From positions 9,114,001 to 9,178,000 of the forward strand of contig OZ004613.1 in the NCBI GenBank assembly GCA_963924565.1: a stretch of 64,000 nt of DNA, read 5' to 3'. The translations under genes and the position numbers were made by a program. Below, piece after piece: positions 1 to 64,000 of this stretch; the first letter of the stretch is position 1, and every line of letters starts with the position of its first letter. The stretch is from Ascidiella aspersa (taxonomy: Eukaryota). The notes below the pieces were generated by a model. It made no database searches. It saw only the letters and a list, made by a program, of their open reading frames with translations, and was not told where the DNA came from.

Positions 1-545
1 TGAGTTATTCGAAATGTTCAAAATGCGACGTAACTTCTGTACTGCCCTCAGACAGGGGCTTAACGGCAACCACTCTTAATCGCGCGGACTTAAAAACAAT
101 TGCGTTTCACACCACACAAAATGCTACTTGTTCCGCCGCGCGCTTTAGTTACTTAAGATATCACAAAAGGATGTCGGTCTCCGTCCGCCTAGAATGTCTC
201 GGTATCGGCATGCGATTTACCAAACCTTTATGGAAAACGTCAATATTATGTTTGCGCCTTTAATCGGGCATGACAAAAATTGAGAGATGACATCACAAAG
301 TTACATATAAACGTGACGTCATAAAGAAATAACCTTTAGAACACCACACAGTAAAAAAAAAAAAAAAAAAAAAGCAAAAAAATGCTTTGACGAAGTTATA
401 TCGGCAAAACATACAGTTTTGAGGAAGGGGGCATGACCATATCCCTACTTACAGAGCACTGTTCTGGACACTTAGGGTAAACACGAAATTTCTAAGGTCA
501 ATATAGTTTTAAGTTCGATAAAACCAAACGCAAGGTTCTTCCTAC

Positions 546-590
546 CTTCTGATGTTTCCATTTCCTGCTGACGCGACGTGGCTGCATTCG
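546..590 (-). CDS. Small symmetric IAP exon ([15 protein letters not shown])
   Basis: ttttgtttag acceptor, AAG|gtagga donor, 45 nt, phase 1-1, open frame. Confidence 0.72.
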
Positions 591-3500
591 CTAAACAAAA
601 TAGTCTACATTACAAACGGGAAGCGTGGTTGTGGTTTTCAACCCAAACCGTTAGTTCGCTATTGGTTACAAAAAACAAAATCACTGGTTTTCTATGATTA
701 CAAACCAGGCCGGATTTACCAATAGGCTAGGCAGGCTGAAGCCTAGGGCCTCAAAATTCGGTTTCGAAGTTTGTAATGCTTTTAGAAATTTGACAAGTTT
801 AAACCCTACCTAAAGTATATATATATCAAGCTTTTCAGAGTAGAAAATTCTATACATAACTTGTTTCACCTACGTTGTAAACAGTCCTTAATACGTATTT
901 GCATCATAATAAAGGCAATTAGACCTTTATGAAATTATGTGAAAGGAAAAAAATAACACTGCCTTTCCTAATGTAAAAGCAATATTCAGACTGTTTCTGA
1001 GCTTAATGGCCACTAACTGCTCAGGAGAGAGAGATCTTTAAGGCTCAAAAGCATAAATACACTGAGATCGACAATGTCTCAAGAAAGGTTGTCCGCACTT
1101 AGCATTCTGTGCATTGAGAGTGAGTGACACACTTAAACTTAAAAAGATAAATTTTGATGAACTTTTGCATGATTTTGCTTTGTGGAAAGCTAGAAAAATA
1201 ACAACTGTAGCCTAGTCTTACTTTATTTGGTGGCTGTAACTATTTCTTATGTCTTCGTAAATAAACTTTAAAATTATTGTAACGGTTGTTTCATCAAAGA
1301 AATTAAAAGCAAAACGGCCTTAACCAAACTTTTATTCTTTCAATTAAAAAACTTAAGATTGGGTTTAATTAGGAATGTGGAAAATAAAAAGAACCAAGAG
1401 TTTAATGCACTCATATTTTTTAACATTAAGCAATGACATGTGATGTTGTTTAGAGAGAAATTCTGAGCTCAAAAATAGGGAAGGGCCTCACAAATAGAAT
1501 AGCCTAGGGCCTCTCATGGTCTAAATCCGGCCCTGCTTACATATGAAAGAAAACAATCTTAAAAATCAAAAACTAAATTACAGTTGAAACTATTCGAGTG
1601 TTAATAGCAAGTTTTATGCTGACCTGCAAAATAGTCTCTGCAGCAAAGGAATAAAAGCTACAACAAACAGTTTCCATTTAGATTTCGCAGCTCAAATTGT
1701 AGTGAATTTTTCAAAAATGAGTTTATTAGGAAAATTCGTTTGTCTAATAATGCAATGGTTAATGGAACCAAATGAAGAATTGTATTTGCGTTGCTGCTTG
1801 AATCGAAGATTTTTCATACATTAAAGGATTTCTTCTGTTGGGCTTTTTCAAATTGAACGTTTTTCATCACAAATGTCTTTGGGACTTGCGGTTTTATATT
1901 GTCTGATTTTCTTCGTTATTTCTTGTTTTTTCATGCCTCTTTTTTAATAACCAAAAATTAAAGTCTGCGCCGTTTGATTGAAGTGGTTGTCTTGGGCAAA
2001 ACATCCGATACGTACTCCACATTGGATTTAATCAAAAAAGATTTTACTTTTTTAGTTTTGAAAAAGCTTTCAAATCACTGAAAAAACAAAAAGTTAACCA
2101 GAAGAACATAGTGAAAATCATACAATAGAAAAATCATATAACACTTCAAATATTATTTCATTTAATATCATTTATTGAGTGCATGTTAAAACACGATTAA
2201 AACAAAACGGCATACACCATCTGTGAAATAAACACAATTGAGTTTCGATGTACGATTATACGAAAATCTAGTATTTTTGGCTTGATTTCCATCCAATCTT
2301 CGTGTGGCGTTAGTCAAGTTTAAATCAAACAAAATCATTTATCATGCAAATATTCATATTGATTTTTTTAAACACCATGCCCGAAAAACAAACAAGTTAA
2401 GCTACAAGTTGCATAAATTAGAGATTAAACAAAATGGTCCTATTCGGGAGAAAGGACTCAAATATGGGAAAAAATGTATAAATGGTTGAATGTCGTATGC
2501 TTTTATTTTGTTTTTTTGGCTTGGGTTGTGTTATGTCCCGAAAAGAAACTGAAAATTGAAAAAGACGCCAGCTCACGTCAAGACACTCTCAACATCTGAT
2601 CTTTCAAATTACTCCTGGCAACTAATTTTAGGCTCTTTGAATAAACTCAACTCCACTCCAAGACTGAACTGTAATTCTTCTCAATTAGCTGCCAAACTAA
2701 TTTTCCTCTTGTTAAATTTCACTACTTATCCTGCCAGACCGAATAGGACGCAAACCGCAGAACAGAAGAAGGAAAATAACCGGAAGAAATACAGAAAAGA
2801 AGATATCTTGTTGGTTTGTTTTTGCTGTTTTTTTGTGTGTAATGCGTATATGTTTTGATTTTTTCTGTTTTTTAATTGTTTAGGTTGTTTTGGCTTGGGA
2901 TTTTAGGTAGCCTTAAAGTTACAAACCTGATGGCAATGGCTGGCCTCGCATTTCGTGCTCAAGTGATCTTGCCTCACCTGCAAAAAACAAAGAAACGGTC
3001 ATTTGATTGTGAATAACAAGGTTAGCGTTTAAAGCTTTAAAACCCTTTTATAAAAACACGCATTTATTTTGGCTTTAACCGTATTGCTACACTGTTGAAA
3101 AAATTCGTGTAAATCTGTTTAAAATAAAAATAAGGACTAATGCAATGGAAGACGTCGTAAAAAATTGCCCAAGCGTTCTATTGGTCAGTGGGCCCAATAA
3201 AAATAGGCCCGTAGCGGCAAGCTTGTATTCTGTCAGCGTGTTCTGATGAATGATACCAGTTGCCACGTGAGCGACACGCAAACATAACAAAAGCACACGA
3301 AAAAGGCAAATGCGAACACGTACGTAAAAATGCACAAGACACGATTCAGGTAACATGCTGCAGGGGCTACATTACTCCCCCCCAGAAGCGGGTTTAAAAT
3401 TTTTACGTGGCCGACCTCGTTTTTTAGGATCGTGCAGTTGCACTGGTTGCGTTGGTTCTACATATGCAGGTTTAAGGCGATTAACGGATATAGTCTGTCG

Positions 3501-6500
3501 CTGTCCCGCAATGTCTACAACAAAATACTTAGCGTGGCGTTCATAAACCTTATATGGGTCCTCATAAGGAGGATTTAAAGGGGGGCGGTAACCATCTTTG
3601 CGAACAAAAACATATGCACAACTTCTTAACAAGACACGCGGAACATCAACGGTAACATTACGATGCTTTGACATCGGCGTAGGGAGAAAGTTACCATTGA
3701 GTTTCGAAGTGTTTGAAGAAACTATGTTGGCTCACTCAAGTCATTTGCGTGAGGAATAAAATCCCCAGGCAGGGAAATAGTTGTTTCATAGACTAACTCC
3801 GCGCTTGATGCTTTTAAATCTTCTTTTGGCGTAGCCCGAATTGGTAGCAGGACCCAGGGCAATTCGTCTGTCCAGTTTGCTGCGTGCAGTCGAGCCATTA
3901 AAACGCTTTTTAAATGCCGGTGAAAGCGTTCGACGAGACCGTTGGCTTGGGCATGGTAAGCTGTAGTGCATCTATGCTTAATTCCAATAAGCTGAGTGAC
4001 TTTAGCCCACAGCTGCGACGTAAATTGTGGCCCTCTATCGGAGGACATTTCCGAAGGAACGCCAAAGCGGGCAATCCAATGAAACGCAAACGCACGTGCA
4101 CACCTTTCTGTTGTAAAGACCGGCATTGGAACTGCCTCCGGCCACCTGGAAAATCGATCTACATGTGTTAGCAAAAACCTGTTGCCTTTCGATATGGGTA
4201 GAGGTCCAACGATATTCAAGTTGATATGTTGAAATCGAGCTGTTGGAATGGGATAGGTCTCCAATGGTGAATGAACTGGCGTTGCACTTTTGCTGTTTGG
4301 CACTTGATGCATTGTCGGCTCCATTCCTGTATTTGTTTGTTTAAACCACGCCAAACAAACTTAGATGATATGAGCTTTTGAGTTGCACGAATGGACGGAT
4401 GGGCTAGACCGTGAACTGCGTCAAAAACTTTTTTTCGCCAAGTTTTTGGTATAATAGACCGTGGATTACCTGTGGAAATGTCACACAAAATAGTTACACT
4501 GGACCCTCCAATGCTGAACCGAATTCAGAAATACACGAGAAAGTGCATCTGTGGTCACATTTTGCTTACCTTCTACATGTCTGACGTCTGTAGTATATTC
4601 GGAGATCGCAGTTAGGTGGCATTGTTGTTTCGCAGACCAAGGATCAGCAACTTTTTAAAAGCAAAGGTGAGCGGCTTGTGATCGGTGTACGCTGCAAATG
4701 CTCTTCCTCCGGGAAAGTAGCGAAAATGTCTGACGGACAGGTGCAGCGCAAGAAGTTCGCGATCGAAGGCACTGAATCGAGTTTCGGCTGGTCGTAAATG
4801 CCTGCTAAAAATGCAAGTGGCATCCACGTATTGTTAATGTATTGTCCGAGCACTGCCCCCACTGGTGTTTCAGATGCGTCGACTGTCAAGGCGATTGGGG
4901 CCTGATGCTGCGGATGAACCAGCGTAGTTGCATGTTCCAGATCTGCTTTTGCTTGGTCGAAGGCACTCTGAAGTTCATCATTCCAAACCAGTGTCTTGCT
5001 TTTGGAAGACAATGCTTTGTATATCGGGGCCATTATTCGTGCGTCAGCTGGAATAATCTGCGGTAAAAATTGACCATACCTGCCTGCAAATTCATGTAGT
5101 GCTTTAAATGTTGTTGGTTTAGGAAAGCGATGGATTGTTAAAACTTTGTTTGGGTGTGGTCTTGCTCCATTTGAGTCGACGCGATGACCAAGGAAGTCAA
5201 TTGTAGACTTTCCAAACAGGTACTTGTTCAGGTTATTAACAAGTCCGTTATATGCAAGTCTTTAAAAAATTTGTTTGAGGTGTACCAGGTGTTGCTTTAT
5301 CGACTTACTGGCAACTAGAATGTCGTCTAAATAAAGAAATGCAAAATCAAGTGTTTGACACACTGTATCCATAAAGCGTTGGAACGCTTGTGCGGCGTTT
5401 TTTCACCCAAACGGCATACGTAGAAATTTAAACAAACCAAAAGGTGTGATCACTGAAGTTTTTGCTATAACTGCTTTGGCAAGCGGTACCTCTTACCAAA
5501 TCAATTTAGAAAATACTTTTGCTCCCGCTAAACGTGCGGAGGAATCCTGAATGTGCGGTATAGCATACCTGTCAGGTTGGGTAGCTGCATTCAATCGCCT
5601 GTAATCGCCGCAAGGTCTCCATTTGCCAGATGACTTTGGTACCATATGAAGTGGTGACGACCATGGACTGGATAATCTCCTGATTAGTCTTAATTCCATT
5701 ATTTTGCGAAATTCGTCCTTTGCTATTTGCAACTTTTCCGGGGATAACCGTCTTGTACTTGCGTGCAGTGGCGGGCCTGTTGTTGGAATGAAGTGTTCCA
5801 CTTGGTGCTTTGGAGCCACGCTGAATAGTGTTGGGGTTGTGATGTTTGGAAACTTTTCCAAAAGCTTTCTGTACACGTTATTGTGCGAAACAAGCGTGTT
5901 CAACTGCGGCGCGCTTTGCTTTGCATTGCTGATTGGAATGCTGGCAAATGATTTGCAATTGTGCCTGAGATCTACCAAGAGAGAATGCGCTCTCAAGAAA
6001 TATGCGCATAAAAGAGGCTTTGCTACAGCGACTTAAGTAAAACGCCAGCAAAATTTACCGGATGCCAGATCTAAACATATGTTTCTCGTTCCAGTTTGTT
6101 ACTTCCGTTGGCTGTAATAAGTTTGGGGCCGCTGGATTGCTTTCGATTTTGAAGAGATGAGGCAGGGTAAACGCTGATTTCCGCTCCTGTGTCGATCAAA
6201 AAATTTCTTGCGGATATTTTGTCACTTTCGTAAAACAAATTCCCTTTTCTGCCGGCCGCTGAAGAATTTAGTAGCGGCCGGCGTTGTTGTTTCCCTGAAA
6301 CGACCAAGGTTGACATTTCCTCGAAGAAACACAAACCGCCAGATTCGTTCCTTTGTATTTTTGTCGTTGAAAACGTTGTAGGCTTTTTTGATTTTTGCGA
6401 CAGTAAACTGCTGATCATCATTTCGCGCATGCCACTACATGTCAGCACGTTGAGCCAGAAAGCGAGGATCTTCGAAACTTTTCTTTACCAAAACAACACG

Positions 6501-9500
6501 AATGTCTTCTGGCATAGTTTGTAGAAAGGGGTATTCTGTCAGCGTGTTCTGATTAATGTCACCAGTTGCCACGTGAGCGACATGCAAACACAAAAGCACA
6601 CGAAAAAGGCAAATGCGAACACGTACGTAAAAATGCACAAGACACGCTTAGGTTAAAATGCTGCAGGGGCTACGGGCCTTCTTTTTAAAATTGAGTTGTA
6701 TAACATTTAGGTTTTTTCATATAAAAAATAGGAATAAAATTGCAATTGTTGAAATTTCCGTTACTTTTTTCTCGTAACGAACCAGCGATATCATAATTTT
6801 TCACATAGATAACATACCGCTAAGGTTTAGAAGGAACTTAAACCACGTTATAACAATCTAAACACTGCAGTAAAAGTTACCTAACAATCTTTTCATATAA
6901 CGCTTTTTATTAATCAATAATATTAGCGTAGTGTTCTTTTTGACGGTTAAAAAAATGGCAAAAAATCAGCCTGATTGGTTTCCATTAACTCACCGCTTCC
7001 GTGCGACTTGACGGCGGTCGCTTGCGGTTGTGACGTCATAGAAGGCGCTGCTTCTTCGTCGCTATCGTCGGAGTCTTCATTGTTGCCGGCGCTGGTCGCG
7101 TCTTCGATTAGTTCGGCAACTGTCGTGTACATCTCGGTTCGTCTTATTCGCCTAAGTTCGACAAAAATAGGCTTGAATGTCATATGAGTAAAAACTATTT
7201 ATGTTAACAACGCTAAAGCCTTGAAAGTTATAACGCCAAAAGTCTGAAAACAAGGTTTAGTTAGCTAAAAAAGTGGGTTGTCTAGTTTGAAAACAATGAA
7301 AATCGGGGGGCGTAAGTGTGTGAAAACCTGTAGGAAAACAATGATGAAAATAGTGTAAGTATAAAACTGCTAAAAACGCTCGAAAAATAGGGTTTAAAAG
7401 TGTTGGACCGTTTAAACAATGCCAGAAAAAATGATGGTTGAAGAAATGCTGAAGAGATTTGAATGTAAAGAGGCTGACAAAAACGCGAAAAACATAGGGT
7501 TGATTTAGTGTCCCAAGGCTAAAAAATTAGAAAAAAAATGAAAAAGTCGGTAAGGGTAGAAATAGGATAAATATGCCGATAAACGGTTAATAAAAAAAAA
7601 AAACTAAAAAAGACTGTATTACTGTAAGTGCAAAACCAGACGCAGTTATTCCGTATTTTGTTGTTTGTAGGCACAAGTAAACAAGTCAAACGTATATGTT
7701 TGGAAAAAATTGAAAACTAATGGATCCGATCCGATACTGAAGTCTTTATCAGTGTGCACGTACAGGAATTTATTAAAACACGCAAAGGCTTAAACAAGTG
7801 GATTCCTTAATTCGAATGAATCAATACAAAACAATGTTAATAAAACAGAAACAGAATCAGTAAGTTAAACATCATTGACAAACACTTACAAGTAACTAAC
7901 AATATGAGCTCCTACCGCTACAAGGTAGTAACACCAACTGCAGTAAGGACTCTACAATGTCAAGGCACCATGTGCTCGGTGACCTTTGACCGCAGGTCAT
8001 AGAATGATTACACAATTAAATCGGTCATAAAGCACTTACATAAAAATGCGGTCAAAGGCGGGACAATGCGAAACAATGTGCTTAGTCGCCCAGACCACCC
8101 TGGTTTCCGCCGGCGCTTTTAACCCAATCAATAAACGCATTTTTTACGCCCGTGTTTGTCATATTTGTCTGCAGTTCTACTGATGGCTCGATATGAGAAG
8201 GCAGTTTTAACATTGCTTTGTGCCGCACGAAATACGCTAGGTTGCTTTACTATTTTGTTATCACGAAGGCGCGCCTTAAAGCCACTTTGAAATTGTCGAA
8301 TTTTACAACCACCATTTTCCCTGTAAATCACACATTATAGGGAGATGTCATGTTCAAGGTACGTTAAGCAGAAATGGTAGACGTCAGTCTATCCAATTAG
8401 AAAAGCACCGTCCTGGGATGCGACTGTGTCCTTCTTTTTTGTTATTTTAAGTCAGGAGTCAAGAAACTTCATAATACCGGGCCGCATATTATACCTAATT
8501 TTTTTTGTCAATAAACTATTATTAACCGCACTTTAGATTCGCCTTTTTAAACGAACGCTGGCGTATCAAGACATTTACAACACACACATTAGCTTTCATA
8601 GGCAGTGGCAGTGTAGTTAGGTGATAGGCGGGGTGCCAGAGCACAATTTAAATTAGAGTTACAAACGGATGCATCAGTGCTTGTTTTTCTTCCATCTTGC
8701 AAAACACATTGGGGTCGCTTGAGTTTTAAAAGACGCTTATACTTTGCTTATCATTTCTTCGCTCGTCCCGTCGTTATAGCAAATTGGTTTCGTGAAAAAC
8801 AAACGGCGCAGTTTCGGTGGTTGGGGCAACCCAGCCTTTGTATTATGACGTTTTGTGGTGTTGAAATTCCATGCGAGCCGATAGATAGAGAAAACAAAGT
8901 ATTCGGTTACCTTCTAACAATTCGCTTGATCAGCCGTCGCTCAAATCCCATTTCCAAAGCTGCCTTGACAATCTCGGATGTCATCGCCGCGCGTATTTTC
9001 TCCTTTTCTCGTTGTAGTTCGGCCTGAAATAGAGCGAAATTTTAATTAATTTTTGCAAACAAATCAACAAACGAAACTACATATTTCTCTTTTAAACGAC
9101 AATAACTTATTATTGAACGTCTTTGACCAAGACAGGAAAGTCTAAAGAGTATTAACTCCCTTGTCGTCATTTACATGTAAGGACGAGGAGATATTTTCAT
9201 ATTGTACACATTCAGTTTGCCACGAAACTATAGTTGTCGCAATGATGAACGAAAGCAACATTGACGTAATAGTGGAAAAACGCGCTGCTGTGGTTCGCAA
9301 GTGTTTCCTCGAAGACCTGAGCAGACTGCAGCCCAGTATACCGCGTCCGGCCGGACAGGTAATTTGATAGGGCACGTTTTCCATAAAGGATTCCCATAGA
9401 GCCTGCGATTTCCCATAGAGCTTAGCTTTCACTTTATTAAAGCAAAACATAGCGTTTACATTCTTTTAATTTGGTTGGCCAATATTTTATCACCAGTTAG

Positions 9501-12500
9501 CCAAAAAACTGGTTTTTATAGCTTTAAAAAAACAACAAAAAACGTACATTATTATATGTTTATTTTAGATCCTCTTTTTGACCGAGTAGGCCACCAAAAC
9601 AATGTGTTTCTCGGCTCCCCTTAAAATTACTTGCTCACTACTGCTCTAAGGTGTCGAATGCGAAAATAAAAAACAACAACCACGAGACCATTTTAACATT
9701 AAAATTTGCTTGCCGCACCAACAAACCATTAAAGTTAAACAAACAAACAAGTGGCAAAAGGTAAAGCAATGACACTTATTGGGCCATATAAAGATTATAT
9801 ACTGCGATTAGTTATGTTATTAAAGCAAAATTTCAGTTCTATTTGTTTTGTTAGTTGCCTATAGCGGAGTTAAAATGAACATCCAAAGTCCAAATATTTA
9901 CCATAGTAAATATCAAAAGGCGGTGTTACAAGTATTGTAAAAGCTCAACGCAGCAGGGAGAAATTTTTTACCACAATTATTGCACAAGTTATTCTGTTAG
10001 GAAAAGGTTAAAGACGTGATAAAATTAGCGACCAGGCAGTTTAAAAGGTAACAATACGCCAGATTTGCGCAATCCATGGTAAATGACTCACATCAGTTTC
10101 AGTCCAAATGCTTTGGACACTGCAACGTCATTTAAAGTGTACGCAAATCTTGACGAGCACGTGCGAGTGGGTTTCTTTACTCTTCGTGTGGGCGGCACGA
10201 TTAGATGATTAAATGCATTTATGAATATTCCACGCAGGCGTGAAAAAAGTACAACTTTTCCTTTAAATTACGCAACTGGAATAATCTCTATAAGTGTCAA
10301 ATGTTGCATCTCGCAGCGCGATTGAATACCCCTTTATATAGTTATTTACAGAAAGTCCCTTTATATAGTTATTTACAGAAATAAAGACACATGCCTGGGG
10401 GTCAATAATCTGGGGAGGGGGTGAGGGGGCCCGGGCCGAGTTGGAGCCGAAGGCGATGCGGCGTCCGGGGGCCGGGGGTGGAACGTCGAAGGGCCCCCTC
10501 AGAAGGGGCCGGGGTAAGTTGGGGAACATCGAGACCATGCGGTGGACAAAGTCGGGTCCTTTTCGTTGCAGCAGAAACTCGCACCTGCGCAACAACAGAA
10601 GCTTGTAAGATGACTGATATGACAACACTTTGCAGACAAAATGTAAGTACAGGAAAATTGCATGGGGTCAAAACCCATGTGTTATAATCCACAAAAACTG
10701 AAATAACAAAAACCGGAGTCCTATACCTATTATACTAATAGCAGCACATTCGTTTTAACAAGCGAAGGAATATTAATCATACGGAAGTAAGTATGCTGAT
10801 GAGCTCTTAAAGTTGCCGTGTTATATCTCTGCAAGTATTAAAAGCATCGTGTAAAAATTTCCATACATTACCCAAAGCAACCTAAATTTGCGCGATTGGG
10901 ACAGGACAATGGATCCCCAAACGAACATTGGGCGATAACAATGGGCAGCGCGACGCAACTAACAACTTTTGGAAATATGTAATTGTGGGAATGTAATCAA
11001 ACTTTTTGGTGGGTTTGGTTAGTTTGTGAATAAATATAAAATTGACATTACAAATTGTAAAATGTACTATAAGGCCGTCAAGAACACAGCTACAACAAAC
11101 TATCATAATAACTCTGAGCTACACTATGTACGGATCTGTAATATAGCTTGCAATGAATTTTAAAAACAAAAAAGTCGGTTTACTAAACCTTTTTGGCTTT
11201 ATTATGAAATTATTATTATCAGTATTGACTCAGTACCAAGCTATGGTACTTATTAGATTCATATGTATTACTTGTCAGTGTTATAAACAAGTCAATGTGA
11301 AATAACTTAAGTTACATTCAAGTCAATGTGAAATAACTTAAGTTACATTCAAGTCATTGTGAAATAACTTTTTAAGTCATTTGTGAAATAACTTAAGTTA
11401 CATTCAAGTCATTTGTGAAATAACTTAAGTTACATTCAAGTCATTTGTGAAATAACTTAAGTGACATTTAAGTCATTTGTGAAATAACTAAAGTTATAAT
11501 TAAGTCATTTGTGAAATAACTTAAGTTACATTTAAGTCATTGTAAAATAACTTAAGTAACATTTAAGTCATTTGTGAAATAACTTAGGTTACATTTGTCA
11601 TTTGTGAAATAACTTAAATTACATTTAAGTCATTGTAAAATAACTTAAGTTACATTTAAGTCATTTGTGATAAAACTTAAGTTACATTTAAGTCATTCGT
11701 GAAATAACTTAAGTTACATTCAAGTCATTGTGAAATAACTTTTTAAGTCATTTGTGAAATAACTTAAGTTACATTCAAGTCATTTGTGAAATAACTTAAG
11801 TTACATCTAAGTCATTTGTGAAATAACTTAGGTTACATTTGTCATTTGTGAAATAACTTTAAGTTACATTTAAGTCATTTGTGAAATAACTTAAGTTACA
11901 TTTAAGTCATTTGTGAAATAACTTAAGTTACATTTAAGTCATTTGTGAAATAACTTAAGTTACATTTAAGTCATTGTGAAATAACTTAAGTTACATTCAA
12001 GTCATTGTGAAATAACTTAAGTTATATTTAAGTCATTTGTGAAATAACTTAAGTTACATTTAAGTCATTGTGAAATAACTTAAGTTACATTCAAGTCATT
12101 GTGAAATAACTTTTTAAGTCATTTGTGAAATAACTTAAGTTACATTTAGGTCATTTGTGAAATAACTTAAGTTACATTCAAGTCATTTGTGAAATAACTT
12201 AAGTTACATTCAAGTCATTTGTGAAATAACTTAAGTTACATTTAAGTCATTTGTGAAATAACTTAAGTTACATTCAAGTCATTTGTGAAATAACTTAAGT
12301 GACATTTAAGTCATTTGTGAAATAATTTGAGTTACATTTAAGTCATTTGTGAAATAACTTAAGTGACATTTAAGTCATTTGTGAAATAACTTAAGTTACA
12401 TTCAAGTCATTTGCGAAATAACTTAAGTGACATTTAAGTCATTTGTGAAATAACTAAAGTTATAGTTAAGTCATTTGTGAAATAACTTAAGTTACATTTA

Positions 12501-15500
12501 AGTCATTTGTGAAATAACTTAAGTTACATTTAAGTCATTTGTGAAATAATTTGAGTTACATTTAAGTCATTTGTGAAATAACTTAAGTTACATTTAAGTC
12601 ATTTGTGAAATAACTTAAGTTACATTTAAGTCATTTGTGAAATAACTTAGGTTACATTTAAGTCATTTGTGAAATAACTTAAGTTACATTTAAGTCATTG
12701 GTGAAATAATTTGAGTTACATTTAAGTCATTTGTGAAATAACTTAAGTTACATTTAAGTCATTTGTGAAATAACTTGAGTTGCATTCAAGTCATTGTGAA
12801 ATAACTTTTTAAGTCATTTGTGAAATAACTTAAGTTACATTCAAGTCATTTGTGAAATAACTTAAGTTACATTCAAGTCATTTGTGAAATAACTTAAGTG
12901 ACATTTAAGTCATTTGTGAAATAACTAAAGTTATAGTTAAGTCATTTGTGAAATAACTTAAGTTACATTTAGGTCATTGTGAAATAACTTAAGTGACATT
13001 TAAGTCATTTGTGAAATAACTTAAGTTACAGTTAAGTCATTTGTGAAATAACTTAAGTTACATTTAGGTCATTTGTGAAATAACTTAAGTTACATTTAGG
13101 TCATTTGTGAAATAACTTAAGTTACATTCAAGTCATTTGTGAAATAACTTTGTGAAATAACTTAAGTTACATTTAAGTCATTTGTGAAATAACTTCAGTT
13201 ACATCTAAGTCATTTGTGAAATAACTTAAGTTAGATTTAAGTCATTTGTGAAATAACTTAAGTTACATTTAAGTCATTTGTGAAATAACTTAAGTTACAT
13301 TTAAGTCATTGTGAAATAACTCAAGATGCATTTAAGACATTGTGAAATAACTTAAGTTACATTTAAGTCATTGTGAAATAAGTGAAATACCTTAAGTTAC
13401 ATTTAAGTCATTGTGAAATAACTTAAGTTACATTTAAGTCATTTGTGAAATAACTTAAGTTACATTTAAGTCATTTGTGAAATAACTTAAGTTACATTTA
13501 GGTCATTTGTGAAATAACTTAAGTTACATTTAAGTCATTGTGAAATAACTTAAGTTACATTTAGGTCATTTGTGAAATAACTTAAGTTACAGTTAATTCA
13601 TTTGTGAAATAACTTAAGTTACATTTAAGTCATTGTAAAATAACTTAAGTTACATTTAAGTCATTTGTGAAATAACTTAAGTTACATTTAAGTCATTTGT
13701 GAAATAACTTAAGTTACATTTAAGTCATTGTGAAATAACTTAAGTTACATTTAAGTCATTTGTGAAATAACTTAAGTTACATTTAAGTCATTTGTGAAAT
13801 AACTTAAGTTACATTTAAGTCATTGTGAAATAACTTAAGTTACATTTAAGTCATTTGTGAAATAACTTAAGTAACATTTAAGTCATTGTGAAATAACTTA
13901 AGTTACATTTAAGTCATTTGTGAAATAACTTAAGTTACATATGAGTCATTTGTGAAATAACTTAAGTTACATTTAAGTCATTCGTGAAATAACTTAAGTT
14001 ACATTTAAGTCATTTGTGAAATAACTTAAGTTACATTTAAGTCATTTGTGAAATAACTTAAGTTACATTTAAGTCATTTGTGAAAAAACTTTTTAAATAA
14101 CTTCAGTACAAGCCAAGTCACTGATAGAGCAAGTCATCTCTGGGTCAACTCTTTTTTTTTTAATTTTATGGTTCTTTCTGGATTTTCAAAATGTTGTTGT
14201 TTGAGTACATTTTGCTTCAAACGAAAAAGAGGAAACTTTTTTAGTGTACGAAGTTGATATTTTATTGTTTTTATTTTTAGACCTCATAAAGACCCCAAAC
14301 AATTATACTAGTCATTGCATTTGCGGGAGTGTTTATATCTTGGGAGTATATGACTTGTAAGATTAAGGTGTAATATTTAAGTAAGATTAACAATGGAAGC
14401 TTAAAACAAGGACATACTTATTTTCCTTTGTAACTTCAACTACGCCCAATCAGGCTTATTAACCATTATGATGCGATGAACAACTTTTAATTTGTTCAGT
14501 TTGCACGCTTTACAAAATCAAAATCTCCAGTTGGTGTCAGTGTTAGCACTGTTTTGAACAGCGTCAGAGCAATGGCACCTTGAGGTAATTCCCCAATGGG
14601 TATTTCCCTCGCTTCTCTGTATGCTGCCTATGCAATGCATAGATAACGAAATGCATTTGGTGATAAATTAAATGGGCAAGCCGCTGATAATGTATCGCTA
14701 TGGGCTTAAATCAATATCAATCGAATCAGGGCACTTGTATACGCACGAAGCACGCCATACGAAAGTATCGCAAACAACTTTAAATGAGTTGCTGAAACCT
14801 CTGTAAATTGCGAAATGTCGTTTATCGAATATTATGGCTTTGATATTTTTATTGAAATTACTAAAGAAACTTTGAAGAAGTTTGTGAAACAATCAAATCA
14901 ATGCGTAACAAAAAAATTGAAGTCTAGCCCTGTTAATCCTAAATTCATACAAAAATGGTAATTTATCAAGATGCAAATGTAACGCTACAAACCAATAGTT
15001 CCGCGACGCCTTTGTAAAAGTTTTTTGGTCTTGCAACGCACCAATCGATTATAATTTTACTAATTTTATATATTTCTTTGTTTGTAAAGTCAACAAACCG
15101 CTCTAGTTTTTGTGACATTAAATCCGAGTGCACATGTCAGAGGATCAATGTGCGACACATTGGAAAATTGAAACGACGCACAGTTTAAGAACCTGTTCTA
15201 TAAACCGCATGAACAACAGCTTTTATTACCCTAGAGGAAAAACTCCTGTTGGAAACCACTTGGCGTGCTCTGTTTACAATAAAAATAATTTGCAATTGTT
15301 TTTATTAGTGGCTTGTAAATATCATGAGATAATATCCATTATATGTGTTTTTACTAACTCACGTTGGAAACCACTTGGCATGCTCTGTCCACGGTTCGTC
15401 CTCTGGGTCCCAGTTCTGCAAACCTCCGTTGCAATACCAGCACTTGACCCGGTCTCTATCGCCTGGTTTAACGGATTCATAAGTAAATAACGAAATAATA

Positions 15501-18500
15501 GCCCTACAATGTTAAGATACAACTGCTGACAACTGTTTTGCGATTTGATTATGTCGCAAAGAGTTTTTTGGGGATTAAATTGATTCCGGGAAAATGTCCT
15601 CTTCGACTTTAAAAATAAGTTTAAAATCTTATAAGAGAGTTATAAATGACTTGAATGTAATCATTTAAAAAAGTAAAACAGGGCTTTTTAGTGATCGGGG
15701 TATTAAGGCAAAGAAACTGTACGGGGTATTGGTTGAAAAAATTTAACAAAAAGTACAGCAGAAATATGAGTAAATAATACATATTTCAGGTCAGGATAGT
15801 GCAGGGTATAGGTCCACACTGGTGTCCATCATATAGAGTATAGACGACCTGAAGGTAGTTCACTGGGTCTGATGGTTACCAGGGATCTCTGAAAATCAAC
15901 TGGAGTGATAGAATCAACATGAAAAGCGTCGCGCCATTTTAAAGGGATAGCTACACACCAGCAACGCGTAACATTGTCAGAAAATGTAATATATTTTATG
16001 AATAAAACCAAAAATAAAATGTTCAAGCTTTCTTTTCATATAAGATAGCTACACTTAGGGATAGCTACACATCAGCTATGCATAAAAATTGACAGACTAT
16101 TTTTATGGATAAAATAGAAGAATCTTGTAATCTTTTTGCACACTTTACCACACAAGACTTTATTCCGCAAGCTTTTTCAAAAGCGTGCACTGATTTTGGG
16201 AAAAAATACTTAAAAAATAAGGAATAGGTCGACTAGATCGACATCATTTTGAATTGATGATGATACCGGTGCATATCGCAACGTATTTTAAGATAAGGCG
16301 ATTTACCCGGCCTACTTGGCTTTGACATTCATTTTTTATACTTCTAAAGACAGAGTGAAATATCAACCGATATTTCGGTGTATACCAAAAAGAAAGTGCC
16401 ATACCGAGAAAGAAGAATCCGGCTTTGGAGATCTGTCCAGGTGTGGCGTTGACTTGGGCTGCTGGCCAGCGGTGATCGAAGGTTTCCATCCTGGTTTCTT
16501 CATTCCTCATGTGAGGGTTAACTGGGTATTGGCACGGAAACATGTTGCGAAGGTCGCGCTGAACATATAAAGTACACAATTTAAAAACAAACCAGGCTAT
16601 AAAAATGATATTGAATGATTAATTTTTCCGAAACGTGAACAGAAGGGGGCGTGGCATGCGAGGGAACCACTACCGCTCATTAACGGTTGCGAACTACTGT
16701 GCTATAGATTAAATGCTATTGTTTGTTCTTTTATTCGGAGCGTGTTGGTTGCTGTTGACAAACAGTTAACAATGGGCTGTTTCCCCGCCAGTTTCTGTGT
16801 CTTCAAAGGAAAGAAAACATTCAAAAAATTATTATCTTGGAAAAATGCGAAAGTTCAACATCCTTTTTTCTCAAGTAATTTGGTTCAGGAAGCCAACGAT
16901 AGCATGGTGGTGTAACACTCAACAACAGGCCTAACTTAATGAATCATATTTTGCAATAAGCTCGCAGTGATTTCTGTCCACAACAGTGAGTAATGCAACA
17001 TTTGCAGCCCGCTTGTTCGAACTGAATACAATTGGTCATCGCAATTCCATTTATTGTGGAAGTTTTTTCATATATTATTTTTATTTGGTGCCAGCAAATC
17101 ATAAGAAGCAATTTGGAGGAGGTAAAACAAGCAAGACTTTATATTTGAAATTGCATTATAAGTTGTAGTGTTAAACGATATTGGCTTGCAAGCGGTTGAA
17201 ATGGCATAATGCTATTGTGTGCTAAGTATGCTATACCGACTGTAAATGATCGATATTTTATATTTATCCCGATACTGATACCCGATATTTTGGACAAAGT
17301 TTCGTAATCCGAACCGATAATAAATGCCGCAAGTACAATGCTCGAACCATAAAATAGACGATAACGTTAAAGGTAATTTGCCTAGGGTGTTAGGCGATTT
17401 GCTTTTTCCAAGGTTTATTTTAGTGTTAAGAAGTTTTTGTTACCTTTAGTCGCTAACCTAATAATGTTTAATAAATTTACGTTTTAAGGAAAATCGTTGT
17501 GTTAGATCGCAAATTATAGGGCTGAAATTCCTATATGAATTTGGAATCGGAGCCTATATAGCACCTTCGAGACAGATCTATCACTTTGTATCGGGTATCG
17601 GCTCCGATCCGATTTTTCGTAACGATTTTATAGTTGATTTAGGGTCAAATGTACAGTTTCTTTTACCAAGGGCGCGAAATTGGACAGAACCGGTGGTTAA
17701 AAACTAAAAAGAAAAAAAGCGACGATAGTTACCGTTTCTTCTTCAGTCGGATCTGGTGGTTCGGTAAAGACAGGTTGTTGACCGGGGTTGGCTGCTCTTT
17801 GCTCGGGCGTCAGTGGTACGTTGCGATTTTCCGTGCCTTGTACCATCCTGTAAAGAAGAGCGAAGCATAGGATCTTGCTTTTAATGCGACTTTCGCGTTG
17901 CGGATAAAGGTGTTGTTTAGAAATGGCCAACTATTTTCGGAACATTGGAAATGTTTCGTTTGGCGGTGTAGCGTTGGGCCCTTACTTCTGGTTGTTGAGC
18001 TAAACTAGGTTTTGCGATAAAAAGCCTAAACTGATTACTTTCTCAGTGCCTTCTCATTATGTTGAAAATGAATAGAGTGTTATTCGAAACGTAAACAAAT
18101 GATACGTATACCCAGTTCTTATTACGTCTTACTAAAACATCAAACCGTTATGCTCCGATAATTCTTATTACTTTCCAATAATTCTACTTACCTTCTACTT
18201 TAATTTATTCTGAAAAAATTCTATTCTTTTTTTGTAAAAAAGGCTTTTCTTTTGCACATAATATTATAAAAAAATCTCTTAGAAGATGATTTCATGACTT
18301 CAATTTGGCGCAACAAAATTGCGATGCCGTCACAAATTTTAATCCGTTGTTAAAATTAATCCAAAAAAATTGTCCTTATTAACCTGCAATGGGGAAAGTG
18401 CCTCCTGTGTTCGGACTGCACGCTGTCGCCGTAGTTCCAGTTCCTCAGTACGCCGCCGCAGGAAAAGCACTGGACGCGATCCAAGTTTCCCAGGTAGAAG

Positions 18501-21500
18501 AACCCGGACTTGGCGAGGTCGTTTGGTCTCACTGTTAGCCGATCAGTTGGCCAGTGCTCGTATGTTCGACTGGGAAATTTATTCGATAAACAGTCAAAAC
18601 ACGAAGTATAGGGAGCAGTTTTACTGCCATCGGGCAAAAATAGCTCGAGTATAGATGTTAAAAATGCAGAAACTGTACAAATCGCTATCGCAATATTTAA
18701 AATGCTGCAAATGTCGTCTATACCTGAAATACGAATATACGGATCGAAAAAATGGTAATATTGATATTTCTTTGGAAAACATTTCAGAACTGTTATATTT
18801 CTTTAGAAAACATTTGAATACACCGCTATATAAGAATTAAAAATACAACATATTTCACAGTGTATGCAATTAACATATAATCGTATGCATAGAAATTACG
18901 ACACTAAATGCCCACTGAAAAGATGAGTTCATATGAGTAAAATATATTAACCTTTGCTAAAAAAACGGAAAAACAATTGCGACATGTATTTTAGGGAATG
19001 CTTATTCATGGTGCAAACGGTTTCGTATGAAAAATACGGCATTTTTGAAATAACTGTAACATTCGTCATTAATAACCCAAACTGCTAGAGATAATATTTT
19101 ATTTGCCAGGCACTAGGCAGGTATTTGCTGAATTCGTAGTCATGGAAAACAATGCTCTAAACAGCTGCATGGTTGATGCGAAAACAAGGTCCCGGAATTA
19201 CGCGGAAATAGGGTCCTAAATTGCACGCATTAACCGAAATATTTCGTATTTTACAGAAAGTTTCGTCATTGTTTTATCGGGCGGTGGGTGGTCAAGTTTA
19301 CGCTAAGGGCCTAAGGCCCTTAAACTCGCCGCCCATGATCGTATGTCTATATAAGATCAAGGTAATAATAGTCTCTAAAAAGTGTTTCAGGAAATTTAAG
19401 AACGATTTCTGTTCGACTTACTTCCGTTCCGTTTCTTTTCGCAAATCCAGGTTTTTGACAAAGTTCTCGTGATAGGCAGACGCGATGGTGGCAAACTCAA
19501 CCGTCTGTAAAGCAACAGCAAACATCCAATGAAAACACACATTTCCCTTATTTGGAGTTATCATATTTTTCAGAACTGCTTTACAAACCGACTAAACGTT
19601 CACGTAGATCAATTGGCTGTAAGTTAAAAACGGTGCAATACAGCAAGTTAAAAACAGTGCAGTAAAGCAAAGTGGTGTATAATGTAATTAAAAGTGAACT
19701 TATCTTAAAATTAGTATTTTTTTTTATAATAACTAAAGATTCTATTGAATATAAACAAACCAACACATTTTCGTATAAATTATACCTGAAACAACGGTGC
19801 ATTCCGATTTTGGCTTGGCATTGGTCTTGCTGTCTGGTGTGGAGTGTGAGTGTGGGACACTAAGTATTCAAAATGAAACAGCTAAAGTAACACTTGTGAT
19901 AGAACAAAAACTTCTCAAAAATACAGGATTAATATTTTTTTTCTCTCATTTAAGTATTTTGTCTGCTAAAATGTCGCTTTGTGTGAACAGACAGATGTTC
20001 AGGTGCAGTGTTAGTGAACAGAGTCATTGTTTTAGCTGAAGTTTACTTAAGTATTAAAACTGATCAAAATAATTTGCCACAAATTGTGAGTCATAAAAAA
20101 AGGAAATTATGCACAAAATCATCAAAAGTTCCAGATTTATTGTAACGTTTGCTTTTCGGAATCTAATATTAATAATAATTTAAATTTCCTTAAAAAGATA
20201 TCGGATTTTATTGAACAAAATAAAAATAAAAGAATATGTCACTAAAATACCAGTCCCAGCTCTACCGTTCGTAAACAAAAATTGCAGAATTCCCTATTGA
20301 TGATTGTGAAACACGTGAGTATGTTTATACCCCCAAAGCAAAGTTCTTAATTAGTTTTTTGCATTGCCTTTCATTACGCATGTTCGAAAATATCGTAGTA
20401 TCGTTACTTGTCCGATACTAGGGTGGTATCATTTCCGATCAGATACTAAATTATTATAGGTATTTTATAATTTATCACCCAATGCAGCAATCTACCTTAA
20501 AAGGGATATTCTCAAAAAACAGTAGGTCAACAACTGATGGTAACCAAAAGTACAAAATCTGACCAAATAAGCTGGCAAAAATTTAGTCTTTAATTGTAAT
20601 TCAAACCAGTGGTTCTCAACCTTTTTAGCTTACGGACCAGTAAAATTTCAAAACAAGTTCTGCGGACCGGTGGACCTTCAAAAATCAAAATCAACCCAAA
20701 ATGTAATTACGACAAAAGTATATGAAACTTAACGTCAATTTAATAAGCAATTTGCTTGTGTCTTTTTGATATCATTCGTGTTTTACGTAGTTCATTAAAG
20801 TTTTTTACCTACAACTGGTTTGAAAGCTTAAGACTTAAAACGAGTTGTAGCCTACTACAACACTTGCACCATTGTGAAAATAACTCTATATGTTACGTCA
20901 CAATGCAGCAAATTACGGAACTGGCGAAGTTTCACATTTCATGGACAAGCTTTCAACATCTTGCATTTCGCACGTACCTACCTTTGATCTTAAATAATGG
21001 GTTTGGATTGGGGATGTCTAATAACATCGGACCCAATGTCATGTGATAGTATCGCTACTCGTCCGATAGCAAATCAACATAGGAATTTCAGTCATGATTT
21101 GCGGTCCAACGCGAAATATCGGGAATCGCTATCGTAATAGAATATAAAGTATCGGACAAAACTAGTTTGAACCAATGCAAACTGAGATCTACAAGAGTGG
21201 TTACCTGGTGTAGGCTGGGATTGTTGCAGTAGAACAGAACCGGCTGACGGAGTTTGGTTGGAGCGCCCTACTTGTGTTGCTGTGCTGGTCGAAGCGGCAT
21301 TGTTGTTTGACGATTCAGGCTAAGCACAAAAAACATGTGTCGTCGCATGTTCTATTTGCTTAACGCATGCATGTTGTGGCTTGGGCATTAATTGTAAAAA
21401 ATCATTCAGGTATGCCAGGGGTGGAAAAACTTGTTCAACGAAAGATTCACCTGTGGAAAATTGTAAACCAGTGTTGTAGAAGTCCTTTTGAGATGACTTA

Positions 21501-23224
21501 AGTCCCAGTCAAGTCATTTGTAAAATAACTTAAGTTCAAGTCAAGTCTTTTCGAATAAATAACAAGTCAAGTCCCAGTCAAGTCATTATGAGAGCAAGTC
21601 AACTTCAAGTCAAGTCCTTGTCATAAAATAAAACTGATAAACACGTCCGATTATGAGCAATAATTCAAGTAAAAGACAACATAAACGCAACGTATGGCGA
21701 TCAATTTGTTTTATGTGCAAATATTAAGATATCTACCCATTTAAAAAAAAGTTTAATGATTAAAAAGTGCACTTAATTCAAATTATTGAGTCATTAAAAC
21801 ACTGCTATAAACACTAGCCAGCCAAATCGGTAGTGTTAATTGAATACATATACTGTGTATGTATACTGTACATAGTTACTGTAAACCAAGCGTTTTTCGT
21901 AAATAACTTACTACTTATCGATAAGTTTTTGATAATTTTTTTAAGTTTTGTTTCGAAAATCTTAACGTATCATACTGATTAATCGCACTTTAAAGCATGG
22001 AAAAAATCGTTTTAATTTTGATTGTTTATAGTTGTTATATCATCTAAGTTTTATCACAGTGGGTAGCCATGGGAAAATGGGACTATAAACAGCGGGTTTT
22101 GTTGCAATGAAGCACATTAATAAATAAAAAAACGTTAAACGACAAGAACCAACACTATAATGACCTAATATATAGTCGACTCACTAAAAAGTCGCAGTTT
22201 GTCCACCATTGCCATACGTCATTTTATGTAAACAAATACACAAAAAACAAATAAAACCGTGCGCATTACGAGTGTGGCGATAAAACGCGCACTCAATTGT
22301 AAAGATAACATTTTTATATTCCAGTATATAACTTAACATATGTAACTGTACACCAACTCACGGGTGCCGTTTCCATTGCATTTGAACTTGAACTTCCACT
22401 TTGATTTGTCATCATGAATCTGGCATAACCTCCTCCGCCTGAGCGGCAGAGAAAACAAAATTTTAAATTTCATAATTGAAGTATTACAATATATATATAC
22501 AATGCGTTACTGTAAACAGGAATAAACCTTATAATCATGCAGCCTGTGATACACCGGTGATAAATTCTTTTAAGCAACTGTGAAAAAGTGGTCTGGTTTG
22601 TGCCAAGCAAAATTATTCCTTACTTTTGCTTGTTTTGTGAACAGAAGGAATGAAAAGAGCTGTGCCTAAACTCTTTAAATATTGAAAATCAAACAAAAAA
22701 CTTATGCCCGGTTGTATTTAGAAAATGAAAATAAAAGCCTATACAGAAGTATAAGGTGGGTTATTTTGAACGTCTTGAATATTTCTTTATTCATTTTTAC
22801 CATGGGTAAAAAAAAAATTCGATATATGTCGCGGTTTAACGGTATTATTAAAATGCTATTTTAAATGTCATTCTAAATATTTTTTCAACTATAGGCTTAA
22901 CGCTATGGACGAAGTATTTTCCTATAACTAGCTATATGATCGTATCTAGCCATATGATACTCCTACGTAGAACACTCACAATATAACGCAAAAGATTGTG
23001 TGTTTATCGTGTAGTTTATACTAAGTGCGTTCAAAGTCAATCACCCAATAAACACAATCAGCAGAATAACTGTTTGGTAGGTTTCATGCTTAACTGCAAA
23101 GGTTTATTTACCGATGGGAACATTTCCACTGTCTTCTCCACGGATGAAAGCACAGTCGCTGCGATGCCAGCCCTTACTTTTCACATCGTCACCGAACGCC
23201 CAGTTCTCCACACAAAGACCACAG
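546..23224 (-). CDS. Multi-exon inhibitor of apoptosis gene (BIR1 partial - BIR2 - BIR3 - UBA; cIAP/XIAP-like architecture), incomplete at both ends in this window
   Basis: 14 exons with AG acceptors and GT donors (one GC) join in one open frame with consistent phases. Two canonical CX2CX16HX6C BIR motifs and an MGF-containing UBA domain are present. Confidence 0.93.
705..1535 (+). mobile_element. Non-autonomous hAT DNA transposon with a remnant of the transposase C-terminal dimerisation domain
   Basis: TIRs CAGG(G)CCGGATTTA ... TAAATCCGGCCCTG; subterminal GCCTAGGGCCTC at both ends. About 982-1200 reads with frameshifts [17 protein letters not shown] / [21 protein letters not shown] / [17 protein letters not shown]. 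Degenerate 8-bp TSD attacaaa/cttacata. Confidence 0.88.
2927..2977 (-). CDS. Small symmetric IAP exon ([17 protein letters not shown])
   Basis: ttttttgcag acceptor, CAG|gtttgt donor, 51 nt, phase 1-1, open frame. Confidence 0.75.
3210..3371 (-). repeat. 3' LTR (162 bp)
   Basis: Begins TGTAGCCCC on the minus strand directly after the polypurine tract GGGGGGGAGTAA; aligns with 6531-6674 at roughly 90-93% by eye. Confidence 0.92.
3372..6530 (-). pseudogene. pol: Frameshifted gag remnant and pol (protease, RT, RNase H, integrase)
   Basis: [10 protein letters not shown] protease; [22 protein letters not shown] and YLDD (5322-5333) RT; VDAS..VGAVL and TDHKPL RNase H; HGLAHP...CIKCQ zinc finger and [25 protein letters not shown] integrase core; split across several frames. 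Confidence 0.95.
6531..6674 (-). repeat. 5' LTR, truncated at its inner end
   Basis: Aligns to 3225-3371 and abuts gag-like sequence directly, with no PBS. Confidence 0.92.
6994..7151 (-). CDS. IAP exon, end of UBA plus acidic linker ([33 protein letters not shown]...)
   Basis: acttag acceptor, gtgagt donor, 158 nt, phase 2 to 1; Y..V.ELI.D fits UBA helix 3. Confidence 0.9.
8911..9023 (-). CDS. IAP exon, first part of UBA domain ([38 protein letters not shown])
   Basis: tttcag acceptor, gtaacc donor, 113 nt; the V..A.EMGF motif of IAP UBA domains. Confidence 0.93.
10395..10584 (-). CDS. IAP exon, end of BIR3 plus Pro-rich linker ([17 protein letters not shown]...PPPQIIDPQ)
   Basis: gcgcag acceptor; [11 protein letters not shown] is the conserved BIR3 tail. 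The 3' boundary is placed at a GC donor (CAG|gcatgt) and is less certain. Confidence 0.88.
11289..14090. repeat. Tandem satellite, 32-bp unit AAGTCATTTGTGAAATAACTTAAGTTACATTT, about 88 copies
   Basis: Directly visible head-to-tail repeats with no unique spacers; internal palindrome TAACTTAAGTTA. Confidence 0.99.
15363..15462 (-). CDS. IAP exon, second half of BIR3 ([34 protein letters not shown])
   Basis: aaccag acceptor, gtgagt donor, 100 nt; typical BIR3 sequence. Confidence 0.96.
16405..16558 (-). CDS. IAP exon, first half of BIR3 (...[21 protein letters not shown]...ISKAGFFFL)
   Basis: gttcag acceptor, gtatgg donor, 154 nt, phase 0 to 1. Confidence 0.95.
17235..17615. mobile_element. 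Degenerate MITE with CCGAT/ATCGG inverted subterminal repeats
   Basis: ccgatactgatacccgata on the left mirrored by tatcgggtatcgg on the right; related fragments near 7722 and 28948. Confidence 0.5.
17733..17847 (-). CDS. IAP exon, BIR2-BIR3 linker ([16 protein letters not shown]...DPTEEET)
   Basis: tttacag acceptor, gtaact donor, 115 nt, phase 2 to 0; NVP motif. Confidence 0.9.
18384..18569 (-). CDS. IAP exon, BIR2 core (RTYEHWP...[44 protein letters not shown])
   Basis: Canonical CX2CX16HX6C; ttcccag acceptor, gttaat donor, 186 nt. Confidence 0.96.
19422..19504 (-). CDS. IAP exon, start of BIR2 ([28 protein letters not shown])
   Basis: tttacag acceptor, gtaagt donor, 83 nt, phase 0 to 2; LRKETER matches the BIR N-terminal E-x-x-R pattern. 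Confidence 0.88.
19786..19859 (-). CDS. IAP linker exon ([25 protein letters not shown])
   Basis: acttag acceptor, gtataa donor, 74 nt, phase 1 to 0; needed to reconcile the phases of the flanking exons. Confidence 0.78.
20607..20680 (+). mobile_element. MITE left end (CAGTGGTTCTCAAC-type, hAT/Charlie-like)
   Basis: TIR-like start CAGTGGTTCTCAACCTTTTT...GCGGACC; the right end was not securely found. Confidence 0.6.
21205..21319 (-). CDS. IAP linker exon ([38 protein letters not shown])
   Basis: tgcttag acceptor, gtaacc donor, 115 nt, phase 0 to 1. Confidence 0.82.
21469..21625 (+). mobile_element. Left end of a DNA transposon (probably hAT-like) with CAAGTC subterminal repeats
   Basis: Starts CAGTGTTGTAGAAGTC, followed by many CAAGTC/AAGTCA motifs; contains one copy of the satellite core at 21511-21536. 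Confidence 0.7.
22362..22438 (-). CDS. IAP linker exon ([26 protein letters not shown])
   Basis: gctcag acceptor, gtgagt donor, 77 nt, phase 1 to 0, fits both neighbours. Confidence 0.82.
23112..23224 (-). CDS. IAP exon: C-terminal half of atypical BIR1 ([37 protein letters not shown])
   Basis: ttttacag acceptor, gtaaat donor, 113 nt, phase 2 to 1; BIR-like W..GD and the post-BIR NVP motif. Confidence 0.85.
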
Positions 23225-26200
23225 CTGTAAAATAAAAATATATTTTGCCTTTTGATAATAGTAGGCACCTAAAGCATGTGGCAGTTTTGTAAACATATCT
23301 TTGATTTAAGCGCAAGCCAATTCATTAGAGTCAAATATCAAGTCAATAATATTTTGTTCGAAAGACGTTTGGAAACAGCAACTTAAGTGATGACTACTGT
23401 AGCGTATTTTACAACGTACTTTGAAATGAAAATACTTGAAAATACAGTCTATTTCTTGCGCCATTTAAGGCGTCGGACAGCGCCGTACGCCGGGGTCAAA
23501 CAACGTTAACTTCTTCTAATCTCCGCCAGCCACGTTCCTATACGTATCGCGCGACTTCGCGAATGGCGTGGTCCAAAGGCAAATCGCGCATTACAAAAAA
23601 CCTGTATGTTGTACTGTACTGTACGTTACTTCGAAACGACCATACTGTACTGCACTGTATTCTACGTTCTAATCTTCCTCTTAGTGTAGTTGCTTTATGC
23701 ACATGCAATTATGATTGAAGTCTTGTTTCAATTTATTATGTTTTCTGCAAGCTCATTTTCTACTCGTTTCGTTGCCCGTAAAATATACTAAGAAAATTAC
23801 AATTTTCAAACTAAGAAATGACGATTTCAGTTGAATATATGTGCAGCTGAAGTGAGCGTGAATATGGTCAACAAACGACACAATACATAGCGAAACACAA
23901 AAGAGTAGAAATGTGTCATGGTTGGTTTTATATGAAGTATGGGATTGCATAAAACATTAAATTCACAACAAAAAATGAAAGCATCGTAGTAGGGCACCTA
24001 ACGAATTGATTGGCGTCTATAACTAAGAAGGCGTGCTCCCCGGTTGAATAGACAAAAACAGGTGTTTTAAATTTATTATTGAACAGTTTATTTTCTTCCG
24101 TTTGTGTTACCACAATGGTAAGTTGGAATGTAAACAACTGTAACGATTCGAGACTTGACACACGGCCATGCTTTCAATGCTTTACAGCGGCGGCAAAGCG
24201 GAACCCAGCAACACTCTTCTCTAAACCACACAAAACCAATCATTTTTCAAGGTTAAACCGATGAAGCTGTGCTATTAGTCTTGAACAAACTGGTTTAAAC
24301 TGGAACCGCTTGGTCTCGATCCAACTGGTTCAATCTGGAATTAACTGGTCTTCATCCAACTTCAACTGAACCAACGTGTGTTTAAAGGTTGGCCTTTCGA
24401 GTTTCGATACCAGTTTTAACGTAAAAATACGACAATGGCTAAAAAATGTGTACTTCACAAAACACACGTTGTTTAGAAAACAGCGAGATTGCAACTGACT
24501 ACAATCCGTTTTTGTCTTAACAGCATAAGTTGAAATTATTTGTATATTAAAGCCCTATTTCCACAGTCACTTGAAAAGCAGGGCTTAAAGCGGAAAGCAG
24601 GGCACGTTTGCCTTGTGTCAAAAAAACATATCATTATCCTTTGTGTGGTGTAATTTAACTGTTAGGGCTTGATTATTGAAATTTTTTTACAGCCAGTTGA
24701 TAAAACCATAAAAATACCCCGAGTCATAGCCTGTAAAGACCTTACCAAAAATGACAAATTCCTTTGTAAGTCAATTCGGTGCAAGGTAAATATTGGTAGA
24801 AAACAATAGCGGGTTCAACGCGAAAGGCGGCGGGCGCTTCATCCTTTGAACGCCTGACTGTTGATCGGCTGTACTTTTCCGCTATATATTGGACCTAACA
24901 GGGCGACAGAACCCACCAAACAATCTATCACAACATTATGTGATGACGCCACCAAGACTTGTCTTTATTCGAAGCAGCATTTAAAAGGTGAACTATAAGA
25001 AAAGCGGTGTCGGTGTTCCGAAGTTGTTAGGCTCCAAGCGTAAGCCTGTGTTGCAATACAAGCCAGGTTTGGGTGTGTCTTAACTTAAAATTTCATTTTT
25101 CTTGCTGTAGAGCTATTGTTTAGTCGTGTTTGAGGTTTTAAAGTTGTATGCAGCAAATAGTAACTTTTAAACCGACTCCGCTGTTTTTTACTGGTGAGGC
25201 TACGGGAAGTTTAAATTAGTTAGGCAGCGGAATGAAAATAGTTCCAAGCGGATGAATACGATTAATCTAACCCATTCGATAATTTAGTGTTTTAGTAAAA
25301 AGTTAATGGTTTAAGGTCTGCTTACAATAGCGAATAGTTGTTTATACAATGGCAGTTTGCTTTGTTGACATGACATAAAGCCGAAATTAAGGTCAGTTAT
25401 AGTTTTTTGTGGTTGCAGCGTTTACAGGCAAGGTAAACCTTAATGCGTTTTTTTACGATTCGTTATCTTGCGACTGTGATGTGCACTATTCACAACTATG
25501 TTAAAGAGCATGACAAACAAAAAGAGCAATTCTCCAAACAGTCTGTATTTTTCCGACTGGACAGGCGCAACCTGTAGTTTAACTGACTTAAACAAGGTAC
25601 GTCTAAATGTTGCAATATGCCTTATTATTGAACAAGTGTCTTTTAACCCACGACCCAAAAGCTGAAAAGGTTGCATGCCGACTGCAGATGTTATGATTAT
25701 GTTCATTTTCATTTGTGTTTGACTGTATACGATTACGTCACAGATTTTTGCTTTTGCTTTTTCTGTAAAACCAAATGCAAGTGGGAGTACAAAGAACAAA
25801 GAGCTAAAATAAATGGGGGGCAATATTGATAGACATAGTTTAACTTCAGTACCAATAATAATCATATTTACATACGATTTTATATTAGTAGAACTTTAAA
25901 TCAATATCATTCCATTAGTAACTTGGTAAAACTGGGTTACTAAATATGAAGTACTATTTTTAGCCTTCATAAGTAAGCTTATTACACTTCAAAAAGATAA
26001 CAATAATCGCATTTTAAAATTTCAGAGGGGGGAAGTAGTTTTCTTTATTATTGGAGTAAAGTGTCGCTTTCACTGCAACTCCCGGCATTCTAAACTATAT
26101 GACGTAACAATGGCATATTTAACAATGCAAATGTTAGACTTCATTATAAACATCGATCGCGGTACGGTATAACAAGAGCGTTATATTTAGCGTTAACTCA

Positions 26201-29200
26201 CAAAATTGTTAAGAGCGGTGACCGCATAACTTTCTGGAATCTGTCCCTTACCGGAATACCCGAATAGGGACCAGACTTGCTGAAGCTCGAAAGAATTAGT
26301 TAAAAAAGTCGCATTTGATTTGATCTACGGCCACATATATTGTGTTGCCAGGAAATAGGCTTTATCTTAGGCGGTGTTAAACTTGCGAATGGTTTTGAGT
26401 AGATTACTTTCGGACTTGTTGTTTGGTTGTCGAACTTTAAGCGGCAAGGGTAAAGTTTAATGCACTTCTGCTGCAAAACAGGCCAAGTGAGTAAATTATA
26501 ACTTACATCGAAAAATCGCCTGTACCACGTGGTTTGTTGCCCATAGTGGTTTTTAGGTATTGTATGCAGCAAAAGAGAGAGTTATTTGGACTTACACGAC
26601 TCTGCTATTTCTTTTCGACTTTAAGTTTCACGAATTAAGACAGCGGAATGAAAATAAAGTGCAGGAATGCAAATATATTTCAACAATGTCGAAAAATATT
26701 GAGAGTAATGCTGTTTGGATCGCGTTACCGGTTCGCTATCTCGTGACTGTTATGCCAAGCATTCCGAACTCGTGGAAAAGCGCGACAAAGGTGAGTAATG
26801 CTCCTTACGATGTGATTTATTTCGGGTTCAATCAACTAGTTCTACAATATTAAACTTGACCCTAACACATAAAACAGTTTTACGGCCATTGCTCACTATC
26901 AGATTTGATTAAGAGCTGTACATTTTTCACCCGCCATGGCTCACGACCACATTGCTTAATAACTACACAGTTTTTACAAAACATGCCTCAAAAGCTGCCT
27001 GCAGTACACAGTTACATTTTTATCGAATGTGTTCGACTGTTTAGTATTACGTCATAATCAAGATTTTTACCGTCACAACAAATACGTAAATATATAGGTA
27101 CGTAACTGCTCGCTAGCCGATACTTCTGTATTAACTTACGGTTTGTATTTGAATAACTGCAAAAAAAAGTATGAAAGCCGTTATTTAAAATAACAACCTG
27201 TTGAGTAAAACCGAAATTACTTAAAATGTTTACTGTACTCAAAACGATTTTATTGGCATCTAAAACAAATTTTCACCAATAGTGTGTGGGTGGTGGGTCC
27301 GTTTGAACGTGGCATTATACACAAGGATGTTAATTTTAGCAAATACGTCGTTTACCAAAATAGCAACGAGAGGTATTCATTCGGATACATTGATTTTCAG
27401 GGGCTTTCCTTTTCGTAAGTATAGTGTTATTCATTTAGCCACGGCCTAACCAAACGGTTTTGCAAAACATACCTTTACTTTATAAAGTAATTTGCCGATG
27501 ACTGTTTTGTTAATTTGTCAAGAAACAGGGTTAAAGGTTAAACAACGAATTTCGTTATAGTAGAATCTACTGCAGGAGAGATAAAAAGTGATTAACCTAC
27601 CAACTATTTTATTTTATGCTGGCACCACGTTTTTTGCATATGGTAGAACCACCTTTAATCGAGGACCGTACTTCCTCGAAAAAAATGTACTGCGCAAATA
27701 ATTGTTTTTGTGGGTAATAATATATTACAGCCAAGTTAGTCGAGTACTGAACTAATAAAATAACTTTGTTCTTTAGTACAAAAAATGACCGAGACCGGAA
27801 TTGAATATTTTTGTTCACAAAACGTCTGCTTGTTTTTGTGCAACGTTTATACACAAAAAAACTGGCTTGTGCACATTATGGGGAACACTGATTCAAAGCT
27901 AATCGTGAGTCATGGGTAATGCCGTTGATGCACGGGAAAAAACTAGGGGGATTTCTACAGCTTTTGAAATCCACAACAGTTTGGGATTTTGGAAGTTTTC
28001 TAAAACTCGACGAAATACTTTAGGCTGTTCAAAAGCGTCCAAATACCATAAGCGTTAACAAAGTTACGACGCGTTATTAAACCACTAGATTCAAAATCTA
28101 ACTGGAATCCACGTAAATGTCTTGTAACTTCAGAAGATGTCAAGGGAATCCTACTCGATAATTTTTTTTAACTACAAGCATCACGTGCGATCGACCAAAC
28201 TTTCGCATAACCATTTAATACTGCTAATTTCAAGTAAGCGTGACCTGTTGAATCATCGTGTCATTATTATAAATGACTCGCGTGTTTTAATTAATTGGAA
28301 GCGACTGTTGGACCGGATCGCTCTTTTACGCTTGGGCACCCATACGTGACTGTTGATTGATTTGGATTAGGGTTGGGGTTAGCGTTTGGGATTGGCTTTG
28401 GGTGGTGGTAGTATTACATTTAAATTTTCGAGTTTGGCATAATTTTAATATTTTTTTCGGGACTAGATCTAAATTACTTCGTTAGCTGGGTAAATGGCCT
28501 CAGGAGGAGCCGATTGGTTAATTGCTCTGATCGCTTTTTAACGCTTGCACAGTGAGTATATTTCGATTTAAACTATACTTAGGTATCCGGTTGAATTGGC
28601 CTTTTTAATTAATTAGCTTTCCTTACGGGTGTTTGGAAAGCTAATTAATTACGGGTGTTTGGAAAAACAGGCATGTATTTACGACGCGCAAAGAAAGGGA
28701 GTTTGCAGGAAATTATCAATCATATAGATGCAGTTCATTAATATAAGGTTCACCCGTTTTATATGGCCACGAGCCTGTGACATACCCGAGGTTATCAACT
28801 TCATACACAGATTTGATAGCCAACGCAGGCGATGCCGACAATTAATTTAGGCGTTTTTTTGGAAAATATACAATCATAAACTGCACGAAAAATTAGGGAC
28901 AAAGTACAAATTTGTGTTATGTAGTAAAACTCGGGCATTGTGTCAATGGATGACCGATAATATCAGATCAGAGCAGATGGCCGATACCCGATCCGATAAT
29001 TAATAAATATGAAAATTATGAAAATTTCAAGCTTGGTCGGCAATCTAATTTTAGCGTTTTTACCAAAGGAAAAATTCTCATGCTCAAGCTAAAAAGGCCT
29101 ATCAATCTTGCAAAAAATTCCTTCGCACGTTTTACTTGTTATCTATTTTTCTAATTTCATCACAGTAATAACGTTAATCGACATCGCAGTGGACGAAGGA

Positions 29201-30030
29201 AATACGCAAAACGGTAACGAAAATAACAATTGAATCAGGAAAAAGAAGAATTCAAAACGTATAACGTGGATCTAAGTAACAAACCCAAAAAATCTAAGTA
29301 ACAACCCAAAAAGTGTTGAATACTATGCGTTATTCCCTATATGGAGTTGGAATTAATAGAGTCAAAAAAAGTAACCGATATTTGGGGTTAAACCACGAAC
29401 GACACGTCATGTGCCATATAACGGCAATTCGTTCTCACGCGATCAGAGGATCATGACGCCAAGGTGCCTGAATGATTCTTGCGCAACACACAACTCTCCG
29501 TAAACATATACCCGAAGGTTCTAGGCTAGCCTAAGCAAATCGCGTGCAAAGCGGGCGGAATGAACAACAAAAACAGGATGTTGTACAACTATCATGGATG
29601 TTACAACTATCATGGATGTTCTCCAATGGAAATAGCTATAGCTATGGGTTTATCACATGTCAGGATCAAGTTATACTAAATGACTAAACTGGTCGTTTCT
29701 TTGACCACAAAATCACGAATTATTCTGCAAATTAGCCCTACACAAAAAAGCCGCTATAGGAATTAAATCGGCAATTTAAATTTGGCGCTTTGGTGAAATG
29801 GTGACACTTTCTACCAAAGAAAAATGACGACCCTTTCTACAAAAGAGTGTTTTGTTTCAGATGAAGTTCAGAATACAGAAATCGTGTGTTGTTTAAACAT
29901 CTCTCTCTACATTCAGTTCGAAAATAAAATCCTCAACGACAGAAACTGCAAAAGTCAATTCAATACCTGGGACTCAAAAGGATTATAGGTCAGTAAAATA
30001 AAGGGTTTTGCCGATATTGTGATATGCGCG

Positions 30031-32771
30031 ACTGGCTAAACAATTGGGTCCGTCAGAACGATTATATCAAACAATTAGCACAGGTAAATATATCCAATAT
30101 CCACCAGGGATGTCCGATTGTATTGATTTACCTTTGCTCGATTGATAGTTGGATGTTTTCAGTGTGAATTTTCAAGCAAAAAATATGCATTTCGATAAAC
30201 ATGAACAGATTTGTTTTGCCAGTTTAGTCCAAAATAAAATAAACATCGATTTGCGAAGTTTTTAAAAGAATTTCCAATAAATCTTAAAAATTACAAAAAT
30301 TAGCAAATGTCCAAGATATGTATATACCATTTGGCTGTTGATAATTCTACAATGACTGGCTTGGAAAAGGAAAACTATTTAAATGGCATAACCAACACCG
30401 CACATGCCGTAAAAGGCAAATGAAAATGTCCCAAGCCTAAAAACAACCGAGTAAATGTTTTTTTATCCCCGGAAACTTAAGTGGTAATTCGACACCGTAT
30501 AGCTGCGCCTGCGCGTCAATAGACAAAAACCCTACAGAAGGGGTTCTTTACCTGGGTTCCATGGACCCCTTGGGGAAACGTGAACTAGTTATAGGGGGTG
30601 CATTAGGGCCTAATTCAAATATTAGTGTAGGAGTTCCAAAATAATCAGTTTTCAAAGAGTTTAATTAAAAATAAAAGTTTTTCCCTGAATGTAGATTTAG
30701 TCTCCATTTCACTTACATTTTTCGGACAAGAAACAGCAGATCAGCAGATTTCTAAGTTCTATTTGTAATATGATGTAAATTTATGGCGTCTACCGTGGTC
30801 CAAGCAAAGAAAAAACAAATTTTACAGCTCCCAGGTAAAAAAAGTTTAAGAACCCCTGCCCTACGCAGCATACAGTAGATTGGTGATTTCCAAACGGCGA
30901 TAAGGATATACAACTCCCTTATGCTAGTGTTACCCTGGTTATGGGGTTGTAGGCGCATGTGCCGTGCGCATATTTGGCAAGGGGGCCACGACACGTGCCC
31001 AGTGCATATTGTAATGTTGGACGAAATCAAACTCCGTATTGTTTACGCGGAATTGGGACCATTGTACTGCACTACAGGCGTGTACTATTACAATGGTAGA
31101 ATATGGAAACATGTATTGGAAGTATATTTAGCCAGAGGAATGCGCAAATGTTTGTCCACCACCAAGTTATGCACTCGGTACTGTCGTCAAAACCGTAAAG
31201 AACTTAACGACAATTTCACCCGGCACTCGACTGAGAAACGCAACCGAATGTAACTCGATAGAAAACGAAACGACTGCCAAAAGCTGTAATTGCACCTGGG
31301 CAGGTTTCAACTTTATATTTGAAAGTAAAAGCGTTTTGTCAATGAGTTATGTGTTGCAATTTAGCAACGAACAATTCTCGTTAAAGGTATATACTGGACT
31401 GGCAAAAAATTGGGTTCTTTACAACGATTATATGAAACAATTCGCAGAGGTAAATATATCAACAAGGGATGCCCGATGTTATCAAGTCGAAACTGATGTT
31501 TCTATTAAGTGGAGTGGTAGTAACCTTGCTCTTCCGATACTTGAATGGTATCAGTGTAAATTTTCAAGCAAAAATACGCATTTCGATTAACGTGAACAGA
31601 TTTGTTGAGCCAGTTTAGTCCTCCGTTAAAAACTATGTCTTGAACGATTTGACAATTTTTAAAGAATTTCCTATAAATCTTTAGGCAAAAAATAACAAAT
31701 GTCAAAGATATGTAAATATCATTAGGCTTTGGATAATTTGCCAACGACTGGCCTGAAACAAAAAAAAACGCTAAAGGGGCATAACAGTACATGTCAGGAA
31801 AATACAAATTAAAGCCCCAAAACGACTAAGCAAAGGTTTAACATCCCGCAAACTCAAGTGGTAATTGGACACCGTAGCTGCGCGTCAATAAATAAACGCC
31901 CTACAATGCGTTTTTTTTATCTGGGGTTCATGGACCCCTTGGGGGAACGTGAACTAGTTTTAGGAGGTCCATTAAGGCCTAATCCAAAAATTAGTGTAGG
32001 ATTAAAAAGTTATTATTTTTCAAAGAAAAGATTTTATTTAAAAATAAAACGTTTTCCCACTGAATGTATATTTAAACTCTATTTCACATTTTACATTTTT
32101 TGGACCGAAAACAGCAGATGTCTAAAGTTTATTTGTATCATGACGTTATACCTAAATTTCGTTGCCTATTGTGGTACAAACGAAGTAAAAACAAATTTTA
32201 GGGGTCCGAGGTAAAAAAGTTTAAGAACCCCTGCTCTACAACATATACAGTAGATTAATGTAGCCAAACGGCGATACAGATATACCTCCCTTTTGCTAGT
32301 GTTGTCCTGGTTACGGGCCTGTAGGCGCATGTGCCGTGTGCATTTAGCGAGGGGCCACGTGCCCAGTGCATATTGTAACGTTGGACGAAATCAAACTCCG
32401 TATTGTTTACATCGCGATAGACCCAGACGCTCATTGTACTGCAGTACAGGCGTGTACTATTACAATGGTAGAATATGGAAACGTGTATTGGAAGTATATT
32501 TAGCCAGCAGGAATGCGCAAACGTGTGGCCACCACCAAGTTATGCACTCGGTACTGTCGTCGAAAAATCAGCGGCATTTTTAAAGAACTTAACGATAATT
32601 TCACCCGGCACTCGACTGAGAAACGCAACCGAATGTAACTCGATACAAAACGAAACGACTTCCAAAAGCTCTAATTGCACCTGGGCAGGTTTCAACTTTA
32701 TATTTGAAAGTAAAAGCGTTTTGTCAATAAGGTATGTGTTGCAATTTAGCAATGAACAGTTCTCGTTAAAG
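30031..32771. repeat. Tandem duplication of a 1.37 kb non-coding unit (30031-31385 and 31398-32771), each copy with the same MITE
   Basis: Collinear similarity throughout, for example gtgtactattacaatggtagaatatggaaac and the MITE end aaaaaagtttaagaacccctg in both copies. Confidence 0.93.
30539..30858 (+). mobile_element. MITE (CAGGGGTTCTT-type TIR); second copy near 31908-32233
   Basis: aggggttcttta ... ttaagaacccctg, with TSD-like ccctacag/ccctacgc. Confidence 0.75.
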
Positions 32772-33264
32772 TTGGCTTTGCATGATCGTATAAACCCACT
32801 GACGTGTTTTGATTGTTGAAAACAAAGCACACCTTGGTAATTGAAAGGCTCTTAAATTAACGGTCCAAACATCGCCGTCACAACACATTTTATTTTTCAG
32901 TTAAAAATTGCTTAAGTTTATGTATAAAAATTAAAGGCTCCTAAAACTTGGCATAACCCAGCTGATTCAGGACTAATTTTTACCAAACAGAGCAGCAAAT
33001 CAAATTATGGTTGCAAACAACATTCGCGTATGCGACATTTCTAATCCACAAAATACAGTATAAGTGAAACTGCTCAGACGAAAATCTATATCTGTAGAAA
33101 TCAGTAAATAAGTTTTAGTAGCAAAATTAAAAAAAAATCAATAGTTGAAATTTCTAAATTATTTGTTTTGCTATGATTCGAAATGCTGTTTGTGTAAGAA
33201 GGGGTATTTGGAAAACCCTAGATATATATTTTCTAGTCTATACATTTAAAAATCATTGTACAAA

Positions 33265-33430
33265 CTCACAAATCGTGTGCTGGAAACACCCCAGTGCAGT
33301 AGTTGAAATCGATTAAGTATTTCAAATTCAGACGAAAACAAGCCGTTTGTCTGCGGCGTGGGAAAATAATTATGTGATCCACTGTTAACCTTCATAGACC
33401 AATGGCCCCGCCTATGACGCAATACCAGAA
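33265..33430 (-). promoter_or_regulatory. Candidate promoter and non-coding first exon pointing toward the IAP gene
   Basis: CCAAT, GC box (GCCCCGCC) and TGACGCAA clustered at about 33399-33423; GTGAGT donor on the minus strand at 33265-33270; no ATG in the putative exon. Confidence 0.4.
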
Positions 33431-33646
33431 TTTAATCAAAACAGGCTTGTCGAAAAAAACGCCCCTTTCTGACTTTTTCAAAAGCTACTGTAAACAGCGA
33501 ATGGCAATCTGCCAAGATCCCACAGTTAAATGACATATTTTTGGTCGAGTCCTAGTTTAGATGTCGTTCTACTTTGCGTGAATCAATTTTTTCTAAACCT
33601 TTTTATTGGGATTGCAAGAAAATGGTTCCGAATGGTCGAAAAAAGC

Positions 33647-36600
33647 TGAGAAAACGATTAGGTCGAGTTAAGAAGTAGGAAAATTACCTCCAACTAGTTG
33701 ATATGTTACTTGAAAAATTATGCTAAGTTTTTGAATGTCTTGTGAAACGTTGCTTTGTGTTGGTGGGACTTGGGACTGCTTAGACTTGGGTTGCCTGGAT
33801 CTGGTGTCATTGGCCTACGGTTGACTTTGAGTAACCTCAATGCGTAATTCGTCCCTCAGAGAGTACGATCAACCCAATTAAAAGTGGAATGTTGCTATAG
33901 AAACGTCTTGTCAAAACACCGTGGAATGTTGCTATGGAAACGCCTAGTCCTAGTCAAAACACCAACAATGTAAAATTCAATCAATCTAAGCTAAAACATA
34001 TCGCAATCGGCATGATTGATCACCTAAGTCAACAGTATCCAACCTGCGGCCGTCCATGAATAATATTATGCGACCGTTTCAAGTATGTGTTGGCGGCCGT
34101 GCCTTTGCTGGCATGCGTTAATGGTTGATACGCTAAATGCAGATTAGAAATGTTTACGACTTTAAGGAGTGCAGTTAATTAGATCAATCTGCACTATAAC
34201 AAGTTGATATCATTGATTGATTGATGCAAAAACAGTATAGAAGATGCGTAACAATCTGAATTGTGATGTCACATAAAGATAAAATAGGAATTAGTGATTG
34301 ATGCATAATTAACGACTGAGAGTATGAAGACGTGTTTTATGCGAGTTGTGAAAGGGATTAAGGCAAAACTATGCGACAGGTTGGGCGGTTATTATAGAAA
34401 GCCTTACATTATCGAATTGTGTAAGCAATTCTTAAACTGTTATTGAGCAAATTGAGAGAAAATACATCGAGGATTAAAAGGCAAGACACAAAAAAATTCG
34501 GTAATTACCAAAAACCAAAAAAGATTAAATCATAAACCACAGACAGTAGGCCCAGGGTCCCAGGTCAACCAACTGGGTACCATCCTGGAACTGCATGCGC
34601 ACCGTTTTGACGACCAGCCGCTCAGCTGCGTCACGTGTCACATTTAAAAACCCAATAAACGCATTTTTTCGCGCTTAGCGCGATTAGACTATACTTCAGT
34701 TTTTTTTTTACGCGAGATCTTTAGAAAACAACAAGCATGTTTAAGAATAATTGTTTTATGACGTCACGTTATGATTCTTTCTGACTTCATCTCTGAAAAA
34801 ATTGTACTGGTAAAAAAAATCCGAGAAAACGATTAGGTCGAGTTAAGTTAACGTCTAAAAATCTAGTAAACTATGTGAGTTGGAAAATTACTCCCAACCA
34901 GTTGATTCGTTACTTAACAAACATTAGTTCAATTTTTAAATGTCTTGCGTAATGTTGCCTTGTGTTGGTGGGACTTGGAACTGATACAAACAAGCTCTTC
35001 TAAGTGGATAAAATGTTCGCTTGAAAGGGTAAAAAGCCAATACTTGGATTGTCTGAAACTATGTAACTTCGCTGAATCTGGTGTCATTGACCTACGGTTG
35101 ACCTTGAGTAACCTCAAAGCGTAATTCGTCCCTCAGAACGTAAGACCAACCCGATTAAAAGTGGAACGTTTCTATGAAAACATCTTGTCAATACACCACC
35201 ACTATTGACACTGCAAAATTCAATCTTTTTAAGGTGCAAGCATATTGTAATCGGCATGTGATTGATCACCTAAGAAAACGCTATTCAAACACTTCGCTCT
35301 TAACGGTAATTGATGTAAGCAAACACTACAGTTGATCGGTAGTACTAGTTATCCTATAGAACAGAACTAACCGCTCATAGACCTTTAGGTGTGTTTCAAT
35401 TAGGCGAAACAGAATTATAATGGTTCTAATCAGCCCATACAAAGGGCAGATTAGGATACAAACACTTCGGGATTCCAGTACTTTGAAAATGACATTCAAT
35501 TAAACGACCCTAATTTGTATTGAACCACCCCAATAGCTGGTAGTAAGAAAATGCCGCTAATCTGATTAAGTCATATTGCTGAGAATAACTCTAAGGTTTT
35601 GTCAAAAAATAATTATAAAAAATATCCACTTTCTATCCGTTGCAAAATATTCATTCCGTACTTAAAAAGCGTTTGACTGCCTGTTTTGCTATTATGCGAC
35701 AGTCCCGTATTTTTTTCAATCAAAACCATCTCTACAAAAAAGCCTGACATAGAAGGAAAGCAGTATAATGTTAAAATTAGCTGCGAGAGTTCAGATTGGC
35801 GGTTCAAATAAGACTTTTTTGGCCGGCGACAAATCGCAGGTTTAGTGGATCGTTCTTGTGCAGGGGTTCTCAACCGTGACCCTTGGCCCCCCTGGGGGGC
35901 CACGGAGAGGTCATTGGGGGGCCACGGGCATATCTCTTTAGCTAGATTGTACTATTGCAAAACCCAACTACACAAGTGTCTTTATTTATAAAATTTGCCT
36001 GTTAATTTAAATTTGTGATTTTATTATGACCTTTCTTGTAACGTATTTTAACTCGTTTTTCTGACACGTTCTTTGATTTTTTGGCCAGTAGTTTAACGTA
36101 GAATATTGTATCCTTTTACTGCGTTTTATCGCGAAGTGTTACGCGAGTGACAGGTTTGGATAAAGGCCTGTCGCTGTGGCGAAACAATTACTGTGTTGCT
36201 TTATATGTAGTGAAGTGGTGCGGCGGCAGCCAATTACTTGTCAATACCCTTCGCCTAATTTTTAAGTTTCCGTCAAATGTTGTTGGGCGAGCGACAACAT
36301 TTGACGAACCAACGTGAAATGCCAGGTGCGGCGATTAAGCAATTTCCTTAAATAGTTGAACAAGCGGGGATGCTTATAAAGAGGTCTGACCGGATTGTAT
36401 ATTCAGTTTCAATAGCATGGAGACTGAATTGCTTCGTCCGACAAAATGGTGTTAGCGCTCCAAGAAAGCGTCGTTTTAATTTAGTTCGATTTGATCTTTT
36501 AGGTTTTCCTTCTATTTTGTATACTCAGTCTAGGTCAACAAAAAATTTAATAAAAACTTCAATTTACGTTTGAAATTTGGGAAGATACGAAGCACACCCC

Positions 36601-37386
36601 CGATACAACTTAAGCAGAAAAAGTGGTCAATACAATGGAATCCTCTCCGGAATTTAGTTATGACAATTTTAGCCAAACGACGCAATAAAACTAACCATAC
36701 GGGCGCTGCCACACCCTGACTTATTAAACAAAGCTTACGGCCCCTTACTGCTTTGTTCAGTCCATTGTTTGTTATTTGCGGTATTTTGTTGGTAATAGAT
36801 TTGTTGTTTTATCAACTGAAAGCGTATTGCCGCAAAGTCACGGATACAGCGTTTTGCTTTCGAGACCAATGCGCTTAACAGTGGAAGGTTGCTATGTAAA
36901 GCTCTTACAAATTACGACATTTTGCACCTGTTATCACACGTCCAGTATTGACACTGCAATAATTTAATCAACCTAAAGCGAAGCGAACCTATAAAGGCAT
37001 GCAATTGACTATCTAAGAAAAAACGCTATTCAAAACCACACATCACTGAACGGTAATTCGCTTATTAAGCCGCTATAGTTGTTTGAAGGGTAAGGTAAGT
37101 ACTTATCCTAAAATTAGAACACCACCTCGCACGTTATAATGCGATTTGGACAATATTTGAATGGTTCAAATTGTCCTATAGAAACGCCAGATTAGGATTT
37201 AAACACTCTCTGGAATCAATACGTTTTTAATTTAACAACCCCAAAGCTTATTTGCTTTGTTATAGTTAGCTGAGAGCCTACGTAAGGGCGCCACAAGCCA
37301 TAAACGAATGAGAAGCAATGTACAATTTAAAGTACGCGAAGACATTTAAGCGACTTGGATTTGGCAAATAGGTGACGCAAGGAGTA
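33647..37386. repeat. Local low-copy repeat family: copies at about 33647-34030, 34822-35530 and 36878-37270 (a fourth at 53340-53730)
   Basis: Shared blocks gagaaaacgattaggtcgagttaag, cctacggttgac.ttgagtaacctcaa, gcgtaattcgtccctcaga, ctaagaaaa.cgctattcaaa and gattaggat..aaacact. Confidence 0.85.
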
Positions 37387-39159
37387 ATGTACAATCCAGA
37401 AATAACGACGTTTTAGGCCCTCGCTGTATGTGGTTTGGCTTGCCAGTTCTGGCCCCGACTCTTAAACAAACATGCAACGAGCGCCGCGAAAATCTTCGTC
37501 CTACTGTTTCATATTAGATTACTCATACCGCACGATCGCGCCTGTCTAGGCTGGCTACTTAGTCGTGCATAAACATTTCGAATGACCTTTTGATTTTTTA
37601 GTTACCATCTTAACAATAATATGATTAGGACATTTTGGCTTTGAATAGACAGCATCGCTTAACAATGGAACCATAACTTTTCCAAATGAATTTAAACTTG
37701 ACGAATTGAAATTACTTTAGCAAAGTTTTCAAACAAGCTAAGCCACATATTAAATGACAGCCGAAGAATTAAAAGCGGCCCAGAAATGAGTGGAGCCCAG
37801 CATCGACTTGTTATCGGGGCAAGCAACCGTTCGGGACTTTTGCGGGGTGTATTTAACCTGATCTACACGGCGTGCAAGGTAATGAACAACGCCCAAATTA
37901 TTGTCAACGCCTCAGTGCCCACAAACATGATTTCCAGACGGACTTCAATGCCGAAAGAACAGCAACAATAAAAGTTATGTAAACTAAAAAACGAAATGAT
38001 CAAAATCGTTAGTTGCAAAATAACAAGACGGTTCCTTATAAGTTTTCCCCGTTCCCGTTTAAACAAGAAAAGTCCGGTGCTTTTACAAATTGGACACATT
38101 TCGTCTTTTATGTTTTTATTTATATTTGCGGATGGAAACAATTGCCGGGTTCGTTTACTAGTTAAGACCACAATGGAGATTTATTGATGACCGGTAGTTC
38201 CTATATGCGAGATGTGGTATAGTTTAGGGTAGGAATTAGGAAATTTATCGATTGCGTTTGACTGTTGCAATTACATCACTAGTAGGTTTTGAGGTTCGGT
38301 CTTGCGCACGTAACCGGCTTCTACAACTATTAACGTTTAACCCATTGTTTGATCTTTGTTGCACTCTGTAGGCAATGAATTTGTTTTTTACCAACTCAAA
38401 CAACTTAAGCGGGTTGTCGCAAAATCACGGGTTGCGTTTACGCAAATGCGTTCCTAAGAAACGTAAAGTTAAATGCCTTACGGAAAAGTGGAACCATGAC
38501 TTTACGACAAAAACACACTGATTGTCCGCAAATTGACTCGCGGGCCAGTGGGCAGTGGGCTAAAAAAACACTGGGCTAAACAATGCATCAAGGACAATGG
38601 CGTGAAATGCAAGTGTGCTTTGACGGTTGCGGAATTTGAACCCCATAAAATAGCTTCCGTAAACAGTAACCGGATAGGAGACTGTTGACATGTTAAATAG
38701 TGTTTCCAGAGAAGGGGCGGATACATCAGGCTAAAAGGGCTTGCGAATCAGGCTTGCGAATTACGGAAAAATTGCGTCAACCAGATGATTCGCTCCTTGA
38801 CGAATATTGTAAAATTTAATGTATCTAGTGTGTTTTTTTACGATCGCGGATTTTGAACCTCATGAAACTGTTTACGCTAACAGTAATCGGAGAGACTGTT
38901 AAATAGTGTTAGCGCATCCAGGGCGGATCCAGGGGCAACGTGGCCATACTGTCCCCAAGCTGCATTCTTTGCCTATTTTACCTACGAAAATGAAATAATG
39001 TTTTGTTCTCCGCGTTTTCTGTTTCATACATTTCTTGGCACGTTTTGATAAAATCGTTTCAGTCCAAAGGTGCGCGAATCGATGTAGCATATGTATTGAA
39101 GGTCCTATAACGAACCTACAACGTAATAAACGTTAACAAAATAAACGAATGCCTGATGT

Positions 39160-39420
39160 AGTGGTTCTTAAACTTTCTGCCATGCCGCACCCCTTTCAAA
39201 TCATCAAACAATTCTCGCACCCTGTTTGTAGAATTGCTTAAACAACAAAACCATTGTAATTTTATTTCTATACAAGTAACTGACAACACTGCAACACGAA
39301 ACCAAAATGTGAGTCAGATTTACCTTAAATTACAGTAATACATTTCTGTGTATGATTCAGCATTCCCGCGCACCCTTGACACAGTTCTCGATACCCAGCA
39401 CCCGTGGTTAAGAAACCCTT
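39160..39420 (+). mobile_element. MITE
   Basis: agtggttcttaaac ... ggttaagaaaccct inverted ends with internal gcacccc motifs. Confidence 0.6.
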
Positions 39421-41241
39421 GTTCGAAAGTTACTTCGTTGTGACGTCTTCTCAGATTATTTTTTAAATTTTTTGGTCGCCAAAGCTTCACTGTTGTACTT
39501 AGGCTTAGTATTTGGGTCACCGAGTAAAAAGGTTTAGAAAGACTGGTGTAGCTAACCAGAAGAATAGCGTCACTTGCAATTCTTTCGTTGCGCTGCTAAA
39601 AACCTGGGTATTTCGCTACAAGAACGGTGAGTATCCGACAGTGGTGTGTAAATCACACCAAGGATTCCAAACAACGAATCATCTGCCGGCGTTGCCATGG
39701 TTAAGAGGTTGTACGGCCGCCCATGTGCCGTGTGCATTCCGCGAAAGTGTTGTGTGCCGCGTGCAGAGCGTATCGTACAACAAAGCGTTGTCGCAATCGT
39801 TTCTTGTGTGTCCAATGCAGAATGCGTCGTGTACGATTACAATATAGCCTCACTTATTGTTGAGTATATTTAAACGGAAAGAATGTGCGAGTCAGTAACA
39901 CAGCGCCTTTGCACTCGGCACTAGTCAGCAAAATTCGCGACCACAAAATCAGCACACACAAAACTTTTTCGTCCTGCACATGACGGGGGTCTTTAACCGG
40001 ATCCCCGTGGGGTGGTGTCCTGCCAGTGTTTTCTAACGATAAAGTACGAAAGCTCTTAACGTTTACAGGCGGTTACAAATCGGTTCTTGTCTGCGCATTG
40101 TTCGTCGAATGCCCAGGCAGACGCACAGTAGGATAACATTCAATAGGCTAAAATCGTCACACCGTGTGACAAAATAGCGCTCCCGGCTCGCTGTCGCTTT
40201 GTTAATGCCAGAATCGGAAATCATTCATTTGCCCGGTGCTGTAAGTCGTTGTGTGTCGGTCGGCTCGATTCGGATAACTGTGACGCATTTTCCGCAAGTT
40301 TTGCTGCGACACCTTAGCCTTATTGATCTTGTATAACTGTACTTTATAGAAAAAAAAAACGCTCTTCGACTTAATTTCGTGTACTGTACACGAAAGGTAT
40401 AACTTTGAAAGGGCGGCGCCCACACTTTGATGAATTACTATAATGTATTCAACCTTTCTGTTTACAATAAATCCTGTAGGGATTTTCCAGGCAACTGAGA
40501 GAAAACATGCAAAAATTATTGCAGACTAGAACGTTCGATAGACCAGAAAAACCGCCCAAAAAACAAAAAAAACAGCAATGATCTGGGCCGGAGTGGCTTG
40601 GTAACGTAACATGCCACGGCAAACAAGGAAATAAAAGCATAAGGTAATGCTCGAGGTGTAATTTGAGTCGTCATGTAAACCATTTGACGCGCGTAACTCT
40701 TCATCAAAGTAGAACCCCAAGGTGCCGATCCGCCATTTCGCATTGCACACATCTCGACACGCATTGAAGAACAATACGCGAGAACGTCATTAGAACGTCG
40801 GCACGGGCCGATTTCGTTTTAATTTGACAAGGCGCAAGAAGACGCTCATATCCTTGTCAAGGTTTCCTATAGATAGTTGGTGCCTTTTTTCGTTTTTTTT
40901 TCGGCTTGTTCGGTTTACTGCGAGGTGTTTTTCGTTAGTTGTACAGCGGCAGCCTCACGTGATAAATCTGTAGTCATACAATATAGGGAAAGGCAATTAC
41001 AGCCTTTTGTGCTTATCATGACATTGAAAAGAGGTGGAATGCTATATATATACTGCTCATTAAATATTCTGTTGCTACCAGGCATAGTATATTTAAAATA
41101 GGTTCTTCTGGCATATATTTCTTTAATCAACGTTTCGGCTTACTATCCGGCAAGCCTTCGTCAGGGACTAACACACAAAGCCAACAGGGCGCAAAGTAAA
41201 ATCACACAAAGAAAAAAGGAGATAAAAATGTGCGAGACGCG

Positions 41242-41349
41242 TTCAAAATACAAAGCGATAAAACAACGTTCAAAATAGAAAGCGATAAGACAACGTTCAA
41301 AATAGAAAGCGATAAAACAACGTTCAAAATAGAAAGCGATAAAACAACG
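41242..41349. repeat. 27-bp minisatellite, 4 copies (TTCAAAATAGAAAGCGATAAAACAACG)
   Basis: Directly visible; explains the repetitive ORF 41161-41352. Confidence 0.95.
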
Positions 41350-43979
41350 CACAATTTAGTGGTTATCTTTTAGCACCTGTCGGCACGGCGCTGGAAACAA
41401 ACCGTTTCTCTAATAAAGCAGGTTTTTCATAGGACATATCGAGTCCATTATTGGGAGAGAAAAAATGCTTTTATTCGAAACCCCAAAAAAGGGTTTACCC
41501 GGTCATTTGTTGTCACATACCTGAAAGCCGAGTTTTAAAATTTGGCCCGAATTGCAATCAATAGTTCGCAGGGTGTTTTCCTGTGCCAAGCTAAAACGCA
41601 TCTCAAAAGCGGTCATTTGATTTATAGCACTTCCAGTCTTATTAGTGTGTGTAAGATGATTTCTACGTATCACAGTATTTCAAAAACAAAAGCCGACTTA
41701 AAAAGTAGTCTTCATTAAAAATCGCCAGGGCGAAATAAATCGCCGAATTGGACCGGCCAGCGAAGTTTTAAGAGCCCTTTGCAAAAAGGCCCAAGTTGTT
41801 TTGTTATACACAGTAGTAGATTATAGCAACAAACACACGATGGCGTAAAATGTGATGACGCGCAGCTGAAGGGTATGGGCTAACTTGCGTGGGATGAGGT
41901 AATTAAACAACATACTACTTCGATCTTATAGTCGTGATTGTCGTGAACCTATTTGCAAAAATGCAGGAGTGCTGCGGCACACTGTGGCGCCTTGACATAT
42001 TTTAAATTCATTTAGTTCCAAGTTTTTACTGTTTTCTTAAGCTTTAGAGGCAATTTTGTGTACGATGATGGCGCAACAATCTCAAATGTTTTTCTCTCAT
42101 TGTGTAAAGCTGATGTGTGCAGTTTTAATTTTGTTTTTGGTGACGCATAACAGTTTTACCACTTAATACAAGTAAGGGTGCCGCGAACTACTTGTATTTT
42201 ATGTAGAGTGCCGAAAGCCAAATATGGTTGTGAACCACTGATATAGTACCTGGAAAAAGCGGTTTGCCGGGCGGAAGCAGTAGGGTTCAAAAGTCACTCC
42301 TTTTTTAAAGTTTAGGTCTATTTTAATCCTCTGCGTTTATAGGGCCATTAAGTTTGCCAATTAAGGGGTCATACCGCCAGCCGTTACCAATAAAACGCCA
42401 TTAATGCTTCCACTTAAGTTGATGTTCTAGCCAGTCGTGTCTCAAGTCAGCGTAAGAAATGTTTAAACTATAAACAGATGCCGAAACATTGCGCCTGGGT
42501 AGAAAACATCGATTACCTATTAACACGAATGACGTTTATTCGGCTTTAGTTTGCGCTCAACAACGTAATCAAATAGATGCGGTGCAAATTCGAGGGTGAT
42601 AAACCTTACCGTAAACATTGTGAATGTGCGGCATGTGATTTTAGGAAAACACACTAAGAATGATAAGTGGCATATTCTCTAGATTTTAAGCGTAATAAAA
42701 ATTATTATTTAAGTACGAACAAGCTCATAAGGCATGTAATTCGCCTATTTCATATTGGGGTGGAACTAACACCTGAAAAGCAAGAAATATTGTAGCAGAT
42801 CGAATGGTAAAGAAAGACAAATTGCTTAAACCGGTATAGGTAAAGCTACACTTTTACAGCTTGTGGTACTATTTGCGGTTTCATGATTTAATGTATAGGC
42901 ATGATCATTTGGTTGAAGGCATAAGGCTATATCTAGATTGATAGATTGCATCACAGTAACTCGATCTAATATATGTACTTAATTTCGCAGGCCTTAGCAA
43001 ATGTAATACGAACAGTTGGCAACGGAACATGCATCAAACATCACTGAACAACAAATGTATTGAGACGTTAAACACAGCGAAAATAACAACGATCGAAGCA
43101 ACCAATCGCCAATATATAGCTATTCGGTTCAAACCATTCTTAAAAAGTGAACAGTTTTAAGCTCTATTTTTACTAGAAGTCGGCGCGAACCCATTCTTTT
43201 ATGAAGAATTTTACGATAAGTTATTGATCGTGATCCATAGTATCAAAGGTATTCCCAATTTCCACAAATGTAAACTATCTAGATTAAAGCGACCACTGTT
43301 GTCAAATACAGACGGTACAGCCGAAAAGGCCAGTGATCCAAGTTCAGAAAAGTCCTTCTTACAACATGCCTAACGCCTATTACCCCATTACTGCGAAATC
43401 CTTTTCGCTATTTCGGCCGCCGCAACACAATATTATTTAATTGCAGTTGTGCTGCCAAGAGAGTGACTCATTGCCGCTTAGGTTATGCAACGTCGCTTCT
43501 AAGTCTATATTGCAAGAGTAAAATCAACAACAAGACAAGCCCAAGAAAATTCGTAGCCTATATAATTTTATAGTCTATAGTCGCAATATTTTTTTTTAAG
43601 TAAAGATCGCAAACGCTTAAAATGATGTTAAAGAAAACGAGTTAAAAAAGCGCCAAATGGAACGAGTGCTGTTGGCTTGGGCAAATTAATCACTAACCGG
43701 CAACATGCCCAAATCAGTTCAGTAGGAGTTCCAGTGCGAAGGGGCGACTAACCTCTGGTGGAGAATCCTTTTATTTAACAAGAAAAGGCCCGGAAGCAAT
43801 CAGAATTTGTTTACAGTTGCGTAGGATGGCGACATTCTAACACAAAAGCATTGGGATAGACGCGCCTTGTTAATTAAATTAACCTTAGCCGCCCATCAAA
43901 ATATACTTGTAAATAAAAACCTGCAGTGAGGAAAAATACGCAAAATCTCGCAAACTTAGCGATAGGGAGATTCAACTGT

Positions 43980-44130
43980 TTTGGAATGCCCAACAGAATG
44001 TCTAGATTAAAAATACGTCTAAAGTGGGCTTTGGAATGCCCTGCAAAATGTATAGATTGAATATACGTCCATCGGGGGCTTTGGAATGCCCAACAAAATG
44101 CATAGATTAAAAATACGTCTAAAGGGGACT
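43980..44130. repeat. 50-bp minisatellite, 3 copies
   Basis: ttggaatgccc...tagatt.aa.atacgtc recurs at 43981, 44031 and 44081. Confidence 0.93.
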
Positions 44131-44699
44131 AAGGTACCCCCATTCTATCTCCCCTTCCATAGATTTAAAGCAAACAGAGCAATTCAAATAAGGGCAGGAT
44201 TTGGAATGATTAATTAGTCGCAGCCTGGTTGACAAGGGTTTTCCTGCAATCCAAACTGGCCTGTTTATTACGCTGAATTATCTTTTGCTTTGAGCTCTAC
44301 GAGCCTTACACTTTATACTTTTGCATTGAGTTCTACGTGCAAAAAACGCTTCGCTATTGCTTATTTTTTAAGCCAATCAAAGTGGAAAAAATCATTGTGT
44401 TAAAATGGACCTTAAAGCGCCTTCCACGATTTAATGAAGCATTAAGAATCAATCCGTTTTTGCATTTAACGCATTTTACTCTTAACTTAACGTGCTTTGT
44501 TGGACTCTCACGTTATATTTTTTGTTATTGCATTGAAATTGTTTTTACATTGTTAAGGTTAAGTATTGGCCTCCAGTGAGTATATTTCTTGGGAAGCGTG
44601 ACAACGCAATTTTCTTTTGCGCGAATTTTGCGCAACAGGAGCATAAATCAACAACAAAATGGCGGTATTATTGCCGCCGTGTCTTTTGCCGCAGTCCAA

Positions 44700-44925
44700 A
44701 GATTACGTGACGCCGGTTACGCGCGAAACCTGACAACCAACATGCGTCATACCCCTTTTTCCCCAAGCGCGCGAAGCTGATTGTTTGGACCGGCGTTGTC
44801 GGCATTTGGGCGCGCCTGCATTCGCGAAATGACGAGTAGTTAGCCCGACAGCACTGCACATCCCGTTGTGTAGAGATGTTTATGAAGTCGAAGAAAAAAT
44901 TTGAGGTAAGATTGCTTGGGCTGAA
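44700..44925 (+). promoter_or_regulatory. Promoter-like module A with first exon and splice donor (GT at 44906)
   Basis: tacgtgac..cgcgcgaaa, cgtcata.ccttttt, cggcattt, cagcactgca and aaatttgag|gtaagattgct, shared with modules B, C and D. Confidence 0.55.
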
Positions 44926-46318
44926 CGATTTTTAAAATAAAGTTTCTCGCCTAATCATAATGAGTGAATTCGCCGACAGCCGTAAAACGAATTGTAAAAA
45001 GGGAACAGAAATTACTCAAACAGTTAGCTTAAGGCCACATTTTTCTCTTTTTTCGACTTGTAGCAATTCGAATTGAGAAAATTTGTAGCAGTGCGAATTG
45101 AGAAAATACTTTAAGCGTTTGGTGTAATTGAGTGCTAGGTATTCTGAACTGAAATAAATTTACTGGAACAAATCGATTCTAGACACATTCAGGTTGATTT
45201 CAGTGCAACCTCTACGAGGCATGTAGTTTTCTCAGAGGCAATATTTCGTTATTTCTCGTAATGCACCGGCATTTATACCTCTATACACTTTTTACCACGC
45301 CAAATCTGCGTTTCGTCCAGCCAAGTTTTGCAGAGTGCTTCTATCTTTGGCCAGTTGAGAAATGTTAGAACTAAGTGCCAATGTTTAGTAGCTGCAAATT
45401 ACAAATCGTGCTAATGACTGTGTCTCGATATATAATGCAAAGTAATTAAATGATTACAGCTATCTTTTTAATTGAAAAGATTTTTTTTTTTTCAATTGTA
45501 ATTTAATGAAAGGGCGTATTTTTATGGAATCCAAACCATTGGCACAGGTTTCTGCTTGTCGATCACTGTTCCGCTGACGCGTATATTAACAAATAAAACT
45601 GAAAGTGTAATTCAATGACTGTCGCCAAATCTTTAATTACAATATAGGTTAAACTGTGAATTCTGAGTTGCGGAATATTACTACGAGCCACTATATTGCT
45701 TTCATCAATGCAATGTAAAGAGTCCTAGAGGCGGCTTATTGCCACGTGGCAGGCTTGCCTTGACTAGCCTGTTTGCTGGGTTGGAAAACAACCTCCGCTC
45801 TGTGTGTCGTGTTTACGATGGCACTGCGGCTAAGGCTGTTTAGGGGGCCATTTAGCAGTTATACACTGTATAACTCACTCAAAGATGGTTCAAAGGCCTA
45901 AACAATTTGAACGATTTTTCTCAGGCCGCATCCTAGCATTGCGCAACTATTGTGTCTTGTATACGATTCGTTTACAGCAGTCGAAAGTGAGATTGCGCCG
46001 ATTTAAGAGTAAATGGAACCTATACGTTCGAAGAAGTGCATACTAGGAATATTTAATTGCTAACGAAAGCAAGTTTAAATTTGAAGATAAAGCAAAAAAA
46101 TGTTATTGGACGGCGGCCGCATTAAAAGTTAGCGCGGGCCTGCTGCATTCTGTCTGCCAATCCATCTCCCCAGCTGTTTTCCTGGTGATTGTTTTTGCGT
46201 GCCGCATGACGCAGCAGAAAAAAATCAGCTGGCGTCGCAGCGAATGTTTTGGCGGTGGTTGCTCGGATCGAGTATTTTCTAATCCCGTTCGAAAGATTTC
46301 ACATCCCAATATCTAGAG

Positions 46319-46908
46319 CAGTGGTGGGCAATTGTTTTAAAAGCGGGCCAAATAAAAAACTATGTCCTGGAGTGTCGTGTAAAAAAGGGGATCTCCAATA
46401 CACGTAATACAACGAGTAATTTATTTTAAGAATTTTTAAATATCGTTGTCTTGGCAAGCTGGTAAGAGTAGGAACAGGTGTGGATGTCTTCAAGAGTAAT
46501 CTATTCAATAAAATATTCTGAAAATGCTGAGCCTTATTTTTGCCTAAGAAGTTTCAGAGCCGTGATCCGGATTATATTGCTTGGCGGACCAGATCCAGCT
46601 CGCGGGCCTTAGTTTGCCCAGGTTTGATCGAGATTCTAGACCAGGGGGTGGGCAACATGTTTTTGACAATGGGCCACGTCCAGAGAAAGGGGATTTGAAA
46701 TGCACACAACTTAGAGTGTGAATCCAAAGATATAGCTATAAACTTTTTAGTTTTGACAAGATGGTAAGAGCAGAAACAAGTGAGGATACTTTGCATGTAA
46801 AATTCATTCAATAAAATATTTCAAAATTAAAAAAATAACCTAAAGGCATGTTTCTATTAATAGAGTTCTATAAAAAGTAAGCCGCGGGCCATAGTTTGCC
46901 CAAGCCTG
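46319..46908 (+). mobile_element. Two adjacent related hAT/Charlie-like MITEs (46319-46626 and 46642-46908); both duplicated at about 53775-54362
   Basis: TIRs CAG.GG(G)TGGGCAA ... TTGCCCA.G..TG; 8-bp TSD ttctagac/gtctagac for the second; internal similarity between the two. Confidence 0.85.
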
Positions 46909-47724
46909 GTCTAGACCTTCGCCAAAATAATTAATAGTTTAGGCTTTAAGGATAGTGTAAGGGTTATTACTACCATACATTCATGTTGCAATCGCTAACT
47001 AATTTTTCTAATGTTATTTCTAAAAGCAGCACGGTTAAAGCACGCTATCGGCGCCTTACACTTTATAGGTTAAGCCTAAACAATAGCTCGCCTTTCGCGA
47101 TGTTTCTAGAGGAAGTACACAGTCTGGTCTGCCTTTTCACAGCTACATTGTGCAGAACTAACAATTAAAAAATTTTTTTGAATAGTGTAGTAAATTGGTT
47201 TTGTTGTCAACACTTCAGGGCGAACTTAATTTAATCCTTTGGCGAAATAAAGATTAACAAACTCCGCAGGGAAAAGGCGTGTAATCTGGTGAACATCCTT
47301 CGGTCAACTCTACCCAAAACTTTTAATATGTGTGCGTAATAATTCAAGCAAACACTCAATAAAACAGATTGCCGCTTCCGCACACTCGGCGGCAAATAGT
47401 TTTCTAAATTTCACTTCATCTTGATGACAGACAGTGGTACGCGGTAAAGCCATACTTGCCCTGGTTTTGCAAATAAACTCACCGTGTGTCAACAATGCTC
47501 GAAATATAGCGGCTCCATAAGTCAAACCAAAAAAAGCGGTTGGGTGTAAGTGATTTGGTTTAAAAAAAAATCCAAAGAGGTTAAAAAAAACGCCTAAATT
47601 TTAAAAGTTGGCTTTAAAAAATCCTAACTGGCAACCCTGTATTCGCTTGCGTTTGTTATGTTGTTTTTTTTCTCTGAACTCCACGTGTTCCGTCAGCTTT
47701 TTACCGTTGAATGGATTTAAAAAA

Positions 47725-48040
47725 GGCTACGTGATCCAAGATAGGAGCGAAAGTCACAAACGAGAGAACAGCGGCCGGTGTACGACTGTACAGTGTACGG
47801 ACAAGTGCCCTTTTTCCCAGAACGCAGGAAACGTGGGTGCAGGCAGCAAAAGCCGGGCAGTTTGTAGCGCGCGCGTTAGCGGTAGGGTCTGTCGATATAC
47901 AACCGTGCTGACTGCTGGATGACGGACTTGGGCGCAAAAGACGTGGATCGTAAGGGCGCTTACAGACGTGCAACCAGTTGCGTACTGAGGGTAAAGCAGA
48001 CGCAGAAAAATTAAGGTAACGTTGCTAAACTTAAAGTTTT
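47725..48040 (+). promoter_or_regulatory. Promoter-like module B with splice donor (GT at 48016)
   Basis: tacgtga, ccctttttc, cgcgttagcg and cgcagaaaaattaag|gtaacgttgct. Confidence 0.5.
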
Positions 48041-49929
48041 AGGATATAGAGTTTCAGAAATCCTGCACCAGTCGTTTACAGTGTTGGAACAAGGGAAGGT
48101 CAAACGCGCAAACAAACTGAAAAATCTAACCATTTTTTTTCTTAAAACGAACTGTATCAGTGCGAATAAGTAAAACACGATTTAAAGTACGTTGACTTAT
48201 AAATATCGACAGTGTCCGGCTGAGCAATATAAATTGAAAAGAAATTGCTTTTACTTTAAGTAATAGGGTTGAGTCTGATTTGTTTTATGTAATATAAAGC
48301 AATTAGAATTTAGATGAAAGCTCGCTATCAGTACCTACTTAATTGGTTGCGACACACAAGGTTACATTTTGATGAATTGTTTTTTTAAAGAGCATCGGGG
48401 TTGGGGGGGGGGGGTTCTTGTTCAAAAGCTGAAATCTTACAACTAAGAAATAATAACTTAAAGAAAAGCTGCTTTGTTGTTATAACTTTGGAGAAAATAA
48501 AGCGCAGTAGAATCCGGTAGGAAAAGGCGTGTTATCTCGTAAATACCACTTAACGTAACCCAACACCCTTAATATGTGTGCACAGTAATCCACACAATCC
48601 CTCAATAAATACGCCTCCGTCCGTTGGCTTGTTCGCAGCAAACAGGTTAATATGTTTTACGTCTGCTTTTATCAATAAAAATGGATTGGTTTTTCTCTGT
48701 AAGGTAATCAACGACGACCAAAATCGATAGTGTACAAGTTTACTGCACTGTAAAGTTAGTGCATTAAACCTACAGCTTTTTTGTACAATTGAAAATGCAC
48801 CTGCATGCTCGATATGCTATTTGCGAAAACTTGATTAAGCAACCAGAATAAACAATTATTGCAAGTGTCTCGTAGTTAAACAAGCTCTTACGAAAATAGG
48901 CAGATGTGCTGAGAAATAAATTTCATTTAGTTTAGTTAAAAAAATAAACTGACAAAAACGAATAGACTTTACAGCTTATAAAGTTTGTCAGTAAACCGTT
49001 TTTTGTTTTTGTTTAAATCTCCTACAGAATTTGCTAAACGATGTTTTCCATACTCTGGACACATCTTATTGGTGGCATTACACGTATTTTTCTAAAAATA
49101 AAGAGAGGTAATTGGTGTATCTGTATCACATTACAGACATGCGTAATAATTCTCCTTTTATAATCTAGTAAAGATTAAAAACTGCGCGCGTCTAAAAGTA
49201 ACGCACACACGCTGCACGTGTCTAACGGTACCGACCGGAAATCGCAAAAATCCTTTTATGGGGATGAAATGCCGATCGCCGCTAATTGATTAACTGTTTT
49301 GTCGCCAGTTATGGGACCAAACTTCGATCAATGTCGAGAACAGTTTAAACATCATCCGACCGGATAATAAGCGAAGCATGGAAGACAGAAAACTGGAATT
49401 GGAATCTGAATCCTCTAACAAGAAAAGCGAGAGGTATGAAATGGATTATATCCTAAAGCATAAGCCTCTCGTAAAACTGAAGGGCTTTAATCGTCTAGTG
49501 TGCGAAGCAAATTAAAGACTCAATTTCGTATTATAGCTACGTTTCGTTTAAACATTTCTTCAGGTACAGACGTTACAGTGATGAAAACATCTAAAGGGGA
49601 CAAAATACCCCCAAACCTCCTTCTTTTTGATTCCGAAACCAAACAGCCCTTATTTTGCGGGAAATTTGCTTTTGCTGAAAGTAGGCTCACCTGTTCAAAC
49701 CGCTAAATCATTATATTCTTTTAGTGAGTAAACCGCAACTTTATTCTTATTTTTTGAAAGGAATGCAAAGTAAAACAAGCTTTTTGTTTAATTGGAATCG
49801 TCAAGCAAAATTACTAAACCAAGCGGTGGTCTTAATCAATTTACTTGTTTAATTGTATTTTCTGGTATTTTACTCATGACTTCATTTTCTCGTTAGGTCT
49901 CTAACGTTTGTTTGCATTCGCTTAAGAAG

Positions 49930-50160
49930 TGATTGAGTAACGCGCATAATGTCAAAAGATAACAGCTAGAACTTCCTTTTTACGACAGCGCGCGAGGCTA
50001 GCGCTGCGTCGGCGGCATTTCGTCGTGGCTGCGTTATTTATAGAACCGTCTGGATTATTATATAGCCGAACGCCGTTTACTAGTTCAAACAGCACAGCTG
50101 AAAAGCTAGTCGAAGTGAAATTAAGGTAAAATTGCTGAAGAGTTTTTTGGCGAGCATAAA
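49930..50160 (+). promoter_or_regulatory. Promoter-like module D with splice donor (GT at 50126); copy D' at about 56262-56490 has GC at 56458
   Basis: agtaacgcgc, ccttttt, cggcatttcgtc, TATA-like tracts and gaaattaag|gtaaaattgct. Confidence 0.5.
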
Positions 50161-52019
50161 AGCTTGATTTTATCTGCAGCCAGTTGCGAGGTTGCAATAA
50201 GCTAGGAGAAAAAGCGAAAGCCAACAGTGAGTTCAAGGTAACCGTTTCTTATTGCATAAAAATTTTATCACTGTGAATTGAGAAAATTACTATTTATATT
50301 TCAAAGACTTGAAAATCACGCCACTTTAGCTACTAACTCGGTGTTCTGCAGAGCCATGTGTAGACTGTAACCCAAAAGAAATTTTACTGAAATAAATCGG
50401 GAGTCAGATTATTGCCAATTTTAGCTGAAGCCTGTAATCTTTGTGAAAAATAAAGAGGTTTCGTTCACAGTAGTGGCATATTATAATATGAATTGCCCGC
50501 GCTGGGAATTTAACTTTTTAGCTTGCGCTGTCGGCAATGCTACTGTCTGCTTACATATCTGGTCCATAAGTTTCCTTAAAACTAAGCGATTAGAGAAAAT
50601 CAGCTGGCGTCAACGAAGACGTATTGGCCGTGATTGTTTTTGCATTTGTCTGCATTTTTTATCCAGTATTTCATAAGCCAGCACTCATACGATGCCTAAA
50701 CCAAATGGTTGTGAGAGCAAAGGTGAAGTCGAGATCGACGGACATTGCTATATTTCCAAGTGCGTTAAATCGACAGAACAAAGCGTGCTATCTGTAGCCC
50801 ACTCAATTTCTTACTTTACGCGCGGAAGGCAATGAATACGCCTGGTGTTTTTAGTATACCATGTGTCAACGAAAATCGATAGGTGTAAGGACACGTGCCG
50901 AAACTTTCCCTATTTTAATCTAGTTGGCACAATCTGCTGACAACAGAAACTACCGGTACCGAAAAAAGCTTTACTGGGGTCAGATTCCCGATCGGTGCCC
51001 ACTATATCAGGCCCGCGTCAATTCAGGGATGAATTAAACTGCAACATGCCTGACAAAAGAAATGGTAATAACAAGGCTAGAGTTTCTGACCCTAAACCTT
51101 CAACAATGTGGCGCGTGGTACGGCACATCAACGGTCCTTTGAAAACCGTTTTATGCTCCCTTTGGCGTTGAAGACAAACGCTGGTATAACAACCTTGCGT
51201 AATGTGTAGCTTTGTGCAATAACGGAACGCGGAACAGTTATATATGCCCTGGCTATATCGGCATAGGGCTAATAAACTTACCGTTTGAAAGCAATGCTCA
51301 AATATAGCGGCCCCACACGTCTACAGTAATAAAAAAACTAAGTGGCGGCATTCTGGTAGATTTATAGCTGTGGTTTAAATAAGAAAACGGCCCGAAAACA
51401 ATCAGCATTTGCCTACCGTTGCGTTGACCCGGTGGTGGCATTCTAACAAAGGGTAGTATGCCCGACGAATTTTAACTGTCTTCATCGATATATCTCACGC
51501 AAGTATCAAAACACTTGGTTATGGAATTTATCCAAAAAGCTCACCAAACGTTACCCTTTAAAAACACTTAACACTGCAACCTTTTCGTTTGTATTAGGCA
51601 TCAGAATACTCAAGTTTACTACAAAGTTTGCAGGGGCTAAGGTTTCCCAACCCCCGCATAGATTCTAAAAGCAGAACACGCGATTTTTATACGGGATGAT
51701 TTGATAGATTAATTTGTTATATCCCGGTTGACAAGCGTTAAACGACTTGTTCCGAAGTCTGATTTAAACTTAGACATCCTGTTTATTTCTCTGAATCCTG
51801 AAAAGCTTTTAGGTTTATGTGGTTTATCGAAAAACGCGTCTTTATTTTTGTTTTATTTTATGAAGCTCAAACAGAATCTTTAAATACTTTATAACGAATT
51901 TAATGGTAAATCGACATTTTTCAATCGGTTTGTGTTGTTGCATGTTTAATCGGTGTTTTACTTTGGACTTAACGTGCTTAGTCATTGTTTTCACTTGTGA
52001 TTGAGTTCACAAACAAGAC

Positions 52020-52270
52020 TATACGTGACTCACTAACGCGCGAAAAAAAACACGTCATAACCTTTTTCTCGTACGCGTTACTATATATAGCTGCGGAACG
52101 TCGCATCCCGGCATTTCGTCACAAGCGCTTCAGCGTAAGGACCGCCGATTTTTGCTTTGTAAAGTCGAGGACTTCAGTGAAAACAGCCGCAACTGCAGCA
52201 CTGCATTCTGCTGTGTGTAGATGGAAACGCATCCGCAGAAAAATTAAGGTAAGCTTGCTTGAGCTGAAAG
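52020..52270 (+). promoter_or_regulatory. Promoter-like module C with splice donor (GT at 52249); copy C' at about 58398-58685 (GT at 58662)
   Basis: tacgtgac..cgcgcgaaa, acgtcata, TATATATA at 52082, cggcatttcgtc and cgcagaaaaattaag|gtaagcttgct. Confidence 0.55.
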
Positions 52271-53339
52271 TTGTCCAGTATAGAGTTCTTTGCCGAGCAA
52301 ACGCACCGAAAGTCGTTAGCGTGTTGCAGCAAGGGAACTGAAAGCCGCGATGTTTTTGGCGGCGGCTCGCGTTCGGTTTTCCCGCCAAGCTTTCCGATAT
52401 GTCACGTTGGTCTATTGATATGTTGCCTGGTGAAGCTAACTCTATTTTTAAGCCCAAGAAATGTTGTGACAAAATACAACTTGTGACTAATCTATGGTGG
52501 GTCGTTTGATCGACCGACCTGTAAAATAATAAGCTTCCTTATTTACGTTTGGATTGAGCAACGTTGCATAAAACCTGTCGCGCCTTCTCGCTTTTAATTG
52601 CAAATTTACAGGCGGCAAAATTTCACTGGAAATTACGATTTGACTGACGTTTGTGCGTAAGCGTTTTTACTTAAATTGCTTCAAAATGTGAAAATTTGCT
52701 TGTTATAAAGGTACACACCAGTACACGCCCAACGCTGTTTTCATAAGAACCTCTCTTGTTACATTGACCGTATAATTTATCTGCAGACACGGCAGCACCG
52801 AATTCTAAAGGTTTGTGCGAATTGAGATTTTGCATTCGGACAAATTTCATTCCAGATTTTGTTTTACGCGATTTTTTTATATTACGACGAATTTCTTTTA
52901 ACAAGTTCAAAGGAAAGCCAAAGATGGTGTTGTCGTAAGAGCTGCTTTAAATTGTTAGTGTGGCTTTGACTTAAGATAGGCGTTATATTCTACAGGCAAT
53001 GGTCTGGCGCGCCTCATACGTCACGGGTGCCACGTGGCAGCTGAAGGCTAGCCTGGTCGGTTGGCTCGACCTGGTGGAAAAGGGCGCTCACATGCACCAA
53101 ATAAACCGTTCGCAAAGTTTTTGTTATTCACAGTGGCGCATTTCGGTTTTGCGTTGTGTTGTTTTGGAAATACTTGGAACAATTTCGTGTAGCTGATGCC
53201 CTTGTTGGACTTTACAGGCGTTGCCGACTCTTGTCTGCTCATTTACTTGTGTCTGTTGCAGTGATGCAATAATCCTTGCGGTGGCTTCATGGCACAATAT
53301 ATTTTTGGTACGCGTACCACAGTTTGGGAACCGCTGCTC

Positions 53340-56300
53340 TAAAGGCATGTATTTGACTATCTAAGAAAAAACGCTATTCAAAACCACACATCACTGAACG
53401 GTAATTCGCTTATTAGGCCGCTATAGTTGTTTGAAGGGTAAGGTAAGTACTTATCCTAAAATTATAACACCCACCTCGCACGTTATAATGCGAACAAAAT
53501 TTCAATGGTTTAAATTATCCTATACAAACGCTTGATTAGGATTCAAACACTCTCTGGACTCAATACTTATTCAATTTAACAACCCTAAAGCTTATTTGCT
53601 ATGTTATAGTTAGCTGAGAGCCTACGTAAGGGCGCCACAAGCCATAAACGAATGAGAAGCAATGTACAATTTAAAGTACGCGAAGACATTTAAGCGACTT
53701 GGATTTGGCAAATAGGTGACGCAAGGAGTATTTTCTAATCCCGTTCGAAAGATTTCACATCCCAATATCTAGAGCAGTGGTGGGCAATTGTTTTTAAAGC
53801 GGGCCAAATAAAAAAATATGTCTTGGAGTGTCGTGTAAAAAAGGGGATCTCGAATACACGTAATACAACGAGTGATTTATTTTAAGAATTTTTAAATATC
53901 CTTGTCTTGGCAAGCTGGTAAGAGTAGGAACAGGTGAGGATGCCTTCAAGAGTAATCAATTCAATAAAATATTCTGAAAATGCTAAGCCCTTTGTTTGCC
54001 TAAAAAGTTTCAGAGCCGTGATCCGGATTATATTGCTTGACGGACCAGATCCGGCTCGCGGGCCTTATTTTGCCCAGGTTTGATCGAGATTCTAGACCAG
54101 GGGGTGGGCAACATTTTTTTGACAATGGGCCACGTCCAGAGAAAGGGGATTTGAAATGCACACAACTTAGAGTGTGAATCCAAAGATATAGCTATAAACT
54201 TTTTAGTTTTGACAAGATGGTGAGCAGAAACAAGTGAGGATACTTTGCATGTAAAATTCATTCAATAAAATATTTCAAAATTAAAAAAATAACGTACAGG
54301 CATGTTTCTATTAATAGAGTTCTATAAAAAGTAAGCCGCGGGCCATAGTTTGCCCAAGCCTGGTCTAGACCTTCGCCAAAATAATTAATAGTTTAGGCTT
54401 TAAGGATAGTGTAAGGGTTATTACTACCATACATTCATGTTGCAATCGCTAATTAATTTTTCTACTGTTATTTTTAAAAGCAGCACGGTTAAAGCATGCT
54501 ATCGGCGCCTTACACTTTATAGGTTAAGCCTAAACAATAGCTCGCCTTTTGCGATGTTTCTAGAGGAAGTACACAGTCTGGTCTGCCTTTTCACAACTAT
54601 ATTGTGCAGTAACTAACAATTAAAAAAAATTTGGAATAGTGTAGTAAATTGGTTTTGTTGCCAGCACTGCAGGGCGAACTTAATTTAATCCTTTGGCGAA
54701 ATAAAGATTAACAAACTCCGCAGGGAAAAGGGGGGGGTCTTGTATAAAAGCTGAAATCTTACAATTAAGAAATAATAACTTAAAGAAAAGCTGCTTTGTT
54801 GTTATAACTTTGGAGAAAATAAAGCGCAGTAGAATCCAGTAGGAAAAGGCGTGTTATCTCGTAAATACCACTTAACGTAACCCAACACCCTTAATATGTG
54901 TGCACAGTAATCCACACAATCCCTCAATAAATACGCCTCCGTCCGTTGGCTTGTTCGCAGCAAACAGGTTAATATGTTTTACGTCTGCTTTTATAAATAA
55001 AGATGGATTGGTTTTTCTCTGTAAGGTAATCAACGACGACCAAAATCGACAGCGTACAAGTTTAATGCACTGTAAAGTTAGTGCATTAAACCTACAGCTT
55101 TTTTGTACAATTGAAAATGCACCTGCATACTCGATATGCTATTTGCGAAAACTTGATTAAGCAACCAGAATAAACAATTATTGCAAGTGTCTCGTAGTTA
55201 AACAAGCTCTTACGAAAATAGGCAGATGTGCTGAGAAATAAATTTCATTTAGTTTAGTTAAAAAAATAAACTGACAAAAACGAATAGACTTTACAGCTTA
55301 TAAAGTTTGTCAGTAAACCGTTTTTTGTTTTTGTTTAAATCTCCCACAGAATTTGCTAAACGATGTTTTTCATACTCTGGACACATCTTCTTGGTGGCAT
55401 TACACGTATTTTTCTAAAAATAAAGAGAGGTAATTGGTGTATCTGTATCACATTACAGATAGGGAATGGTCCGGACATGCGTAATAATTCTCCTTTTATA
55501 ATCTAGTAAAGATTAAAAACTGCGCGCGTCTAAAAGTAACGCACACACGCTGCACGTGTCTAACGGCACCGACCGGAAATCGCAAAAATCCTTTTATGGG
55601 GATGAAATGCCGATCGCCGCTAATTGATTAACTGTTTTGTCGCCAGTTATGGGACCAAACTTCGATCAATGTCGAGAACAGTTTAAACATCATCCGACCG
55701 GATAATAAGCGAAGCATGGAAGACAGAAAACTGGAATTGGAATCTGAATCCTCTAACAAGAAAAGCGAGAGGTATGAAATGGATTATATCCTAAAGCATA
55801 AGCCTCTCGTAAAACTGAAGGGCTTTAATCGTCTAGTGTGCGAAGCAAATTAAAGACTCAATTTCGTATTATAGCTACGTTTCGTTTAAACATTTCTTCA
55901 GGTACAGACGTTACAGTGATGAAAACATCTAAAGGGGACACAAAATACCCCCAAACCTCCTTTTTGATTCCGAAACCAAACAGCCCCTATTTTGCGGGAA
56001 ATTTCGCTTTTGCTGAAAGTAGCCTCGCCTGTTCAAACCGCTAAATCATTATATTTTTTACTGTGTAAACCGCAACTTTATTCTTATTTTGAAAAGAATG
56101 CAAAGTAAAACAAGTCTCAATAATTGGAATCGTCAAGCAAAACTACTAAACCAAGCGGTGGTCTTAATCAATTCACTTGTTTAATTGTATTTTCTGGTAT
56201 TTTACTCATGACTTCATTTTCTCGTTAGGTCTCTAACGTTTGTTTGCATTCGCTTAAGAAGTGATTTAGTAACGCGCATAATGTCAAAAGATAACAGCTA

Positions 56301-59300
56301 GAACTTCCTTTTTACGACAGCGCGCGAGGCTAGCGCTGCGTCGGCGGCATTTCGTCGTGGCTGCGTTATTTATAGAACCGTCTGGATTATTATATAGCCG
56401 AACGCCGTTTACTAGTTCAAACAGCACAGCTGAAAAGCTAGTCGAAGTGAAATTAAGGCAAAATTGCTGAAGAGTTTTTTGGCGAGCATAAAAGCTTGAT
56501 TTTATCTGCAGCCAGTTGCGAGGTTGCAATAAGCTAGGAGAAAAAGCGAAAGCCAACAGTGAGTTCAAGGTAACCGTTTCTTATTGCATGAAAATTTTAT
56601 CACTGCGAATTGAGAAAATTACTATTTATATCTGAAAGACTTGAAAATCACGCCACTTAAGCTACTAACTCGGTGTTCTGCAGAGCCATGTGTAGACTGT
56701 AACCCAAAAGAAATTTTACTGAAATAAATCGGGAGTCAGATTATTGCCAATTTTAGTTGAAGCCTGTAATCTTTGTGAAAAATAAAGAGGTTTCGTTCAC
56801 AGTAGTGGAATATTATAATATGAATTGCCCGCGCTGGGAATTTAACTTTTTAGCTTGCGCTGTCGGCAATGCTACTGTCTGCTTACATATCTGGTCCATA
56901 AGTTTCCTTAAAACTAAGCGATTAGAGAAAATCAGCTGGCGTCAACGCAGACGTATTGACCGTGATTGTTTTTGCATGTGTCTGCATTTGTTATCCAGTA
57001 TTTCATAAGCCAGTACTCATACGATGCCTAAACCAAATGTTCGTGAGAGCAAAGGTAAAGTCGAGATCGACGGACATTGCTATATTTTCAAGTGCGTTAA
57101 GTCGACAGAACAAAGCGTGCTATCTGTAGCCCACTCAATTTCTTACGCTCAATACATGATCGCCTTGTTTTATTTAACTTTACGCGCGGAAGGCAATGAA
57201 TACGCCTGGTGTTTTTAGTATACCATGTGTCAAATCACGAAAATCGATAGGTGTAAGGACACGTGCCGAAACTTTCCCTATTTTAATCTAGTTGACACAA
57301 TCTGCTGACAACAGGAACTACCGGTACCGAAAAAAGCTTTACTGGGGTCAGATTACCGATCGGTGCCCACTATATCAGGCCCGCGTCCATTCAGGGATGA
57401 GTTAAATCGGCAACATGCCTGACAAAAGAAAAGGTAATCACAAGGCTAGAGTTTCTGACCCTAACCTTCAACAATGTGGCGCGTGGTACGGCACATCAAC
57501 GGTCCTTTGAAAACACTTTCAAATCTTTTTATGCTCTCTTTGGCGTTGAAGACAAACGCTGGTATAACAACCTTGCGTAATGTGTAGCTTTGTGCAATAA
57601 CGGAACGCGGAACAGTTATATATGCCCTGGCTATATTTGCATAGGGCAAATAAACTTACCGTTTGAAAGCAATGCTCAAATATAGCGGCCCCACACGTCT
57701 ACAGTAATAAAAAAACTAAGTGGCGGCATTCTGGTAGATTTATAGCTGTGATTTAAATGAGAAAAAGGCCCGAAAACAATCAGCATTTGCCTACCGTTGC
57801 GTTGACCCGGTGGTGGCATTCTAACAAAGGGTAGTATGCCCGACGAATTTTAACTGTCTTCATCGATATATCTCACGCAAGTATCAAAACACTTGGCTAT
57901 GGAATTTATCCAAAAAGCTCACCAAACGTTACCCTTTAAAAACGCTTAACACTGCAACCTTTTCGTTTGTATTAGGCATCAGAATACTCAAGTTTACTAC
58001 AAAGTTTGCAGGGGCTAAGGTTTCCCCACCCCCGCATAGATTCTAAAAGCAGAACACGCGATTTTTATACGGGATGATTTGATAGATTAATTTGTTATAT
58101 CCCGGTTGACAAGCGTTAAACGACTTGTTCCGAAATCCGACTTAAACTTAGACATCCTGTTTATTTCTCTGAATCCTGAAAAGCTTTTAGGTGTATGTGG
58201 TTTACCGAAAAACGCGTCTTTATTTTTGTTTTATTTTATGAAGCTCAAACAGAATCTTTAAATACTTTATAACGAATTTAATGGTAAATCGACATTTTTC
58301 AATCGGTTTGTGTTGTTGCATGTTTAATCGGTGTTTTACTTTGGACTTAACGTGCTTAGTCAGGGTTTTCACTTGTGATTGAATTCACAAACAAGACTAT
58401 ACGTGACTCAGTAACGCGCGAAACTTCAAAACAAGGGAACACCGGGCGAGCACAGCACGCGTCATAACCTTTTTCTCGTACGCGTTCGCGTTACTGGATA
58501 TAGTTGCGGAACGTCGCACCCCGGCATTTCGTCACAAGCGCGTTAGCGTAAGGACCGCCGATTTTTGCTTTGTAAAGTCGAGGACTTCAGTGAAAACAGC
58601 CGCAACTGCAGCACTGCATTCTACTGTGTATAGATGGAAACGCATCCGCAGAAAAATTAAGGTAAGCTTGCTTGAGCTGAAAGTTGTCCAGTTTAGTTTC
58701 TCGCCAAGCAAATTTACCAAAAGTCGTTAGCGTGTTGCAGCAAGGGAACTAAAAGCCGCGATGTTTTTGGCGGCGGCTCGCGTTCGGTTTTCCCGCCAAG
58801 CTTTCCGATATGTCAGGTTGGTCTATTAATATGTTGCCTGGTGAAGCTAACTCATATTTTTAAGCCCAAGAAATGTTGTGACAAAATGCAACTTGTGACT
58901 AATCTATGGTGGGTCGTTTGATCGACCGACCTGTAAAATAATAAGCTTCCTTATTTACGTTTGGATTGAGCAACGTTGCATAAAACCTGTCGCGCCTTCT
59001 CGCTTTTAATTGCAAATTTACAGGCGGCAAAATTTCACTGGAAATTACGATTTGACTGACATTTGTGCGTAAGCGTTTTTACTTAAATTGCTTCAAAATG
59101 TGAAAATTTGCTTGTTATAAAGGTACACACCAGTACACGCCCAACGCTGTTTTCATAAGAACCTCTCTTGTTACATTGACCGTATAATTTATCTGCAGAC
59201 ACGGCAGCACCGAATTCTAAAGGTTTGTGCGAATTGAGATTTTGCATTCGGACAAATTTCATTCCAGATTTTGTTTTACGCGATTTTTTTATATTACGAC

Positions 59301-59717
59301 GAATTTCTTTTAACAAGTTCAAAGGAAAGCCAAAGATGGTGTTGTCGTAAGAGCTGCTTTAAATTGTTAGTGTGGCTTTGACTTATGATAGGCGTTATAT
59401 TCTACAGGCAATGGTCTGGCGCGCCTCATACGTCACGGGTGCCACGTGGCAGCTGAAGGCTAGCCTGGTCGGTTGGCTCGACCTGGTGGAAAAGGGCGCT
59501 CACATGCACCAAATAAACCGTTCGCAAAGTTTTTGTTATTCACAGTGGCGCATTTCGGTTTTGCGTTGTGTTGTTTTGGAAATACTTGGAACAATTTCGT
59601 GTAGCTGATGCCCTTGTTGGACTTTACAGGCGTTGCCGACTCTTGTCTGCTCATTTACTTGTGTCTGTTGCAGTGATGCAATAATCCTTGCGGTGGCTTC
59701 ATGGCACAATATATTTT
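53340..59717 (+). repeat. Recent direct segmental duplication, a mosaic of 36992-37386, 46270-47277 and about 48405-53306
   Basis: Near-identical sequence; several spurious ORFs recur almost verbatim (for example 52671 vs 59083, 49952 vs 56284). Confidence 0.97.
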
Positions 59718-62348
59718 GCATAATTTCGCGCGACTTTCGGGGTTTTGCGAATCCCTTTTAAACGATGACTAGCATTTTTTCATTTGAGATCTTTAAACAA
59801 TGGCGTTGGTGTCACGCGAGCGAGTTGGTTGAGTTATTAGATTTCCAACCTGGGTTCGGTAGACAAAAACAATCACTCGCCCGTCGTTATGTTGAAAGTT
59901 TAACGCGTTGCACTTCCGCGTGTAATTGAAAGGGAATTGACCGACGTTTTGCTGATTGAATGAATTAACGTCGACTCTGGATATCTCAGTGTTTTTTCGA
60001 TCAATAAACATGATTTGATAAATTATAGATTATTTAGTGTCATTCTTTGTACATTACACCAAAAGCACCTTAAGTCCTCCTTTACTGAAAAAAGGTGACA
60101 GGAGATGGCGCTTGCGTACAACTGAACAATGCGCTTTGTGCAAATATATCTTGTACAAAAAAAAACGTATAAATAATCATGTGTCAAATAAGCAACAACG
60201 AATGTAGCGACATGCAGTGCAACAGCAAGTACATATTTATGTAAAACCAAGCAACAAACTTAAAACTGGTATTCCACGGATTAAAAGTTTGCGAGGGCCG
60301 CATGCCGGGCAGTCCTTATATGGGATGCGCATTCATCTCTAGACTATTATTATCGTGTTATTATTGTCGTGCCGCATGACGCAATAGATCAGCTGGCGTC
60401 CATGCGGATGTATGGCGGTGTTTTGCTCGTATCCAGAATTTTGCAAGCTCATTCGAAATACGACGCCTAATTACAATGTCTGTAGCTTTGTTGTAATACA
60501 TATGTAGTCCAGGACAAGGGTTACACTCCCTATTTATTTTTGTGTTACTTTTGAAAGCAGTACGGCCAAATACAAGGTCCCCATGAAGTCTGGGCTATTA
60601 AGAGAAAATCGCGTGTTTATTTAGCTTGCAGCGCGAAAGAAAGGCATACGTCGTTAAGCCTTGGTTGATTTACTTCAAACCACAAACAAGCACGACTGTA
60701 CACAAAACTCATGCTGCGTGGGAACAAAATCGTAAAGTCGAAACCGAACCCGCAACCGATCTAAGGCAACAAGCAACAAGTGTTGACACGTGAAGGGTGG
60801 CGCCCTCAAATATTTCGAAAGCTGGCCCTTCTGCTTTCATGGGTAACCCGATAGCAAATGGATGAGCTGTTTTGGAGTTTAAATCACAAATGGATGAGCT
60901 TAAATTACAGCAAACCGTGAAACTCTTTGTTAGGGTTAAAGATAACATCAAATCCATAGGAACTATACACGGATGTAACTTGGCTGCTAATAACATGGGA
61001 GTCAGATTCAAATTTGCCTGGGAAGAGGGGGCTTTAAACAGCATACCTTTTATTTTCTGTTTTTTTAGGTTTTTATTTTTAATTTTAGGTTGTCATATTG
61101 ACTCACTTGCATTGTAAGCTTGGTGTGCACTTTTTTGTGTGTGGTAACTGTTAATTTATTATTGGTTTCCTTTGTTTAATTTGCTTTGCTTCACTGCACT
61201 TCAAACAGTAACAAGAAAAACTTATAGCTTAAGTGCAAAACTAATCGCAGATGTACAGGTAGGAAAAGGCGTAGAAGCTGTTTTATCCGAATTTACCCGA
61301 AACCCCGTGATGTGTTTGCGCAGTAACCCACGCCAACACTCAATAAATACAGGCCGCCGCCGCCGCCCATTGCTTGGCAAACAGTTTAATGAGTTTTGCT
61401 TCCGCTTAATGTTGAGAATATTTTCTAAGGGAATTGAAAACGAACAATGTCATGTAATTTAAATAAACAATGTATCATATTGTGCAAAACATAATTATAA
61501 CTTTTTGTTGTGTTAAAAAAGCCATCTCTAGCCAGCAAATGGTGTTTGTTGGCACGAAAATACGAATTTTTCAAAATCACACGTGACTTGACTTATTAGG
61601 CGTCGCAACTTGGCATTTTTTCACAACAGACCGACGAACCGCGTTGGCGATACCTTTGTGAGATCTACTGCGCATTGTCGGTGATGAATCGATAGTTAGC
61701 CGCGCGCTTCTGAGAGTTAAGTTAGCTTTAGGTTAATTCCAGTAATAAGTCGGTAATCTTTGTTAAAGAATTCCAACTGACTTAATCTGTGTGCCGTCGA
61801 CAAAGCTCAGCGTAAACTCATATTTGTCTTGCTGAATTGTTTAGCTAAACGTAGAGTTCTTTTCTGGGAAAGTAGTAGTGCAGGGTTTATCGTGCGAGAT
61901 GTTTGAGGCTATGTGCATTATTTTGCTATTGTGGTCAATTGGGCGGAGGCTTGCTTGCCACTTGGTACAAGAAAGCTTGTTTGTCCAGTTAACTGGGGGT
62001 TGCGACATACTAACAGGTCGGACTCGCGAACAAAAGTAACGTTTTAAGAGGGTTATATGAATACCAGCGGCGTTTCTCAACCAGTAGGTCGTAATTTGTT
62101 TTATTAAGCTATTTAAATTTTGATGCAATGTTGATAAACCTGTTGGAACGCACATTTTATTTTGTTTAGGTAATTTTGCTATGATTTTTTTTCGCTTTTT
62201 TTTCGTATTCCACAAGCGCTGCCAGTTTGGCAATAGAATTAAAATTCATTTGTTATTTGTTATAACTGTTTCTCGTCAAACATTTTTGTCCGCTCAATAA
62301 AAACAAAAAGGCTGTTGTTGAAAGTGAGTCGCGGCGTTGAGACTCTAG

Positions 62349-62618
62349 CAGTGCTTCCCAACATTTTTGTCCTGTGCACCCTTTTGGTCAATATTCAAAT
62401 CTTTCCCCTTCCAAATTTAGTTTGCTAAACTATTGTTTACATTACTATTTCAATGTAATTCTTAGAACAAATATTAAACTCTAGATTACAAGCTGTATAG
62501 CCTCTATACGAGAACTTTCTTTTTGCTCAGCTTATATATGGCAAATGCAGCAATAACAACATGTAGCACAGTCACATACAAAAAGTAGTGGAGAATTTCC
62601 CCTGGTTGGGAACCACTG
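62349..62618 (+). mobile_element. MITE (CAGTGCTTCCCAAC ... GTTGGGAACCACTG)
   Basis: Clear 14-bp terminal inverted repeats. Confidence 0.8.
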
Positions 62619-63896
62619 AAATATTACATTCTATGGCCTTTTGTACCAAGATCGACGCTCACTTTTCAATACAACGTTGTCACTAACAATTGAACCTTGA
62701 TACTTGACACACAGGGCCGAAATGCCCTCAGTAAACTGGACCAAATGTATTGGAGTAGTAGCATGTAAAATTGTACATAATCAAAATTGGCAAGAAAAAT
62801 TATTCCATGCTGCCTCTGTATATTTGCTCGCCTCTGTATATTTGCTCGCCTTCCGTTGCACCTAGTTAACCAGTTTGCAGGGACCCGTGACGCAATAGAT
62901 AAAACGTCTTTCGTTGCTGTGGATGCCTTAACGGCGTTTCGAGGATACCCGGTGTTTTTCAAATTTGCACTAAATATTACTAGTTCTACTGATGTACCAG
63001 AAGCATAAACCGGTTTGGTTGAGTTCGTTAGTTCGAACCTCCAACCTCACCAAATACGAGAAATGTATAGCTTTGTTTGCACAATCAGTTAAGTCATTGT
63101 TCTCTAAGTCTAAGTGATGTGGTATGTCCATTAAGTGATAAACCTCCCAAGTTTAGTAGGATAATATTACGTTAGGCCCTCGTATCAACGGGTAGCGTTA
63201 AAAACGTGATGTCGGCCAATATTTATTCTCAAGTGGAAAGATCTGTGCACCGCATATAGATCCACTGAAGTACTATTAAAAAGGGAACAAGCGTTCGTTA
63301 ATACGTCGCATTTTTGTGGGAGCACACTTTGTACAACATGTGCAAGCTCCCTCCCGTGTGCGGTTACACCTCAATACAAAATTACGCGATACTTGATTCA
63401 GTAAGTTTTTAATGTTTAATCTTTGTGTTGGTGAGGAAATACATTGACGAAACAAATACAACTCACAGCTAAAGTTTGCCCGCATACGTTTCGCCATGCT
63501 TAACCTGCATGGTATTGATATATTTATTGCTGTCACTAGATAAAGCATAGATTGCAATGCGATAAATATGCTGTTACTAACAGGCATCTCAAAAAATAAT
63601 AACAAAATATAAAAATCGTTCTTCCGATGCTTATGTGTTTTGTCCGACGTTTGGGCTACCTATCCAGACGGGTGAAACAAATTAGTATAAGAAAAACTTA
63701 TTTTTACTTGTAATGCGATGTGCTTCAGTAAACGAAGGAAGGGGGCCAAAATATCAGGTTTCGACAGTGCATAGTGCCGACACACGTTTGGGCGTGGAAA
63801 TTTCATCTGTTCAGTCGAGTAACGATTGACAGGCTGCGCGTGCCACAGAAAGACTGGGAAACGAATCTCCCTGGGAAGGAAACTTAAGGATTAACT

Positions 63897-64000
63897 CAGT
63901 GGTTTTCAACCGGGATGCCGCGGTGCCCTGGGATGCCATTTCCAATGCTCAAGGGTGCCTTGAGATATTTGAGAATCTCTGGGAATCTGGCTGTTTTATC
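63897..64000 (+). mobile_element. MITE left end running off the window
   Basis: CAGTGGTTTTCAACCGGG.TGCCGCGG..CCCTGGG.TGCC pattern; a related right end is seen at about 42175-42240. Confidence 0.65.

Follow-up and report, generated by a model that had tools for sequence, protein, structure and literature searches.

Host gene and position of the array

The window, a stretch of 64,000 nt from contig OZ004613.1 of Ascidiella aspersa, contained a tandem array of paralogous cassettes on the + strand and most of the mapped exons of an IAP gene on the - strand. This host gene is a homologue of Phallusia mammillata ZF(RING)-14, and its exons mapped to a 757-aa IAP homologue from that species. On the - strand, it comprised an N-terminal exon (71827-72228 in extended coordinates, which continue past the window end), a BIR1a exon (extended 66937-67113) with the donor TTTAG/GTAAGT (the slash marks the splice site), the second half of BIR1 (23110-23229) preceded by the acceptor ...ttttacag/C, and further exons between 15365 and 22439 (22356-22439, 21218-21310, 19783-19857, 19424-19510, BIR2 at 18380-18571, 17712-17849, BIR3 at 16394-16558, and 15365-15463). 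The intron splitting the BIR1 domain extended from 23230 to about 66934 (43.7 kb), and its donor and acceptor were intact, with matching phase.

The whole array was nested in this one intron on the strand opposite to the host, and its nested antisense position inside the BIR1-splitting IAP intron is a new observation of this study. An earlier reading of the sequence alone (the sequence-only reading) had suggested a lncRNA family that was either antisense or divergent to the IAP gene; the antisense option fits the nested opposite-strand position, and the divergent option was discarded because the units lie inside the host intron. The equivalent intron in paralogues measured 0.5-10.7 kb, and the cassette and the associated blocks X and Y (described below) were absent from the equivalent introns of three IAP paralogues and from one whole neighbouring paralogue.

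Recurrence and anatomy of the cassettes

Six + strand units had the donor context AAWTTRAG/GYAANNTTGCT in common, against a chance expectation of 0.01 in shuffles. The pattern AAWTTRAGGYAANNTTGCT matched the + strand six times, placing the G of the GT or GC at 44906, 48016, 50126, 52249, 56458 (GC), and 58662, and a search of the 308-Mb genome returned the same six and one chance-level match on another contig. In DNA searches of this genome, no copies of the cassette, Y, or Z/pre were found outside the locus, and a sequence-only model of the cassette gave matches at the locus alone among the best 150 of about 37,000 first-look candidates scored. The window held six units and one decayed unit, and the array ran on a short way past it with two more: a copy of F that has GT as its donor, at extended coordinate ~64655, and unit E, whose donor is at extended ~65175. 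In total, nine paralogous units were recognized in six old lineages, between which the identity of the cassette core was 49-62% and the spacers were diverged. These comparisons indicate that the cassette family is a locus-specific tandem array.

The sequence-only reading had already described at least six same-orientation, paralogous cassettes sharing one conserved donor context, which agrees with the number of matches over expectation, the donor pattern, and the shared order of motifs, and the genome-wide search that it had called for located the matches at this locus, with no dispersed family. The six are real, but they are not independent of one another, as C' and D' proved to be recent duplicates of C and D.

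Cassette A (44456-45011) carried ACGTGA, CGCGCGAAA, CCTTTTT, and GGCATTT (its A at 44804), with a predicted non-coding leader exon at 44804-44905 and the donor GAG/GTAAGA at 44906, after which about 100 nt of the intron start were conserved. Cassette B (47596-48104) had the initiator-like GGCAGTT (A at 47859), a predicted leader at 47859-48015, and the donor AAG/GTAACG at 48016, and cassette C (49733-50212) had a predicted leader at 50017-50125 and the donor AAG/GTAAAA at 50126. In cassette D (51844-52344), TATATATA at 52082-52089 (-31 to -24) preceded GGCATTT (A at 52113), a predicted leader at 52113-52248, and the donor AAG/GTAAGC at 52249. Cassette C' (56070-56544) had its donor mutated to GC (AAG/GCAAAA at 56458), which was the sole substitution relative to C from the leader start to 100 nt past the donor. 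Cassette D' (58222-58755) had a predicted leader at 58526-58661 and its donor at 58662. The region at 61570-61740 (cassette F), previously listed as a possible seventh, decayed copy, is a probable decayed member, an assignment based on motif order read by eye, with no score from model R1; it kept CACGTGAC, GGCATTT (A at 61615), and the GCGTTGGCG box, and its donor GT was replaced by TT at 61722-61723. The copy of F past the window (extended 64493-64653) was 79% identical, with TTG/GTACGT at the donor. All of these cassettes lie on the + strand.

Upstream of the donors, ACGTGA, the E2F-like CGCGCGAAA (perfect in A, D, and D' only), CCTTTTT, and GGCATTT occurred in fixed order at similar distances and were separated by strongly diverged spacers, in line with the earlier description. 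In every one of the nine units, the GGCATTT-type initiator-like motif, which fits the initiator consensus BBCABW, preceded the donor by 91-157 nt, and a TATA box was present at -31 in D and D'. The CpG observed/expected ratio peaked at 1.5-1.9 on the cassettes, compared with a locus median of 1.05. Donors of the AAG/GTAAG type were retained in five of the six old lineages at a steady distance from the initiator-like motif. The array can be described as tandem paralogous predicted first exons, each with promoter motifs, presumably active, and a 5' splice site. No acceptor conserved across units was found, and the start codon in the leader exon was not conserved across units. Donor position +5 was variable, and positions +7 to +11 (TTGCT) and -8 to -4 (AAATT) were better conserved, so that the constraint is not simply U1 pairing. 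The motifs, exon end, and donor were conserved as islands in an unalignable background, as the sequence-only reading had noted, which argues for constraint and against a transposon family.

Recent duplication and turnover

A recent tandem duplication spanned 46270-59717 (+), with copy 1 at 46270-53305 and copy 2 at 53726-59717. Segments 46270-47277 and 48408-53305 matched 53726-54731 and 54730-59717 with about 96% BLAST identity and 2.1% substitutions, and this 7-kb duplication, about 2% diverged, made C' and D' from C and D. Copy 2 lacked 47278-48407, which contains cassette B, and its junction fell within a poly-G stretch; the duplication joint held a 0.4-kb segment found also at 36980-37397. 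Between the recent duplicates, the C leader showed 0 changes in 110 nt; cassette D was more diverged than its flanks, and no excess conservation of D was detected. The deletion of one cassette and the loss of two donors indicate that individual copies are dispensable. The family would evolve by birth and death, as seen in the recent 7-kb duplication, the missing B' cassette, and the lost donors of C' and F.

Conserved blocks downstream of the cassettes

The conserved non-coding block X, located in unit A at 46118-46326 (+), recurred at 50480-50760 (C), 53726-53845 (partial recent copy), 56809-57092 (C'), and 60220-60559 (D'). Block Y of unit A (47237-47426, +) contained YAG/GAAAAGGCG and AATAAA, and other copies were located at 48486-48668 (B), 54640-54745 and 54762-55081 (recent copies), 61171-61499 (D'), from 63990 to past the window end, and at extended 65639-65858 (E, with CATAAA). 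In unit A, block Z (47436-47535, strand unassigned) was 78% identical to 51224-51334 in unit C, a stretch with a recent copy at about 57602-57712; block Z carried AATAAA on the + strand and the consensus donor ACG/GTRAGT on the - strand. The cassette, X, Y, and Z were collinear across units, with 66-73% identity against an alignment background of 38%, which suggests constraint on the same blocks in several lineage pairs. The AATAAA was conserved in Y of A, B, and D' and absent from Y of E, and unit C had no Y. The putative acceptor AG in Y had no pyrimidine tract. Additionally, words resembling transcription factor sites (CAGCTG, TGACGCA, TAATCC, and TGTTTGC) were read by eye in X and Y.

The presence of a donor and no conserved acceptor in each unit, in a tandem series of one orientation, would be expected if the cassettes were alternative promoters and non-coding first exons splicing to one shared downstream exon, such as that of a long antisense transcript over the IAP 5' half or of a gene further on. 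Under this model, X and Y would be enhancers copied together with the cassettes, and in three cases Y does sit 160-250 nt ahead of the following cassette, a position suited to an upstream element. However, the 7 kb that follow the array contain exons of the IAP gene in the reverse orientation, the 28 kb past the array yielded neither a Pfam match nor a coding exon on the + strand, and the cassette-X-Y order with the conserved AATAAA suggests termination unit by unit. The sequence-only reading had proposed alternative 5' exons for one common gene outside the window, a proposal that these downstream exons do not support. The antisense position of the array inside the 43.7-kb IAP intron makes such a shared downstream gene unlikely.

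Coding, structured-RNA, and repeat signals

The claim that the units have no coding body was upheld by the tests for coding signal. Six-frame comparison of the old paralogues yielded multi-frame or stop-containing hits only, block X had no conserved frame and no codon periodicity (mismatches 11/11/10 by codon position), and the open reading frame spanning cassette D had nothing similar in the protein database. Each unit could still be a small protein-coding gene with a short or micro-exon body that escapes such scans, as in unit A an ATG is in frame up to the donor. This ATG was not conserved, as D has an in-frame stop before the donor and B, C, and E have no ATG there; no frame was conserved between old paralogues in X, Y, or elsewhere, unit B offers only about 0.6 kb from donor to AATAAA and no open reading frame, and the protein database held nothing similar. 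These results render a hidden coding gene very improbable.

No Rfam match at E<=1 was obtained over 40000-64000. Block X was not a hairpin (fold z-scores -1.2 to +0.8), and no consensus structure was found from the start site to +110, where the alignment fold gave -2.7 kcal/mol. By the Rfam search, the X folds, and the alignment fold, no conserved intronic small-RNA gene or hairpin was found of the kind that a snoRNA or miRNA host array would contain. An Sm-type site (RAU3-6GR) was absent within 150 nt after any of the eight donors, and no resemblance to the 16-nt ascidian spliced leader (SL) was found at four mismatches or fewer.

These data bear on mobile-element copies and SL RNA genes as origins of the units, which we regard as the least credible explanation. 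A promoter, leader, and donor resemble the 5' end of a retroelement, and SL RNA genes likewise have a donor and lack a coding body; tunicates do trans-splice. Nevertheless, the searches with the cassette, Y, and Z/pre gave none of the copies elsewhere in the genome that a mobile element would have, and the lack of an Sm-type site, of likeness to the ascidian SL, and of an Rfam match speaks against SL RNA genes. The long, variable leaders (91-157 nt) and the strong divergence among copies also count against this explanation.

A possible family of nested antisense RNA genes

We tentatively propose that the array is a lineage-specific tandem family of non-coding RNA polymerase II units, antisense in the BIR1-splitting IAP intron. 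Each unit would combine a CpG-rich promoter, in which ACGTGA and CCTTTTT boxes accompany the E2F-like TTTCGCGCG, with an initiator-like GGCA(+1)TTT, preceded in D and D' by the TATA box at -31. A leader exon of 91-157 nt, in which no start codon is conserved, would follow and end at a consensus 5' splice site. Downstream exon sequence and the poly(A) site would probably come from blocks X and Y, with the AATAAA of Y as the signal, so that each unit would be a self-contained lncRNA gene of 0.6-2.7 kb. The sequence anatomy, the locus specificity, the lack of coding or structural-RNA signal, and the nested antisense position are observed; that the units are transcribed and spliced, their start sites, the roles of X and Y, and any influence on the IAP gene are inferences. 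The proposal is favoured by the recurrence of the donor context and its confinement to this locus, the spacing of the initiator-like motif and the TATA box, the CpG peaks on the cassettes, the collinear conserved blocks, the lack of coding signal, and the position in one intact host intron. Counting against it are the acceptor in Y with no pyrimidine tract, the lack of an acceptor common to the units, the missing AATAAA in Y of E and the missing Y in C, the donor conservation that is not simply U1 pairing, and the dispensability of individual copies. An antisense lncRNA family fits the locus better than a shared downstream gene and is the most likely reading.

It is possible, although rather unlikely, that the cassettes are not, or no longer, transcribed, and represent a duplicated cis-regulatory module, namely an enhancer or silencer bank for IAP, or the slowly decaying remains of the 5' end of a duplicated gene. 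In that case, the GT would be a leftover or would belong to a site bound by protein, consistent with the conservation of TTGCT and AAATT above donor +5, the factor-like words read by eye in X and Y, and the loss of one cassette and two donors from the recent copies; the paralogue introns without the array indicate that IAP genes in general can function without it. On the other hand, donors of the AAG/GTAAG type in five of the six old lineages, their steady spacing to the initiator-like motif, and the TATA box in D and D' speak against this reading, and relics would not retain the same islands amid unalignable surroundings.

The proposed antisense lncRNA family resembles several known systems in part. 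Similar to the protocadherin alpha/gamma and UGT1A clusters, the array consists of tandem same-orientation units, each with a promoter-like region, a first exon, and a donor. However, the first exons of those clusters are long, coding, and spliced to constant exons on the same strand, whereas those predicted here are short, non-coding, and antisense in an intron; no shared constant exon was found on the same strand within 28 kb past the array, and the first exons encode no variable protein part, having no conserved ATG or frame. Several non-coding first exons with their own promoters are known from the Snurf-Snrpn 'U exons', which are tandem paralogues, and from the exon-1 series of NR3C1 and BDNF. 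Such exons are joined, in sense orientation, to an identified gene further along, whereas the only gene downstream of the array is on the other strand. Our search of the literature on ascidian alternative first exons found nothing relevant.

Intronic natural antisense lncRNA genes resemble the array in being non-coding, bearing a promoter, and running from within an intron towards the 5' exons of a host gene that is read from the other strand, but such loci are usually single, whereas here nine units of six old lineages with predicted transcription occupy one intron. Arrays of SL RNA genes have a promoter, a short non-coding exon, and a donor with no coding body in tandem; in contrast, the present units are few, differ by 38-51% between old lineages, and have long leaders of variable length, with no Sm site, SL-like sequence, or Rfam match. 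Host units of the SNORD115/116 type likewise repeat non-coding exons and introns in tandem and carry conserved blocks within the introns, but neither a snoRNA nor any other Rfam family was detected in X, Y, or the intron starts of the array, and its units each have their own promoter-like features and no conserved acceptor.

A bolder version, which we consider improbable, would make the array an E2F/bHLH-type promoter bank whose spliced antisense RNAs are directed at the IAP promoter and the 5' half of that gene. Either antisense pairing or convergent transcription would tune apoptosis-inhibitor output, copy number would change via unequal crossing-over, and the intron would have grown 4- to 80-fold relative to paralogues to house the bank.

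Whether or not the units are transcribed, they are unlikely to form a protocadherin-like bank that serves a hidden gene, and if they are not transcribed, the array would be a curiosity of intron growth. If they are transcribed, the array would be a clear case of a young, expanding non-coding gene family, in which promoters, leader exons, and donors were kept while all else decayed, antisense in a cell-death gene. As ascidian embryos are amenable to electroporation with reporter constructs, the locus would then be tractable for studying the origin of lncRNA families by tandem duplication and the control of a host gene by an antisense promoter bank.

Position of the array within an IAP gene

A 193-residue open piece on the - strand, 7.8 kb past the window end, had one relative in a library of 1.84 billion proteins, ZF(RING)-14 of Phallusia mammillata (757 aa, three BIR domains). 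This relative suggests that the DNA comes from a phlebobranch sea squirt akin to Phallusia. Mapping of this protein on the window and its flanks yielded a single IAP gene on the - strand (extended coordinates continue the window numbering past 64000 into the adjoining contig). Amino acids 159-289 matched extended 72228-71827 (36% identity), the first half of BIR1 (exon BIR1a) matched extended 67113-66937 (90%) and the second half (exon BIR1b) 23229-23110 (78%). Five smaller exons spanned 22439-17712, a stretch that also holds BIR2 (18571-18380, 78%), and BIR3 lay at 16558-16394 and 15463-15365 (78% and 45%). The BIR1a exon ends in TTTAG/GTAAGT and the BIR1b exon is preceded by ttttacag/C; their phases match, and the joined reading, F-S-C-G-L-C, is that of the homologue. 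The intron splitting BIR1 is 43.7 kb long (23230 to extended ~66934, - strand). Because the two exons flank the cassette array, the whole array lies inside this intron, antisense to its host. This nested antisense position is the main new result.

The same intron measures about 0.5, 0.9, 1.3, 5.2 and 10.7 kb in five IAP paralogues elsewhere in the genome (contig C7), and three of these introns and one whole neighbouring paralogue contained no cassette and neither of the associated blocks X and Y. The host intron has grown through the cassette array, through local duplications and through the insertion of elements.

Paralogues with BIR domains were many and clustered (C7 at 29.87-29.99, 30.69-30.74 and 9.055-9.059 Mb; contig C5 at 22.42-22.48 Mb; contig C3 at 1.52-1.56 Mb). 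Several matches were interrupted by stop codons, which suggests a large family in which pseudogenes are frequent. Within the host intron, two + strand open pieces (31132-31587, 152 aa; 32472-32816, 115 aa) were 85% identical over their shared part, occurred nowhere else in the genome and matched no Pfam family; they may represent a nested, lineage-specific gene that was locally duplicated. Downstream of the mapped exons, - strand open pieces at 3722-6448 resembled, by eye, integrase, reverse transcriptase and protease of an LTR-type retrotransposon. In the IAP gene region, 12001-14000 was very AT-rich (GC 0.24, CpG observed/expected 0.07).

Conserved islands and promoter-like features

The cassettes are paralogous + strand, promoter-like units ending in a splice donor. 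The donor pattern AAWTTRAGGYAANNTTGCT had six + strand matches in the window, with the G of GT or GC at 44906, 48016, 50126, 52249, 56458 and 58662, compared with 0.01 in shuffled sequence; genome-wide (308 Mb), the only match besides these six was a single one on a different contig, a number close to chance. The six donor positions of the sequence-only reading were therefore exact. Alignment of the six units bore out its motif islands: conservation fell on the ACGTGA box, CGCGCGAAA (perfect only in A, D and D'), CCTTTTT, GGCATTT, a GCGTTAGCG-like box, and the final ~40 nt before the donor together with the donor and ~100 nt after it. Motif order was the same in every unit, at similar spacing, and cassette cores of old lineages shared 49-62% identity.

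Each of the nine units of the full array has GGCATTT (GGCAGTT in B, GACATTG in E) at 91-157 nt before the donor; the motif fits the initiator consensus, BBCA(+1)BW. In unit D, TATATATA at 52082-52089 occupies -31 to -24 from the A of this motif (52113). The E2F-type site proposed earlier, CGCGCGAAA, reads TTTCGCGCG on the other strand and so matches the E2F consensus TTTSSCGC perfectly. It is intact only in A, D and D' (two lineages); the remaining lineages deviate from it by one or two mismatches. The cassettes show CpG observed/expected peaks of 1.5-1.9, and the locus median is 1.05. Given these features, the natural reading of each cassette would be a Pol II promoter with a non-coding leader exon of 91-157 nt. 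We infer the start sites, splicing, termination and function of the units from sequence.

Sensitive pairwise BLAST and profile searches detected three further shared blocks in constant order: X (units A, C and D'), Y (A, B, D', the copy at the window end, and E) and Z (A and C). Block Y carries YAG/GAAAAGGCG and AATAAA (CATAAA in E). When A and D' were aligned globally, 60-nt windows had a median identity of 38%, and X and Y reached 70-73%. Short inverted-repeat element insertions make up parts of the units, so the ancestral unit was probably only ~1 kb.

One such element with inverted ends, of the type TCTAGACCAG...GGGCAAC, was inserted in several units (46300-46920, 54030-54370, and 1186-1400 of L007, the DNA beyond the window). 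In unit E its insertion point is immediately after the donor, and the donor-like sequence that recurs on the far side (AAG/GTGAAATTGCTTG) perhaps stems from target-site duplication. On the - strand (host sense), both copies of Z have ~55 conserved nt ending in a consensus donor: ACG/GTGAGT at ~47480 (Z at 47436-47535, unit A) and ACG/GTAAGT at ~51279 (Z at 51224-51334). The Z of unit A lies only ~300 nt from the presumed start of cassette B. The block might serve as a first exon transcribed divergently on the - strand, possibly from an internal IAP promoter; an ATG in unit A's copy would not be in frame with exon BIR1b. Tandem repeats of 27 bp (4 copies, 41240-41349) and 50 bp (3 copies, 43980-44127) were also seen, the latter within the 'pre' block upstream of cassette A, which recurs upstream of cassette D (51375-51739).

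Duplication and decay of units

Self-comparison of the window identified a recent tandem duplication, in which 46270-47277 and 48408-53305 are repeated at 53726-54731 and 54730-59717 (~96% BLAST identity, 2.1% substitutions); C' (56458) and D' (58662) are thus young copies of C and D. The second copy lacks 47278-48407, including cassette B, with the junction in a poly-G run. The joint between the copies contains a 0.4-kb piece found elsewhere only at 36980-37397 of the same intron; just before this piece lies the terminus of a short dispersed element.

Unit F (61570-61740, + strand), previously described as a possible seventh, decayed copy, keeps CACGTGAC, GGCATTT and the GCGTTGGCG box in order, but has TT in place of the donor GT and was assigned by motif order, being unscored by profile searches. 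Examination of the next 30 kb of contig showed that the array continues beyond the window, with a copy of the Y-F segment at extended 63990-64653 (79-85% identity; F copy donor TTG/GTACGT) and unit E with its donor AAG/GTAAGT at extended ~65175 (E = 5e-22 against the cassette model). Altogether the array comprises nine units, which represent six old lineages (A to F).

Losses are recent: B' was deleted, F is without GT, and the donor of C' changed from GT to GC, the sole substitution between the beginning of the leader exon and a point 100 nt beyond the donor. The D and D' cassettes have diverged more than their flanks. Such a history suggests that the family is redundant and evolves by birth and death, rather than each copy being under strict constraint.

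Nature of the units

Coding potential was not detected. When all units were compared in six frames, every match between old lineages was multi-frame or contained stops, the ATG late in the unit A exon was unconserved among aligned units, block X had no shared open frame (mismatches 11/11/10 by codon position), and an ORF across cassette D had no match in a protein search. These four tests agree with the earlier view that the cassettes have no coding body and make small coding genes a very unlikely identity. Additionally, Rfam gave no match at E<=1, block X folded no better than shuffles, and a consensus structure was absent from the presumed start to +110.

Genome searches with the cassette, Y and Z/pre found matches at the array locus only, and a sequence-only covariance model of the cassette recovered the seven clear units, with no further match below E = 0.3 (150 scored of ~37,000 first-look candidates). 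The family is therefore locus-specific rather than a set of dispersed transposon copies, which argues against a mobile element. The likeness to spliced-leader RNA genes is superficial: there was no Sm-type site within 150 nt after the donors, the copy number is low, and the leaders are long and variable. Nothing resembled the 16-nt ascidian spliced leader at 4 mismatches or fewer. Either of these origins is extremely improbable.

In layout, the array is similar to variable-first-exon clusters, and the sequence-only reading had proposed that its first exons all splice to one downstream gene outside the window. Such clusters have constant exons and coding first exons, whereas the array has non-coding exons and no constant exons were found in the 28 kb past it, so membership was rejected. 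Splicing of all donors to one shared distant acceptor is likewise unlikely, since the next exons directly after the array are those of the IAP gene on the opposite strand, and no + strand coding exon was seen within 28 kb past it. The alternative of a tandem lncRNA family antisense or divergent to the IAP gene fits in its antisense form, but not as divergent, the family being nested within the gene.

We tentatively favour self-contained antisense lncRNA units, at somewhat less than even probability. Each unit would consist of a promoter, a non-coding leader and a donor, with X and Y as downstream exon and poly(A) region. This reading is weakened because no acceptor is conserved across units, no pyrimidine tract precedes the AG in Y, the donor is variable at +5 while TTGCT at +7 to +11 hardly changes, donors or whole cassettes were lost recently, and the D and D' cassettes differ more than their flanks. 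Non-transcribed regulatory modules or relics are a rather unlikely, though appreciable, explanation.

The array also resembles in layout the duplicated, non-coding upstream U exons of Snrpn. We class the units as candidate antisense lncRNA genes in an intron, forming a lineage-specific family that is of interest for its cleanly conserved promoter, leader and donor islands and its location within a cell-death regulator.
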